A stretch of DNA of 64,000 bases, taken from contig CM114271.1 of assembly GCA_050084515.1 (NCBI GenBank), positions 18,600,001 to 18,664,000 of the forward strand, given 5' to 3'. How positions within the stretch are numbered: position 1 is the first letter of the stretch; the number at the start of each line of letters is the position of its first letter. The stretch comes from Blasia pusilla. Lineage: Eukaryota. A program made the position numbers and the translations under genes. The notes below the pieces were generated by a model that worked only from the letters and a program-made list of their open reading frames with translations, was not told where the DNA came from and ran no database searches. Below are positions 1-64,000 of this stretch, one piece after another.

Positions 1-1
1 A

Positions 2-1201
2 AGAAGGGATTCTGGTGGGCTATACAATTCCCCTCGGAGGAGCCGAGCCCTGCAGGATGTGGACAAGGGATCTCCACCTAAGTCCATAAGTAGCCCCCCT
101 CATAAATTCAAACGCTTAAAGAAGGATACTGAGCCTGTCTCAGTCTCCTCCGAAAAACAGACTCCTGAGGTCAGATCGCCTAAGAGGCCCAATAAATCTG
201 TTGAAGAAGGCAATGGCTTAGCAGTGACAGAGTCTGCAGGCATCAAATCAAAGGAGAAGTTACATCAATCAATTGAAAAACTTGGAAGACCTGATGGGAA
301 AGAGAAAGTTTTGAACAAGCAGCCTGTCAATGTCTCTGTCGAATCAGTTAAAGATCAAGATTTGTCAACGAAACTGTGGGGGACCGAGAGGTTGGAGAAA
401 CTTTTTGAGAGAAAGGCATCAAAAAATAATGAAAAACCTACAGGTGAAACTTTGCCTCTAACGCAGGCTGTAGGTTGTTATGAAGAGCCAGATGTTGCAG
501 TGGCTAAGGAGCCACAAGGTAAGGAGAAGGTTGAGAGAGTCTTTGAAAGAAGACCTTCAAAGAGTAAAAACATAGCTCACAAAGACAAAGGAGCTCAGCC
601 TCATATTGTTAAAGACAGTCAAGAGTTTCAGAAGTCAGTTGTCAGACAGTCATATGACATGGTGGATGGAGGGAAAGTTTTTAGGCGCAGACGAAACATG
701 AGTCCAGAGAAGGACTCTGCACATCAAGGAGCATGTGGGATATCACTTGAAGGAAAGGTCAAGGGTTATGGAGATAAAGAGGCAAATGCAGAAACCAAGA
801 AGAATGTGGTAAGCGGTGCAGATAACAAGCATGAACTAATTCCTTCAGAACGGGTAGGTCAAATAAAAGAAAAGACAGAAGTTGCTGACTGTGAGAAGTT
901 TCTTAGTCGTAAACTCACAACTGAGGTCAATCTGAATGGTAAGAGAAAGAAAATCCGGAGCCGTACAGAAACTGATAACAATTCACGGACTCTGGAGAGC
1001 ATGGAGACTGGAGCTGAGTTAGATATTGAGGAGGGAGATGAGGAGGAGGAATTGAACAGCGAAGGACAGTTAAAGCAAAAGGCAAGAAAAGTTTCTGCTT
1101 GTACAGGAAATATGGTGCCTAGTCTAGTTGTGAGTAGCATGGAAAGTTCAAGCCCACGATGTGTCAACAGCGTATGGAACCCACAGAGTTCAATTCCCCA
1201 G
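2..1201 (+). CDS. MOM1: MOM1-like exon, charged low-complexity N-terminal region, open from window start
   Basis: Stop-free frame from position 2; donor CAG|GTTTGA at 1202; phase 0 matches acceptor at 1354. Confidence 0.7.
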
Positions 1202-4200
1202 GTTTGAGTCTAGCTCAACCAGACGCATTGTGTTCGGTTTTTCAGATTACTTTTTTGACAAGCATGGTGCAACATTATCTGGTTGTTGGAAATTCCACAG
1301 TTTAGGCTTAGACCACACGCATAGATATTTGTAATTCCTTTGCAAATGTTCAGCTGGCAACTTTGGAGCTGACCGCAAGTACATATCTTGATATGTTGTC
1401 CTTCCAGAGCAAAAGATCAGTCCTCTGTCAAGGGACTAGAGCACACATGATGATTCCTTCTTTCATGGACCCAGCTGAACGTGCAAGAAATGATACTGAT
1501 AGCCACAGAGACTCTGAAGTACTCTGGAGATGTAAGGAAATCCAGAGCTCTTCCGATAAAGAACTGCAGCCTTTGAAGGTTTGGAGCTTGAGATTTTCTT
1601 TGAACTTTGAGATCAAAGGCATGAATTTATCCGAGAGACAAATGACTGTAGGTAGAAGTCATTTTTTTCATATGCCGCAGGAATGGTTATTGGAGGCATC
1701 TTTTATCCTAGAGTTGGGTGTGATCTGCAAATAGCAATTTAGGAGGCTGGAAGTCTTCTTTGTTAGTTTTACCCCAAGTGTAAGTAATTATTCCTTTGTC
1801 CGACAATGAATTGAAATTGTTGTCCTTGACTGTGTCATCATTGAGGGTTGATCCCATGTTAGTGGGTGAATTTGTAGTCTGTCCTAGTTGACTGGATTCT
1901 GTGGAGGACAAAGGTTTCTTACTGACTTCAGCATCTAACATTTGCAAAGGGGATATGGCTATTTCAAACTTAAGTCTCTAGTGTTGTCTGTGCTGATAAA
2001 TGGAACAGGGTGAGAAGAAAGATTAGTACGTGTGGTTTGGATCTAGTTTAGAAAAAGGATTTGAACTTCTGTACTTATAGAGAAGACTGTCATGGGATTT
2101 TTTGTCATGGCAGGTTCTTCAGTCAAGTAAAGACATCCCACCACATCCCCTCCCAGATTCAAGGTATGAATATGTTTCGAAGCTTGGAGTAAGGATGATT
2201 AAGCTTTTTGTTGTGGGATTCAATTTATGTACTGAAAAGCTCTTCACATGTGCGTGTCAAGTCAAGTTGGAATGAAGTGATCAAAAACTTTATCATGTCT
2301 CCCATACAGTTTTGCTATTAATGGAAAGTTAGTTGATAGCTCAAATAAGCACATAATTTTTCTTGCTACAATGGAGGTTTGAATTTATATTAGATTTAGG
2401 GTTGCTGAGTCAAAACTATTGAGACAAACTAATACTCATATTTTTGGACAAATGGGTTTAAGAGTCATTGTAACAATAGGAACTAGTTTGAGTACAATTA
2501 GAATTATTATTTCAGAAACACAGCTTTAGTACAATGGATGTACTCCACAACTTCTTCTGGAAGTGGTGTATGATGAATGCCACATGGATTTAGTTAGTCT
2601 CTCATCATGTGAATTTGCTGGTGATGGTACAGTTTACCTGGTGTACAAGATGGAAACTTGACTTCAGATGGCACTGGGAAGCTTTTGGTGGCTATGGTTG
2701 TCGAAAAGAGCCTGCATGGCAAATCTCGAGTGCAAACAGATGTCAGTGAGCAGGTTTCCTGTGACCTTGGAACTCAGAAGAACTTTGATGAAGGATGTGA
2801 GGACTTGACCTCACAGCAGACCGATGTGTCAAACCAGAAGGAAGTTGTCACCATGCCAGGTTTTTCTCCTTCAGATCCACAAAGTCGAAGGAGTGTTAAA
2901 GCTGGCAGTGAAGGTCCTGGCCCTTTGCCAGTAGATACAAGTAATAAGTGTGATGAGGTGGAAGGGTTTTGTAGGTCTGCAAGAACTATAGAGGCTGCAC
3001 ATGCGATCACTGAACATGTGAAGTCACCCAGCAATTGCAATGATAGGTATAATACGATAAGAAACCTCTGTCAATCCCTTCTCATAAGCACCTTGTGGTT
3101 TTTCCTCTGGCTTTCACAGAAGATTTTTTCCTCTTCCTCCACACTTCAATGTTGTTGAGCCAAAAGCTATGTTCTTGATAGTGTGAGTGCTCAGGCAAAT
3201 GGTCTTATGAGAAGTACGATTATAAGGGCATATTCCTTCCAACTTATTGTGAGTCTCGTAAATATCTTTGCAGAGTCTGACACTTTTTCCATTTGTGAAA
3301 TGGTTACCCTGACAGTGTCAATGCTCAGAAGGAGAATCAAATGAGCAAAACTGATCAAGTTCTCTGTTCAGAAGAAGATGAAACTGTGAAGACTTCGATT
3401 GATATTATATCAATTGATGACAAAAATGCTGGAAAACAAGTTACGAGGCGACCTGCTGTCGAAGAAAAAAGTGACAGTGAAGACGGACCATCTAATGATG
3501 ATCACAATAGCTTTTGCGAGAACTGTAAACTGGGTGGCGAGCTACTGTAAGTCTCTTTCGGTATACATCTAGCTGTTTGTTCCTGTTATCTATTATTTTT
3601 CATTGAGAAATTTGAGAATGCAAACTAGTATATGAATTTCTGTGACATGTTTCACTACTAGAACTTCCTTTTGAAACTTGTAGAGAAAATGAATTATGTC
3701 TTTCCCATGGAGGTATTGCAACATAGGAATGACCTTCATTGTTCAGTTTACTCAATCTGAAGTCAATTCGTATATGGAATATTGATACTCAAAACCTGGG
3801 GTCCTTGAGTTTGCCAGAGATTCTATGTCTTTCATGATAAAGACCAACGTGCTCATCAGTATTAACTGTTTCTTCGGGTCTTTCTGCCAGCTGCTGTGAT
3901 GGAAGTGGCTGTAAGGTCACCTACCACCTAGACTGTCTTGATCCTGTATTGTCAGAAATTCCTTCAGGGAATTGGTACTGCCCTGGATGTGCACAGAAGC
4001 GCCTCTCATATGGAGTCCATGCCGTTTCAAAGGCGGTGGAAACAATCTGGGATGTGCGTGACTGTGGTTTGACTTCACAACGTTCTTATTCTTGTCATAT
4101 CCCACACAAAGATCCCCCCACTGAGCTCAGGGATATTCCTTCCTCCCTTGATGAGCAGAGGACTAGCAATCTGTCCAAAGGATGCCCAGTGGTGGTGCCT

Positions 4201-7200
4201 CAAGTTGAAGAACCGGTGATTATTGAAATAGACGATGAGGATGATGCCCTGGAAGTGGACAAATGTACCCATGGGCAGAGTCCTTCCAGATCTCAAAGAA
4301 GGACTCGAAAAAGACCTGCGGAAACTCAAGAGCAAAATCAAGTTGATAGAAGTAGAAGTGATGGGAGTGGGAACAATAATGTTAGCAAGGGTAAAGAAGG
4401 AAAAGTGGCCTCGGGAAGCTCACTGACTATGGTTGAAACTGTTCCGGTACTGGAGAAGGGGTGCGGGTGGGAATATTTTGTGAAATGGAAGGGTATTAGT
4501 CATATACATAACACATGGATTGCTGAAAGTGAGCTTTTGAAGCTTGCCCCAAAAGGACTTGCAAGGTTCAAACGAAGGTTGGAGTTAGGCCAGGTACATA
4601 CTGCAGCTATGAGTGCATCAAGTCATGAAATCTGTTGTCACATGGTAATTTTTTAGTGGGTTTTGGAGAAGGATTTTCTTTTTGATCTTCATTTTTTGAC
4701 ATATAAGATTAAGAAGGCTGGTTGCACGAATTAGTTACATCTGTCCTTCTAATACGTAGGGCTGTTTCCGCATGTACAGAGACTGGTTTTCCAATAAAAT
4801 ATGCTGTCATCTGGTATTTATCCACACATTTATGCTGTAGAAAATGGATAGTTTAGTCTTCAACACTGAGGTGCATCTATTACCAGAATAGTGCACTTGG
4901 AAAAATTAGAACGTCGTTCTGAATGCTGATTTGATCGTCATAACCTTCTGTTTCAGGTTCCCAAGTGGAATCCAGAATGGGCGGAGCCACAGCGTTTTCT
5001 TAAGAAGAGATTGAATGAACCCTCACGTCGGCTGGGTGGAGGAAGGGGAAGAGGACACTTGGGTATGAATGCAGGACTGGAGTGGTTTGTGAAGTGGAAA
5101 GGCTTGGGTTATGAACATTGCACGTGGGAGCCAGTTCAGACTGGAATCATCGATGGCAACAAAGTGGAAGAGCTGGAACTCACATACGATAAGTGGTGTG
5201 AAGCTGCAAGGCAGCGGACACTTTCAGGTCGAATTGAAGAGGTATCTAATATAAGTTTTCCTTCCTTCAGTTTGTTGGGGGTACTGCAAGTTAAAACAGA
5301 GTACCAATTTGCTTATGGGGGATATATGTATAGTCTGTACGGCTTTGTTGAATAATAAGTCATGGGATTTATGAGTTACGATATTTGGTGGCTTAATACT
5401 GACCAAGGAACTACTGTGTTTTGGTTTGTCGCTGGAAATGAAGCTGGTTGATTGAGCAGGTAGAAATTTTTGCGATGGGATCTCTCATATTGACCTTCTG
5501 GATTACTTGCTTAGTGAGTGTTTGAATTTGCTACTTCCTAGGAAATGAAGTTTTTCCTGGATGGGTCAGTTACCATTATTTAAGCAAAGAATAATGGTGT
5601 AATTTGATTAACAGAACTCCATAGCAGAGGTAAATGTGAATCTCATGGTAATGTAAATCCAAGCCATCTACATGTGAATTTGCAGTCATGTGTTGGTTAA
5701 CTCTGCTGGCATGCAGGTGAAGAGATTGCGAGATGCAAGTTTTGTGAAACTAGATAACCAGCCTGATTGGATTCAAGGAGGGGAGTTACTTCCCAATCAG
5801 CTGTACAAATTGAATCTACTTCGTGAACGGTGGCATCATAACAAGAACACCATTCTGGTGGATGAAGGTGAACAGGTATTTCAAAAGCCTAGGCAATGCC
5901 CACCGAATGCTGATAACCTTGTTCTTCAAGTTCCTATCATTTCTGTGGTCATGTTAGGAGAGTTTCTTTCTGCATTCTCCAAGGGTTTGCTTTTGGACGA
6001 CTTACCGGCAGCTCAAAATTATGTCACAACTTCCGGAATTTACTCTCTTCTGAATGTGGAAATTGACAGAAAATTTGATACAACGATTTGTTTTATCCCA
6101 CCTGAAGTGGTATTTGAAGCCTTCAGATTGACCCTCATGTGGGTTTGGCCAAAGCAGGAAAGGACAACAACGGCAGTCGCTTTTCTGCTTTCTATGATAG
6201 AGGAGTATGGAGCTTTTAGGCCAATCCTTATTTTGGTTCCACCAGTGGGAATTCAAACTTGGGAAGCAGAGTTACTCCGGCATGCTGAACACGTGAATAC
6301 AGTTCTATATTCTGGGGTCAAAGAAGCTAGAGCTGTTGTTCAACGGTATGAATTGAACAAGTCTGATGGCCCCCTCAAAGTGCAGATCGTTCTGACAACC
6401 TTTGAAGTGGCATCTACTGTGAGTTCCCATTTCTTAATTCACTGTCATGGGTGCTAACAATGTTTTCTGGTTATCTTTCTTTACCACATACAGATTTACA
6501 ACATGATGTGCAAGAATTGGATATTATCTTATTCTCATAGGTGCCAAGGAATTTTAGTTTTTGTTCTGAACCACAGATAAGATGTGGGAACCCATTCTTG
6601 CAGATCATTACGATATATGATGTGGAATTGGATAGGATGTCTCTGCTCGAATCATAGACTTATGGTCATTCATTAGGAAGGTAGACACAGTGCCTGTTAT
6701 TTTGAGTGTAGTAGTAGCATTATTTTGTTGACCTAGTTATCCCCTGCAATTTCCTCACTGTGTTTCTTTCTAAATTACAGTTAGAACATATTTTGTCACT
6801 ATTTGTGCTATTAGTTCAGAGTTTTTTTTTCTCTTCACCCTGCTCAGTTATTCTCTTTGCATGGCAACTTTCAGTTTACTTGATTCCCTCATGGTTCTCT
6901 GTTTACTAAGCATAAATATATGGACTTGATGGGAACACAGGGCTGGATGGTCATGAGTGTTGAACATTTAGAGGACTCTAGACCGACCTTTAATTGCAGA
7001 GAAATAGTAAGCAAGGCAATAGAACAGCACGCATCTGTAAAGAATGTGACCTGCAGCAAAGAGCGGATTATAGCTGCTCTTTAAATACACAGGGCCCTCT
7101 ATTGTGCCCCTCCTACGACAGAAAACGTGTCCTAACTAAGGAAAATGTAATTCACGTCCAGGAGTGCTGAGCCACTAACAAGTGACACCTGTTCATTGAC

Positions 7201-10200
7201 ACATTTGAGGTGAGTAACAAGAATGACCTGCCTGTCCTATTATATCTGTGGAGGTGGCTAGGCATGGTGTCAATAGAGGAAGGTCGCTGGTAATCAGCTA
7301 CGTGCTGATATCTAACAATCCCACTCAGTGACTACCTCCATTGGTAGTATCTCTATGAGACATAGGTTTCTCCCTAGTTAGACCTTTTGTGAGAATATCT
7401 GCCACCATGTCATGGGTGTCACAATCTACTACTTGTATCAAACCCTTTTGTACCATCTCCTTAATAAAATGATACTGAATGTCGATGTGTTTTGTCCTCT
7501 CACTAGATCTTGTTCTATCTAACAAAGCAATAGCACTCTGGTTATCACAATATATTACAGTCCTCCCTTGCTGATTCCCTATCTCACTTAGAAAATTTCG
7601 TAACTAAGTTACCTCTGTGAGCGCTCTAGTTATAGCCATGTACTCTGCTTCAGTAGTGGATAGAGCAACAGATTTCTGTGTCTTGCTTCCCCAGCATATA
7701 GCTGTGTGTCCTAACAAGGAACAGAAACCAGAGGTTGATGTTCGATCATCCTGATTACCTCCCCAATCAGCATCAGAGGAACCATACAATGGTTCTGAGC
7801 TCTCTTTTCTACTGTACACAAGTCCTAAGTTTGCTGTCCCTTTTAGATATCTAAAAATCCTTTTCACAGCAACCCAATGGGCTGGACCTCGTTCAGCCAT
7901 ATATCTGGAAATCATACTCACCGCAAAAGAAATGTCAGGCCTGCTACAAACCATTGCCCACATCAGACTACCTGCTGCACTTTTATAAGGTGTCTTTTTC
8001 ATGAAGCTTCTTTCTTCTTTATTCCTCGGGGAATCCTTTGTTGAGAGCTTCTTCCCTGATTCTACTGGTGTATCTACAGGTTTGCAGTCAGAGATTTTTC
8101 ACCTTGCAAGTACACTATTTACATTCCTACTTCGAGATAGTCTAATCCATCCTTCCTTTCTGTTCCTAGTTACTTCCATTTGAAGGAAATGATGGATTTC
8201 TCCCAGATCTGTCATTCTGAACTCCTTTTTCATTGAATCTTTGACAGATATTAGCAGTGGTGTACAATTGCTAATCAGTACAGCATCATCTACGTATATG
8301 GCCAATTGAACAAAATATTCCTGATCATTCAGGATGTAAACATTTGTGTCATTATCACATCTCCGAAATCCTATTTTGATCAGAAAACTATCCATCATTT
8401 GATACCACAGTCTTGATGACTGTTTAAGTCCATAAATGGACTTGTGCAGCCTACAAACTTGCTCTTGGTAAGTAGAATCTGACACCCCCTCAGGCATCTC
8501 CATGTATACTTTCTCCTCAAGTATACCATTCAGAAATGCTGTCTTTACATCCATCTAATGTACTTCAAGATCAAACTGTGCTGCCAGAGCAAGCATAACT
8601 CGGATTGAAGTTGTTTTGACTACAGGTGAGAATGTCTCAGTGTAGTCCACACCATAAACTTGTGAGTAGCCTTTTGCTACCAATCTTGCTTTGTACCTTT
8701 CAATGCTCCCATCTGCCATGTACTTGATTTTGAAAACCTATTTACATCCCACGGCCTTTCTACCTGGTGGGAGTGAAGTGAATGACCAAGTGTTATTCAA
8801 CCTCATGGATTCGAGCTCTTGTTCCATTGCATCCTTCCAGTGAACTGCCTGTTGCCCAGAGAGAGCTTCTTCATAGGTCTCAGGTTCTTCAATATTGATA
8901 TGCTTCTCTTGTTGACTCAATAGCGCCTTAGTCAACTTCTCCTTCTCTGGATTCCTTGCACTTGCCTTGAAACCCTTTCAGATCTTCTTGGTTCAGCACT
9001 CGCTTCTGTTGGAGTTTTTTTGTTGGACTCTATTTGAACAATCTGTGGCTCCTTCTGAACTTGTTCAGGTGCAACATCAAGAAAACGGCTCTCTGTTGGA
9101 ATCTCACTAGCACTCTTACGAGTACTTGGAGTGCCCATACCTGGTGTTAGTACACCTTTTCCTTCAGTGGTAGTCGATGCTGGAGTTGGTAAGGCTCCCA
9201 CTAAACTCGTTCCCCAGGACTCAGGAACTCAAACAAGGAATCTTCATTTTCCTCTTCACGCAAACCAACAAATGCCTCTTGGGATTTTACATCCCTAGAG
9301 GTGAAGATGGGTTTGTCAAATTTCTTTTGCAACCTGTATCCTTTTCTTCGCTCATCGTAACCAAGAAGAATACATTCTTCTTATTTTACATCTAGTTTTC
9401 TCCTCTGAGAAGAAGGAATTAGTGCAAAAGCTGTACACCCAAAAATTCTAATGTGACGAAGATCTGGAGGCTCTCTGTACCAAACCTCATATGGTGTTTT
9501 ATTACCCTCCAGAGCCTTTGTTGGGGATCTGTTCTGCAATTAATTTGCTGTCATTATTGCTTCACCCCAATAAGCCTTTCCGAGACCTGACTGCTCCAGC
9601 ATTGCAAGTACAGCAGATGCAGTTCTATTTTTCCTTTTTGCTACTCCGTTTTGCTGTGGAGTGTGAGGGACAGAAAACTGCCTTCTAATGCCATGCTCTT
9701 GACATTGTAAATTGAAATCAATGGAAGTGTATTCTCCTCCATAGTCACATCTTAACATTCTGTTTTTTCTTCCTGTCTGATTCTCTACCAAGTTTTTGTA
9801 CAGTAAAAACTTCTGATACACTTCTGATTTCTGCTTCAGAAGAAATATCTAGCTCCATCGAATGTACATGTGCTTATTGGTCCACAAACATTAGAATGAA
9901 CTAAGTCAAGAACATCTTCAGCTCTCTTACCGCCATCTGTCGGAAATTTCTCCCTTACTTCCTTGGACTTGATGCATGTGGTACAAAGAGGACAGTTGTC
10001 AAAGTCTACTCCCTTCACCAAATTCTCTTTTTGAAGTGCTATGCGCCTAGCTTGGCTGATGTGGCCAAGCCTCTCATGTCACAAAACAGCATTAGTTGTT
10101 GCAGGGAGAGCAGTGGTCTCCTTGCAGGTGGAATTTCTGGTTGATGCCTTAGATGTTGTGGATTCACCTAGCATATACAACTTGTTCTTCGACCTGGAAT

Positions 10201-13200
10201 TTGGTATTGTTACCCCAGCTTTGTTGTTCAGGGTACAACGACGATTCTTGATTGTCGCCTGTCCTCCTGCTTGATCAAATTGATCCACTGAGAACAGATT
10301 CTTCTTGAGACCAGGGACATACAACACATCTGTGATGACAGTTTGATGCTTACTGACCCTGTTCCTTGAATACGCTGGGTTGTGTCATCTCCCAAATACA
10401 CCACCGATTGCTGATCTGTATGACTAGCTCGAAAAGTGGTAAATGTGCTGAGTGGCTCCTGTATCCACATACCAAGCTGTATCTGGACTACTTGAGGCAG
10501 TCAGGGCTGTTACATAGAGGCTAGACTCAGCATTATTACTCTGATGTAGCTTCTGCAATCTCTTAGGACAATTCTTCAATATGTGTCCTAATTGCTTACA
10601 ATAGAAACAGCGAATTGATGTGATGGAAGCTTCTTCCTGTAGCCCAAGCCACCTACTCTCTCTCTCCATCTGTCTCTCTCTCTCTTAGGGTTCGCTCCGC
10701 AATTTGCGGACCGAGCCGCTCTGTCGTTTTTAAATTTTTTGACTAGTTTCTTCAAATTTCAGACTCCAATTTTTGCACAGGCGGCTTCTACTACCTTGGG
10801 CGACCCTGTCTACCAAAGGAAAAAACAGATTGAACAAGTTTTTGACACGATTTTGTAGTTCGACCTGTTTCCCTGTCTCTCTTCTTCTCAGTTCCGTGAG
10901 ATTTCAGTCGGTAAAATCGCATTTGGGCTCATGGGTCAGGATATTTTTGCACAATCTGTATCTACATCCTTGGACGACCCTGTCTGCCACAAGAAAGAAC
11001 AGACTGACTCAGATTTCAAATCGATTTCCAAGCTCGACTTGTCTCCTTCTCCATAACTTCGAGTTCTCTTAGAGATGGTCCAACTACTCTGTCAAATTCC
11101 AACCCCGTTTTCAGAGTCTCCCTAGTTCATACCCTTCTCTCTACTCAGGGACCAGGAACTCCCAGCAAAATCGGGCTGCACCTCCCTGGACGATCCTGCC
11201 TAACCATGGAACGGGCAAAAGCCAGGGATGTTTTTATACGATTCTCAAGCTCTGACCTCCCTCTGATTCCATAGACGGGACTATGGTTTCTCTGGAGTAA
11301 AGCACACCCTATCCAATTGTTTTCCCCATTCCCACTGCCTGAGCACATAGACCAGTACATCGAGTGAACACTGCACCCATGACTACCACAGAACAACCAG
11401 CGTTAGAAACCTCACCGGAGGAGGTCCAAGACACGACCAGTGTTAAGGATCTTTCCCACAAGCAAATGAAGAGCAGGGACAGTGGACGATCTGTGAGATC
11501 AAATGGCTCACGGAGATTGATCGCACCAAACTCTCGCCACTATGTCAGGAAAAAAATGAGGCAGTGTGACAAGGAACGACTCCATGCAGCTGTCACACAT
11601 TCAACAGAGGTTATACCATATCTGGAAGTGGCATCCATCACCAGACGGTTCTCTGAACTAGAAGGAAAATGAGAAAGCTTTCAGGCCAACTAGATGCTGG
11701 CATGGAATACAATGATGCAGGCAGCAAAAGAAGAGCAGGGCAGATGGATGTCCAACAAGGAATCGAACCTCCTCGAATGGACGGCTCATAAGACAACTCT
11801 GGAATTAGAGCTGGTCGCTTTGAGGGCTGAAAACATGCAATTGAAAAAGGACTTAGCGGCCTGCTTCAAAGAGGATAACACTCAGCTTGGGAAAGCAATG
11901 CAAGAATACCGTGTAACTGGGAACAGCCCTGCAAATCCTGTTAGAACCTGGACTGAAGTAGTGGGCAAGCACACGACCACAACACAAATCACGGAGGTTG
12001 CAACACAGGTAGCCAAAGAGGTAGCAAAAGAGGAAGCAGATAGGGTCCTAGAAATCCAGGATAGGAAAACTAGAGAACTCAATTTAGTTATCATGGGACT
12101 GCACTTTTCCAAGGAAGAAGACTGTAATTCAGTTTTGGAAGAGAAGGTCTTCACAACTCTCGGGGTCACACCAACAGTCACCTCTACAGGGATCAGACTT
12201 GGGAAAGGAACAGGGGACGGACCAGCACCAATGTTGGTACAATTTGATCCTTCACAACGGGGACCAGCGATGGAAACGAGGTTGGCCATCCTCCGCAGTA
12301 AAGGGAGAAGGTTCTGGCTGCCCGCAACAAGGGTCTTTGGAGTGAACTCAGGGAAGGAAAGGCCACGACACCAGTACCTAGGAGAAACAAAAATGCAGCA
12401 CCAACACGACAAACAGGAGGGGCAATGAGCGAAAACTCGGATTCCAACCAGGGAATTAGCAATTCTACAACTCGGAACCAGGACTTGGAGGTGACAAACC
12501 TCCATGACAAGACCTCCCTATAGGGAATGGAGGATGGGAAGGATATTACCAACCCATCCATTCAGGCAGTTTTTCACAATTGTGGAGGACCATTCTGGTC
12601 CAGAGGCAATGGTATTACATATCTGGGCACAAAGCTGGACCTTATCTTTTTTGCTGAAACACATGAACATGATTCCAACCGCATTCCCAACACAGAGGAC
12701 TTCCAGGTTTTTGCTACCCACAACCCACTCACAAACAGCAAAAGCAAAGAACACGGTGGCCTGGCATGCTTGGTAGCACCATGGTTACAACCTTTTGTCT
12801 CCATAGCCGACATTGATGAGGAGAAATACTTCCTCTGGATCAAGGTCAACAAAGAAGTGGGGTTACCGAAAGATCTCCTCATTGCTGTTTGCTGCTTCAG
12901 TCCCACTGTGCTCAAAAGAGAATTCCCGTATGAGGCTCTCTCTACATCTATTGAGCACCACATGCACAGGGGAAATATCTTCCTAGTAGGAGATTTCAAC
13001 GGGAGAACGGTCAACGCTCAAGCTCAAATCTACATGTCAAACAACACCAACATGGAAGGGATTGATACTCAGTCGGCTGATGGGTCTCTCAGAGAAGTAT
13101 TCTTCCCACACATGCAGCGCAACTCAGTGGACAAGGAAAAAACAGCCAATGGAGAGAAACTTCTCCAACTTTGCTCAACACATTGTTTGGTACTCGCAAA

Positions 13201-16200
13201 TGGCATGGCTATGTGGCCACAGTCAGGAGGTCGCACTTCCATTGGACACTCTGACTCCAACTTCCTCGACATCAGTGGTTGACCACCTGATTGAGGAAGT
13301 ACATCAACTACCACATCTGGTTGCCAATGTGCACGTCACACCCGTTCTAGAATCTGATCATGAACCACTCTACTTTGACATCATGGTCTCCAAAACCATC
13401 CCAGAGGCTGCAGAAAAATTAACCCTGCCGACCAAATGTCGATACACTTTCCTTCAGGAAAAGAAAGATGAACTCATCACACTTGTCAACAAGGCTCTTA
13501 CAGAGTGCTCACCCACAGTGAACACGACTGAGTTCAGCGACATCCTACATCAATGTTGCAGAAAAGTCCTACCTTTCCAACTGTCTGGAGGCAAACACAT
13601 TAGATCCACTTCTACGTTCTTCTCCCAACCCTGGTTTGACAAGGACTGCAAAGAGGCCCGCAGGGAGCTGAATCACCGGCTGAGGGAGGATCCACACTCT
13701 GCACACACTCGATTGTTGCAGAAAACTTACAAACCATTGGTATGTAGGAAGAAACACAAATACATTGCCATCAAGATCACAGAGTTCACAGAACAGATGA
13801 AATACCAATCGGCCAAATTCTGGAGAATACTCAGGAATAGACAGAACATCATTCCACTCCAGGATCTACAGATCTGGACCACATATGGTACCCAATTTTA
13901 CCACTCCAACACTGCCGCTCCCACCGACCCCTGGCCGAATGGGCTTCAGGGTCTACCGGACCTCTTCACCATTGACGATGTCACATCAGGAATCAGAAGG
14001 CTACATAACAAACCAGAGGATGTCCTTGGGTGCCAGGCTCAAATGTTCAAATTCGCAAGTGAGGCAATTGGCCCAACCCTCACCAGAATGTTCAATACTG
14101 CAGTTCAACAGGCTTCCCACCAGAATGGCAAATGAATACGATCTACCCACTCTTCAAGGCTGGAGACCCAATGATACCATCCAACTACAGAACGATCATG
14201 GTGAGCTCCCTCATGGCCAAGTTGTATGGGCTACTGCTGGAAAGGAAAATCAGCGACTGGGCTGAAGCAAAGAAGGTGCGAGCCAGAGGACAAGCAGGTT
14301 TCCGACACTCACATAGCACCCTGGATCACCTTCTCACACTCGGGGTACTTACTGATTGAAGAAACTTCCAAGTCGAGAATTGGTCACAAGCCCGGTAAAT
14401 TGTTCTGCTGTTTTGTAGACTTCAAGAAGGCCTTTGACACAGTCCCAAGGGCGCTCCTTTGGAAACGACTTGAAGAGTTGGGTGTCCCACCACAACAACT
14501 TACAGCAATCAAGGTCTTATATGCTCAGGTGTTTGCACAGATTGCCACTAAAAGGGGCAGATCTGAAACTTTATCTTCCAACACCGGATTCAAACAAGGA
14601 TACCCCCTCTCACCTACATTGTTTGGGCTCTACATTGACGAACTTGAAGAGGTGCTTTCTGGAGTGAATGGAGATCCACCAGAGCTAGCACAATGGCTCA
14701 TCCCCCTGCTCCTGTATGCAGATGATATAGTTCTGATGTCTAGAACAGCACATGGGCTCCAACTTTACCTGAATGCACTTTCAAGCTTCTGCAACAAATC
14801 TGGCATGGAAGTCAACTTGCTGAAAACGAAGATGATGATCTTTGGATCACAGCTCCCTACGGCGCAGCGGTCACACACTTTCACCTTCAGCCAGGGAAAT
14901 GAGAAGGGAGATCATTGAGATTGTGGGTGAGTACATATACCTGGGGGTGCAACTCAAACCCAACAACCAATGGAGAGCCAATGGGAGTCGCAACAAGATC
15001 AATGCAGGCTTGAGGAGTCTACAGCTGCTACAATTTAATTGCAGAAGAATGGAAGTCTGGCATATTCCACAGAAACTCCATCTCTTCAAAGCCCTGGTGA
15101 TCCGAGCCACACTCTATGCATCTGAAGTGTGGGGCCCCAGCTCCAAGGCTTGGCCCCAGGGCCTTGAGCCCCCCCAGAAACTCTTCATGTGTCAGAGTCT
15201 GGGCATTAGGAAAACCACTCCCCACGACATTCTATTGGCTGAGTTTGGGGAGGTACCAATGGAGATCCATGCTGTTAAAAATCTGATCACATTTCTCCAA
15301 CACCTTGAGGATATCTGTGAGGATGATCCCAATCGTCTATCTGCCAGGGTCTACGTGGTTCAAAAGTAGTGCCACCCTTGGGGCTAAAAATTGGTACTAT
15401 GACTGCACAGAGTGGCTCATGTAATGGGGAATATCCATCGGTGACCTGCCTACGGCCACCCACCAGGACCTTGCTGAACAATTACACGATAATTACATTG
15501 CCATCAACTGGGGCCGACACCAGCGTCTCTGGGAAAGCAGAGGGAATTCCTCTCACAAAAATGGTGAAAGAATGAGGCGCTACCACACCTTCATGAACAA
15601 CTGCAGATCCATGCAGCAAGCCTCCTACATCTGTGCCCCCATTCCCACTAAGTTACGTCATACATTATCGAGATTCAGATGTGGCTCTACTGACCTGGAG
15701 ACTGAGAAAGGAAAATTCTCACAGAAGAAAAGGGAGGACAGATTATGTAGATTTTGCAAATCGGGGCTTGTTGATGATGAACATCACTACCTCTTCGACT
15801 GCACCTTTCACGATCACATTAGGCTTGACTTCCTGAATCTCTTTGTTCACCGAGCTCCCAGGGTCCTCCCGTTCATGACTAGGCAGAATCAGACTCAGGT
15901 TGCTAAATTCTTGCATAGTTGTGTGAAGACCAGGGACACTCACCTGGCTCTGAGGACCCCTTAGGCCATCGCGGGTGCTTGCTCTCCCTCCAAATTTGTT
16001 GTTAAGTCTCAATACTAAGTCCCATGGCAACTAGTGGACAATAAATCTATTCATTCATTCCTTGATTGAATCTTTGATTACCACCTGTATAGAGTGCTGT
16101 TGATGACTCAGCACTCCCATCCATACTCTTCATATGAGTTTCCTCTTGCAACAATTGAGGAATGAGAGCTGTCATGGTCAAATTGGGCTGGACCCTAATA

Positions 16201-19200
16201 GAAATAAAAAAACCTCTGTAACTTTGAGGTATGCTTTGCATTAGATCTACAACCTTTTCTTCTTCACTGATGACAGCCCCAGCAGGTGTCAGTTGATCCA
16301 GAATGGATGTCAAGCGATGAATGTGTTTTAGTACACTTTCACCCTCTCTCATCTTGATTGTTGACAACTGATTTTTTAGATACATCTGTGTTAACTGGGT
16401 CCTTTTGCTCGAAAAGATTGGTCATTCTCTTCCAGGCATCAGCAGATCTTGAACAATCAAATCAGTTCTCGAGCGAGTTTGAATGACAGAGGAGACAAGA
16501 CTATCTTTCTTGATCCATAGAGCTGCTGCAGCAGGTTCTAGGGGTTTCGGTTCTGCTCCCTCTGCCATCTCCATAAGTGCTTCAGATCTGAGAACCAATA
16601 TCATTCTCTGTTTCCAGACTTGAAAATAAGTTCCATCGAACTTAGGAATATCTGAAGCTCTAAGATGGGCCATTTCTTGTTGACAAGTTTCTCCTGGTCT
16701 TCCTCTCAATCTCTATGCCCTCAATTGGAGTAAGATTTCAAGCACATAAAAGCACACCCACTTTGGGTGCCTGCTTGATTTCTTTCGCCAGTCACACAGA
16801 TGTCCTTCTATAAAAACACAATGCTTCTTGGACACTCTTCTAAGACAGAACTGATCAGGCACTGCTTTTCATGACTGGTCACGGGTCCCCTATGGACTCG
16901 TTACTGCAGATATTCTTAATCCTTACTCCGAAGTTCTACCACATACCAGCTAGTATGTAGGGAGGATCCTTAATCCTATCCTGCCAATCGCTCTGATGCC
17001 ATGTTGAACATTAAGAGGACTCTAGACTGACCTTTAATTGCAGAGAAATAGTAAGCGAGCCAATAGAACAGCATGCTTCTGTAAGGAATGTGATCTGCAG
17101 CAAAGCGTGGATCATAGTTGCTCTTCAAATGCACAGGGCCCTCTATTGTGCCCTTCCTACAACAGAAATCGTGTCCTAACTAAAGAAAATGCAATTCACG
17201 TCCAGGAGTGCTGAGTCACTGACAAGTGACACCTGTTCACTGACACATTAGAGGTGAGTCACAAGAATTACCTGCCTATCCTATTATACCTGCAGAGGTG
17301 GCTAGGCATGGTGTCAATAGAGGAAGGTCCCTGGTAATCAGCTGCTTGCTGGTATCTAACAATGAGTAGGTGGCTTCTGGGTCAAATGGGTTTTTATCTT
17401 TTAGGTGGATTTGTGCAGTCTGCTATCTCTAGTCAGATATCTAGATTATTGTAGAACATTGAGATTCCTAGGGCGGTATTAGCTCCTATTTTGTGTTACT
17501 TGTCTTGCATGATTTGGGGTACCTAGGTAAAGCAGTCCTAATTTCTAGTTCCATGGCTGTATTGACTTTCCATCATTGCAAGTGAGTGATGTCATTGATT
17601 CCCTCCTAGCCTAGAGCTAAAACATTTGCCAGAAGCTCAAACAGTTTTCTTATCAGCATGGAAGAGTAAGTACCCTTACCTGAAGAAGATCATTGAAGAG
17701 AATTAACATTTTCTAATCAGTAAGAGTGTGGAACTTATAACAGCCCAATTTCATTTCAGATCCTTTGTTCTCCTCTCATTCCTTCTCTTTGTTTTATTTG
17801 TTTCTCTTGGTTGACTCTTGGAAGCTAGGCAGGGACATGTTGTTTGGTCAGCACTCACACTATATGAGAGTGTCTCCCTCCTCTCATATGGTACCTTCTT
17901 CACTTCTTCCTCTCTCTACACCCACCTCAGTCTCAAGCACCGTCCAACCAGGGCGTGGGGTCCATGGTTGCAAGGCTACGATTGACACTACTGAATGAGT
18001 AGAGTCTTTGTTTTGTTTGTACTTGATAACCAAAATGCGGTGCTTTCTTAAGGTCTTTGCTGCCGCATGATCGGTTTCTGTTCAGCCATGTCAATTCTCC
18101 TGGGATAGATGAGCATTGACTTCTGTTTGGCCAAGGTTTAGTAACTAGTAATAGCAGCACACGTTCTCTATCTTCGGTCTCTCTTCCAGTTTCTCTTTTT
18201 GGCCTAGACTTCCCTACAGGTACCTGCTCAGATTCCTTCTTATATCTCTGTACTGTTGGTACTGCGTGGTATCCAACAAGTCAGAGTTTGTGTGCAGTAA
18301 TGGAAACTCGAAATTCAGGGAGACAGTATTGCAATCCCCTGAGCCTACTGTCACGGGATGGTGAAGTGGAAGCAAAAGAAATGGTTATCAACTATCACTG
18401 GGTGGTTGTTGATGAAGGGCTGTGGAAGAAGACAGAAACTAGTACCCTGTCCGGATGCATTTAGTCAGATGTCTCAAATTTCCGGATCGAATTTTGCATG
18501 TTCTTTGCACTGATCTCGACCTGGGTGGTCAGCGACCTCCTGTTCTCCTATAGACTCTAAAATCAACACGCAGATTCTGTAATGCATGAGACTTGTATGG
18601 TTTTTGAATACGATGCTGATTTTTCACTGTTTTTGGATGCATGCCTACGTCAAGCATTTAATCTCTGTCATCTCTTCTTCTTTGATTCTTGGTTTATATT
18701 TATTGCACTCTCTTGTGAACTGGTTTTTATGGCTGAAAGTCTTGTTTGAACTCGACTCAATCTGTGCTTTTGACACGTTTGGAATTGCAGGATCATGAGT
18801 TCTTGAGTAAATTTGATTGGGAAGCAATGATAGTGGATGAGGGCCATCGCTGGAAGATGATGAAACCGTACCCTCCCTTGGAATACACTCCAACATTTCG
18901 ACTTATTGTGGTGAATGATCTATCTAAGGTTGTAAGCTGGTTCCTCGTTTGGGCCCTGGAGTATTAACTCTATCTGTTGTACGGGTATTTTGATAGTTCT
19001 AGTTTGTGATTGTGACATAGATGTAAGGAAAATTACAAGGATTTTTTTTGAAGGTTTGTATGTCAATCAGTATGGAATTCAGTATATATATTTGAAGATC
19101 ATAGTGTAATCCATCTAGTTATTTTACTTCACTTCTTTGATATAATTTATGTGATTCATGGAATATTTTGCCTCCAATAGTTTCTGATTAAAGTTTAGTC

Positions 19201-22200
19201 AAAATTTGACATGATGAAGGCTTGATTTGACAACTATGAGTTAACAGTCGTGAAAGTTCACAAACCGAGTCTTGAAAGTAATTTTGAATCATTTAAAAGA
19301 AATTTGAGATCCATAATCTACTGGTTAAGTTTGTGAAGGATCATAGGACTTAGGCAGAAAGTATGAATAATGGAGATTGTGGAAGGGATTTAAGAACCTA
19401 ATTCTCTTTTCCTGGGTTGGATCTTGCAGTTCAATGTGGAGGAGTTGCAACAAATCCTTCATTTTGTTGATTCTCAAAACTCATCTCAAGGTTCAGATAT
19501 TCAAGAACATCTGAAGGAGCTGATGAGAATGGTCAACTCACCTACTTGAGAGAAAAGCTGACCACGAATACAGTGACGGACTGCAATCTTGAAGAGTCAT
19601 CAAGACTGGAGTTGAAAGAGCACTGGGTTGCAGGGCATATGACGCCTATTCAAGTGCATCTGTACTGTAACACCTTGACAAAACATTTCAACGTGTTGCA
19701 TTCTGGTCGTATGCGCTCTGATCAGGACTCCTTCTCAGTGCAGGATGTGGTTTCGGAAGTTCGGCAGGTATGCTATCATGAACTTAGCACAACCACCTTG
19801 AGGAGAGATTCTTGTATGTTCCTGTATCTGCTTTGGAAGTTTGTAGAAGTGCTGCCCATAATATGACAATCTAATACCAGAATCCTGCCAAATTGTTTAC
19901 TGGAGACATGTCGGGTCATAGAGATACTTCGCTAAACAAATTTGCTTTATGTTACAATCCTGTGTGCACGAGTTTACTCACATCTTCTCTTTGCGAGTAA
20001 CAGGTTTGTGAAATCTTGGAGGTATGGGTTCTCTCCTGACAGTGGCATTATTGGGTGTTTATCCAGTGTTGCAATCATCCGTATTTGGTGGATACGAGTT
20101 TGCAAGAGTCTATCAAGCAGGAGCTTGGACCCTCCGAGTCATTATTAGATGCAGGAATTGAATTAAGTGGGAAGTTCAAAATCCTACATTTAATACTTTC
20201 TCAGTTGCATGCTGAAGGTCGTCGAGTCATTGTTCTCTGTCAGGTAATAATATCACTCTGTCCGGAGCATGTGGGCTTCTAGGAGTCATCCTGGAAGTTT
20301 TGATAATTCCAGCTTTGTTTCATTTCCCAGTTTGGGACTTTGTCTTTTTTTTCCCTGAGGATGTTTCCAACTGCTTCATCTTTTGATGATATGCTGCTTC
20401 TACACTTTGTAAAAGGATTTTAATCTATTCTCTGGTCCATTTTCTAGTAGACTTATAGCATGCTTTTCCTGTGGTTAGTATAATGAAACGTTAAAAGTTG
20501 AAGAGATTTCACATTTATTTTCCACAAACAGCTCTTCTTTGTACACTATCGTGCATTCACATTTTGCAGAAGAGGTATGACAGAAAGATGCATGTAATCA
20601 CAGCTGCATTTGTGAAGGGCAGTTTTTGATCTTGGGGGGCGGGCGGTGTTGGTTGGGCCTGTGCAGATGGCAGTACAGCTGTACTATCTTGATGACTATA
20701 TGAGGCAAAAATTTAGTTCTGACACTTACGAGCTAGTTGATTCTCGATTTTCTAGCATGAAGAAAAATGCTTCAGCTCAAAAGTTCAACGCAAAAGACTC
20801 ATCACGTTTTTGTTTTATTGTAAGGACTGGTGCCTCAGGAATTAGTCTGAAAGTCAAAGAGACAGATGCTGTCATTATTTATGACAGCGATCTGAATCCA
20901 TCAAATGACACACAGTATCTCAGAAAGTTACTTTGTAAAATGCATGGAGAGCTTCAGGTTTACAGACTTTACACCCCTTTAACTGTGGAGGAGGCATCTG
21001 TGGTCTACTTCCGTGAAAAGAGACTGGAGCCTGATAACTTCTTGAAATCTATATCAGCAAAATATTGCCAACAACTCCTGAGGTGGAAAGTGAAGGAGTT
21101 GCTTGAGGTTGATGGTACCTACTCAGCTAAGACAGCGTCATTGAAAAGAGAGCAGAAGAATGAATCTAGTAAGATGAAGGTAGACCACGCTGATGAGCTG
21201 GTAAAGAAAATATTGAAAGGGACAAATGGCGAGGATGCAGAAACCAAGTTCCCAACAGAAGATGTTATGCCTGAAGAGGAAGGAGAATATTTGAAAGACT
21301 TTTGGTCCGTTTTGCTCAGGGACAGATACGCAGACTGGCAAGCTCGTGAGAAGTTAATAAACACAGGAAAAGGTTTGAGAGCAAGGAAGAAAGTGCAGTA
21401 CAGTGAAGACATACTTGCACTGGCCTCTTATGTGGTTGTAGATGAGGAGAGTAAAAAAAGAAGGAAGAAGTCTACTGTTGTGGAACCAGGCCATTTCTTG
21501 GGACTCAGAGAAAAGACTAGGAATTCCTCATTGCAGTCATCACCATCAACACCGGGACGAGTGGAGAACTCTCAAGGAGACAGGGTTTCGCAGGGAAATA
21601 TCATTTCACCAAGAGCCAGCAATGAGTCGAAAGTTTTAGAGACTCCAAAGGAAAAGTCTATCCCTAGTCATGGAGGAGTGGCTGGGGACATCCAAGGTGA
21701 GCACCTTACAACTGAGGTGGCTGTGACTGCAGACAACCAGAAGAAGAACCCTCATGAACCTATTGTAAGGGCAACTACAAATAGAACTCAGGCTGAGATT
21801 CGCACGAAGCCTGCTTCAAGTGGGAGCATGTCAGGTTCTAAGGCTGAAGAGGGAAGGAGATTGCGCAATCAGCAGCAGCAATTACTGCTGAGCATGAGGC
21901 CAATGTTAAGTCAAATTTGCGAGGACCTTGAAGTTCCGGTGTGTACTAAACAACTTCAATGGGTTGTGATCTCAAATTTTCAGCATGAATATGTCTTTCT
22001 TGCTTTCTGGGACGTGGCCAGTGTTACATGAACTGAAGCGTCCTCAGTTTTAATTAGCTCGAGGAGTTCGATTGTTGAAATCTTAGGAAGTCAATATGTT
22101 CATTTTCCTGACGATTGTTATGATGTCTATCTAAAATGTGATTGTTTTGTGCTCTCAGGCAAGTGTTGCAAGCCATGCTCAAGAACTGTTGATTTATGTT

Positions 22201-25200
22201 ATGAACCACTTCCGCATGCCCCGAGAACCTAGAGAATTGGTTGTCATGGTGGCAATCTCTTTGGTATGTATCTTCCTGCGAACTCTCTCTTGGTTTTGAT
22301 ATGGTTTCAGCCAAACAACTTGTTAAACCAAATTTCCTTTCATGATATCCTTCACTTCTTTTGATCGCTGTACTTGTGAGTTGACCACTGGATATTGTTA
22401 AGCTATCTTACTTTCTGCCACTATTGAATTGCTGTCTGTATATCTGCCAAGCAAAGGTCTTCATGGAATGAATAAACAGTGCTAATTTTTAGAAATGCGC
22501 AGTCTTATAATATTACTACTCATGATCTGTTTGGACTGTGGTTGCAGTGCCTGGTTGCAGGGCTTCGCCTCAAGTATGATATGCAAAACTTCGCTTGTTT
22601 GTCTAAAGTGGCAGAGAAGATGAAGTTGGAATTAAAGAAAGATGATTTTCCACCCGTCTACGAGCGAGTAGAAGGTCTGTGCAAAGTTTGTCCACCACCT
22701 CCTCTCCCAACAGAGATTCGAGCAGGTCAAGAAAAGGTTTCTCAAGTGGACGTCGTTGATATTGGGACTGTTGCTCAATTAACTGGGTTACTTCCTGAAC
22801 AATCTCCACCAAGACATCTTACTGAGGAGGCCCTTGAGCAGCCTGAAATTCTTGATGATAAATCAGAGCCTGAAACTGGATTTGTCACACAAAGTATTCA
22901 AAATGGAGTGTTGCCAGATAGTCCAGAGGGTCCTCCCCATAAACCAGACAATTTACTAAGCTCTGAGTCAACACAAAGCCACGTAGAGCAAAGGCAAGGT
23001 GTGGACGTGGAACCTGAACCAACCCCGATAATTTCAACTGAACCTGGAAGATCAGAGGATCACGTGATGCCATTGGAAGCTCAATCTCCCCAGAACAAGC
23101 AAGTTCGAGCTGTAAATGATCCACAGGAGCAGGCTGTGGCTGTGGACTCTGCAATTCAGGGAGAAATTCAGGAGACAATATCTCAAAGAGACCAGGAGCA
23201 GATTCGCACTCGATTGAAATTAGATAAGGAAAAAATTTTCCAGACTCTGATGAGCAAGCAAAAGGTGGAGGTTTCTGATTTCCATGAAATGCGACAGAAA
23301 GAAAGGGAGGCTGTCCTGAAGCGACATCAGGACAAATTAACTAGCATACTGACAATGAATTTGAGTTCTGGTAGAAAAGAGGAGCTGTTGAGGCTTCAAG
23401 GAGACACACAGACTGCTGATATGAAATTGTTTGATCGGGGAATGAATGAACAACATCAGGTGCTTATTAGCAGACAGAGAGAAGCACGCGATAAATTAAA
23501 CTCTCTCTACAGTAAGTTGTTGCTTCAGGTTGTGAACGGAGCAACTCCTGATCTCTTGACAGAGGCTAGGACCGTTTTACCGAACATGGTGCCTAATTCG
23601 GTAGGAACGACTTCTCCAGAAATTTTGGGACAGGAAAGTATCCAGGCTGGTCAGGCTTCTTCATCTTCTCAGGTGCAGCAGACTCCAGAGATGCCTGCTG
23701 TTTCAAGAGAAGTTGTGATTGAGAAAGAGCCTCCACAGTCTCAACCACTACTGCAGACTCAGTGTCAAATGCAAACTCAACCTTCTTCACAATCAGTTCA
23801 TTCAACCCAGCATAGAGGCCTTCCTCAACAAGTCACTCACGTTCAGCAGAATTTGAACTACTCACAAGCACAGGGCCATATACCGCTAGGTCAAGTACCA
23901 GTTCAAACACCACAGATTCAACGACCACTGTTTCCGAGATCCCAAGTTCAGTCGCATCAACAAGAAAGTTCACAGCCGCCTCTGTATTCTCAAAGTGAGA
24001 TTCCAGCCTCATCACATGTTGGTGCAGTAGGTGAATCAAATCCATCCCTGAACTTTCATCATGGAGGAAGGCTGCAGGGAATAACTGATCAACGAATGGT
24101 CCAGCCTTCAGCTCCACAATCAAGAGGTTCCCAAATTCGAAGACCGCACCAATCCACAGCAGCACGCTCAACAACTTGTCCTACACCTTCCTGTGGTCAA
24201 GTCCTGCCAAATCACTCACGATTACAACCCCAGCATCAGCAGCAAATAAGTACCCAGGGAATGTACTTAGTGAATCCTGCCTTATCTGCGGGAGTGACTC
24301 CTGTCCTTACTCAGGTCAGACCGAACATGGTTTTGCATAATTCATCCACACTGGGACATTTTGGAATGTCTTTATCGCAAAATCAGCTGGGCCCTGATCC
24401 CCTTGCACATGAAGAGCATCGGTTAAGGAAGGAGCAGGACAAAGTGAAGCTAACATTTGAGGAGGAGGTAATTCCTTTGTTTTTATTTCGTACCTCTTCC
24501 ACCCAGGGAGAGGAGGTTGATTATCCATACTTGAGGAGCATGACCTGCTTATTATTATTAGTATCTTCTCTTCAAGTGAATCTGAAGATAATACAGCTTT
24601 CTTCTCTTCACCGGACTTGCAGATTTCTGTCCAAATGTCTTCATTGGGAATGAGGGTCGTCTTCTTCTGCTTGTCAGAGGCGTGAAAGTTATTCATGCAG
24701 TGTGTCAAGTCAAATGAACTTGACCACTCTTAAAAGGAGTGCACTTCACATTATAAGAGAGTACTTTGTGTAATTGTTGTCATGCAGACTGCTGCAGTCA
24801 AGGTGATGTATGAGAAAGAGGCAGAGGAGTTGCGGAAAAAGTTTGAAGCAATTTTGCAGGACAAGCACCGGACTATGGAGCAGAAAACGTCAACATTGCA
24901 GAGAAACCTAGAAAAGGTGGAGCGAAATCGTCGGTTGGCAGAGGCTCTGAAGTTGAGATCATCTTTGGATGCACCTCCAGCAAGAGCACTAGCTAGTAAG
25001 TTTCAGCGTCTCATTATGTTTCAGTGTTTCACTGATGGTGACCAGTAGTCCAGTTGAATATATTAGTCTTCTTGGGTGCAAGGAGATGGATGGTTATCTT
25101 GAAATCCAAGTAGTTATTTCATCTCGCACCACCATTGTTGTCTTTTTTTTGACAAGATTTTTTGAGGGACACTTAAAATTTTTTCTTTTATGCTAGAAAT

Positions 25201-26638
25201 AAATCAAACGTCATTTCAGAGCGATGTGACTCTTGTCTAATGTTGTGCATGCTCTACTCAGGCAGCAAACTAAAGTATAGCTGCTGCTTTTTCTACAGAT
25301 CAAGGTCCTGCAGAAGCTGCTACAGGAAGTGGGCAGGTTGGCCACCCTACCTCTGGAGCAGCTGTTCAACATGGCCGTATGCTCTTGCAAGCTCACCATC
25401 AAGGCAGCATAGCAGCAGGTCGGAATGGTGTAGCTCAAAATTTGGAGGCTCTCTCCAGAGGGGGAGATGTAGGTAGTTCATCGGGGGGGGCAGCCCTTTC
25501 ATCTGGCCGTGTGCATTTGCATCCTTCTCATCAGAGCAATATCTTGCCAGGTCGCAGTATTTCTGTGCCAAATACTGATGCATCTTTGAGCATCGGTCAT
25601 GTGGGCATTCCATCAACTGGACGTGCTTTCCAAAGTCTCCCCTCTGGTCGAGTGCATCCACCATCTTCTCTTCAGAGCATTGCAGGGCCAGGGCGAAATG
25701 TCACCAGTAACACAGTCTCTGCTTTGTATCAAGGTACTGTTGCTGGTTCTCTAAATTTTACATCTAATGTAACTGGAAGAGGATTTCCAATATTCACTGC
25801 AATCCCAAACCCTTATAATTCGGCTAACTGTGTTGATCCAAGTAGCTCGGCGGTTTTAGGGCTGTGGCAAAGTTGCACCCCAGGCAGTTTGGCATCTCCA
25901 GTTGGCTTACAAAATATTACCCCTACTGCTACACCACCATGTTCCACCTTTGGCTCAACCGTGCAATCTGTGACGTTATCTGGTCGTCTTTGTGGTGAAC
26001 CGGCAACGAATTTGACTGGGGGTACAAATGAGGCACCCTGCACTTCACAGTCTGGTAGTGTACGTCATTGCATGTTCGACAACGTGTCCAGGTACCAGCA
26101 TCAGGAGACTGCAAGTATGCACTTGGAGTCTTTACAACATCGAAGAAGTTGGGGCTGTGGAGAAACGGGAAATACCATAAGGGTCTCCTCATGCACAACC
26201 AGTATGGAGGATCCTTTCTCCTCCTCTCCTACTTCAGAGCAGAGACCTAATTTGAGTGGCCAAGCATCTGGAAGGACAACATCACCCATAGAGAATTTAC
26301 CGCTTGTAACAGAGGCTGTATTAGTGTCTGTGAGTCCACATGCCTCTCCTCCAAGAGAACGTGGCATGACAGCAGAAGAGCTGCGTCATGGTGGTTTGCC
26401 CCAGATCAGAAATATGAATCTGATGACTGGGTCGTGTACTACAGGAGATTGGAATAGTGGGGCGTTGCAGTCATCTGCAAGTCTGGGCGTGTCTACAGCG
26501 GCTGCAGTTAATGTGAGCAGATCATCAAGGGAGCACGACTTGCAACGAGCGTTTGCTGCTGTTGATGGTCCAATTGGAACCCCCACACCGCCTTCAAACG
26601 TAGACCCAGATATAATCTGCTTGTCAGATGATGATTAG
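2..26638 (+). CDS. MOM1: MOM1-like (CHD3-derived) transcriptional silencing factor, multi-exon, 5'-partial. Proposed join: <2-1201,1354-1578,2114-2163,2633-3046,3316-3546,3891-4593,4957-5241,5717-5875,6158-6418,18791-18928,19430-19767,20067-20243,20667-21938,22159-22263,22548-24467,24788-24995,25299-26638
   Basis: GT-AG junctions with consistent phases, traced by hand; the one exception is exon 19430-19767, which is 1 nt short. Motifs: PHD, two chromodomains, SNF2-like IVDEGH and CCNHPYL, CMM1-like [15 protein letters not shown]2-like [14 protein letters not shown]...NRRLAEAL, C-terminal IICLSDDD. Confidence 0.88.
3316..4593 (+). CDS. MOM1: MOM1-like exons 3316-3546 and 3891-4593: PHD finger and chromodomain 1
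   Basis: Splicing gives [45 protein letters not shown] (C4HC3) and [16 protein letters not shown]. Confidence 0.92.
4957..5241 (+). CDS. MOM1: MOM1-like exon: chromodomain 2
   Basis: [15 protein letters not shown]...[23 protein letters not shown] acceptor and GAG|GTAT donor. Confidence 0.92.
5717..6418 (+). CDS. MOM1: MOM1-like exons 5717-5875 and 6158-6418: degenerate SNF2 N-terminal lobe
   Basis: [15 protein letters not shown]...[18 protein letters not shown]...RPILILVP...WEAEL...VQIVLTTFE aligns by eye with CHD3 SNF2 motifs, but the GKT P-loop is absent. Confidence 0.88.
6958..7317 (-). repeat. Copia 3' LTR (360 bp)
   Basis: TGTTGAAC...TCTAACA; direct repeat of 17002-17361 with about 33 substitutions counted by eye. 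Confidence 0.95.
10655..16059 (+). mobile_element. Non-LTR retrotransposon (LINE, RTEX-like), near full length, frameshifted, nested in Copia gag
   Basis: (CT)n 5' end; coiled-coil ORF1 at about 11364-12428; APE endonuclease ([21 protein letters not shown]); RT ([25 protein letters not shown]); C-terminal RFRCGS...RLCRFC...[15 protein letters not shown] plus (TTCA) tail; CCT on both flanks. Confidence 0.92.
16990..17001 (-). promoter_or_regulatory. Primer-binding site (tRNA-iMet type)
   Basis: Minus strand reads TGGCATCAGAGC directly after the 5' LTR; canonical form is TGGTATCAGAGC. Confidence 0.85.
17002..17361 (-). repeat. Copia 5' LTR (360 bp)
   Basis: Direct repeat of 6958-7317; adjacent primer-binding site on the minus strand. 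Confidence 0.95.
18791..21938 (+). CDS. MOM1: MOM1-like exons 18791-18928, 19430-19767, 20067-20243, 20667-21938: Walker B region and degenerate helicase C lobe
   Basis: [31 protein letters not shown]...[36 protein letters not shown]. Confidence 0.88.
22159..26638 (+). CDS. MOM1: MOM1-like exons 22159-22263, 22548-24467, 24788-24995, 25299-26638: CMM1, Q-rich region, CMM2 coiled coil, C-terminal SIM-like motif
   Basis: [75 protein letters not shown]; ends DIICLSDDD*. Confidence 0.87.
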
Positions 26639-27364
26639 CGAGCATTGCAAGAGGTGCAAGGGAGCCCTCGGCTCTTTTGTTACGTTGATGATCAGCCGCT
26701 TTTTGGCTAACAGTTTTGTTATTTGCTGCTAGTTTTATTTGGTGGCTACATTGTTTGCTAGGTTCGCACAACGCTAGCTTTACCTAGGGTCTCTAGAAGT
26801 GAAAGTGTATCATAGTCCTGCGAATTTAGTTGTATAGGAAGGGAAAGTGCTAGTACATTCACTTCCCATGAAAGATCTATAAAATGGATTGTTCATGGTT
26901 ACATTGAGTGTTTGATGGTGGGTGGAAAGATCCTTGACTACACACTGTAGAGTATTTTGCAACTGCTGTCGGAATATAGTATGAAACATTGCTAGCCATC
27001 TCTCATTCCTTCAGGGTAGGTGTTAGAGAACGGACTCAAGGATGGAGAGTGCAGGTTTTTTCATAGCTCCAGCAGATGGAAATCATCTCCACATCATTTC
27101 AAGTCCAAACATGTGAAAGCGGTAGTGAATGTCCGCCGCCTTTCACTCAAAATGGAGTACGAGGGTTGGAGAGGAAGGGAATGGGATCTCAGATAGGATA
27201 GTGAGGGATGGAGATGAATGGAGTATGAAGAGGAAGGGCGAAGAGGATATGGAAGAAGTAGATAGAGCACAATAGGAGGGATGGAAAGGGAGTGGTAGGA
27301 TGTAGAGACCAGAGAAGTAGAAGAGAAAGGGATGGAATAAGAAGCGGAGAGGCGGTGAGAGATT

Positions 27365-28028
27365 TGTAAATGAATGAGTAGAGATCAATGGTTTATTTTA
27401 GAATCAGAGTTTCTCTACAACCTAGCTATTACAAACACACTTAGTGCAATAGCAACCACTCAGGTTAGATTGTAGAGGAAAGAGCTAGACAACCTGCATC
27501 ACCAGATCACCTTGCATTCTCAAGCACACTTAGTGCAATAGCAACCACTCAGGTTAGCAGCAGTAGACATCTCAATAGCAACCACTCAGGTTAGTACTAC
27601 TATACACCTTGTATCACAAGACTCACTGAACTCCTCAAGTCAGCAGACCTCTCAGTCTGTAAGCAGCAGCACACTCAGTGCTTAGCACACTGAACTACTA
27701 AGGTCAGAAGCACAATCCACTCAGGTAAGCAAAGCACACTCAGTGCTTCTCAATCAACTCCTCAGCTCAGAGAGTTGTGTCCAGAAAGGTATAAGAGAAT
27801 GTAAATTCGCAGGGCACCCTCAGAGGGTTATATACAGCCAAGAGAATGAGTTTCTAAGTTTTAGGGTTTTTAGGGTTAGGGCCTGCCGCCCATAGTAATT
27901 CTCAGAATTACTGAGGTAACTCTATGGTAACAAGAAATTACTATTTACTGTGGTAAAACACTAAGTTATTATAGTAATTCTTTCAGTTACTTTTCACTAT
28001 AGTAAACTCCAAGTTACTATGTTTTACA
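27365..28028 (-). mobile_element. Probable solo LTR inserted in a purine-rich tract
   Basis: TGTAAA...TTTACA termini. On the minus strand: telo-boxes, TATATA, internal repeats (CAATAGCAACCACTCAGGTTAG x3 on +), then AATAAA. No clear TSD. Confidence 0.45.
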
Positions 28029-29440
28029 ACAGTTTAAAAGGGAAAAGAAAATGGGATGGAAAAAGAGGGGAGAGGAGGTGAGAAGTAAGTGTAGGATTGA
28101 GGGATGGAGGGAGAGAAAGTATAGGAGTGAGGGATAGATTAGAAAAGGAAGATGGGAAAGGGCAACTCGTAAGGGGACAAGGCTAGTACTAAGGGATGGA
28201 GAAGATTCATCCCTAAACCCTACCCAATGGCACTGAAAGACCAGGAAGATTACTCAATCCTTTCTTCTGGCATCTATCATGGTTGGAAACCAATTCAACA
28301 TGGTAAAGGATGAATGAGAGTTTTTACACCCTTCATAAAGTTGAAATTTCAATGTAGGGATGAAAAATTTGCAAATTGTAATGAGGTTACTATAGGTAGC
28401 ATCAAATGGGGCTACAACACTTTGAAAATTTATTGTATACATATTGTAAGGCAGTTTTCAACATTTATCACGCTGAAAACCTCCAAAAGGAGAATACTTC
28501 AATTGTTATAATATTTGTAACAAATTTGACTACCATCAGCTTTAGGATTTCTTAATGTGGTATTAGAGATCGAGGACCCTAATACCAAATCCTACTAGAA
28601 TCATGATGGGAATGACTCTAGGCAACCATCTCTTCATTCCTATCATGCAAACACATATCTCTAACCAACATATGTCACTTGTCATCAACAAGTACCCAAA
28701 CTTTGTAAAACTTGCAAATCTTGGATCATCTATGCTTGAACAATTATACAAGCCCCAAAACCTTGATAATATCTATACATCAATTCTATAAAGGGAAGCA
28801 ACTTCTAGTGTCTTAGCTCTCCATTCACTTCGAACTCGGCTTAGGTACATTACATATACATGTTGTGTTGATAATAATGAGATGTTGAGTCAATACACAA
28901 CAAAGACATTCAAATATGTAAAATGAATAACAATCCTAGACTTTAAGCTAATGCACTAACATAGCCATGTTAGAATGTATTATAGATTTCCTTCATACCT
29001 CAAGAGAGGCATTGGAATCTTGGATGAGCCTCCTTAAGGGTATACTTTTTTGGAGTAGTTCCATGGTAACTTGTGTGCTTATGTGACCATTCTAAAATTA
29101 AGACACTATCAATCTAGAGTACACAATATACTCTTTCTCTAATAAGAGGAAGGATGGACAACAAGGCTTCCATAGGCTCAAGTAAAACAGGTATATGCAT
29201 GCTACACAAAAATGTGCCACCAAACACATACGGAAAGGTGACATGTACACACATGTCACCATGGTCTTCCAAAATGAGTACTAATTTGCTAACCAACATA
29301 CTTTGTTAACAACATATAACTCCGGGCTATATTTGGAAGATGATATGGTGTATATTTATGCGTACGATCTTTCCAAATCATATTTATACATGATGTCTTT
29401 CCAATACTCAATACGAGGACTTGTGAAGTCATAAGCTCTC

Positions 29441-30805
29441 TGTGACGTCTTTTAGGATAGATCGATGAGATCTAGTAGAGCGCCTTCGTGAGTAGTGAAG
29501 GACAGGCTCAGTAGGTGGAGGATGACCTGTTGAGACCCCGGGAAACCTCAAAGAGCAGGTTTCCCCTTCGTTTGGCTCATTTGGAGCCATATTGTGAAAC
29601 TTATAATTTTAGGTAAATACGATTTTGAGTATATGATCGACTTTTTATTTTTTGTAAGTGGCCCTTGATCTCCTACATCAGGTCAAGAGCCAAGGAGGTG
29701 ACTTGGGAAAATAGATTACCATGGAGAGAGCTTGGGAGAGGGAAGGGGTATACCTCAAGGAGAGAGAGTTTGAGAGCTCATTCTCTCTTTGTTGAACCTC
29801 TTGGCATGAGGCGGCGGAGCTATGGTCCCTTGCCTTGTGAGTGTAATCCAAGCCTCTCATTAGGAGAGTGGGTTTGGTTTGACATGAGAGAGAGTGCACA
29901 ACTTTGAGAGCTATGGTGTGAGATGGTGTAGAGAGAGATTGGATCTTACTTTACAAAGAGAGAATGAGAGAATGAGAGAGCTTAATGGGGGAGCTCGCTA
30001 GTCACTCGCTGCTTTTGCAGGTTAGGGACAGTGTTCCCCGTTCAACGGCGCATGGGAGTGCTCACTGGAGCAATGGCTGCTTTGATTGTTCTTTGCATTT
30101 GTCGATTTTTCGTGTGGAAGAGTGGCACGCGGAAGCGCTGCCCAATTTCTAATAGGGATTGATTATAGGGGCGGGTTGCCCCATGCCAAAGCTCTCAAGA
30201 GCACCATGTAACTTGCTGATTTGAATTTTTACAGGTCTACATTTTCGTTGGGAGAAATCACCGCGGAAGCGCTGCCAAATTTTGTGTAGGAGAAAGAGAC
30301 ATTAGGCTTTACGATAGTCCCCATCAGTTTTTATTGGAATGTCCAAATCCAAATATTTTTTAAATTTTATCGTAGATCGTGAAGTTGTGCATGTTGTGCA
30401 AAAAATGGTGTACAATTTGGAGTTGCGAGTAAAAAGTTATGGCCAATCTTGCAAAATTTCCATTGCTAGGCAATCTTTAGGGTTAAATTGTTAAAACCCT
30501 AAACCAGCCGCCACGCGGGCGGCGGCCGTCACCGTCATAGTTATCGTCACCGGTCAACGGTCACCATCAATGATCAACCATCTGCGTCAACGGTCTGTCG
30601 TCACCATCAACGGTCAATCGTCACCGTCAACGGTTCACCGTCCACCGTCGGCCGTTGCGGTTGCCCAACGTTGCTCAGAGTTGCATTTGGTCGTTGTCCA
30701 CCCTTTGGTTGCCATTGCCGCCATTACGAAGTGGAGGGTCTTCCACGACCACCGTTGATTCTCTGACTTGCGCCGCCACCACGTACTTTGGTTTGCTGCC
30801 ATCAT
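29441..30805 (+). mobile_element. Truncated left end (A repeat plus 5' leader) of the DNMT-Gypsy family
   Basis: Starts TGTGACGTC; colinear with 45794-47140 and 57614-58925. Confidence 0.9.
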
Positions 30806-33800
30806 CTACACTAACCTCATCTCAACTGATCCAATAGCAACACAAGGAAGATGAGGTAAAGGATATATACAACAGACAACAAAAGAGAGAGAGATTGTGC
30901 AGAAGAACCCCTCTCAAGGCTATACTAAATTAAATTCAAAATTTTTATTTTTGTAATTGTTAAATTTTGACGGGAATTCTTACTAGTGTTCAATTAAGTT
31001 CGGAGGCTTGTGTTCAAGTTGGACTCTCCCTCCCGCTCGGCGATGATCCCATGTTTATTTGAGGATTTTTAGCATCAATAAAGTGGAGGGCAACACTCTA
31101 GCATCATGTGGTAACCAAATATAATCACCTTGCACTGTAACCCCACTTCTTCTCCCAACCCCACGTCTTCAACACATCAATGTTTCTTACATTGGGTGCA
31201 TAGCTTTAGAGCAAGGTGCAAGGCAAGGTGATAGTACAAAGCGATTCCACGAACCGTCACTAGGCAAAATGAGAATGGAGATTAGGGTTTAGGGGAGAGG
31301 TAGGTCATTCCAAGCTGATTACTCTAAATTTCCCCAAAGGCTATCTCCGTAATACACTACCCTTGGATCTACAAAATATAGAGATGCAATTTCATCTCCC
31401 ATCACCACCAGATCTCAAAAATCTTAAAACCAGATTGGTTATAGACATGGATTTGCAAGGAGCACTACTAATGGTGAAGCAACAGAGTGGGATCGATGAT
31501 TGGGGTTGGGGAACTAGTTCAATTAGAAGGTTGGGCCAAGCCGCCATTTGCAAATCCCTCCATCGTCCATTACTCCCTCATTGGGATAGGATGAATGCAT
31601 CTTCAATGGACATTCCTCATGTATGGATTTTCATACAATGCATACATGAGGAATCTCCAAATATTTCTCAAGATATCGGAAGGGGGAAGGGGAAATAGAA
31701 TTTATTTTCTTCCATTTCGTGTTCCTGCAAGGGAATAGAACGGATAGGTAGAAATGCGTCCACAATCGGGGAATTGGATTATGGAGTCAAGAGAGGGATT
31801 CACAAGTAGGATAAGGGGTTCAAGGGTTCCCATTCTGTGGGAACCCCTAAGCTTGGAGCCATAAGGGCTCCGGGCTCCGGAGATATTACTCTCCCTTGCT
31901 CGGCCACCTCTCAATTGTGGATTTCTCCCCCGATAGTATTGGAAGGAAGCGTAACCTCAAGAAAACTCATGTGAAGCAAACAGGCACACAAGACACAATG
32001 GAAAGTTTTGTCTTCCCCTAACCATAACTATATTTGTTGTCCACGTACTCACTTGAACAATGGTCTTATATGTCACAAAACTTTACGTTTAATACATAAC
32101 ACTCTCATTATTGCTTCTCTCGAATGTTGGTCTTGTGTGTTGTGAAAGATTGGGTTGAGTACTTCATATTCTCATTACTCTTCAACATCCAAACACATTC
32201 ATTTTGGCGTGGTTTTGGTTTAACCAACTTTTTGTGTCCCAAGTCTAGATCTTGAACAACTAGGAATTGAGGTATCCACATGGTTCAAGTAGGAGCCCAT
32301 TTTTTCCAAGAGCCACTACTTTGCCAGTCCATAAAAATTTCTAATTCATGAGCTCGCTTCGTGAAACTCTATTGCGGTTTCATGAAACTTTGCGAGTCCA
32401 TACAACCATTCTATCATTGTGACTATGGTAACTTGCTCTATGCTCGCAACTAACTGACAAAGGTGATTGCAAGTCACACTTATAAATAGTAGCGCTGGAG
32501 AAACGCACTTTGCGACTATGAAGGCTTGCAAGAGACACACAACTTGCAATTAGTTTTTGAGTCCTAGCACCAAATTCTTGGACATAAATTCCCCATTTGC
32601 CTCCAAACCACACCATCCTCACTTTGCCTCCTAATTTTTTGCGACCCATTTCCTCACTTTACGACTAGTTTATTTCTATAATAGAGTTAAATCTAGAGAT
32701 GTTTTCGGGTGGAAAGTTTATTTTTTAAGTTGAAGGATAGGTTATCCCACATGGATGTATGTCTCCTACTCTCAAATATTAGCGATCTTGATAGCATCTC
32801 TACGCAACCAAACACTCCAACAACTAACCAACATCCACAACCTCTACCAAAATTTTGGTAGGCGATTGAATGTGAGGGAGGAACCACCATGGAAGGGCTC
32901 CCAAGAGCACATAAGTGCTCTATTTTTTTGCATTTTATAGTTGTGAAGATTTTTGGGGAATGGATGCGTGTGAAAGAATTGCTAACTTTTTGTTGGATTT
33001 GGGACCATAAGATGACCAAACACCACTCTCAACAACAAGTTTGAGTTTTGATTTAGTGTTGAGTTCCTCATGTCATAAGACCAAGAGCTACACTTATTAT
33101 CATCTATATGGCATGATTTTTTGATTGGTGAGTGTGCTTCAATGCCTTCCATACATCTAAGAGAAGAATTAGGGTTTTCTTTGTGAGGTGAAAATTTATT
33201 CTTGGCAAGTGTTGAGTCAAAAAATAAATTTATTTATTTATTTATTGGGGGGGAATGTTGGAATGGCATGATTATTTATGGAAGTAGAACCCCCCAAATT
33301 TAGGGGATATTTGAGTGAATTACCCCTCGTCAAGCCCCTAAGGTTGCATGTGGACTTACATCCGTCCTATAGAAGGACTTGTCCATATTGCCCCCATCTC
33401 CCCCTTCTTTCTCAACCCTCCCACTTGCCTTCGTGATCCGCAATTTCTCTTTTCTTCCTCCTTCTACCTTCATTCCCTTCCCCCTTATTACCCCCCTTGC
33501 CCTTGCCCTTGCCCTGCCTTCCACTATGAACTATGAGTGTGGGCCCCATATTTTGCAATCCATGTCGGTGGACACGTCCAAACTTGTCCGTCCATGTCTG
33601 TCTTTGTCTTAGGGACAGACTTGTATGTTTGTGTGCAACCATGCGAGCCCCGTAGTGGCCACCGATGGGGGTTGTGTTGCCCTGCCTAGTTGCCATCCAT
33701 AAAAATTCAACAATTGTTAATCATTGTCCTCTTGCCATTGCTATGGTAATGGCCATTTTTTATAGTTGTCCAATCCCTGTCAATTTTTTTACCACCTCCG

Positions 33801-36074
33801 CCACCAAGCTATTGACGTTACGGTGTTTCTAATTGCCACCAAATACAACCCTATGTATAGATAGATTGGAGCCGAGATGATGGGAAATAGTTGTCAGAAA
33901 ATAGATTGGTCAACCATTGGAAATATTGTCAAAATTTGAGGGATAGTGGTGAGTACTTTGAATCTTTTAATTTATCACAAAAGCCTTGGTTTACTCTTAT
34001 TGTTGTTCTTATCAAATTGTCAATTGGTGCCAAGAATAAGTGGATCAACTTTTCATTTCCATTGATTTGTACAAATATATTGTAATTAGTAACACATATA
34101 TCTAAACCATGATTTTATCCTTGACAAATGAAGGAGTTAAATCTATCAAAAAATTCTTGAATTCATGTTTGTGTTTGAGATTTCCTCCGCATTTTTGGAT
34201 TTTGAAATTTGGCGATCTTAGGTTTTAAGTTAGAAAAAATAGAATCGAGACAAAAAGACAAGTGAATGATACTCAATCCCCAATTTATGGACTCTCAAAC
34301 AACTATTGATGTGAAGGTCGTGTGGAAGAAGAACTTTAGTAATTTGGTGTATCTTTTAAGTTGTATGATTCTGATTTACCATTTGATTTGAAAAAGATTT
34401 TGATTCTCTACGGAGTGGGATTTTGCCATAAGTTTGTTGGCCTAACGTTATGCAATATTGGACTATACCTTTTAATAAGTGCTTTTCTCATGGAAAATTT
34501 TACCTTGTCCTAACTAGAATAGATACTAGAAGTTGCAGCATGTTAATGTTGGGAAGTTTTATATTTTATGGGCATCAAGAAAATATCCCCAAGAAAAAAA
34601 GAATTATGTACAAGATGATTAATCTTTTCATCCCCATGCATGACACAGGCTGCCCACTAATGTTTCTAATTTGTACCTCCTGTAATCCTAATCTTCAATT
34701 TTAGGCCAACCTGGTTTTGATAAGGAAACTCAGATATCAGCGTAAAAGTGTGTGGATGGTAAAAGAGGTCCAATCATACACAACAGCTTTCGCACTTTCG
34801 ATGTGTTGTCAAATACACAAACTATTCTCACTAGTCCTTACACTTTTTGATGCACTCTGATCTTAGAAGATGTTCATTACACATTCCAAGAAAACAGAAA
34901 CTTTTGTCACAAAATCAGAAACTGTTCTCACTAGTCCCACCCTTTTCGAAAAGGCTTTACTTCTTTAGGATATGATTGAAAAGGGCTTTACTTCCTTATG
35001 ACAAGGACTACCTAAAGAAGGATCTCTTCATTGCATTGAGACATTACTTCAGCTGATTTCACTAACATATTTGTTACTTTTCAGTTAAAATGATAATATC
35101 CATCCATAATTAGATGTCATGAATCCTTTCGGGTTGTTTTCCACATTCATTCTCACAGATCATTTACCTTCTATCTACTACAAAGCACTTTTTGCTATAA
35201 TTTTATGACGTGTTTTCTTAAATAAACACACTACCAACACTTCCTCCCATCTCCAACCACCACTCACTAAAAGCTGGTTGGTGAAGTCGCACATTATCCT
35301 CCAAATTTAGACTCTTGCAGAGGTTGTAAATTTCAAAATCTTCAATGCAGATCATCAATAGGATCTTCCTATCCCGGCTCTAATCTTCGACTGTTTAATA
35401 TTTCTCATCGAAAAGAATCTTTCTCTTTTATTAAAAAAAAATTTGGACAACTTGCAGGCAATATCCAAGACTACCGCAAAAGAACTAGTAGGAGAAAATT
35501 GCCACAACAGACCAAAAACCTGAGAAGCAAATACTTTTCTAACTGGTTAGACTAATATATATTCATGCATTGATATGCTTGAAAATAGATGCCACAAGCA
35601 AAATATAACCGAAGGTAGATCCCAATTTGGTACAGATAATCTCCTTAATTTATCTTGCACTTTCAGTCGGAGTACAGCAATCAAAGCTTCACAATCTGCA
35701 TCAGTCATCTCCAAAAACTCTATCGAGGTTCTGGTTCCTCGAACTTGGATGTCACATTTTAATCTTGCTGATACTTCTTCATACTTTTGGCTGTGCTCCA
35801 AATTGCTCTTCTTATGCTCAGTGCTGGAGCCACCACATGGGACCGTGCGAGGTTTTCAATGAAACATTACAGACCTGTCTGAGAAGGGTAAAGACTATTT
35901 TAGTGCCCTGCAAATCATCCAAAGAAGGGTCTTATTCATCAACTCATTGCAAAGCCCTGTAAAGAAAAAATTCAAATCAACCAAAGAAGAAGTTTTTCCC
36001 TACAGAATGAACAAAATATTTCCCATTTGAGGAAAGAAATTGTATCCAATCCTTATCCATCAGATGGTAGTCCC

Positions 36075-36960
36075 TATATGCAGTAGAGAATTGCAACCAG
36101 AAAAAAGTTACTAACAAGAAGAACAGTGAATTAAGCACAACTCGCACCAGATCCCATTTGAAAGGTTGCCAGGAGGATTTGCACTTTGAGTTGCCCATCC
36201 AACTTATTCCATTGCACCATTGAACAACAAATCTAGCTTCTTTCACCCAGAATGTATAGTAATTTATATTCATAGGTTCCACCTGTTAACTCTGCTTCCC
36301 AAATTTGAATTTCCACCAGTGGCACAAAACAGGAATCAGTCTAACAACCATATTTCTCCTTGACAGAACACAGAAGAGCGACTGCAGTCATCCATTACCC
36401 AGAACCGACATGAGCTCAAGCCTAAGACACCAGTTCCAAACATCCAAGTGGCAATCTTTGCATAGCAAACACATGTAAATACAAGACACTTCAATCTTAA
36501 ACTCACTGACAAAAGAATCTATAAGCAAGAAAGAAATTTTCATTTAAATCACCTCTAAATATTTCCAGCACGCGCACATGGTGATTCAGCAGACTCGAAC
36601 TGATGTTGTTTCCTACCTATTTTGTCATTAGAGATTAAACCCAGAGATGATTTGTGGCACAGTTTTCAGCTACACACGGTGAGCTACCATGATGAAAAAC
36701 CTCAGAGCATGCAAAAAGAGACTCTTCAAATCATAGCCGGAGAAATGACAGGGGATTAAACAAGGTTATCAGTATTCAGTGGAAAGTGTCCAAGTTTTCC
36801 GAAATACCTTTTCATCTTCATCCACCAGAATGATACTCCTTTCAGGGTGCCATCTTTCACGACGTAGATTCAATTTGTACAGCTGTGGTGGGAAAAACAC
36901 CCTTCCTGGAATACAATCTGGTCGGCTCTCCAGTTTCACAACTTCCATCTCTCGCTCAAT
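36075..36960 (-). pseudogene. Decayed inverted duplicate of MOM1 segment ~5720-6495 (two exons plus intron sequence)
   Basis: VKLESRPDCIPG...QLYKLNLRRERWHPERSIILVDEDEK matches exon 5717-5875. Nucleotide matches continue into the intron (CTGATAACCTTGTT) and the next exon (TGGGAAGCAGAGTTA, AAAGAAGCTAGA, CTCAAAGTGCA), with frameshifts. Confidence 0.88.
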
Positions 36961-38455
36961 TCGGAACCACCACGCGTCTAGAAACAGGTTTTTTGGCGTA
37001 TGAAGAATTCCAGGGACCACCGTCTCGATCATAGTAATCCATAGGGTATGTCCCTCGCATAGGATCTTCAGAAGACACATTTGTTTTCTCCTCTTTTGCC
37101 TCTTTACAAGAAAATACTTCCGCACCTGCACCTGGTGTTTTTGAATCCTCTGATGGACTAGAAGTCATCGAGGCACACGAATAAGCATCACACTTGCAGT
37201 TCGATGACGCCAGAGCCTGCTTTCCAGCAGTTATTTGGGTGTCTCCGACTTCTACATCGCCGTTCCACCAAGGCTGAACAAAACCAAGAGCGACTTCCGC
37301 CTCATACGGAGTTAAAAGGGGGCTGCGAAATGCTTCGCCCCAATCGATTGATAGGCGTGGGCATGCAATTTGAATCCAGGCCCCGATGGTGTCAGCGAAC
37401 AGAGCCAATTTGGTTGGGGAGAGCTCAGAGATAAGAAAAACAGTGTATGGCAAAGATCTGGCTGCCAGGCGTTGCTCGACATGCGCCAAAGTCCGTGGAT
37501 TACCCTGCCGACCAAGCGTTCCAAGGACTACACCCCAAGCTTTAGCACTCTGCGCTTGCCTGATGGCTCTCATCCTAGCTTCTCTCATTCCCTTGTGATC
37601 GTACTCTTCGATGGTGATAAGCTTTGAATACGGGTCATAACGATATGCTTTTACTCCCGGATTCGCAATCATAAAAGCTTCAAGATGGAAACGTCCATCC
37701 GCAACAAAGACAAGCGTGTCCACTGATCCAGAAGGAAGAGCAGGCGATGTACATCCCAAAACCTCGCCCGGAGATAGAGGTTTCGCTTGAGGAACGGCAA
37801 TGTGGGCATACTCCGCTGCAAGAAGGGCTTTCGCGGCGTGAATCGCTGTAGAAAATTGAATGGTCCCTGCGATGGCAATCTTGGAACTTCTGACGAAATT
37901 CTCCTTCACAGTTTCAACTAAATGTTGTATGTCAATCTGAATATCCACAAACACGTAAAGACATGGTATAAGGGACATATCTATAGGGACGAGGCAGCTA
38001 TGTCCATAATGGACGAGGAAGTCTGCTCCTAGAGCGACCGCCGAAAAATCGTCCACGCAACATGCACCGTAAGTGACATCTCCAAGAACGAAACACTCTT
38101 CCACCCCCGCAAAAGTTTCCAAAATGTCACACACAGTCAAGGAATACAGAAGCAACCCTTCCGGAAACTGCAGAGCAACTTTCTTCGATCCCGCCTGCTT
38201 GAGCCTCCATATCGTTTTAGGAATTTCGAGGTTGTAATTACTGGGAAGCACAGCCATCGCTGCCTTCAGCGCCGGATCATTCAGTATCTGAGCAGGCACT
38301 AGCTGCCGAATAAAGCGTTTAGGGCCAGCAGACGACTTGGCAACCACCAATTCCGATTCCACCGAACTACCAGTTTTCTGAGTATTTGAAGACATCGTGC
38401 AAGCGACCGCGTTCGACGTACTCTCCTCAATCCCATCACCCATGTCTGCGTTCAT
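36956..38455 (-). CDS. DPH1: 2-(3-amino-3-carboxypropyl)histidine synthase subunit 1 (diphthamide biosynthesis protein 1), intronless; start ATG at 38455 or 38443
   Basis: [86 protein letters not shown]. Confidence 0.96.
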
Positions 38456-38702
38456 GAAAACCAACAACTCGGATAGCTTCGCTCCAGCGAAAGCCCCCAA
38501 AACACGTTCTTTCAAGGTCGTGATTCCCAGGCTACCACATCCGGGGCAACATCCTTGAACACGAGCAGCGAGCGCTTATGCTTCATGAGTACTCTCAGCA
38601 AGCTGTCTCCAGCCGCGACGAGAAAATCCTCGACGCCATCTTCCCCGCAGCAGTCAGGCGTCGCACTCGCGAGATGGCTTACACGAGAGTAGTGAGAGTT
38701 TC

Positions 38703-38747
38703 GCGGGGGTGGAAGAGTGTTTCGTTCTTGGAGATGTCACTTACGGT
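38703..38747 (+). repeat. Perfect 45-bp inverted copy of DPH1 CDS 38066-38110
   Basis: GCGGGGGTGGAAGAGTGTTTCGTTCTTGGAGATGTCACTTACGGT is the exact reverse complement of 38066-38110. Confidence 0.95.
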
Positions 38748-39589
38748 CTCACTCTAACAAAAGTTTTTCGATTAGTATTTTATTTCACGTGCCACATGTC
38801 TTTTTGGGCTTATAATTACTTGACACTGGACATATTTTCCTTTTCGATTTGTAAAGGCATTTCCACCTATTTAATATTCCACCTATTTAAGAGTTATTTG
38901 TTGTTATAAGAGGGTGGATAGGGTGCGGGTACCTTTCACCCGTGCTGCACACGGACACCATCTAGTATCTCATAAAGAGGAACAAGTTAAATATCACATG
39001 CATGTGATATTTCGTCACGTGGATAGGTTAGATGGAAACCTCGGGCCTAAGTTGAGTTAGTTAACCTTGATTCTTATTTGGGATTTTCCTTTGAAATAAG
39101 GTTTAAAATGTTATGTTCTCTTCACTGACTGACGGACATTAGAGACTCTGGTCCTTACTAGTAGTCGATTACGAGTGCAGGCGTTGTAGGATGCAAGTTG
39201 TTCTGCAAGTAACTTGTCAACCACCCCATGTGAATAGAGATGCGAATAGAGATGTTAGCCTAAAAAAAATATTTGGACTCCATGTCAATATTAGTTAGAT
39301 ATTCTTCGTATTAATAATTTCTCCACACCATGTTACTCCCTCGTGTTAACGTACCCTCGATGTTACTATCCCTATCCCTCCATGTCGTGTTAGCCTTTCT
39401 CCGCCCGTTAGTGTTAGTGCTTCTTAGAGCACTAACAATGCGTATTTTTTATCGTGTCGTGATAAAAAAATACTAACACGGCATGTTAAAATACCCTGGT
39501 TTTGGTTAAAAAAAACCAAAACCATACTGGTTAATATGGGTGCTAATGACTAGTAAACTTACGCACTTAAACGTGCAATGTACGGGTTC

Positions 39590-40160
39590 TTTGCCACATA
39601 TCTACATATTCCAAGTACAATTCGCACAGGGGCAATAAGAAAAAATAAAATATATATGTAGAAAAAGGATGGGAAACCCATCACGATACAAAAGAGGGGG
39701 CATGGAGACCCAAAAAATAGACCTCAAGAGTCCGGAACCGGCCCCGAGGAGAAAGAAGGGGGCCTTCCTCCCTAACGACCAAAATCACCAACAGCAGAGA
39801 CAATATCAGCGACACCTAGAGAACTATGACTACTACTAAGTGGGCCTCTAGCCTTGGCGTCTCCAACCGCCTGAGCCCGCCGTAGAAGCCCATTTGCCTG
39901 GGCGCGCTGCAAAGCTATGGAGACCCGTTGCCTACAATAAAGTATCACAGTGGCTAAGGACAACCCATTTCTCGACTGGAGCTGATGGGCGCAATCCATA
40001 AGGAACGAGTCAAACCTCTCCCCCATCGCCCTATACATCTCAATGGCTAGGGGGATAAATTGATGTTTGTTATGAAGTCGACTATAAATTTGGGTCTTCT
40101 TGACCGCCGCCGCTGCTCCCTGTAGCAATCTCCCTTGTGCTACCACTTGGGCTCGCACCG
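39590..40160 (-). mobile_element. 3' fragment of an RLE-type (CRE-like) non-LTR retrotransposon
   Basis: AAAAVKKTQIY...FIPLAIEMY...RQRVSIALQRAQA resembles the C-terminus of restriction-like-endonuclease LINEs; followed by a T-rich 3' UTR. Boundaries approximate. Confidence 0.65.
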
Positions 40161-41049
40161 CCTTGGGGTTCCAAAGACCGCCTTGTTTGGGGTATTGGGT
40201 CCATCCGGAAGTGTTCGAGTTGGGTTGCTCTTGCCCAGGTAATGGGTCGCTTTCCATCTTTCCACTTTTGCGCTCGTGAGGAGGTTACAAAGTGCCCGCT
40301 CTGGATTTTGATTGGTACCTTCACTCTTTTAGGTTTAGGATGTTATGGTGCGAGGAGGGGTGTTAGAGCAATTTCATAGGATACAACTTCCATGGGTGTG
40401 TTGTTGGACCCGCATACCCTCTTTTTCTTGGGCCACTCCTATATACATTGTCATAAAGCTCCCGCCCACACGGTCTTCCAAGTGTGGCCCCGGCCTTCAC
40501 CTAGACGATCGCGAAGGGGGTGGTCTTTGAAACTCCCTAGTGTTTGGAGGCATGCTTCTTGCTTGTATTTGCGCTCATTCTAAATGGATTTGTTGCACTG
40601 GAGCACTCATTTTTCAATAATTTCGTTTCATTCTCAAATAGGAAAATGAAAAAATTTAGATTGAGGGTGAATAGGCACTTAAGATTTATGTTTCTCATTC
40701 TATGACGATCCACAAAACCATCAAATATTGTTGGGATTGAGTGTGACCGTACCACATGAGCCACAAATGTTTTAAAAAATGGATTAAGAAAAATATGTAT
40801 GAATGAAAAAATGAAACGAAGTCAAACAAGTATCGGGCCAAATGAGTGGGAATATTGTACTCAAATCCATAAGTTCAAATGTCCATCACCAAGAGAATCA
40901 AGAATATTTGGTGTTTATGATAGTGGTACTCACATTCAAGAACCCATTAGTATGGATATTTTTGTTGATTTGAGTGAAGAAGAGCTCAACAATCTTGAAT
41001 CTCAAGCGTCCTTTATGCATATTATATTTAATGAGGAGAAGAAAATAAA

Positions 41050-41410
41050 ATTAGTGGAAGGTCATTCATGAGAAGATTTGGACTTATAATTGATGATTTT
41101 CTTTACAATCACATTGTCACTCGAACATAGAGAGCTTCAAGTTATTCCACCCGTAGTACTTCGAGATACTAGATACCACCTATCTCTTATGATAATGTCT
41201 ATTGAAACGTTTCCATCGACAATACATGAAGGAGATCCATTAGAACACATATTTGATAGATGTACATAAAAAAACAAGACTAACAATAGAAAATATTTTT
41301 GGTCATTTAAAAGGAAGATGAAAAATTCTATGCAATTGTCTAATGTCCCTAGAAATGCTTTCTAAAGTAACGCTAGGATGTGGAGTTTTGCATAACTTTG
41401 TTATGCAATA
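41050..41410 (+). mobile_element. Decayed PIF/Harbinger transposase remnant
   Basis: PVVLRDTRYHL (like ILGDSGYPL) and TIENIFGHLKGR*KIL...GCGVLHNF (like VERAFGRLKGRWKIL...ACCVLHNF of DDE_Tnp_4). Confidence 0.6.
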
Positions 41411-43099
41411 CCAAGAGACCCTACCACAAGACAACATTCAAGGAAGTGTTGTTCTTTTTTTTTTTAAAGTCAATGTATACAATGAGGAGAAGAATAATCT
41501 CATACAAATTAGTGCAAGCAACATTTTTCAAGGAGTTTTGTGACACACATGCCTACCCGAGTCATAATAGAATTTGAGATAGATCATATATAGTTATATT
41601 TCATGAGTAGAAGTTGTTGATGATTATCCACCTCGCGTTTCTCTCTCCAACTCAAGCTTCATACAACGAAGTCTAAATATTTAAGAAATTAGCTCCAACT
41701 TTTTATCTTCTTATTGGGATTTCTTCTCACTTTTCTCCTTTAAAAATTGAATAAAGGAAATCATTGATTATGTAAAACTATCATTGACATCTCTTCACTT
41801 TCTTTTTTTTGTTTGTTTGTCTTGCAACACCCAATCAAGAGCATGCTTTCCTTCTTGGATTTTTTTGGAAGGTGGAACTTCACTTGAACTACTTTTAAAT
41901 GTGGGTTTGAGATGTGTCTATTAGTACCTCTAATGCTGTATTCGTTAATGGATGAATAGGTGGATCATTTAGGTGATATACATATCCACTCAGTTAAATC
42001 TAATGCCACTCCTCGATCATGAAATGCAACATAAATCAACTTTGAATATCAAGAATGTTACCATGCGTGGTCCTCATCATAAAATTAACAAGCTTTGTCT
42101 CACTAAACATTCCTACTTCAAGAAACCATGCATAAAATAGTTCAAATACATCCATAATGACCAAAAATAATATCTCAATAAACACCTCCTTATTCCCCAT
42201 ATGAGTATGTATAGTCAAGAAAAAAAACAAATACATCAACATATGAAGAAATAAAAATGAGAGACCTAGCTCCCTAGAATGTGCAATATTTGTGAAATGC
42301 CTCTTTAGTCAAATTGTGTGCTCTTGTTTGTGCCATAACTCCCTTCTCACTCCAGAATTCACAAAACCCGCAACTTTAAATGGGCATACAATAAGGGTAA
42401 TCGACATACATATATAGATGATTTAGATTGTGAATGGAGTTGCGCTTCTTTATGTGGCTTTGTTACTTGGACAAGAGTCACTCTGGCTTCACGCGAAGCC
42501 AAATAAGGATGGTTCCACGTAAACCAGCCTTCTAGCTTTGAATTACTAGCAACCATGTCATCTGGACCCAACAAATAGAGTGTACTGAGGCAAGGATGTG
42601 AGGGGTGGGATTTGAATGGACACATAACAAACACCCATGCAATACACAGGTTCATCATGGGTAATCTCAATAATCCATCATTATCACTTCAAAATTGATC
42701 CCAAAATCAACCCCGTGGTTGAGTATGTACCTTAAGTGGCCCCCAAAATAGACCTTGAGTGATTTGAAGACACATGTCATAATCCAAGAGGTTAAATTTC
42801 CAAGTGTAAGAAGGAGGGATGTTCAAAAATCAAGAGGCCACTCTCCCATATTAGTAAAGATATGACAAGTTACAATAAACCAAAAGAGAGTAATTAGGAC
42901 TACTCAAAGTGGCTCGACCTTGACCTTGTCATCATCCCTCTCTATATGAATCACGTTTTCCTATAAATGGAGATGGTAAGTCACATTTTCTTGCCATTGA
43001 TCGCTCATGACAATAGTTGTGAGTCAAAATTTTGATTAATTGAGAATCAAAAAATATTCCACCGTCGTTGATTGTATCATCCGACCTTATTTTATATCT

Positions 43100-44600
43100 T
43101 TACTTTAAGCAACAAAAACCTTGACCAACACCTTAGTGCTCAGCCAAGGTTTGGAGTTGAGCTTGAGGAACAGACCTATTGAAAACTGAGAACTTTTGGC
43201 TCTACAACTCCAAATTTCCAAAGGACCAAGAAGAGGGTGTTAGAGATGCAAATTGTCTAGAGATGTAGGCCCCTACACTTGATTCTCATTTGGGAGCATC
43301 AAGTGCAACTTCTCTCAGGCTATAAGCTCAAAAAAATTCTTCTGAGCCATAAGACTTGCCAACCTATCCACCGTATTTTGCCAAGAAGCTAATAGATTCT
43401 TGCTTCAATGGAACCCTCCACCGGCCACCATCAACCAAGAAGTTTCTCACATTTTTGCATATCGAAGGAACTTCATTAAGAAGTCTAAGTATTGATATGC
43501 CATAATGGCCATCTTGGAGGATAAGAGTCATGCGAGAGTTCTTGCTATAGACAAAGAGATAGAAAAATTGGAACAGCAAAGAGCTTGTAGCTAGGGAGGT
43601 CACTAAGAGAAACAAACTTCGCAAAGAGTCTAAATTGATTATAAAGTGCATGAAGGTTGGGATGCCCAAGGAGGATATCAAAAACTTCATTCATATGCTT
43701 TCTCCCCTTTAGAAGGAGACATAAGATTACATGATATGATTCTGAGCGCCATACTTTAAGTGGCAAAGATCTCTCCCATGGGATATGTTAATGAGAGATA
43801 AAAGTGGCATCTATATTCTCATAGATAAATTATACAATTTCAAGACCCAAACTAAAATTTTGAATATTGATTCAAATTCCTAAATTCCTTATGTGTTTAC
43901 ACTAAATTTAGTAGAAGATTGATACCATGTTTAGTGCTCAAAGTCAACAAATGATGTCACTACTATTACTATCTTGATTTTAAATATGCCTAAATCTACC
44001 CACACATTGATCTTAGAATTGATAAGGAAACTCATGTCATACTCTTGTTGTTGGATGTTAGAATGGTTATTAATCACAAGTAAGACAAATCTTTTGATCT
44101 GAGAAATCATTTTCATATAAATTCTATCACATATAAACCATGGTATATGTATCCACCCTCTAAAAGTTTTGTCACATTCCACTTCCCAAATTACTCTCTA
44201 AGTGTATTTAGAATTCATAGGGTGACCGTAAGTGATTAACTTGTTTCCAAAAGAGTACTCACTAATCATAGTGCCTTGATCTTAGAGGGATAGTAAGCAA
44301 TCACTCTAGATCTTAGTGGTAACTCACATAGAGGAAAAATGTATTCCTTGGGTTGGAAGAATTTCTTAGTGAGTGCTCAATCTCAGATTTCTTTGATCTA
44401 TGAGGGTATTCACTCTTATCCATGCTAGTATAATCTTTCTCTCTAATTGATATAAGAACTTGCATCATCCACTCTTAGAATTATCATACTTACTAAGTTG
44501 TTTAACATGTGACTTAATCTTCTCCATGCTCTACATCATGTGGTGTACAATTAGTTGGAGCATGGATAGTGTTTTGCTAGTAGAGATCAAGAATTTAAAA
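43100..44600 (-). mobile_element. Highly decayed Gypsy-like pol remnant
   Basis: Weak fragments resembling the RT end (PSKIKAL) and RNase H end (QEYDM); many stops. Boundaries approximate. Confidence 0.35.
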
Positions 44601-45793
44601 TTTCTCTTCTAGGTATTCATCAAGTAAAGTGACGTTGTGGGAAAATTCAAGAAATTGGTATCTAATTTTTTACTGACCTTCAAGTACGGGAGTGGATGAT
44701 TGAATGATTTTTTTAATCAAGACACACATAATGACTATTTCCCTATGACTTTGAGGTAAAAGATCCCTTATCCTCTTATCAATAAGATTCCGCTCCAAAG
44801 TGCCGTGCACTTGCTTCTCTTGAACGTCAATCTCTACTGTTGCGGAAACGTACCTTCAATAGATGATGCTCTCACTAATGTATGGCCGAGTTGATAACTC
44901 GGAGAGTTGGAAGGCTGATTCACTCATACCATACTAATGTGAGTGTGTTTGGATGCAGAACATCAAGCTCAACGTTCCTACTTCCCTACTTCCCAATACG
45001 GGTAAGTTTACCAAGACTTGGGACAAACTTTCTCAATATTTTAGGCACTTAAAACGACATTCACATGCCTAGCAGTACCAATTTTCCAATGGACCTAATG
45101 TAAACCCCTAACCGAGACCCACGTAAATGAGCCGCGGGTTGGAATCCAAGAGTGACCTCCGAAATCCACTTTATTGGACTTGGTTTGGGTTTCGAATCCC
45201 AACGCTAAACTCCCTATCTATTCTGTGTCCTTGGTTCTCCCTAGGACAGCCCAAAGTGGAGTTTGAGTCTTAACATTCTTGGAGACCTTCTCCCTTACTA
45301 GTAACTCAAGGGTTCTCTCGCCCCCCTAATCTTTGGGAAAAGACTCTCGGGTCCCTCTTTTTGGACGGATGGTTCTCAATGAGCCTCAACAACTCATATA
45401 AGGTTCACATTTCCATCCATGTTATGTGTGTAAAAGATCTTGAGGGTAGATTGTAAAATTAGTTGCTAAAAAAGCCGTGAATCCTCGAAAGTCCTCTCCA
45501 ATTATTCAAATAATTGGTCGCGAGCATAAACATCTAAAACTCAAGCTTGTCTTCAATGTGACTCTCCGAATCCTTTTCATCTAAATCAATCTTAATAAGA
45601 TCCACGTTTGGACCAAGTAGGTTAGAATCTTTATTATCAAGGACTTGTGAGTAATTTGAGTTACTTAACACCTCATCTAAATCATGACTATCTCCATAAA
45701 GTAATTTGGTTTCAAGGACCCCTTGGATAGCCATGAGAACTTCCTACCTTTCTATGATCTTTAATATTTTCTTTTTGATTTTTAGAGTGAGGT

Positions 45794-46309
45794 TGTCACG
45801 TCTTTTAGGATAAATCGGTGAGATCTAGTAGAGCGCCTTTGTGAGTAGTGGAGGATAGGCTCAATAAGTCAAGGATGACATGTTGAGGCCCCGGGAAACT
45901 TCAGAGCGTAGGTTTCCCCTTCGTTTCGGCTCATTTGGAGCCATATTGAAAAACTTACTATTTTAGGTAAGTAGCATTTTGAGTATATGATAAACTTTCT
46001 ATTTTTGTTAAGTGGCCCTTGACCTCATACACTAAGGCAAGAGCCAAGGAGGTGACTTGGGAGCATAGGTTACCATGGAGAGAGCTTGGGAGAGGGGAGG
46101 GGTATACCTCAAGGAGAGAGAGTTTGAGAGCTCATTCTCTCTTTGTTGAACCTCTTGGCATGAGGTGGCGGAGCTATGGTCTTGCTTGCCTTGAATGTGT
46201 AACCCAAGCCTCTCATTAGGAGAATGGGTTTGGTTTGACATTGAAAGAGACATGTGAGAGTGCACATATTTGAGTGCTATGGTGTTGAGAGAGATTGGAT
46301 CTTATTTTA
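45794..46309 (+). repeat. Repeat A1 (516 bp)
   Basis: Direct repeat of 55490-56005; homology stops at GATCTTATTTTA. Confidence 0.93.
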
Positions 46310-47898
46310 CAAAGAGAGAATGAGTGAGTGAGAGAGCTTCATGGGGGAGTTTGCTGGTTGCGCGATGTTTGGTGCAGGTTTGAGGACCGTGTTTCCCGCT
46401 TCATGGCTCATGGGGGTGCTCACCGGAGCAAGAGCCGTCCGAGTTTGATGTTTTGCTTTGCTGATTTTTTGTTCGGGAGAATGGCACGCGGAAGCGCTAC
46501 CCAATTTTCAATAGGAATTGAGTATGGGGGCGGATTTCTCCATGCGATGTTCTCGAAAGCACCATGTAGCTTTTTGATTTGTGTTCTCACAGGTTTTGTA
46601 TTTTCATAGGGAGAAATCAGTACGGACGCGCTGCCAAAATTTGTGTAGGAGAAAGAGACATTGGGCTTTACAATAGTCCCCCGTCAATTTCTACTGGAAT
46701 GTCTGATTCAAAATATTTTTTTATATTGTCATATATCATGAAGTTGTGCACGCTATGCAATAAATGATACGCAATTTGGAGTTGTGAGCAAAAAGTTATG
46801 GTCAATCTTACAAGACTGCTATTGCTAGGCGATTTTTAGGGTTAAATTGTTCAAACCCTAAACCAACCGCCGCGCCGGCGGCATCGTTGCCGTCATAGCT
46901 ACCATCAATGGTCCACCGTCACCATCAATGGTCAACCGTCACCATCAATGGTCAACCGTCAATGGTCCACCATCCACCGTTGGCCGTTGTCGCCGCCTAG
47001 TGCTGTTCAGAGCCGCTTTTGGCCGTTTTTCACCCTTTGGTTGCCATTGCCGCCATTACGGAGTGGAGAGTCTTCCACGATCACTGTTGATTCTCTGACT
47101 TGCGCCGCCACCACATACTTTGGTTTGGCCGCCACCGTCATCGTAGTTTTGTCATCAACCAATGATGGCAGGTGACCTCGGGTTATGGTGTTTGAGTTTT
47201 CATTTCATGTTGTTATGTTGTGATTGGTAGCCACTCGACGAAGATCGAGTACCATGCCGTGACACCCGTAGCGCAACACGCCGCCGATTGCCGCGTTGTG
47301 CCGCTTGTGGCCGCACCGCATTGTCTCAATCACAGAGCCGCTCCTTCACTAAGAAGCAAAGCGCGTGAATTGCTGATTGAGGAGGGTATGCCGCCAAGTC
47401 CATCGTTTTGTAGTCGTTTAGTCTTTGCCTTTGTCGCGAATTCGAACCTGCACTGCACATCAATGGGGTTTGAGTAGCGTCAATACGAGAGGAGTACGAT
47501 TTGCTAATTGGAAAAGTTGTCTTCACGACCAAGTTGGGGTTGAGATTTGCAAATGTCGAGGAGCGACATCAACATTATTGTCACGTTACCCATTCTAGTC
47601 TCTTACCTTGCACGTGTGAGAGATTTTTGGATATTGGGAACTTATTTGGGATATTGGGTTTCGTGTTGATGCTGAGAGCATCAATGATGTATGGGTTTAG
47701 GGGACATAGACTTGTGTGAGATGTCCAAAGTTAAGGATGGTTTGTCAATGAGACGATAGATCAGTTGATTTTTCGGACCGCGCCGCTTGTTGCCGCATAG
47801 CACACGTCTTAGTGAGAGAGTGTAGATTGAGTGCCGCATGTTTAGTTTTAGTGATTGAGGGATTACTTGCGAGATTGAGAGTGATCGTGTGAGAGGGC

Positions 47899-50400
47899 AT
47901 GAGGGCCATCACTGCGTCCTTTCGGGATTTTGAGAGGCAAGGTAGTGGACCTGAGAGTAGCTCTAGAGGGTTTACCCGGAGTGGTGCGAGGTTTCGAGGA
48001 TCTCCACATGAGGGACCACCTTCTACGTCATCTTCAGACAAGGAGGAGCATGTAGAGGAGTTGAGTAGTGCTTTGCCACTCACATTGAGTAGTCCTATTG
48101 CTTGGGCGTACGAGATGGGTGATCGGGGGAGAGGACAGCGTAGGTTCTCAGGTGCAGTAGGCATGATAGAGTTGCACGACTTCATCGCCGAGTTTAGGAG
48201 TTGGTGCAACTCACAGCGGGCTAGGAACTCTAGAGAGCTCAATCCGTTTACAGCATAGAATGGTATGTTCCAACAGTTAGAGGGGGCACCCATGGACAAT
48301 TACCATGAGTTCTCCCATAGGTATGCCTAGGAGATTGAGGCATGGCGACTCTACTATGACCCACACTATGTGTCATAGACGGAGCCGTTCCCAAATGAGG
48401 AGGAGTCATGAGAGGCTACTTCCTCTTCCACTAGTGATGTTTTAGGAGGGATCACTCGCACTGGAGCAGTTGCACCGTCTAGTCGGTTTTGTCCCAGGTT
48501 CAACCCCGTGGTTGAGTTCTTCATTGAGTTGAGGGCGAGCTACCAAGTGGTACGGACAGAGAAGTTGCGGAGCATCCATGACTTCCAGACGCGCCCGTGT
48601 GAGAGTTTGGGTGAGGCTTACACTCGCTTGCGCCGGTTGATCAACGTCACTCAGGGGGTGACAGAGGCTCAAGCTATCCAGTCATGGTACGCGATGTTGG
48701 ACCAGACCCTACGAGCATGGGTGCGGAAGAGGGTGCTTCTTATGAACACCTCCCCTACGTTGAGAGATGTTTTTAGGACCGCCGAGAACATTGAGTGCAA
48801 CATGATGGAGGAGATCGTAGCCACCATGGGTTCTAGGCGAGAGCAGTCACGATTTTCTACACCACCAATGCAGTAATGTGGACTCCGAGATAGGTCGACT
48901 ATGGCACCACGAGCTTAGGAAGGATACCAGAAGGCTGTGCCACAAAGACCTACGCCTTCATATGCGGCTCAATAATAGCCGCCTATGATTACTTGTTGGT
49001 CATGTGGTGGAGCCCATCATCAGTGTGATTGCACTTGTCAGGGTCATGGACGTGTGCCTTAACATGGAGGAGGACATGGTGCTGCACCAAGAGGTTATTA
49101 GTGTTACTATTGTCAGAGGTATGGTCACACACGCGCTCGGTGTTTCAGTTTACACCCTGAGTTACGTCCAGACCGAGGGCTAGAGAGGGCACGAGAGCAA
49201 GTAGCCGGTCCGGGTGGGCTAGAGATCGTGCACCTGGTGGTCGTATTGGGGGACGAGGAGCAAGAGTTGCCCAATAGGGTGGTGGAGTTGCCCGTGGAGG
49301 AGGTAGAGTCCCACTAGCTAGACGCATCGAGGGAGATGCCAAGGGTGAAGTAGGGATGGCTGCTTAGATACAAGAGCAGATTGCCGCTATAGCATTGAGG
49401 TTACGCGATGCCAGATCCATGGCATCGAGATCATATGGAGCAGCCAGAGATATGGAGTATCCTTGTTGGATGTGTGGGGTTGCCCACATGGAGGCTTCCG
49501 CAGTTCTGACGCGTGGAGCAGCCATAGAGTTGGCTCCACATCGAGGGGAAGCTAGGAAATAGACCAATCTCCCCAATCTTTCACGTTGTCCAAGGTGATG
49601 AGGACCCCATCGATGGGTCTTGATCAGAGTTCCCGGAGAGTTGGTGATGTTATTGGTGTGCAAGCACGAAGGGCAATGGGAGAAATGAGTGCAACGATTC
49701 CTATTGCTGATGCTAAGGAGGAGCATGTGTCGAGTACGATGTTGGGGGCGGCCACGATGGTGTACCGTACTCCGTTATTTTCTTCTTTTGATGTTATGAC
49801 ATTGGGAGGTATGCTACGCTATGCTATGTGAGCGAGGAGTTGGAGTTCCTGCATCACCTTCAGAGGTGATTGCAGAGGAGCTGATGGACCTGCCCTTGGA
49901 GCTGATGCTCGGGCCGTCCACGTCATATTCATGGCAGGCTGCGGTTGCTAGGATGGCGGAGATGCCCACTAGACCCGCGATAGAGCATGCCATGGCTTCT
50001 CCTAGTGTTGTGTTGCTAGATAATCTGGGAGAGGTCTTCCAGTTGGTGAGTCCAAAAGGTAGAGCTTTTAGTCCGCAGTGCGTCTTGTTGGATTCAAGAG
50101 CGCAACCCCTAATGTTGGGGAAAGCGTCATTCAGAGGATTGGGCTTGACAAGAGCCGATGTGGAGCATTGTCCATTCCGGATACAGACATCCTTGGATGG
50201 AACGAGTACCATATAATTTATCACCCGACATGAGGTTGTAGTGAGGATTTTCCCGGGACTTCCTATAGATGAGTCTGTGGTGCGAGCCAAGGCGATAGTG
50301 ACTAATGCAGAGTCCTACGACGTCTTGGTTGGTGGAGTAGTGTTATACCCGATGGGGTTTTCCCTGGATTACTGGGAGGAGTCAGCGTCCTATAGACCAA
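47899..50400 (+). pseudogene. gag (capsid-like plus two CCHC zinc knuckles) and aspartic protease, stop-riddled
   Basis: FQTRPCESLGEAYTRL (gag-like); CWSCGGAHHQCDC at ~48994; CYYCQRYGHTRARC at ~49102; VLLDSRAQ (LLDSGAQ in the minus copy at ~62550). Confidence 0.8.
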
Positions 50401-50803
50401 GATGGCATCCAAGTGATGGGCGCCTTAGCTCATTACCCATTCGATTCACAGCTGCAATGATCGAGCGACGGCCAAGAGAGATGGCGACCTTAGCAGCATT
50501 TAGCAATGCCATCACTTGGCCTAGTGATTTGATTAGGGAAATGTCCATACAGAGGATACTCCCATTTGTGACATTTCTATGCAAAGGAGTGTCATGGTAG
50601 CTGCATCAGTCTGTGGAGGAGACGTGCCGCTTTGGGGTTTGCCTGAGGAGCTTCGACGCTTAGCCATTGAGCATGAGCAGACCGCATGGAGCGAGACGTT
50701 TGCACCAAAGTGTGACAGGTCAAAGGAACCCCAAGTAAGCAGGAGTGCTACTATAACCCCTTTGGACACCACCCTGATTGTATGGTGGATCCCAGAGAAG
50801 GAT

Positions 50804-51750
50804 ATTCGGGTGTTGGATCTCTTTGGAGGGATCAGCACTGGGTTAGTTGTTATTTTGCAAGCTGGAGTGCGCGTGCAAGAGTACCTATATGTGGAGATTG
50901 ATGATGTTGCGAGGCGCGCTTCACTTCACCATGTGGCGCAGTTACGCCTCCGTTTTCCCGACTTGTTGTCTGCATCTGCCATTCTGGGTTACCAGAGTTC
51001 TCTACCGAGGGACATTTCATTGTTGGGGACGCATGACTTGGAGCGGGTAGGGACCATAGACTTGATCATTGTTGGTTGGCCATGTGAGGGCCAGTCAAGT
51101 GTTGGACTGGATAGTGGATTAGCTTACTCTCGGTCCATGTTATTTTGGGAGATGATGCGGATCTTGCAACACTTGCAGGAGCATCAATCTTGTCCTCCAA
51201 CATACATTGTAGAGAATGTACAGATTTTGGGCGATTCGAGGTCCCGTGTGGTGACAAGTGCACATCAAGTGAGCGCATGGATTGGCCTTGAAGTTTTGTT
51301 GGATGCGGCAAGTATGGATTCACGAGCACATCGCCCGCGTCTTTGGTGGACCAACTTGGTACCACACAAGGTATTGCACAGGGCATATGCGAGAGTGGAG
51401 CGCCCCTCGGATTTTTTGGTGGATTCTATATTGGATCCGGGCCGTCAATCACAGGCAGTGAGGCTAGATGATTGACCGCCGTTGACTATGGTCAACATGA
51501 TTTGTAGGCCACGGGAAGCGTGTCCTACATTGGTGAGTTCTCCCGCTTCCTATGCATTCAAGGACGCCGGACCTCGCTTGGTTTGGGATGACCAAGTACA
51601 GAGGTTGGTGGAGCCCAACGCCGATGAGCGAGAGCAAGCGATGGGATTCCCCACAGGAGTGACGGCAGTACCGCCACTATCAGAGGCATGACGACATCAT
51701 GTCTTAGGTCAGGCAATGGAGCTGAATTGCTTGACATGGATTTTTAGCTT
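50804..51750 (+). pseudogene. C5-cytosine DNA methyltransferase domain (DNMT3-like) within pol; single frame with two internal TGA codons
   Basis: Motif I IRVLDLFGGISTG; IV IDLIIVGWPCEG; VI YIVENV; VIII AHRPRLWWTNL; IX/X EREQAMGFPTGVT...HVLGQAM. Confidence 0.92.
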
Positions 51751-52081
51751 AGGAGTAGTTGAGCGACGTCGTTTGAGTATGCGAGAGATCACAATTGTTG
51801 CATTGGTGAGCCCCATGCCTATTGAGATGGTTAGGGCATTGGTTGGGGGACAGACCCAAGGAGATCGACACACCAGGGATGATCGGGAGAGACACCCTTG
51901 GACTTCTTGGGATATTTTGCAGGTATGCCAGAAGATGATAGCCATAGCATCGAGCATGGTTCCGGGTTTTGCACGTGGAGATGATAGTTCTATTGTCTGA
52001 GACGGGGTTGCACCATAGCAACCACTGACATCCGCGTCGGAGAGTCCTACCGTAGTCACGATGGAGACTTCAGAGCCAGAT

Positions 52082-55000
52082 TGAGTGCTTGGGTCCTACG
52101 ATATACCAAGGGAGCCTTGGTGTGCAACAAACAAAGGTAGAGGCTATTTCACGCATTCCACGCCCTATAGATGTGAGTCGAGTTCGTGCATTCATGGGAT
52201 TGGCAAACTTCTATCGACGATACGTCAAGGGTTTCAGTTTGATTTCAAAGCCGCTAACCTTGTTGACCAAGGTGGATCAAGAGTGGCATAGGGGGGATGA
52301 GCAGGAGAGAGCATTTCATATGCTCAAGGATAGATTGACGTCCGTGCACATATTGAGGAGACCGATCAGGGGGCATCCTTTCCAGTTGCATACCAATTGG
52401 AGCATGTTGGGGCTTGGAGCCATGCTCATCCAACATGACGATGATGGTAGAGAGTTCATGGTGGCTTATGCTAGTCGCTTGAACAATGCTACAGATTTCG
52501 CGACCCTCATAACCAAACAAGCGCCAAGCGGAACATCCGAACTCTAGCGAGCTCACGCTAGGATGGTTTGCGCTTTGGGAGTTAAGGAAACACAAGGGCA
52601 AGATGCGAGCGAGGTGAGCGTTTCGAGTGTTTCGTGTGTTGTGGTCATGACCAGGAAATCATAACCAAATGCGGTACTCAGACTTGAGAGAAGTCAAGTC
52701 TTGGAGGAGACGCGACCAAGGGGTGAAAACTAGACTTGAGACGTTGCAGCACTTGAGAGTTTCCGACTGTACTTTTGACCATAACTTTGACTCCCAAGAA
52801 GCGTTTGGGACAAATAAGATAGCATTGGAAAGCTTATGTCAAGTCAATTCTAGCGCACCAAAGACCTTTGCAAACACTTGTGCAAAGGATGAGATATGGG
52901 CCAAAACCAAACGTAAGAGGAGTCGGGTTGAGGGCCAAAAAGAGGGGCCCGGTTGGTCTTTCCCAAAGGTAGGGGGACCCCGGAGTTTCCTAAAAGTACA
53001 AGTAAGGGGGAAGGTCTCCAAGAGTTCTTGGGACTCGAAGCCCACTTTGGGCGCCGCGAGGCGATCCAAGGGCACGGAACGGATCATGAGTTTGGTGGTG
53101 GGCTTTAAAACCCAAACCAAGTTCAATAGAGGGATTTCGGAGATCCCTATTGGATTCCAACTTGCGACTCATATTATTGAGTCTCGGTTAGGGGCTCATG
53201 CCAAGTTTGTTGGACAATTGGGACCGCTAGGCGCGCAAATGCCGTTTCAGGTGCCTAGACTAACCAGAAAGTTTGTCCCAAGTCTCTGAAGGCTTGCCCG
53301 TGTAGGGAACCTAGGAATGAGGGAAGGTTGAGCTTGATAAGATGCCCAGTTGAGGATTCGGTGGGTTGAAAGACCGCTTGATCCAAAGCCAGACTAACGT
53401 GAGTGCATTTGGGTGCAGGTTGGCGATGAGAGCGTGTCCTACTAAACGTACGCTTCTGCAACACTAAGATTGACGTTCAAGGAGAGTAGGCGCACGACAA
53501 TAGAGGCGAATTATAACTCGTATGAGGGTGAGTGCTTGGCTGCAGTGTGGGCTATTGCACATTTCACATGTTATCTATTTGGAAATCCCTTTACCATCAT
53601 TACTGATTATCAGCCACTTAAGTGGTTGATGGCATCCGACAAGCTAAGAGGAAAGCTTGCAAGGTGGGCTCTTTTGTTGCAGGAGTATGACTTCCAAGTG
53701 GTACATCGACCTGGGAGGCTCAACCAAGATGCAAATGGTTTGAGCTGTAACCCATGCCCGAGTCAGCAAGATACGACTAGAGCTCGTTGGCATGGTGAGA
53801 GTGATGAGGAGTTGGTGCCAAGATGGCATACGTTAGCCTATTTGGGCTTGTTGGCTATGGAGAGCCAGATTTCTAGGACTTTGATGGTGAGGTCTAATGG
53901 AGAGTCCTTAGATACTGAGGCCGGTGAGAAGACAACAGGTGGCCAAGACATTCACGGTGATGGAGTGGTCTTGGAGTACCTGCATACTCGCAGCGTCGCG
54001 AGCACAGTCGGTGCTAGAGAGTGGGATCAGATCCTACAATGAGCCAAACGGTTTCGGTGGGAGGGCACATATATGTTGTGAGTGTGGGAGGATGGTAGAG
54101 TGGATGTAGTGTCTCATCCTTCATAGAGAGCACGTTTGGTGCGTCATTCCCACGAGGAGTTTGGTCATTTTGGAGTGAAACGGACGTACAGCTTGCTCCA
54201 GATTCAGTATTGGTGGCGAGGCGTACAGACTGACGTTTAGCAATTTGTTGCCAGATGCATGGTGTGTGATCAAGTCCGAGTATCATTCAATGCTCCGACT
54301 CCATAGTTGCATCCACTTCCAATCATGGGTTTAGGTTATAGATGGAGTTTGGATTTTGCAGGAACTTTGCTTTTGAAGGAGCGTCATAGTCCTTATGTGT
54401 TGATGATGGTCCTGCACTTATCGAAGTGGATAGAATTGGTTGCATTGTCTGACAAAGCAAGTGAGGGAGTAGCGTATGCCTTCCTAGATTGAGTGTTGAG
54501 TCATTACTGCGCACCAATGGAGGTGTTGACAGACAAGGGTACAGAGTTCTACAGGGAGTTTTAGGCCTTCTTTATCAGGCACTTATCGACCACCGGACTA
54601 CTTTCCGAGATCATCCTGAGGAGGATGGACTAGCGGAGCGGGTTGTGCAGACAATGAAGAGAGGACCACGCAAGTATGGCTTGCAGAGAGGTCACCTAGG
54701 AGATTGGGACCTTCAGAGAGTGATGTCCATGGCGTTTGAGAACTTGGCGATTGCGTAACATCGGGATACCTTGAGATATGCAACTTTTCAGGAAGATGGT
54801 TATTGACCTACTATCCAGAGGTTTCATCATGAGGACTATGTCTACTTGCAGCAGATGGCATCCACGAGGTTGGATGTGACTACAAGGTGCATCATATTGA
54901 GAGTGCGTGAGGTTTTGCCATCCAGTGTTCTCTTATTGGAAGGACACGATGGTATGGTTTGGAAGGACCATGTGCGTAATTATGCGCCATGTCATCTTCC

Positions 55001-55196
55001 AAACATTGACGATGTATTTGATCCAAGCTTAGCAATAGTTCTTGCAGGCTTGCGGTCTATGTTGTGTGGTTCTGCCCGTGGTGCAGCCACTATTATAGTC
55101 TGTGATGAGTGTTCGAAAGAATGGCATATGGCATATTTGATGCCACCTCTCACTAGGGTTCCTCAGGGAAGATGGATGTATCCCACATATACATAA
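52082..55196 (+). pseudogene. RT C-terminal tail, RNase H (interrupted), Gypsy integrase (HHCC plus core) and C-terminal PHD finger
   Basis: VRAFMGLANFYRRYVKGFS; VAYASR..EANYNSYEGECLAAVWA; ARWALLLQEYDF; HEEFGHFGVKRTY...CMVC; WSLDFAG; GLAERVVQTMK; LCGSARGAATIIVCDECSKEWH...VPQGRW. Confidence 0.9.
52496..53499 (+). mobile_element. 1004-bp solo-LTR-like insertion splitting RNase H
   Basis: T(T)TCGCGACC...GCGCACGACA ends; flanks ACAGA/ATAGA; removing it restores ASRLNNATEANY. Confidence 0.85.
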
Positions 55197-55375
55197 AGAA
55201 GGTAGTTCTACATTCTGACTTGTGTCTGTGAAATGGATGACAAAAAGGTGACTAACAATGGGGCCACATGAGCACCCGACCTTCTTGCTCTTAGTGTCTC
55301 AGAGATGTATGTCATGGTAAGTAGGGATAGATGGCTATGTAGAGTTAAAGGGACCTAACCACCAGCTAGGGGGGA

Positions 55376-55487
55376 AATTGGAGATATTTTGGTACTTCTT
55401 GTCTCGTTGTTTGGATGCCATGAGTTAGCATGGGATTGTGCGTGCTTGTGTGTGTGTCTAGTGACAGCGATGTGTATGCGCACGATA
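55376..55487 (+). repeat. Repeat X1 (112 bp), preceded by polypurine tract AGGGGGGAAA (55368-55377)
   Basis: AATTGGAGATATTTTGG...GCGCACGATA; direct repeat of 56005-56133. Confidence 0.92.
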
Positions 55488-55489
55488 AT

Positions 55490-56005
55490 TGTCACATCTT
55501 TTAGGCTACATTAGTGAGATCTAGTAGAGTGCCTTTGTGAGTAGTGGATGACATGTTGAGTAGGTCGAGGATGCCATGCTGAGGCCCCAGAAAACCTCAG
55601 AGAGCAGTTTTTCCCTTCATTTTGTCTCATTTGGAGCCATATTGAGAAACTTGCTAATTTAGGTAAGCACCCTTTTGAATATATGATCAACTTTCTATTT
55701 TTGTTAAGTGACCCTTGACCTCCTACATCAGGGCAAGAGCCAAGGAGGTGACTTGAAAGCATAGGTTACCATGGAGAGAGCTTGGGAGAGGGGAGGGATA
55801 TACCTCAAGGAGAGACAGCCTGAGAGCTCATTCTCTTTTTGTTGAACCTCTTGGCATGAGGCGGCGGAGTTATGGTCTTACTTGCCTTGTGTGTGTAATC
55901 CAAGCCTCTCATTAGGAGAGTGGGTTTGGTTTGATATAGAGAGAGACATGTGAGAGTGCACACATTTGAGAGCTATGGTGTTGAGAGAGATTGGATCTTA
56001 TTTTA
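55490..56005 (+). repeat. Repeat A2 (516 bp)
   Basis: Direct repeat of 45794-46309, sandwiched between X1 and X2. Confidence 0.93.
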
Positions 56006-56133
56006 ATTGGAGATATTTTGGTATTTCTTGTCTCATTGTTTGGATGCCATGAGTTAGCATGGGATTGTGCTTGTTTGTGTGTGTGTTTGGTGACAGCGAT
56101 GTATGTTGTGTAGCGATGTGTATGCGCACGACA
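56005..56133 (+). repeat. Repeat X2 (129 bp), right terminus of the element
   Basis: AATTGGAGATATTTTGG...GCGCACGACA, followed by the TSD AGGT. Confidence 0.92.
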
Positions 56134-57613
56134 AGGTTTAAATCTTTTACACATGAAAATTACTACCTCTTTGATGTTGCTACAACCTTGAGAGTTCACA
56201 AGAAGGATTTGCAAGCCTAGCTAAGGGCACATCTTAATCGAATATTCCTATGATCTCTAGTATAGCTCACACCCATATTGTTACCATAAGAAATCCTATA
56301 TCGAGGATTAGAGTCCAAATTAGAGGTTCACACTATCTGTGGCAGAAATTTAAAGAGTGGAGATCATGAATGTAGGACCACTAACCCTACATATTTTTAT
56401 AACCTGAAAGGCATGCTATACTACATGCTTACATTTGTGTCATGCATCAACTTTGTAAAACATTAGTCTAGTGTGTTGTAGAAGATGGTGTTCAGCATGG
56501 CATACTCTCATTACTAATCTACATCCAAATACACTCACATTATCCACAATTTGGATCGACCAACCTTCCGTCTCCCAAATTTAGGTCTTGGATAAATCCT
56601 CAAGCTCAACAAATCTAGACGGGATGCAATACCAACCTAACCCCACATTCACAAAGAGATGCAAATCATTCAACACTTGAGACAAACTTCCTTAATATTC
56701 TAGGAACATGAAACGAAGCCAACGCACGTGGAAGCCCCAATTGACCCATGGACATAAAACAAGTCTCCAATCGAAATTCCGTACATGAACCTCAGATAAT
56801 GGTGGTAAAAAATTAGGGTCCAAAAGTGGACAATTTTAGCTTGACTTGGTATGAAAACCCACAATGCAAACCTCTCAATCCCTCGCTCAATCCATCCCGT
56901 GCTTTTAGTTCAACCCCCATGGTTCTTAAGATGGGGTTGAGATTCCAAAATCCATTGGAGGCCATCCCCTTTATGTACAATTCTAGAGAAATCCAACCGC
57001 CCCCCCCTTCCAGAAATTCTTCTTGGACCACACCTTGTGTCCCTTAACCCAAACTAGACCTTTCATGTATTAGAACCAACTTCTCATAAGCGTTCGAACG
57101 TCGTTTTACTCATCCCAAACGCATCTTGGATCTAGCCGCTATGACCTGGAAAGAAGAGAACTCCCAAATGCTAGATCAAATTGATAAACTTTAGGTCTCA
57201 ATCCAAAATAATGCTCCTTGATAACTTGTGAGATTAGGACCAACAATCTAGGAAAAGACAAAGGGTCGCGTGAGGGATAGTATCATCCAAACTCAAAATG
57301 AACCTTACTTGCAAACCCAATCAACAATTCTAAATATTGCATTGTATCCCTTATATTCAAGAAGACTTGTAATAAAGTCCATATTGATGCTTTGCTTAGA
57401 GACAAGCTTATTTCTAACAGTTCTACCAGTGACATTTTAGAACTTGCCTCTTGCTTAATGTCGCAATATGTTAAAGAATATGATTATTTTGGGTGGTGGT
57501 TATCGATAAGGAATGTAGATATTTTATCTTGGAGATTCTGTCTATATCTTCATCATACAGTACCGATAAAATTGGGTGTGGCGGTAGGACGCAACTTTTT
57601 GTATGAACGAGAT

Positions 57614-60600
57614 TGTCACGACTCTTGGGATAGATCGGTGGGATCTAGCAGAGCGTTTGCACGAGTAGTGGAGGATAGGCCTAGGAGGTTGAGGATGACA
57701 TGTTGAAGCCCCGAGATACCTGAGAGAGCATGTTTCCCCTTCGTTTCGGCTCATTTGGAGCCAAATAGAGAAACTTACTATTTCGGGTAAGTTTCCATGT
57801 TGGAGATAGTTGACTTTACACTCTAGGAAGTGGCACTTGACCCGATACAACACGTCAAGAGCCAAGGAGGTGACCTGCGAGCATAGGTTACCGTTGAGAG
57901 GGCTTGGGAGAGGGAAGGGGGTATACCTCTAAGAGAGAGAGCTTGAGAGCTCATTCTCTCTTTGTTGAACCTCTTGGCATAAGGCGGCGGAGCTATGGTG
58001 AATTGCCTTGTGAGTGTAATCCAAGCCTCTCATTAGGAGAGTGGGTTTGGTTTGACATGAGAGAGAGTGCACACCTTTGAGAGCTATGGTGTGAGATGGT
58101 GTAGAGAGAGATTGGATCTTACTTTACAAAGAGAGAATGAGAGAGTAAGAGAGCTTCATGGGGGAGCTCGCTGGTCACTCACTATTTCCACAAGTTGAAG
58201 ACCCTGTTCCCCGTTCAATGGCTCATGCGAGTGCTCACCAGAGCAAGGGCTGCTTTGATTCTTCTTTGCATTTGCCGATTTTTCGTGTGGAAGAGTGGCG
58301 CGCGGAAGCGTTGCCCAATTTCGGATAGGGATTGATTATGGGGGCGAGTTTCCCAATGCCGGTGCTCTCGAGAGCACCATGTAGTTTGCTGATTTGTATT
58401 TTTATAGGTTTTATATTTTCGTTGGGAGAGATCAGCACGGAAGTGCTGCCAAATTTTGTGTAGGAGAAAGAGACATTGGGCTTTACAACAGTCCTTGTCA
58501 ATTTTTATTGGAATTTCCGATTCTAAATATTTTTTGATGCTATTGTAGATCATAAAGTTGTACACGTTTTGCAATAAACAATGCATAATTTGGAGTTGCG
58601 AGCCAAAATTTATGATCAATCTTGCAAAACTTCCATTGCTAGGCGATTTTTAAGGGTAAATTGTTCAGACCCTAAACCAGCCGCCACACCGGCAGCGGCC
58701 TTCGCCATCATAGTCACCATCAACGGTACGCCGTCGATGGTCAACCGTCACTCTCACATGACAGCCATCACCATCAATGGTCAACTGTAACCGTCAACAG
58801 TCCACCGTCCGTTGTCCACCTTTAGTTGCCATTGCCGCCATTACGGAGTGGAGGGTCTTCCACGACGTTCGTTGATTCTCTAACTTGCGTCGCCACCACA
58901 TACTTTGTTTTGGCCGCCACTGTCATTGCAATTTCATCATCAACCAATAATGGCAAATGACCTCTATTCATGGTGTTTGAGTTTTGATTTCATGCTGCTA
59001 TGTTGTGATTAGTAGCCGCTCGACGACGATCGAGTACCGTGCCATGACACCCGTAGTCGCAACGCGCCGCCAATTGTTGCGTCGTGCCACTCGTGGCCAC
59101 ACCACACTGTCTTGATCATGGAACCTCTCCTTCACTAAAGAGCAGAGCATGTGAATTGCTGATTAAGGAGGGTATGCAGCCGAATGCCGCACCCCATTCC
59201 CGAGTGTCGTGTTGTTTGTAGCCGTTCCGTGCCGCCAGTGCCGCACCCGAGCGCTCGACCTGCACCGCACATCGAGGAGGTTGAGCAATATTAGTACCAG
59301 AGGAGTACGACTTGCTGATTGGAGTAGTTGTCTTCACGATCAAGTTGGGGTTGAGATTTTCTGTTGCTGAGGAGCGACATCGATATGTGTTCAGGTTATC
59401 CATTCTGGTCCTTTGCCCTCCACATGTGAGGAATTCTGGGATTTGGGTAGTTTATTTGGGGATATTGGGTTGTATGGATGTTGAGAGCATCATTCATGTA
59501 TGTGGTTTAAAGGACATAGACGTGTGTGGGATGTCTAGAGTTGAGGGTAGGTTTTCGATGAGATGATAGCCTGGTCGATTTGCCGCACCACGCCGCGTGT
59601 TGCCGCACGTTACACGTCTTGAGGAGGGAGAGTGTAGATCGAGTGCCACATGTTTGGGATGAGTGATTGAGGGATTACTTGCAAGGTTGAGAGTGATCAT
59701 GTGAGAGGGACACGAGAGTCATCACGGCGTCCGTTTGGGACTTTGAGAGGCGAGGAGATGAACCCGAGAGTAACTCTAGAGGTTTTACGCGGAGAGGCAC
59801 GAGGTTCCGAGGGTGTCCACGTGAGGGACCACCTCGATCTCCTTCTGTGTCATCGTCAGAGGAGGGAGAGGGTGTAAAGGAGTTTTTGAGCACATCGCCA
59901 TACATTGTGAGTGGTCCTACCAGTTGGGCGTACGAGATGGACAACCGGGATAGAGGACCGCGCAAGTTTACAAGTGCAGTAGGCACGATTGAGTTGCACG
60001 ATTTCATAGCAGAGTTTAGGAGTTGGTGCGACTCCCAACGGACCAGGAACTCTAGAGAGTTCAACCCGTTTACAGCATGGAACGGAATGTTCCAGCATTT
60101 AGAGGGGGCGCCCATGGACGATTACCATGAGTTCTCTCAGAAATATGCACGTGAGATCGAGGCGTGGAGGCTCTACTATGACCCACATTATGTCACATGG
60201 ACGGAGCCGTTCCTAGATGAGGAGGAGGAGTCAGGAGAGGCTACTTCCTTGATTGGCATATGAGCACGTGCAGACCACGTGGAGCGAGGCATTTGCACTA
60301 GAGCGTGATGGGTCTGAGAAACCTGAGGTAGGAGGGAGTGCTACGATGACACCCTTGGATACCACACCTGTTGTGTGGTGTATCCCGGAGGAGGGTATTT
60401 GAGTGTTAGATCTCTTTGGAGGGATTAGCACCGGATTAGTTGTTGTTTTGCAGGCAAGAGTGCGAGTGCAGCAGTACCTATATGTGGAGAGTAATGATGT
60501 TGTGAGGCGCGTCTCACTACGACATGTGGTGCAGTTATGCCTACGTTTTCCCGACTTATTTTCTGCGTCCGCGATACAGGGGTACCAGAGTTCCCTACCG

Positions 60601-60730
60601 AGGGATATTTCGTTGTTGGGGGCGCAAGACTTAGAGCGACTAGGGACCATTGATTTGGTCATTGTCGGTTGCACATGTGAGGGCACGTCAAGTGCTGGAC
60701 GAGGTTGCGGGTTGGCTAACACTCGGTCCA
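57614..60730 (+). mobile_element. Second, internally deleted copy of the DNMT-Gypsy family (A, leader, 5' gag, jump to DNMT N-half)
   Basis: Starts TGTCACGAC; colinear with 45794-48425; at ~60250 it jumps to the homologue of ~50660; VLDLFGGISTG...IDLVIVGCTCEG. Confidence 0.9.
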
Positions 60731-63662
60731 CGCTCGATGTTGTAGCTATCATCTCTTGGCGTACGTACAAAACGTCCCAAGAAGTTCAAGGATGTCTCTC
60801 TCAATCTCCCCTGGTGTGTCAATCTCCTCGGGTCTTGATCCCACCCACTACCTCCACCGTCTCGGTAGGCATGGGGCTCACCAACGCAACCACTGTGATC
60901 TGTCGCGATCTCATCCGACGCTGCTCAACCACTCCCAAGCTGAAGATCCATGTCTAGCAGTTCAGGTCCATTGCCTGATCCAAGACATGGCGTCATGATG
61001 CCTCAAATACTAACAGTACTATCGTCACTCATGTGGGAAATCCCATCGCCCACTCTCTCTTGTTGGCGTTGGGCTCCACCAACCTCTAAACCTGGTCATC
61101 CCAAACCAAGCCAGGATCGGCCTCCTTGTATGCATAGGAAGTGGGAAAACTCACTTGGGAAACCGCCTACTGCCAACCCTATTAAACCCTAACAAGTGGT
61201 TGATCATCGTGCCTCACCGCTTTTGTGAGTTTAACTGGATCGATCCAAAATGGAATCCACTAACAAATGGGAGGGCGCTCCACTCTCGCATACGCCCTCC
61301 GTAACATCACATGGGGCACCAAGTTGGTCCACTGTAGATGCGGGAGATGGGCTCTAGAACCTACACTCGCCGCATCCAAGAACACTGTTGGGCTGATCCA
61401 GGCACACATCTGATGAGCACTCGTCACCACCAGTGACCTGGAGTCTCCTAAGATCGGCACATTCTCCAGAATGTAGGCTGGAGAACGAGACTGGTGCTCC
61501 TCCAACTACCATAAGACCCTGAACATCTCCCAAAACAACCTAGACCAAGTGTCAGCCAACCCGCAGCCTCGTCCAACACTCGATTGGCCCTCACATGGCC
61601 AACCGGCAATGACAAAATCAATAGTCCCTACCCGCTCTAAGTCTTGCGCCCCGAGCAACGAAATATCCCTCGGTAGGGAACTCTGGTACTCCTATACCGC
61701 GGACGCGGACAATAAGTCGGGAAAACATAGGCGTAATTGCGCCACATGTTGTAGTGAGACGCGCCTCGCAACATCATCACTCTCCACATACAGGTACTGA
61801 TGTACTCGCACTCCTGCCTCCAAAACATGAGCTAACCCGGTGCTTATCCCTCCAAAGAGATTTAACACCACACAATGGACAAGGGTGTCATCGTAGCACT
61901 CCTTGCTACCTCGGGTTTCTCAGACCCATCACGCTCCGCTGCAAATGCCTTGCTCACGCAGTGTGCACGTGCTCATCTGCCAATCATCGAGGCTCCTCGG
62001 TCGAGCCCCATAGCGGCACCTCTCCTCCACAGAATGATGCGGCTACCATAAAACTCCTCTCCATAGAAATGTCAAGAACGGGGTTATCCTCTGCATGGAC
62101 ATGTCCCTCAATCAAATCACTAGGCCAAGTGATGGCACTGCTAAATGCTACTAAGGTCACCATCTCTCCTGGCCGTTGCTTGATCACTGCACCTGTGAAT
62201 CAAATGGGTAGTGAGCTAAGGTGCCCATCACCTGACTACCATCCTGGTTTGTAGGACGCTCACTCCTCCCAGTAATCCAGGGAAAACCCCATCGGGTATA
62301 ACATTGCTCTACCAACCAAGACATCGTAGGACTCTACATCACTCACTATCGCCTTGGCTCGTGCCACGGACTCATCTGTAAGATGTCCCGGGCGAATCCT
62401 CACCACGACCTCATGTCGGGTGATAAACTGTGTGGTACTCGCTCCACCCAAGGATGTCTGTATCCGGAATGGACAACGCTCTACATCGGCTCTTGTCAAG
62501 CCCAATCCTCTTAATGACACTTTCCCCAACATCAGGGGTTGCGCTCCTGAATCCAACAAGATGCGTTGCGGACTAAAAGCTCTACCTTTGGGACTCACCA
62601 ACTCAAAGACCGCTCCTCGGTTATCTAGCAACACAATACCATAAGAAGCCATGGCAAACTCTATCGCGGGTCTAGCAGGCATCTCTGCCATCCTAGCAAC
62701 CGCAGCCTACCATGAATCTAACATGGACGGCCCGAGCATCCGCTCCAAGGGCAGGTCCATCACCTCCTCTGCAATCACCTCTGAACGTGATGCAGGAACT
62801 CCAACTCCGCGCTCACATAGTGAAGCAGCTAGCCGAAAAGCCTCAGCATGCGCACGCCCCAACGTCATAACATCAAAAGCAAAAAATAAAGGAGTGCAAT
62901 ACACAACGGTGGCCACCCCCAACAACGTGCTTGACACATGCCCCTCCTGAGCATCAACAATAGGAGTCATCGTACTCGCTTCTCCCATCGCCCTCCGTGC
63001 CTGCACACCAACAACATCACCAACTCTAGAGGAACTTTGATGAGGACCCATCGATGGGGTCCTCATCGCTTCGGACAACGTGAAAGACTGAAGAAGCCTA
63101 GTCTATTTTCTGGTTTCCCCTCGCTGTGGATCCAACTCTAAGGCTGCTCCACGTGTCACAACTACGGCGGCCTCCATCTAGGAAACCCCACACATCCAAC
63201 CACGATCCTCCAAATCTTAGGCTGCTCCATATGATGTCGATGGCATCGATCCAACATCAGGTAACCTCAATGCCATACCGGAAATCTGCTCCTATAGCTG
63301 TTGTATCTGAGCAGCCATCCCAACCTCACGCTTGGTGTCTCCCTCGGCGCGTCTAGGTGGTGGTACTCTACCTCCTCCACGGGTAGCTCCACCACTATGT
63401 CGGATAACTCGAGCTCCTTGTCCCCCAACGGGACTACCTGGTGCACGATCTCTAGGCCCACTCGGACCAGCTGCTCACTGTGGTGCCCTCTCTGGCCCTC
63501 GGTTCGGACGTAACTCAAGATGTAAACTAAAACACCTAGCACGTGTATGACCATACGTCTGACTATAGTCACACACATAACCTCCTAGTGCAACACCATC
63601 TCCTCCTCCATGTTGAGGCACACGTCCATGACCGTGACGAGTGCAATCGCGTTGATGATGGA
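60730..63662 (-). mobile_element. Inverted third copy: gag knuckles, protease, DNMT
   Basis: Minus strand CDYSQTYGHTRARC, RILLDSGAQ, IAGWPCEGQS, YILENV, AHLPHLQWTNL; homologous to ~49015-51960. Confidence 0.9.
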
Positions 63663-64000
63663 TGTCGTGCGAATCCACATCATCATACAACATACATCGC
63701 TGACATACCATACTCACATACATACATAACATAGACGAGAGCATCCACAAACACAAGTGTACCACAACTGAAATCCGTGGAAGACCTATTGTCATAAAAC
63801 ACGAATAGAATCACATACAATCGAGCCAAACCCAATCCACGATGGGAGAATCCAAGTCGAAGCTTGCGGGAACCACCATAGCCAAGAGCTCTACTCACTA
63901 CCAAGGCTAACTCCCAACGCAGCAGGCTCAACTCAAAGAACTAACTGTTCTTTGAGTGCACTCCACACTATATCCTCCAACTTAAGAGCGGGCCCTACTA
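63663..64000 (-). mobile_element. Right terminus (X-like) of a related element, nested in gag of the inverted copy and running off-window
   Basis: Minus strand ends CAGCGATGTATGTTGTATGATGATGTGGATTCGCACGACA, matching the X2 end CAGCGATGTATGTTGTGTAGCGATGTGTATGCGCACGACA. Confidence 0.75.

Follow-up and report, generated by a model that had tools for sequence, protein, structure and literature searches.

A defective, probable Gypsy-DNMT3 retrotransposon of Blasia pusilla with split direct repeats and a predicted self-priming site

Ty3/Gypsy retrotransposons with a Dnmt3-like cytosine methyltransferase form a streptophyte lineage that encodes gag, protease (PR), methyltransferase, reverse transcriptase (RT), RNase H, DDE integrase, and PHD finger. 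In the green alga Klebsormidium nitens, the repeats of KnitGypsy-Dnmt3 are described as "the same as that of a DIRS retrotransposon", and its domains are those of Gypsy (de Mendoza et al., 2018, PMC5890265, legend of Fig. 4c). A 2026 preprint (10.64898/2026.05.21.726589) uses the name 'Gypsy-DNMT3' for this kind of element in streptophytes. In the available part of the main text of PMC5890265, KnitGypsy-Dnmt3 is presented without a primer site, end motifs, a duplication length, or a mechanism, and A-body-X copies are not mentioned; no paper describing liverwort members of Gypsy-DNMT3 was found in a literature search. Furthermore, self-priming of reverse transcription has been described for Tf1 and Tj1 (PMC4600332) and predicted for the Tcn1 clade of mosses and club mosses (PMC6317226). 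Direct repeats in the order A1-body-B1-A2-B2, with an internal junction equal to the two ends joined, are known from PAT-like, Ngaro, and DIRS elements. In retroviruses, the LTR tips serve as the ends in use, and the junction of the two-LTR circle is a dead end. The circles of the insertion sequences IS30 and IS911 have junctions of abutted ends.

The window analyzed here is a stretch of 64,000 nucleotides from Blasia pusilla, and its features are given in Table 1. As originally predicted, direct reading of the element at 45794-56133 gives the order AGGT, TGTCACG...CACGACA, AGGT. Two identical full LTRs of the conventional kind are absent; A1 stands alone on the left, and X1-A2-X2 on the right. 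Self-comparison bears out these split repeats, with 88.8% identity over 517 bp between A1 (45793-46309) and A2 (55489-56005) and 93.9% identity over 98 bp between X1 (55376-55473) and X2 (56005-56102). The tails of X1 and X2 are also similar, up to 55487 and 56133, respectively; X2 is longer (129 vs 112 bases in the bounds first given) owing to approximately 17 additional bases in its tail. Raw genomic reads with the same species label cross the junction from X end to A start (735 reads in the seven joints listed), and the junction from A end to X start is likewise abundant. Because the same layout and end motifs recur in unrelated contigs and the junction reads are abundant, the A-body-X-A-X pattern is not due to chance.

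Table 1. Features of the element at 45794-56133 and of two further family copies in the window
Feature	Position	Strand	Basis or remark
Target-site duplication, left copy AGGT, 4 bp	45790-45793		Matches 56134-56137
A1, left repeat	45794-46309	+	Starts TGTCACG, integrase-type left end; 88.8% to A2
TATA-like motif, 28 nt upstream of predicted RNA start	46103-46106	+	Motif read; position relative to 46131 inferred
Predicted genomic RNA 5' end, would-be self-primer CTCATTCTCTCTTTG	46131-46145	+	Complement of 46310-46324
Predicted primer-binding site of self-priming (Tf1) type, directly after A1	46310-46324	+	Complementarity, fold, covariation
gag remnant, CCHC knuckle near 49102	48130-49218	+	Marchantia proteins P0005 and P0006 as tblastn queries; ORF text
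Protease-like region	49818-50534	+	Homology only; no Pfam match
C5 cytosine DNA methyltransferase domain (Dnmt3-like) in pol	50537-51949	+	PF00145, E 5.6e-10
Site of missing RT fingers and palm	51742-52089	+	About 359 residues of relative without counterpart
RT thumb with RNase H, first part	52068-52496	+	PF17919/PF17917
Insertion of about 1 kb private to this copy	52493-53501		Another repeat, related to 44801-45364, other strand
RNase H, second part	53470-54078	+	PF17917, E 4.8e-20
Linker and integrase zinc-binding (H2C2) region	53617-54237	+	tblastn with H2C2-bearing ORF of L049
DDE integrase core remnant	54244-54713	+	About 63 residues lost at about 54712
Integrase C-terminus with PHD finger	54711-55187	+	PF00628, E 3.6e-4
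G-rich polypurine tract AGGGGGGAAA adjoining X1	55368-55377	+	Sequence reading
X1	55376-55487	+	First part of RT-defined LTR (start of U3); right-end motif at its end, in decayed form
Spacer, 2 nt, X end to A start	55488-55489	+	Sequence reading
A2	55490-56005	+	Self-comparison with A1
X2	56006-56133	+	Ends CACGACA, integrase-type right end
Target-site duplication, right copy AGGT	56134-56137		Sequence reading
Truncated second family copy (A, primer-binding site, leader only)	29441-30795	+	A match 81.6%
Third family copy (A, primer-binding site, leader, gag start), then rearranged	57614-60249	+	A match from 57609, 77.9%

Judged by its sequence, the element appears to be an old, defective, and non-autonomous copy of the Gypsy-DNMT3 lineage. 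It retains gag, PR, methyltransferase, RNase H, DDE integrase, and PHD finger, and the RT palm is missing. The pol order is PR-like, methyltransferase, (RT lost), RNase H, H2C2, and rve; the full order including RVT_1 is present in L049, a related element, and in P0058. The domain order, the DDE integrase, the TG...CA ends, and the short target-site duplication are the marks of Ty3/Gypsy, and the RNase H, with RT_RNaseH and RT_RNaseH_2 matches, is of the Gypsy type. The methyltransferase, which the original prediction had overlooked together with the defective state of the copy, is 49-55% identical to liverwort proteins and contiguous, by homology, with PR and RNase H; for the methyltransferase of L049, the best solved matches are DNMT3A/3B/3C. 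A chromodomain is absent from the integrase C-terminus, and in its place is the PHD finger, which is also present in L049 (PF00628, E 2.9e-10). Concerning the decay of the copy, the insertion of about 1 kb is skipped by 670 genomic reads in the four joints listed, and loose genomic read ends lie at 54712 and 54716, near the loss in the integrase core.

Taken alone, the repeat layout would suit a tyrosine-recombinase element (DIRS, Ngaro, PAT) or a chimera between such an element and Gypsy. None of the 28 ORFs from both strands of the element matches PF00589 or another recombinase, and a recombinase is also absent in L049 and in the precomputed domains of 64 relatives; the HMM check proposed at the outset was thus negative in element and relatives alike. 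Remnants of rve and H2C2 occupy 53617-54713, both domains are intact in relatives, and a DDE integrase is also indicated by the TG...CA ends and 4-bp duplications, so that the element is of the Gypsy type, as predicted, and a tyrosine-recombinase origin is scarcely conceivable. The element resembles PAT-like, Ngaro, and DIRS elements in its repeats, and it differs from them in its integrase, ends, 4-bp duplication, lack of a recombinase, and the polypurine tract and predicted primer site that border its repeats.

The closest protein relatives are found in liverworts and in K. nitens. The K. nitens protein KFL_009030040 contains, in order, DNA_methylase, RVT_1, RNase H, H2C2, and rve, and shows 38% identity in the methyltransferase and 47% in RNase H. 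The window copy, which has no RT core, may share a clade with the K. nitens elements; the relation seen is pairwise similarity to this protein. L049, which lies between split repeats, has the same domains followed by PHD. Like KnitGypsy-Dnmt3, the present element combines a Dnmt3-type methyltransferase upstream of RT in a Gypsy pol, a DDE integrase, and A-coding-B-A-B repeats (PMC5890265, in the part available), whereas the window copy and its nearest relatives are of the liverwort type. The original prediction treated this architecture as perhaps undescribed, which does not stand: the layout is in print for K. nitens (same source, figure legend), and a protein of that species whose domains come in this order is related to the present element.

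As had been supposed, split repeats characterize the family. The copies at 29441 and 57614 begin at the same TG with unrelated flanks and run from A straight into the same leader. Among 28 distinct insertion sites of relatives from metagenome assemblies, in which some collapse of repeats is possible, 13 have A-body-X-A-X and the remaining 15 only A-body-X; the 13 split sites represent two families other than that of the window. The original prediction had named conventional LTRs in most copies as the sign of a one-off rearrangement, and a conventional A+X LTR was found at none of the 17 5' ends examined (window and related loci). The layout is thus a trait of the lineage. The single complete copy in the window, which is degenerate, might point to a one-off rearrangement, or to a local duplication, within an element whose LTRs are otherwise conventional; this reading was rejected on the grounds of the recurrence, of the 5' ends, and of the abundant genomic reads over both junction types, and is very improbable.

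All 17 5' ends start with a TGTCA-like sequence after an unrelated flank, with single-base changes in two, and in related loci unrelated flank follows the terminal X. X1 closes with ...ACGACA, or with a variant of it that differs by a transition, at 13 of 13 distinct split-repeat sites, and exactly 2 nt separate this motif from TGTCATG. Both ends were seen in 10 elements. The target duplication of 4 bp is perfect in five of nine elements with both ends (window, L049, L027, L029, and L007), extends to 3 of 4 bases in L035 and L079, and has no match in L055 and L024 (2/9).

The frequency of A-body-X allows another reading, in which this form, without terminal repeats, is the normal product, either of a one-LTR circle or of cutting at both internal sites of a linear cDNA, and the split form is a rarer by-product that happens to be the sole one capable of replication. 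Besides the 15 of 28 sites, this agrees with the perfect 4-bp duplications in three of five complete A-body-X elements and with the recovery of four A-body-X sites in two assemblies each. We regard it as unlikely, since A-body-X lacks the 3' copy of R on which the first strand transfer depends, the same structure with the same duplication would also result from deletion between the close repeats X1 and X2, and the K. nitens elements are drawn with full split repeats (PMC5890265, in the part available).

The primer sites would set the boundaries of reverse transcription. No TGG-type tRNA primer site follows A1, and a G-rich purine tract lies directly upstream of X1; the original prediction was right on both points. 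Instead, the start of the leader is perfectly complementary over 15 nt to a stretch within A in all three window copies, a match equaled in 0 of 200 shuffles. Complementarity extends to 10-12 nt in five of nine copies of family i and, in family ii, to 10 nt in one of five copies and 8 nt in another. The primer-site sequence differs between the three families and yet stays complementary, i.e., it covaries. The position of the complementary stretch agrees between both metagenome families, at 164-170 nt within an A that is 291-340 nt long, and is 337 of 516 in the window family; two of two RNA folds pair both stretches (z-scores -3.6 and -3.8). The table of read starts has no pile-up at 46131; sense-strand family RNA reads cover the junction from X end to A start (61 and 105 in two RNA runs). 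A G-run stands directly before X1 in the window and in all 16 related split-repeat loci shown. Because the polypurine tract adjoins X1, we infer that the LTR defined by reverse transcription is X-NN-A. The element resembles the Tf1/sushi/Tcn1 group of Ty3/Gypsy in that a predicted primer site directly after the LTR is complementary to the predicted transcript start inside the LTR, whereas that group has ordinary paired LTRs and a chromodomain in place of the split repeats, PHD finger, and methyltransferase seen here.

The best explanation, to which we give an even chance, is a self-primed Gypsy-DNMT3 copy in which the ends made by RT and those made by integrase are out of register; the odd layout seems to arise because the two do not coincide. 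Briefly, the minus strand would be self-primed as in Tf1, by pairing of the primer site with the predicted RNA 5' end in A1, and the plus strand would begin at the polypurine tract, yielding an LTR of X + 2 nt + A. The integrase ends (left TGTCA..., right ...ACGACA) would then be abutted inside this LTR, at the boundary of X and A. A1-body-X1-A2-X2 would represent a cDNA with its two RT-made ends joined at A2-X2, presumably opened by integrase where the end pair abuts in the upstream LTR and then integrated with duplication of 4 bp, and A-body-X copies would be one-LTR products or deletion derivatives. Cutting at either of two identical internal sites should also yield A-X-A-body-X, which is found at none of the 17 5' ends; that long, closely spaced A repeats delete fast is an ad hoc explanation of its absence. 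Also counting against this self-primed model are the two of nine elements without duplication, the lack of a pile-up of read starts at 46131, and the 15 of 28 sites with A-body-X only, for if that were the main primary product, the split form would need another origin.

The original prediction envisaged a hybrid strategy in which the internal X1-A2 block templates both ends. This holds in spirit, the block being the one intact RT-defined LTR; the DIRS-like scheme is less apt, as priming looks like ordinary Tf1-type self-priming with a polypurine tract, and approximately half of the related insertions lack A2-X2 altogether. Under that scheme, a transcript without the outer part of either A1 or X2 would have both termini recopied from the X1-A2 junction, which would behave as an internal complementary region, so that a linear A...X cDNA arises directly and is inserted by the DDE integrase. 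The layout is that drawn for PAT and Ngaro elements, DIRS-1's internal complementary region (ICR) is needed experimentally (PMC7192593, in the part available), and the internal junction contains both end motifs with a 2-nt spacer and is spanned by RNA reads. The scheme is nevertheless doubtful, because an ordinary two-jump cDNA with X-NN-A LTRs is to be expected from a primer site directly after A and a polypurine tract directly before X, the junction itself has no flanking primer sites, and the A2-X2 joint lies exactly on both primer-defined boundaries and varies between copies, as a templated copy would not.

In addition to the published layout, what is new comprises the Tf1-type self-priming site predicted directly after A1, with covariation in three families; the polypurine tract adjoining X1 and hence the X-NN-A LTR; the integrase ends apparently abutted within the RT-defined LTR, giving 4-bp duplications; and an A2-X2 joint with the look of an end-joined cDNA junction. 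The joint recalls the retroviral U5-U3 circle junction in position and variability, and X-A, in which two transposase-type ends form a near-palindrome around a 2-bp spacer, recalls the circle junctions of IS30 and IS911; unlike in retroviruses, the ends used here would lie inside the LTR. Copies of one family differ at the A-X joint by +/-1-9 nt; a filler of 17 nt occurs in one copy, and in another A2 is shortened to 77 nt. Of 1974 genomic reads for the window family, 815 are missing a single base precisely at 56005. Ordinary mutation of A/T-rich sequence could account for such variation. In copies with a variable A-X joint, the boundaries between polypurine tract and X1 and between A1 and primer site are sharp.

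The element carries two direct repeats, A and X, in the layout A1-body-X1-A2-X2, where the body is the internal part, the stretch directly after A is the leader, and a 2-nt spacer (NN) lies between X1 and A2. When 45500-56400 was compared with the window itself, both repeat pairs were recovered, and the likeness of the X tails continues to 55487 and 56133. By direct reading of the sequence, the left end is AGGT/TGTCACG and the right end is CACGACA/AGGT, and the original account of the repeats, the termini and the AGGT duplication is accurate. Further copies of A at 29441 and 57614, which it had also reported, share the TG start, lie in unrelated flanks, and run into the common leader.

Features of the window copy; the layout of the body is based on Pfam and homology
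Feature	Position	Remark	Basis
A1	45793-46309	517 bp, 88.8% to A2	self-comparison
gag with CCHC knuckle	48130-49218		homology
protease-like stretch	49818-50534		homology
C5 cytosine methyltransferase	50537-51949	PF00145, E 5.6e-10	Pfam
RT thumb and RNase H	52068-52496 and 53470-54078		Pfam/homology
integrase H2C2 region	53617-54237		homology
DDE core remnant	54244-54713		homology
integrase C-terminus with PHD finger	54711-55187		Pfam/homology
purine tract AGGGGGGAAA	55368-55377	directly 5′ of X1	sequence reading
X1	55376-55473	98 bp, 93.9% to X2	self-comparison
2-nt spacer X1/A2	55488-55489		sequence reading
A2	55489-56005	517 bp, 88.8% to A1	self-comparison
X2	56005-56102	98 bp, 93.9% to X1	self-comparison

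The body is interrupted by many stop codons and bears three visible defects. Between 51742 and 52089, approximately 359 residues with the RT fingers and palm are missing; approximately 63 integrase residues are gone near 54712, as indicated by homology and by loose read ends at this position; and an insertion of approximately 1 kb (52493-53501) is private to the window copy, being skipped by at least 670 genomic reads at four joints among those listed. The insertion is another repeat family, 74-76% like 44801-45364 on the other strand, just upstream of the element, and its single long ORF has no match in Pfam. A scan of 28 ORFs from the two strands of the element found no tyrosine recombinase family. 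Within pol, the protease-like region and RT are separated by a Dnmt3-like methyltransferase domain, which does not figure in the original prediction.

The element belongs to the streptophyte "Gypsy-DNMT3" lineage, of which it is a defective copy. Its methyltransferase ORF matches liverwort proteins of Calypogeia fissa and Marchantia polymorpha at 49-55% identity; the Marchantia matches are approximately 1200 aa long, and one of them has RVT_1, RNase H, and DNA_methylase. The RNase H ORF matches 64 longer proteins; these include proteins of Calypogeia, Riccia, and Marchantia, many metagenome proteins with rve, H2C2, and PHD, and KFL_009030040 of Klebsormidium nitens. The domain order of KFL_009030040 is DNA_methylase, RVT_1, RNase H, H2C2, and rve. 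Furthermore, the best matches of a relative's methyltransferase to solved structures are DNMT3A/3B/3C. Judged by these hits alone, the host is probably a liverwort-type bryophyte.

Information regarding the layout of other copies was obtained from two sources. For the first, sequence data of the same species label (raw genomic reads, Logan contigs, and two RNA runs) were mapped on 45500-56400 at 80% likeness. Additionally, metagenome contigs were scanned with an alignment of six relatives, which gave 80 loci (numbered with the prefix L); after self-comparisons, all of these were searched with A, X, and leader probes from three families, namely the window family and two metagenome families (i and ii). 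Loci with the same flank were merged, leaving 28 distinct 3′ sites, and loci remained unclassified where the relevant end was missing or none of the three probe families matched.

The split layout is a trait of the lineage. Among the distinct 3′ sites, 13/28 end with polypurine tract-X-NN-A-X, and L037 provides a 14th split case in which the contig end cuts after X-NN-A. At the other 15/28 the polypurine tract and X are followed by flank (L004, L007, L008, L020, L024/L043, L027, L029, L030, L045, L047/L048, L068/L069, L073/L077, L075, L079, and L080). These A-body-X elements have no terminal repeat, yet they share the same end motifs, and perfect 4-bp duplications surround 3/5 complete ones. 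The sites are taken as real because four of them were found in two assemblies each, although repeat collapse may account for some, and the form is about as common as the split form in these assemblies. All 17 5′ ends (9 in family i, 5 in family ii, and 3 in the window) read flank/A-leader; an X before or after A1, the order A-X-A-leader, and a conventional A+X LTR were each found at 0/17. The view that the layout is a family architecture is therefore upheld. As separate observations, L014 contains a 3.5-kb direct repeat (286-3803 and 9133-12650, 99.9% identity), and L071 and L072 carry repeats of 141-169 bp at both ends of the contig. Possible explanations are a tandem arrangement of elements, records of circular molecules, or artefacts of assembly.

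The window family is highly repeated in the genomic reads. At least 735 of them pass from the X end (56131-56134) to the A start (45792-45796), at seven joints among those listed, and no joint from the X end to the leader occurs among the joints listed. Behind 56133/56134, another 3988 loose ends share an A-start-like consensus with an agreement of 0.39 in DNA versus 0.78-0.81 in RNA, as expected if the sequence next to X is A within elements but arbitrary flank where an element stops. Genomic read coverage is 1974 at the junction of A end and X start and 1344 in the region of A end and leader.

X1 ends with ...ACGACA or a transition variant at 13/13 distinct split-repeat sites and in the window, and in all of these a spacer of exactly 2 nt (GC, AC, AT, or GT) separates it from TGTCATG or TGTCACG. 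The same motif closes the terminal X, beyond which the DNA is unrelated. The spacer could be imagined to be re-created in each cycle; however, its variants are all transitions of GC at CAG/CTG and are consequently read as ordinary deamination. Comparison of the 4-bp flanks in the nine elements with both ends in view gave a perfect match in 5/9 (window AGGT, L049 GGTC, L027 CCAA, L029 TTTT, and L007 TGTG), three of four bases alike in 2/9 (L035 and L079), and no match in 2/9 (L055 and L024). The end motifs and the 4-bp duplications are marks of a DDE integrase. An origin of X2 from the target, by insertion next to an existing X, was considered and dropped, because the duplications lie outside X2. 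In L024, L027, L029, L007, L045, and others, near full-length pol matches are only 34-42% identical to the query; since the A and X end motifs are kept at these loci, the motifs seem to have changed less than would be expected from the proteins.

Directly after A1 come 10-15 nt whose perfect complement lies within A. In the window family, CAAAGAGAGAATGAG (46310-46324) pairs with 46131-46145 in 3/3 copies, and 0/200 shuffles were as good. In family i, TCTAGAAAAACT pairs with A position 164-175 over 10-12 nt in 5/9 copies and is decayed in the rest, and in family ii, TCAAAGAACT pairs with A position 166-175 over 10 nt in 1/5 copies and over 8 nt in another. The pairing is kept across the families though the sequences differ, and it occupies the same place in A in families i and ii. 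In RNA folds from the predicted start, the two stretches pair in 2/2 cases tried (z = -3.6 and -3.8), and in the window copy a TATA-like motif precedes the predicted RNA start by 28 nt. Judged by sequence, this complementarity is the signature of a predicted self-priming of the Tf1 type. Self-priming has been described for Tf1 and Tj1 (PMC4600332) and predicted for the Tcn1 clade of moss and club-moss (PMC6317226), and the window lineage would resemble both. Inspection by eye revealed no tRNA primer site adjoining A1, and the idea of a tRNA primer was dropped when the self-primer complementarity appeared; the suggestion of replication possibly without tRNA priming thus seems right, the alternative being a known mechanism. 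X or the start of A was also considered as the primer site, but this was dropped, only 7 nt being conserved there.

The putative primer site directly after A and the conserved G-run directly before X imply that ordinary two-jump reverse transcription would yield a cDNA with X-NN-A LTRs. The tips of such a cDNA, the X start and the A end, are not inverted repeats and lack TG...CA, and within each LTR the integrase-type ends meet to form a near-palindrome, ...ACA-GC-TGT.... The joint between A2 and X2, where an A end meets an X start (U5/U3-type), varies within one family: one base is missing or added, 0-4 nt of the polypurine-tract side remain, L015 has a 17-nt filler, and L019 has lost 9 nt. 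In 815 of 1974 genomic reads of the window family, one base is absent exactly at this joint. The boundaries between polypurine tract and X1 and between A1 and primer site are sharp in the same copies. In this respect the A2/X2 joint behaves like a joined-ends junction. In L023 (4695-4771) and L059 (2477-2553), A2 measures only 77 bp and meets X2 one base into X, which looks like a resected junction of this kind.

We infer from the anatomy of repeats and boundaries that the cDNA tips may be joined, A end to X start, and that the end pair of the upstream LTR may then be the point where the joined molecule opens, which would give A1-body-X1-NN-A2-X2. A-body-X copies would arise from a one-LTR circle, by cutting at both internal sites, or by deletion between X1 and X2. 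Taken at face value, the idea that a two-LTR circle opens randomly at one junction or the other was rejected, as the A-X-A-body-X form that it predicts was not seen; it can be kept only by adding that this product of downstream opening deletes fast, its long and close A repeats possibly collapsing to A-body-X. It is possible, if somewhat doubtful, that in this lineage the attachment sites moved into U3, that the LTR tips are not integrase substrates, and that the DDE integrase opens the joined cDNA at the internal abutted pair, the split repeats and A-body-X copies being footprints of circle-type junction integration. Circle junctions are used by IS transposases, which the proposed opening at abutted internal ends would resemble.

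In both RNA runs, which represent the family as a whole and not necessarily the window copy, nearly all reads have one orientation (depth 155 versus 15 and 212 versus 13 in the bin 54964-55327), indicating sense transcripts of the family if the library is stranded as usual. The junction from X end to A start is crossed by 61 and 105 RNA reads, respectively. No RNA read start at 46131 occurs among the starts listed for the mapped runs. In one run, 8/38 fragments start at 55989, 17 nt before the A2 end, which differs from the predicted RNA start.

The architecture, thought undescribed in the original prediction, has been in print since 2018, though as a remark only, for KnitGypsy-Dnmt3 of Klebsormidium nitens (de Mendoza et al., 2018; PMC5890265), where the legend of Fig. 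4c equates the repeat arrangement with that of a DIRS retrotransposon although the domains are of Gypsy type; the same paper writes the DIRS layout of dinoflagellates as A-coding region-B-A-B. A 2026 preprint only names the "Gypsy-DNMT3" of streptophytes (10.64898/2026.05.21.726589). Since the layout is on record for one charophyte element, the window adds liverwort-type members and not a new class. Neither an explanation of DIRS-like repeats in a Gypsy element with DDE integrase nor a description of liverwort members was found in the literature searched, and the supplements of PMC5890265 may hold more. Features that appear to be new are the putative site of self-priming, the displacement of the integrase ends, the variable U5/U3-type joint, the 4-bp duplications, and the repeat-less sister form.

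Comparative anatomy, i.e., a putative self-priming site behind A, a polypurine tract ahead of X, abutted integrase ends inside the LTR, a variable U5/U3-type joint, 4-bp duplications, and many A-body-X copies, turns the DIRS-like repeats of a DDE-integrase element into a concrete, testable model. If true, the model suggests a route to DIRS-like layouts without a recombinase and bears on the old question of circle junctions as integration substrates and on the evolution of retroelement end structures. Furthermore, a transcribed lineage with its own Dnmt3-like enzyme and PHD finger is relevant to the epigenetic conflict between transposon and host in early land plants.

Two other stretches of the window recall the lineage. 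The minus strand of 60728-63955 holds part of a related element, inverted and rearranged, inside which the window stops; this part spans the gag end to the methyltransferase (63661-60728) and is directly preceded by an A/X unit of a second family (63955-63663), and because the X end of this unit adjoins gag sequence, it looks like a nested insertion. Far from the element, a short stretch at 3895-3993 resembles the PHD finger in the integrase tail of L049 (48% over 33 residues) and may represent a further relic of the lineage or an exon of a host PHD gene.

Follow-up and report, generated by a model that had tools for sequence, protein, structure and literature searches.

Plants silence transposons mainly by cytosine methylation, which makes it a paradox for a transposon to bring along a de novo methyltransferase of its own. 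The locus studied here poses that paradox in a window of 64,000 nt from Blasia pusilla (the whole stretch of DNA that was analysed, the coordinates of which are used throughout), where a cytosine methyltransferase (DNMT) domain lies inside a retrotransposon. What kind of enzyme is it, which element carries it, has selection maintained it, and what might it do for the element?

Identity of the methyltransferase domain

The DNMT3-like C5 cytosine methyltransferase domain was located at 50537..51760 (features are on the forward strand unless marked otherwise), where translation gave 408 codons in a single frame with exactly two stops, both TGA. It belongs to the element copy labelled copy A, in which it is a pseudogene. 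Motifs I, IV (PC), VI (ENV), VIII (RxR), IX and X followed in canonical, non-rearranged order, with LFGGISTG at 50819-50842, GWPCEG at 51074-51091, ENV at 51212-51220, AHRPRLWWTN at 51326-51355, NADEREQAMGFP at 51617-51652 and VLGQAMELN at 51701-51727. The first-pass annotation had reported ordered C5 methyltransferase motifs in one frame with two TGAs, and the translation and motif coordinates bore this out. Its interval (50804-51750) includes these motifs, but the domain begins further upstream, with the conserved N-terminal part running from about 50537. The frame is broken only by the two TGAs within the domain, as had been claimed, but a third in-frame TGA is found in the tail behind it (51998-52000).

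At the first TGA (51473..51475) the homologous codon was CAA in copy C of the window (described below), AGG in the related locus L002 and TTG in L001. At the second (51689..51691) it was TCA in both copy C and L002. With its frame broken by these two codons, copy A cannot make the enzyme. A CGA origin was considered for both stops and was rejected for the second, since copy C and L002 have TCA there. The first may have arisen from CGA, judging from CAA in copy C and arginine in liverworts.

The Pfam DNA_methylase profile (PF00145), named as a check in the first-pass annotation, matched the copy A domain with an E value of 5.6e-10 (39.6 bits against a cut-off of 22). When the domain was compared with PDB chains using phmmer, DNMT3A was the best match (7.7e-13) and DNMT3A, 3B and 3C made up the first 29 among the 36 matches listed; DRM2 followed at 9e-4. 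The Pfam and phmmer matches both lie far outside what chance would produce. A profile search against solved structures gave DNMT3A at 1.2e-16, DNMT3B at 1e-13, NtDRM at 2e-8, DNMT2 at 3e-5 and M.HhaI at 2e-4. DRM chains ranged from 2e-8 to 5e-5 in this search, and no DNMT1 or CMT chain was among the matches listed at 0.01 or better. An AlphaFold model of ORF2 from the intact relative L001 (pLDDT 84.1) had DNMT3A (6f57_D) as its top Foldseek match (E 2.1e-19, TMt 0.84), all the matches listed were DNMT3A, B or C, and the structural alignment with human DNMT3A gave about 21% identity. The catalytic cysteine was invariant in 38 of 38 aligned relatives, and ENV and RxR were nearly so. PF00145 was the sole Pfam family in the 408-residue read-through, PWWP and ADD reader domains being absent. 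The ranking against solved structures, by sequence and by predicted fold, thus supports a DNMT3-type catalytic domain alone, in agreement with the DNMT3-type signatures noted by the first-pass annotation. Separately, an ESM Atlas feature search with the domain placed it nearest to clusters of phage and bacterial C5 methylases (score 0.96), a result uninformative as to origin.

Layout of copy A and the other copies in the window

Copy A extends from 45793 to 56134 and comprises gag, protease, DNMT, RNase H, integrase and a PHD finger, the RT core having been deleted. Gag, protease and integrase were assigned by tblastn with proteins of relatives, as Pfam detected none of the three in the decayed window ORFs (six of ten ORFs had no family). 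The gag region (48112..49218) was recovered with residues 9-377 of the Marchantia protein P0038 and with the Sphagnum protein P0051, and it is followed by several frame changes up to 49807. In the family, gag includes a zf-CCHC domain (L001 ORF1; P0138, P0075 and P0069). The aspartic protease region (49818..50534) was identified with P0038 residues 550-788 and from ORF translations. At the active site copy A has DSR where copy C has DSG, and Pfam Asp_protease_2/gag-asp_proteas was found in the corresponding part of P0075, P0138 and P0069. About 46% of the family DNA reads (918/1975) had one extra base after 50534, which points to a frame-shifting 1-nt deletion in copy A.

Behind the DNMT lies the ORF1 tail (51761..52015), which includes the TGA at 51998-52000, private to this copy, and was matched by P0038 up to residue 1254. 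The homologous tail of L001 is predicted to be disordered (residues 355-438, pLDDT under 50). The head of ORF2 (52019..52081), homologous to the head of L001 ORF3, is preserved for its first 21 or so codons and ends at the breakpoint of the RT deletion. The next match begins at residue 268 of L001 ORF3, so that about 250 codons with the RT catalytic domain have been lost. At 52081, 1130 DNA reads departed from the window and continued into what appears to be the next part of ORF2. The first-pass annotation had taken the DNMT for retrotransposon cargo situated between protease and RT; this is upheld by the tblastn map and by relatives with the same order, although the RT core itself is missing from copy A.

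The RT thumb/connection and the first part of RNase H are at 52068..52496 (Pfam RT_RNaseH_2, E 3.1e-14; L001 ORF3 residues 268-410, 71% identity). The RNase H is interrupted by a foreign repeat of about 1 kb (52493..53501), probably the solo LTR of a different element. It is delimited by read junctions, in that hundreds of DNA reads, and RNA reads as well, joined 52486-52492 directly to 53500-53504. An inverted related copy of the insert lies at 44962-45364, and reads from other insert copies continued into a sequence at 53499 that resembles a tRNA primer site and that we take to be one. The second part of RNase H followed at 53470..54078 (Pfam RT_RNaseH, E 4.8e-20, and tblastn). The DDE-type integrase, with frame changes, was mapped to 53944..54713 using P0052 residues 1233-1489 and residues 1114-1240 of P0051; family members carry Integrase_H2C2 and rve by Pfam. 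The C-terminal PHD finger region (54711..55193) was 66% identical to residues 448-608 of the Marchantia protein P0030. Its Pfam match in copy A (E 3.6e-4, 20.9 bits) is under the cut-off of 24, and that of the relative P0052 reached 1.3e-10.

The ends of copy A are of the form A ... B-A-B and not LTR ... LTR. The 5′ terminal repeat A1 (45793..46309) was 88.8% identical over 517 nt to A2 (55489..56005). Repeat B1 (55376..55488), which stands directly 3′ of a conserved purine run (AGGGGGG) also present in L041 and L069, was 93.9% identical over 98 nt to B2 (56005..56134), the 3′ end of the copy, which has a 17-nt internal duplication. The order A-coding-B-A-B was shared by copy A, L041 and L069; the B pair was not found in L027 and no clear B pair was seen in L014. 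In the compared flanks of three elements there was no convincing primer-binding site or target-site duplication. Copy A is dead and old, and the window copy is a fossil without function.

Three further copies were detected. Copy B (57613..60730) consists of repeat A and the start of gag, jumps to a partial DNMT (60261-60730) and is truncated; it was 78-81% identical to copy A by blastn and was also mapped by tblastn. Copy C (60728..63661, reverse strand) adjoins copy B head to head and retains gag, protease and DNMT (61868-60945) with the tail, its blastn match to A 49014-51959 having 79.9% identity, again with tblastn matches. Copy D (29441..30795) includes only repeat A and about 840 nt of 5′ internal sequence (81.6% identity to A 45794-47127). 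The DNMT is thus carried by copies A, B and C, all three of them pseudogenes. Two further DNMT copies had been noted in the first-pass annotation and both were found, the second within the longer minus-strand copy (63661-60728). Its description of the genome as MOM1-bearing was not supported: PHD, chromo, SNF2, Helicase_C and DUF1087 domains were found in the neighbouring remodeler, a set that we take to be the make-up of CHD subfamily II, unlike MOM1.

The element family and its conserved stop codon

The order gag-PR-DNMT was also found in relatives from Marchantia polymorpha, Calypogeia fissa, Sphagnum, Closterium and Klebsormidium nitens. In P0069, CCHC, aspartic protease, DNA_methylase, RVT_1, RNase H and integrase occur within one ORF of 2188 residues, and in L001 a single frame (321-6809) with only two stops includes CCHC, DNMT and RVT_1-RNaseH-integrase. 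Gag, protease, RT, RNase H and integrase are in Ty3/gypsy order, with the DNMT inserted between protease and RT. Phage_integrase had no match in any protein scanned, the family having rve and Integrase_H2C2 instead. At an E value of 1e-30 or better, 390 representative clusters matched the DNMT. The best 150 representatives in the DNMT profile search were of the PR-DNMT-RT type, of the RT-RH-DNMT-INT type or bare DNMT fragments.

In a tree of 83 DNMT domains, a branch with SH-aLRT support of 99 parted 31 PR-DNMT-RT rows from 37 RT-RH-DNMT-INT rows. The window copy clustered with Marchantia and Calypogeia in a starred 17-row clade. K. nitens GAQ93235.1 (P0138) and four Closterium proteins, all with CCHC, protease and DNMT, fell on the window's side of the same branch. 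The element family is thus the land-plant branch of the KnitGypsy-Dnmt3 lineage, of Ty3/gypsy type, and to the explanation as a whole we give a probability of about 0.8. We are highly confident of the identity and layout of the window element.

The first Gypsy-DNMT3 element to be described was KnitGypsy-Dnmt3 of the alga K. nitens (de Mendoza et al. 2018, Nat Commun 9:1341, PMC5890265, from the available text). The first-pass annotation had suggested that the range of such elements may extend to land plants, and for the family this is supported by the relatives in M. polymorpha, C. fissa and Sphagnum. In the literature we found no named DNMT-bearing retrotransposon of a land plant, though supplementary tables may list some. 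None is named in the available portions of PMC5890265, PMC12344493, PMC6453930, PMC9516144, PMC10952607, PMC5784723, PMC8616336 or a 2026 preprint (10.64898/2026.05.21.726589); two papers, in the same portions, mention “streptophytes” in general without naming land plants.

The family is high-copy and sense-transcribed in the host species. Its 9-kb internal part attracted 105,305 of 12.4 million WGS reads (0.85%). Coverage in all three RNA runs was strand-biased; in run X15, for instance, the two strands stood at 129.5 and 6.6 in bin 54188-54490. The RNA signal was family-wide, and only 6, 2 and 4 reads matched copy A at 99% or more.

Gammaretroviruses express Gag-Pol by stop-codon readthrough, and a stop in a comparable position was found here. 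The DNMT forms the end of ORF1, and an in-frame stop with a conserved context (TAG CAA CCA, 52016..52024, in frame with the DNMT) separates it from RT-RH-INT. A homologous stop was present in the window and in all 22 related loci, which represent few subfamilies and hence few independent lineages behind the conservation. It was TAG in 16 of the 22 and TAA in six, always followed by CAA; the extended context was CAA CCN/CTA in 22 of 22 loci examined. ORF2 was in frame in 20 of 24 loci. The Marchantia and Calypogeia proteins terminate 82-88 residues past the LNCLTW motif. The type I readthrough motif is UAG-CARYYA according to the available text of PMC5382211, and its full CARYYA part was found in four of 23 sequences (the window, L001, L078 and L079), the other 19 having CAA CCC or CAA CCT. 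In two deeper members of the clade, P0069 and P0207, DNMT and RT are not separated by a stop, and readthrough is therefore not family-wide. On the conservation of the codon and its context, synthesis of Pol by readthrough seems slightly the better bet. That the enzyme is part of the Gag-protease product and precedes a conserved leaky-type stop offers a concrete hypothesis on its dosage.

Selection on the domain and its possible role

Between copies A and C the dN/dS of the DNMT was 0.16 (out-of-frame controls 1.0 and 2.0) and between A and B it was 0.24, with controls ranging overall from 0.96 to 2.0. Purifying selection thus acted on the DNMT during the divergence of the lineages that led to copies A and C. 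Between subfamilies dS was saturated (above 1.4), and those ratios are only qualitative. CpG observed/expected was 0.70 in copy A, 0.51 in the window, 0.93 in a host exon and 0.28 in L001, and by this measure copy A gave no clear signal of methylation-driven decay. The read comparison did, however, reveal an excess of sites with A or T in the window and G or C in the family (617 against 261 sites).

The dN/dS ratios bear on the possibility that the element recently captured a piece of a host DNMT3 gene, which would now drift neutrally as the DNMT segment with no role in the life cycle of the element. The first-pass annotation had associated such a capture with a dN/dS near 1, and the values of 0.16 and 0.24 are far from the controls. 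A neutral fragment would fit the pseudogene state of all three window copies, and also one group of metagenome copies, the L002-like group, whose dN/dS of 0.62 was no lower than its out-of-frame controls (0.49 and 0.57) and which, by these ratios, is in neutral decay. However, the domain occupies the same place in elements from Marchantia, Calypogeia, Sphagnum, Closterium and Klebsormidium, its catalytic cysteine is invariant in the 38 relatives, and it recurs in the 390 clusters mentioned above. We therefore regard neutral capture as highly improbable. A maintained domain could still serve in another way than by methylating DNA, for instance by binding nucleic acids, as a structural part of the particle, or as an RNA methyltransferase acting like DNMT2 on the genomic RNA or the tRNA primer. 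The DNMT does share the Gag-PR product with the RNA-packaging part, next to which it lies, and EC replaces PC before the catalytic cysteine in Closterium and in the chlorophyte sister lineage. The K. nitens domain produced no DNA methylation in yeast, but human DNMT3B was likewise negative in that test (PMC5890265, in the text available). The catalytic cysteine, ENV, RxR and the residues of motifs IX and X, which a pure scaffold would not need, are kept family-wide, and both sequence and fold are nearest to the DNA-acting DNMT3A, B and C (1.2e-16, against 3e-5 for DNMT2). A non-DNA role is thus unlikely.

It is also conceivable that the enzyme acts on host chromatin, in the neighbourhood of the integration site or across the genome, steered by the PHD finger of the integrase, and that it marks safe landing sites or damps host responses. 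Streptophyte and chlorophyte lineages alike pair the DNMT with a C-terminal PHD finger on the integrase, and with about 0.85% of WGS reads and with transcription the enzyme could matter genome-wide. Effects on chromatin at the insertion site were raised in the 2018 paper, but the methylome of K. nitens is ordinary and plant-like despite its elements (both from the available sections of PMC5890265). Moreover, DNMT and PHD belong to separate translation products, ORF1 and ORF2. We consider a host-chromatin role improbable, to about the same degree as a non-DNA role.

The mechanism that we propose is instead one of self-methylation. The DNMT would form the C-terminal end of a Gag-PR-DNMT polyprotein and would thus be made in Gag-like amounts, and RT-RH-INT-PHD would be made only on readthrough of the leaky UAG (context CAA CCA), the route taken by gammaretroviruses and tobamoviruses. 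Once released by cleavage, the methyltransferase would be carried in the particle with the nascent cDNA, and de novo methylation of the cDNA or of the new insertion would leave new copies already marked on their entry into the genome. That methylation of its own cDNA or insertion is the selected function is a tentative proposal, to which we give clearly less than even odds. A broader scenario is doubtful when taken in full: a single gypsy lineage with a PHD integrase may have had a DNMT3-type enzyme since before land plants, perhaps since the green-plant ancestor, with one move of the domain within the polyprotein, and its bryophyte elements may still be active and abundant, with a leaky UAG behind an enzyme that is made in Gag-like amounts and pre-methylates their cDNA. 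If bryophyte elements do pre-methylate themselves, bryophyte transposons would write some of their de novo methylation on their own, and Marchantia would provide a tractable system for studying the purpose of retrotransposon-encoded DNMTs. The only plant-lineage case that we found in print comes from an alga that does not lend itself to manipulation, and the yeast test of its enzyme had no clear outcome. With the same lineage in land plants, including the genetic model M. polymorpha, the question becomes testable in a tractable plant.

Comparison with known systems

The animal host enzymes DNMT3A, 3B and 3C and plant DNMT3 have their catalytic fold and motif order in common with the window domain, which is missing PWWP and ADD; unlike DRM, the window domain is not rearranged. 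As in the type I readthrough of tobamovirus, an in-frame UAG stands ahead of the polymerase ORF, and the context in the window and L001 fits CARYYA (PMC5382211, available text). Unlike readthrough systems, the upstream product here adds a protease and a methyltransferase to Gag, and most related copies have CAA CCC.

SymbioDIRS-Dnmt3 of Symbiodinium also has a DNMT3-type domain in a retrotransposon polyprotein and A-coding-B-A-B repeats, and its de novo CG methylation was shown in yeast (PMC5890265, as excerpted). It is a DIRS element with a tyrosine recombinase, whereas the window family has a DDE integrase and a zinc-knuckle gag, and the likeness of the family to DIRS-like elements is limited to the repeat arrangement.

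Gypsy elements of the chlorophytes Chlamydomonas eustigma, Haematococcus lacustris and Cymbomonas tetramitiformis have the order RT-RH-DNMT-INT-PHD. They share with the window family a related DNMT (about 32-38% identity), a DDE integrase and a C-terminal PHD finger. However, their DNMT lies between RNase H and integrase and not between protease and RT, they are set apart by one well-supported branch, and their motif IV reads EC and not PC. On the DNMT sequences, this type is the sister lineage of the window family, and with the DNMT elsewhere in its polyprotein it provides a concrete hypothesis on origin. We found no paper describing the chlorophyte type as such. The available part of a preprint (10.64898/2026.05.21.726589) describes Cymbomonas elements in which pol ends 3′ with a DNMT that is placed next to DNMT4; these are possibly the same.

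The closest known system is KnitGypsy-Dnmt3, which likewise has a non-rearranged DNMT3-type domain in a gypsy-type polyprotein with a DDE integrase. The arrangement A-coding-B-A-B described for it (PMC5890265, available text) was found here in copy A, L041 and L069, and the Ka/Ks under 0.2 given in the same text is comparable to the 0.16-0.24 obtained here, both indicating purifying selection. We infer that GAQ93235.1, the K. nitens protein that groups with the window family, is a published KnitGypsy-Dnmt3 copy. For its domain, negative for methylation in yeast, the authors called the result inconclusive (PMC5890265, same sections). Elements are very abundant in the window's host, whereas the 2018 paper stresses their low copy number in K. 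nitens, and the UAG conserved between DNMT and RT in the bryophyte clade is not mentioned in the portions of PMC5890265 available. The hosts also differ, and here include land plants (Marchantia, Calypogeia and Sphagnum) and the Zygnematophyceae (Closterium).

The methyltransferase domain and its element

The segment at 50537-51760 (+) of the window is a DNMT3-like methyltransferase domain. Its translation gave 408 codons in one frame, with two TGAs (51473 and 51689) as the sole interruptions, and all the C5 methyltransferase motifs reported in the first-pass annotation were recovered on the forward strand in canonical order: LFGGISTG (50819-50842), GWPCEG (51074-51091), ENV (51212-51220), AHRPRLWWTN (51326-51355), NADEREQAMGFP (51617-51652) and VLGQAMELN (51701-51727). 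The Pfam check proposed there was positive, DNA_methylase (E 5.6e-10, 39.6 bits against a cut-off of 22) being the only family matched in this read-through. With the domain as a query against all PDB chains, DNMT3A, 3B and 3C formed the best 29 of the 36 matches listed, from E 7.7e-13 down, while DRM2 was found at 9e-4. A profile built from 14 relatives ranked the solved structures similarly: DNMT3A (E 1.2e-16), DNMT3B (1e-13), tobacco DRM (2e-8), DNMT2 (3e-5) and M.HhaI (2e-4). A structure model was made for ORF2 of L001, an intact natural relative from a metagenome contig, using an alignment of 38 sequences. Mean pLDDT was 84.1, exceeding 90 at residues 5-354, and the last 84 residues were disordered. 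Every Foldseek match listed in PDB was a DNMT3A/B/C chain (top match 6f57_D, E 2.1e-19, TM 0.84 on the target).

The domain belongs to copy A, a forward-strand element bounded at 45793-56134 by its repeats and by tblastn with relatives. Repeat A1 (45793-46309) is followed by gag (48112-49218, located by tblastn with relatives), the protease (49818-50534, active-site motif DSR, as opposed to DSG in copy C) and the DNMT with its tail (50537-52015). Behind the tail lie a TAG at 52016 and some 21 codons that open the next ORF, after which a deletion has removed roughly residues 21-267 of the corresponding L001 ORF3, the entire RVT_1 domain. The RT thumb and RNase H (52068-52496 and 53470-54078) are split by a foreign repeat of about 1 kb, and the integrase (53944-54713), a PHD finger region (54711-55193) and repeats B1 (55376-55488), A2 (55489-56005) and B2 (56005-56134) complete the element. 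The order of protease, DNMT, TAG and RT remnant agrees with the earlier placement of the DNMT as cargo between protease and RT. Since A1 and A2 are only 88.8% alike, the insertion is old.

Three family fragments were also found: copies B (57613-60730, +), C (63661-60728, -) and D (29441-30795, +). Copies B and C correspond to the DNMT-bearing copies first noticed near 60400-60730 (+) and 60950-61865 (-). They abut head to head within three bases (60728-60730), the break in each falling within the DNMT module or immediately after it. An inversion, an assembly join or a nested insertion may underlie this junction.

Elsewhere in the window, a long intron-rich host gene at 3841-22028 (+), possibly extending to about 26600, encodes PHD, chromo, SNF2-related, Helicase_C and DUF1087 ("CHD subfamily II") domains. 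The first-pass annotation had named MOM1, presumably of a different domain make-up, and the gene looks like a CHD3/PICKLE-type remodeler instead. An apparently intronless 538-codon open frame at 36956-38572 (-) matched the diphthamide synthesis protein family (PF01866, E 3.9e-109).

Relatives of the element

Word-index searches recovered 34 proteins of comparable length plus 17 that were longer, at no more than 58% identity. Those with names came exclusively from Calypogeia fissa, Marchantia polymorpha (10 of the 17 longer proteins) and Sphagnum, and one Marchantia protein (P0042) combined RVT_1, RNase H and DNA_methylase. Scanning metagenome contigs yielded 80 loci, mostly decayed. The L001 locus was a single frame (321-6809) with two stops only, encoding CCHC-gag and protease / DNMT / RVT_1, RNase H and integrase. 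This frame, the best preserved among the relatives, is strongly CpG-poor (observed/expected 0.28) despite having two stops in 2163 codons, a lower value than in the decayed window copies (0.66-0.82). Another public contig (L070:828-5789) carried a 1654-codon open frame with RVT_1, RNase H, DNA_methylase and integrase, in chlorophyte-type order.

In an exhaustive profile search, 6028 representatives scored E <=1e-3 and 390 scored E <=1e-30. Typing with our own domain queries covered 148 new proteins among the best 150 representatives: 17 were (gag)-PR-DNMT-(RT-RH-INT), type one; 81 were RT-RH-DNMT-INT-PHD, type two; and 50 were DNMT alone. Few proteins could be named; they include Closterium spp. 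and Klebsormidium nitens (GAQ93235.1) in type one, and Chlamydomonas eustigma, Haematococcus lacustris and Cymbomonas tetramitiformis in type two. In the K. nitens and Closterium proteins Pfam detected CCHC, Asp protease and DNA_methylase, and in P0069 it detected all domains within one 2188-residue ORF. Motif IV has Glu-Cys, not Pro-Cys, in chlorophyte type two elements and Closterium copies (P0052, P0231, P0075); bryophyte and Klebsormidium copies kept Pro-Cys.

The tree (IQ-TREE quick search, LG+G4, midpoint root) held 83 DNMT domains: all 29 full-length type one, 15 of 36 unassigned and 37 of 135 type two proteins, the window copy and L001. Incomplete domain matches kept Sphagnum and one Closterium protein out of it. 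A single branch (SH-aLRT 99) divided the two types with zero exceptions, and a starred clade of 17 rows united the window copy with Marchantia, Calypogeia and L001. From its relatives' domain order and its tree position, the window element therefore belongs to the streptophyte Gypsy-DNMT3 lineage.

The family in host reads

Raw host-species reads were mapped to 46310-55375 and counted if at least 85 letters in 100 were alike. The DNA run gave 105,305 such reads, 0.85% of the 12.4 million read. Being numerous and mostly less than 90% alike, they indicate a large and old family. An extra base after 50534 in 918 of 1975 reads reveals a private 1-nt deletion in copy A, and thus a change of frame between its protease and DNMT. 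At 52081, 1130 reads depart from the window into the apparent missing start of ORF2. The window has A/T where the reads have G/C at 617 sites and the reverse at 261, which fits C-to-T decay of copy A. In hundreds of reads 52486-52492 joins directly to 53500-53504, which marks the 1-kb insert as foreign to the family. The insert (52493-53501) has an inverted relative 7 kb upstream (44962-45364). Reads from its other copies continue into a sequence resembling a tRNA-Met primer-binding site, which makes the insert a probable solo LTR from a different retrotransposon family.

All three RNA runs covered the whole element with a strand bias of about 10-50 to 1; no comparable bias was seen in the DNA run over 46310-55375. 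Read by the stranded-library convention, these are sense transcripts. Only 6, 2 and 4 RNA reads were at least 99% like copy A, so other copies are transcribed, and copy A is a fossil of a living family. Each of the three RNA runs contains reads (7, 14 and 7) that skip 31 nt at 52186-52218, a skip absent from a 1% sample of the DNA reads. Candidate explanations are a small intron, a variant copy that the sample missed, and an alignment effect.

Selection, function and comparison with known systems

We computed dN/dS (Nei-Gojobori) on ungapped codon alignments, with two shifted frames as controls. The ratio was 0.16 for copies A and C (198 codons, dN 0.142, dS 0.859; shifted frames 1.03 and 2.01) and 0.24 for A and B (108 codons, dN 0.119, dS 0.487; 0.96 and 1.55). 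The closely related B and C gave 0.74 (108 codons, dN 0.122, dS 0.165; 0.46 and 0.93), as expected of post-insertion decay. Comparison with 30 metagenome copies gave ratios of 0.11-0.23, with dS saturated, and the L002-like group of metagenome loci had a median of 0.62, equal to controls. Together, these ratios show that the domain was constrained during lineage divergence and that inserted copies decay neutrally. A neutral captured fragment, for which a ratio near 1 had been named as the sign, is contradicted by 0.16 and 0.24 against 0.96-2.01 in shifted frames, and is very improbable.

In L001 the DNMT ORF closes at a TAG and RT-RH-INT continues in the same frame. The stop was present in all 22 loci with an alignable junction (16 TAG, 6 TAA), always followed by CAA and then CCA, CCC, CCT or CTA; the window reads TAG CAA CCA (52016-52024) in the DNMT frame. 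Of 24 loci, 20 keep ORF2 in the frame of ORF1; three have tail indels and one is ambiguous. Marchantia and Calypogeia proteins end at the same place, 82-88 residues past the LNCLTW motif. No stop lies between DNMT and RT in P0069 and P0207, deeper members of the clade. In the bryophyte clade, we infer from sequence, the methyltransferase would be part of the Gag-protease product and Pol would be made via readthrough.

Such a Gag-protease-DNMT layout would yield the enzyme in Gag-like amounts, and hence make it available inside the particle. Self-methylation of the cDNA or new insertion is, tentatively, the likeliest selected function (probability about 0.35). De Mendoza et al. (2018; PMC5890265) propose self-methylation of cDNA among other roles. 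They report that the dinoflagellate enzymes methylated CG sites de novo and that the Klebsormidium enzyme gave no signal, a result they term inconclusive because human DNMT3B was likewise negative. A non-catalytic or RNA-directed role of the domain appears unlikely to us, and we hold action on host chromatin around insertion sites to be equally doubtful.

This kind of element is already known. Among the literature passages covered, no paper was found naming a DNMT-bearing retrotransposon in a land plant, and two speak of "streptophytes" in general. Our analysis adds land-plant membership, abundance and transcription in the host, a putative leaky-stop layout and a chlorophyte sister type. The relatives of the element point to a land plant as its host. 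In plant viruses, UAG with CARYYA behind it serves as the type I readthrough signal (PMC5382211). A complete match to this signal is seen in the window, L001, L078 and L079; the remaining 19 sequences deviate in the last base. L041 and L069, two metagenome loci unrelated to each other, also have the repeat order A-coding-B-A-B of copy A, with the same purine run directly ahead of B1; L027 did not show this order. According to the figure legends in the 2018 paper (PMC5890265), SymbioDIRS-Dnmt3 has exactly this order, and the Klebsormidium element has "the same" repeat structure with gypsy domains.
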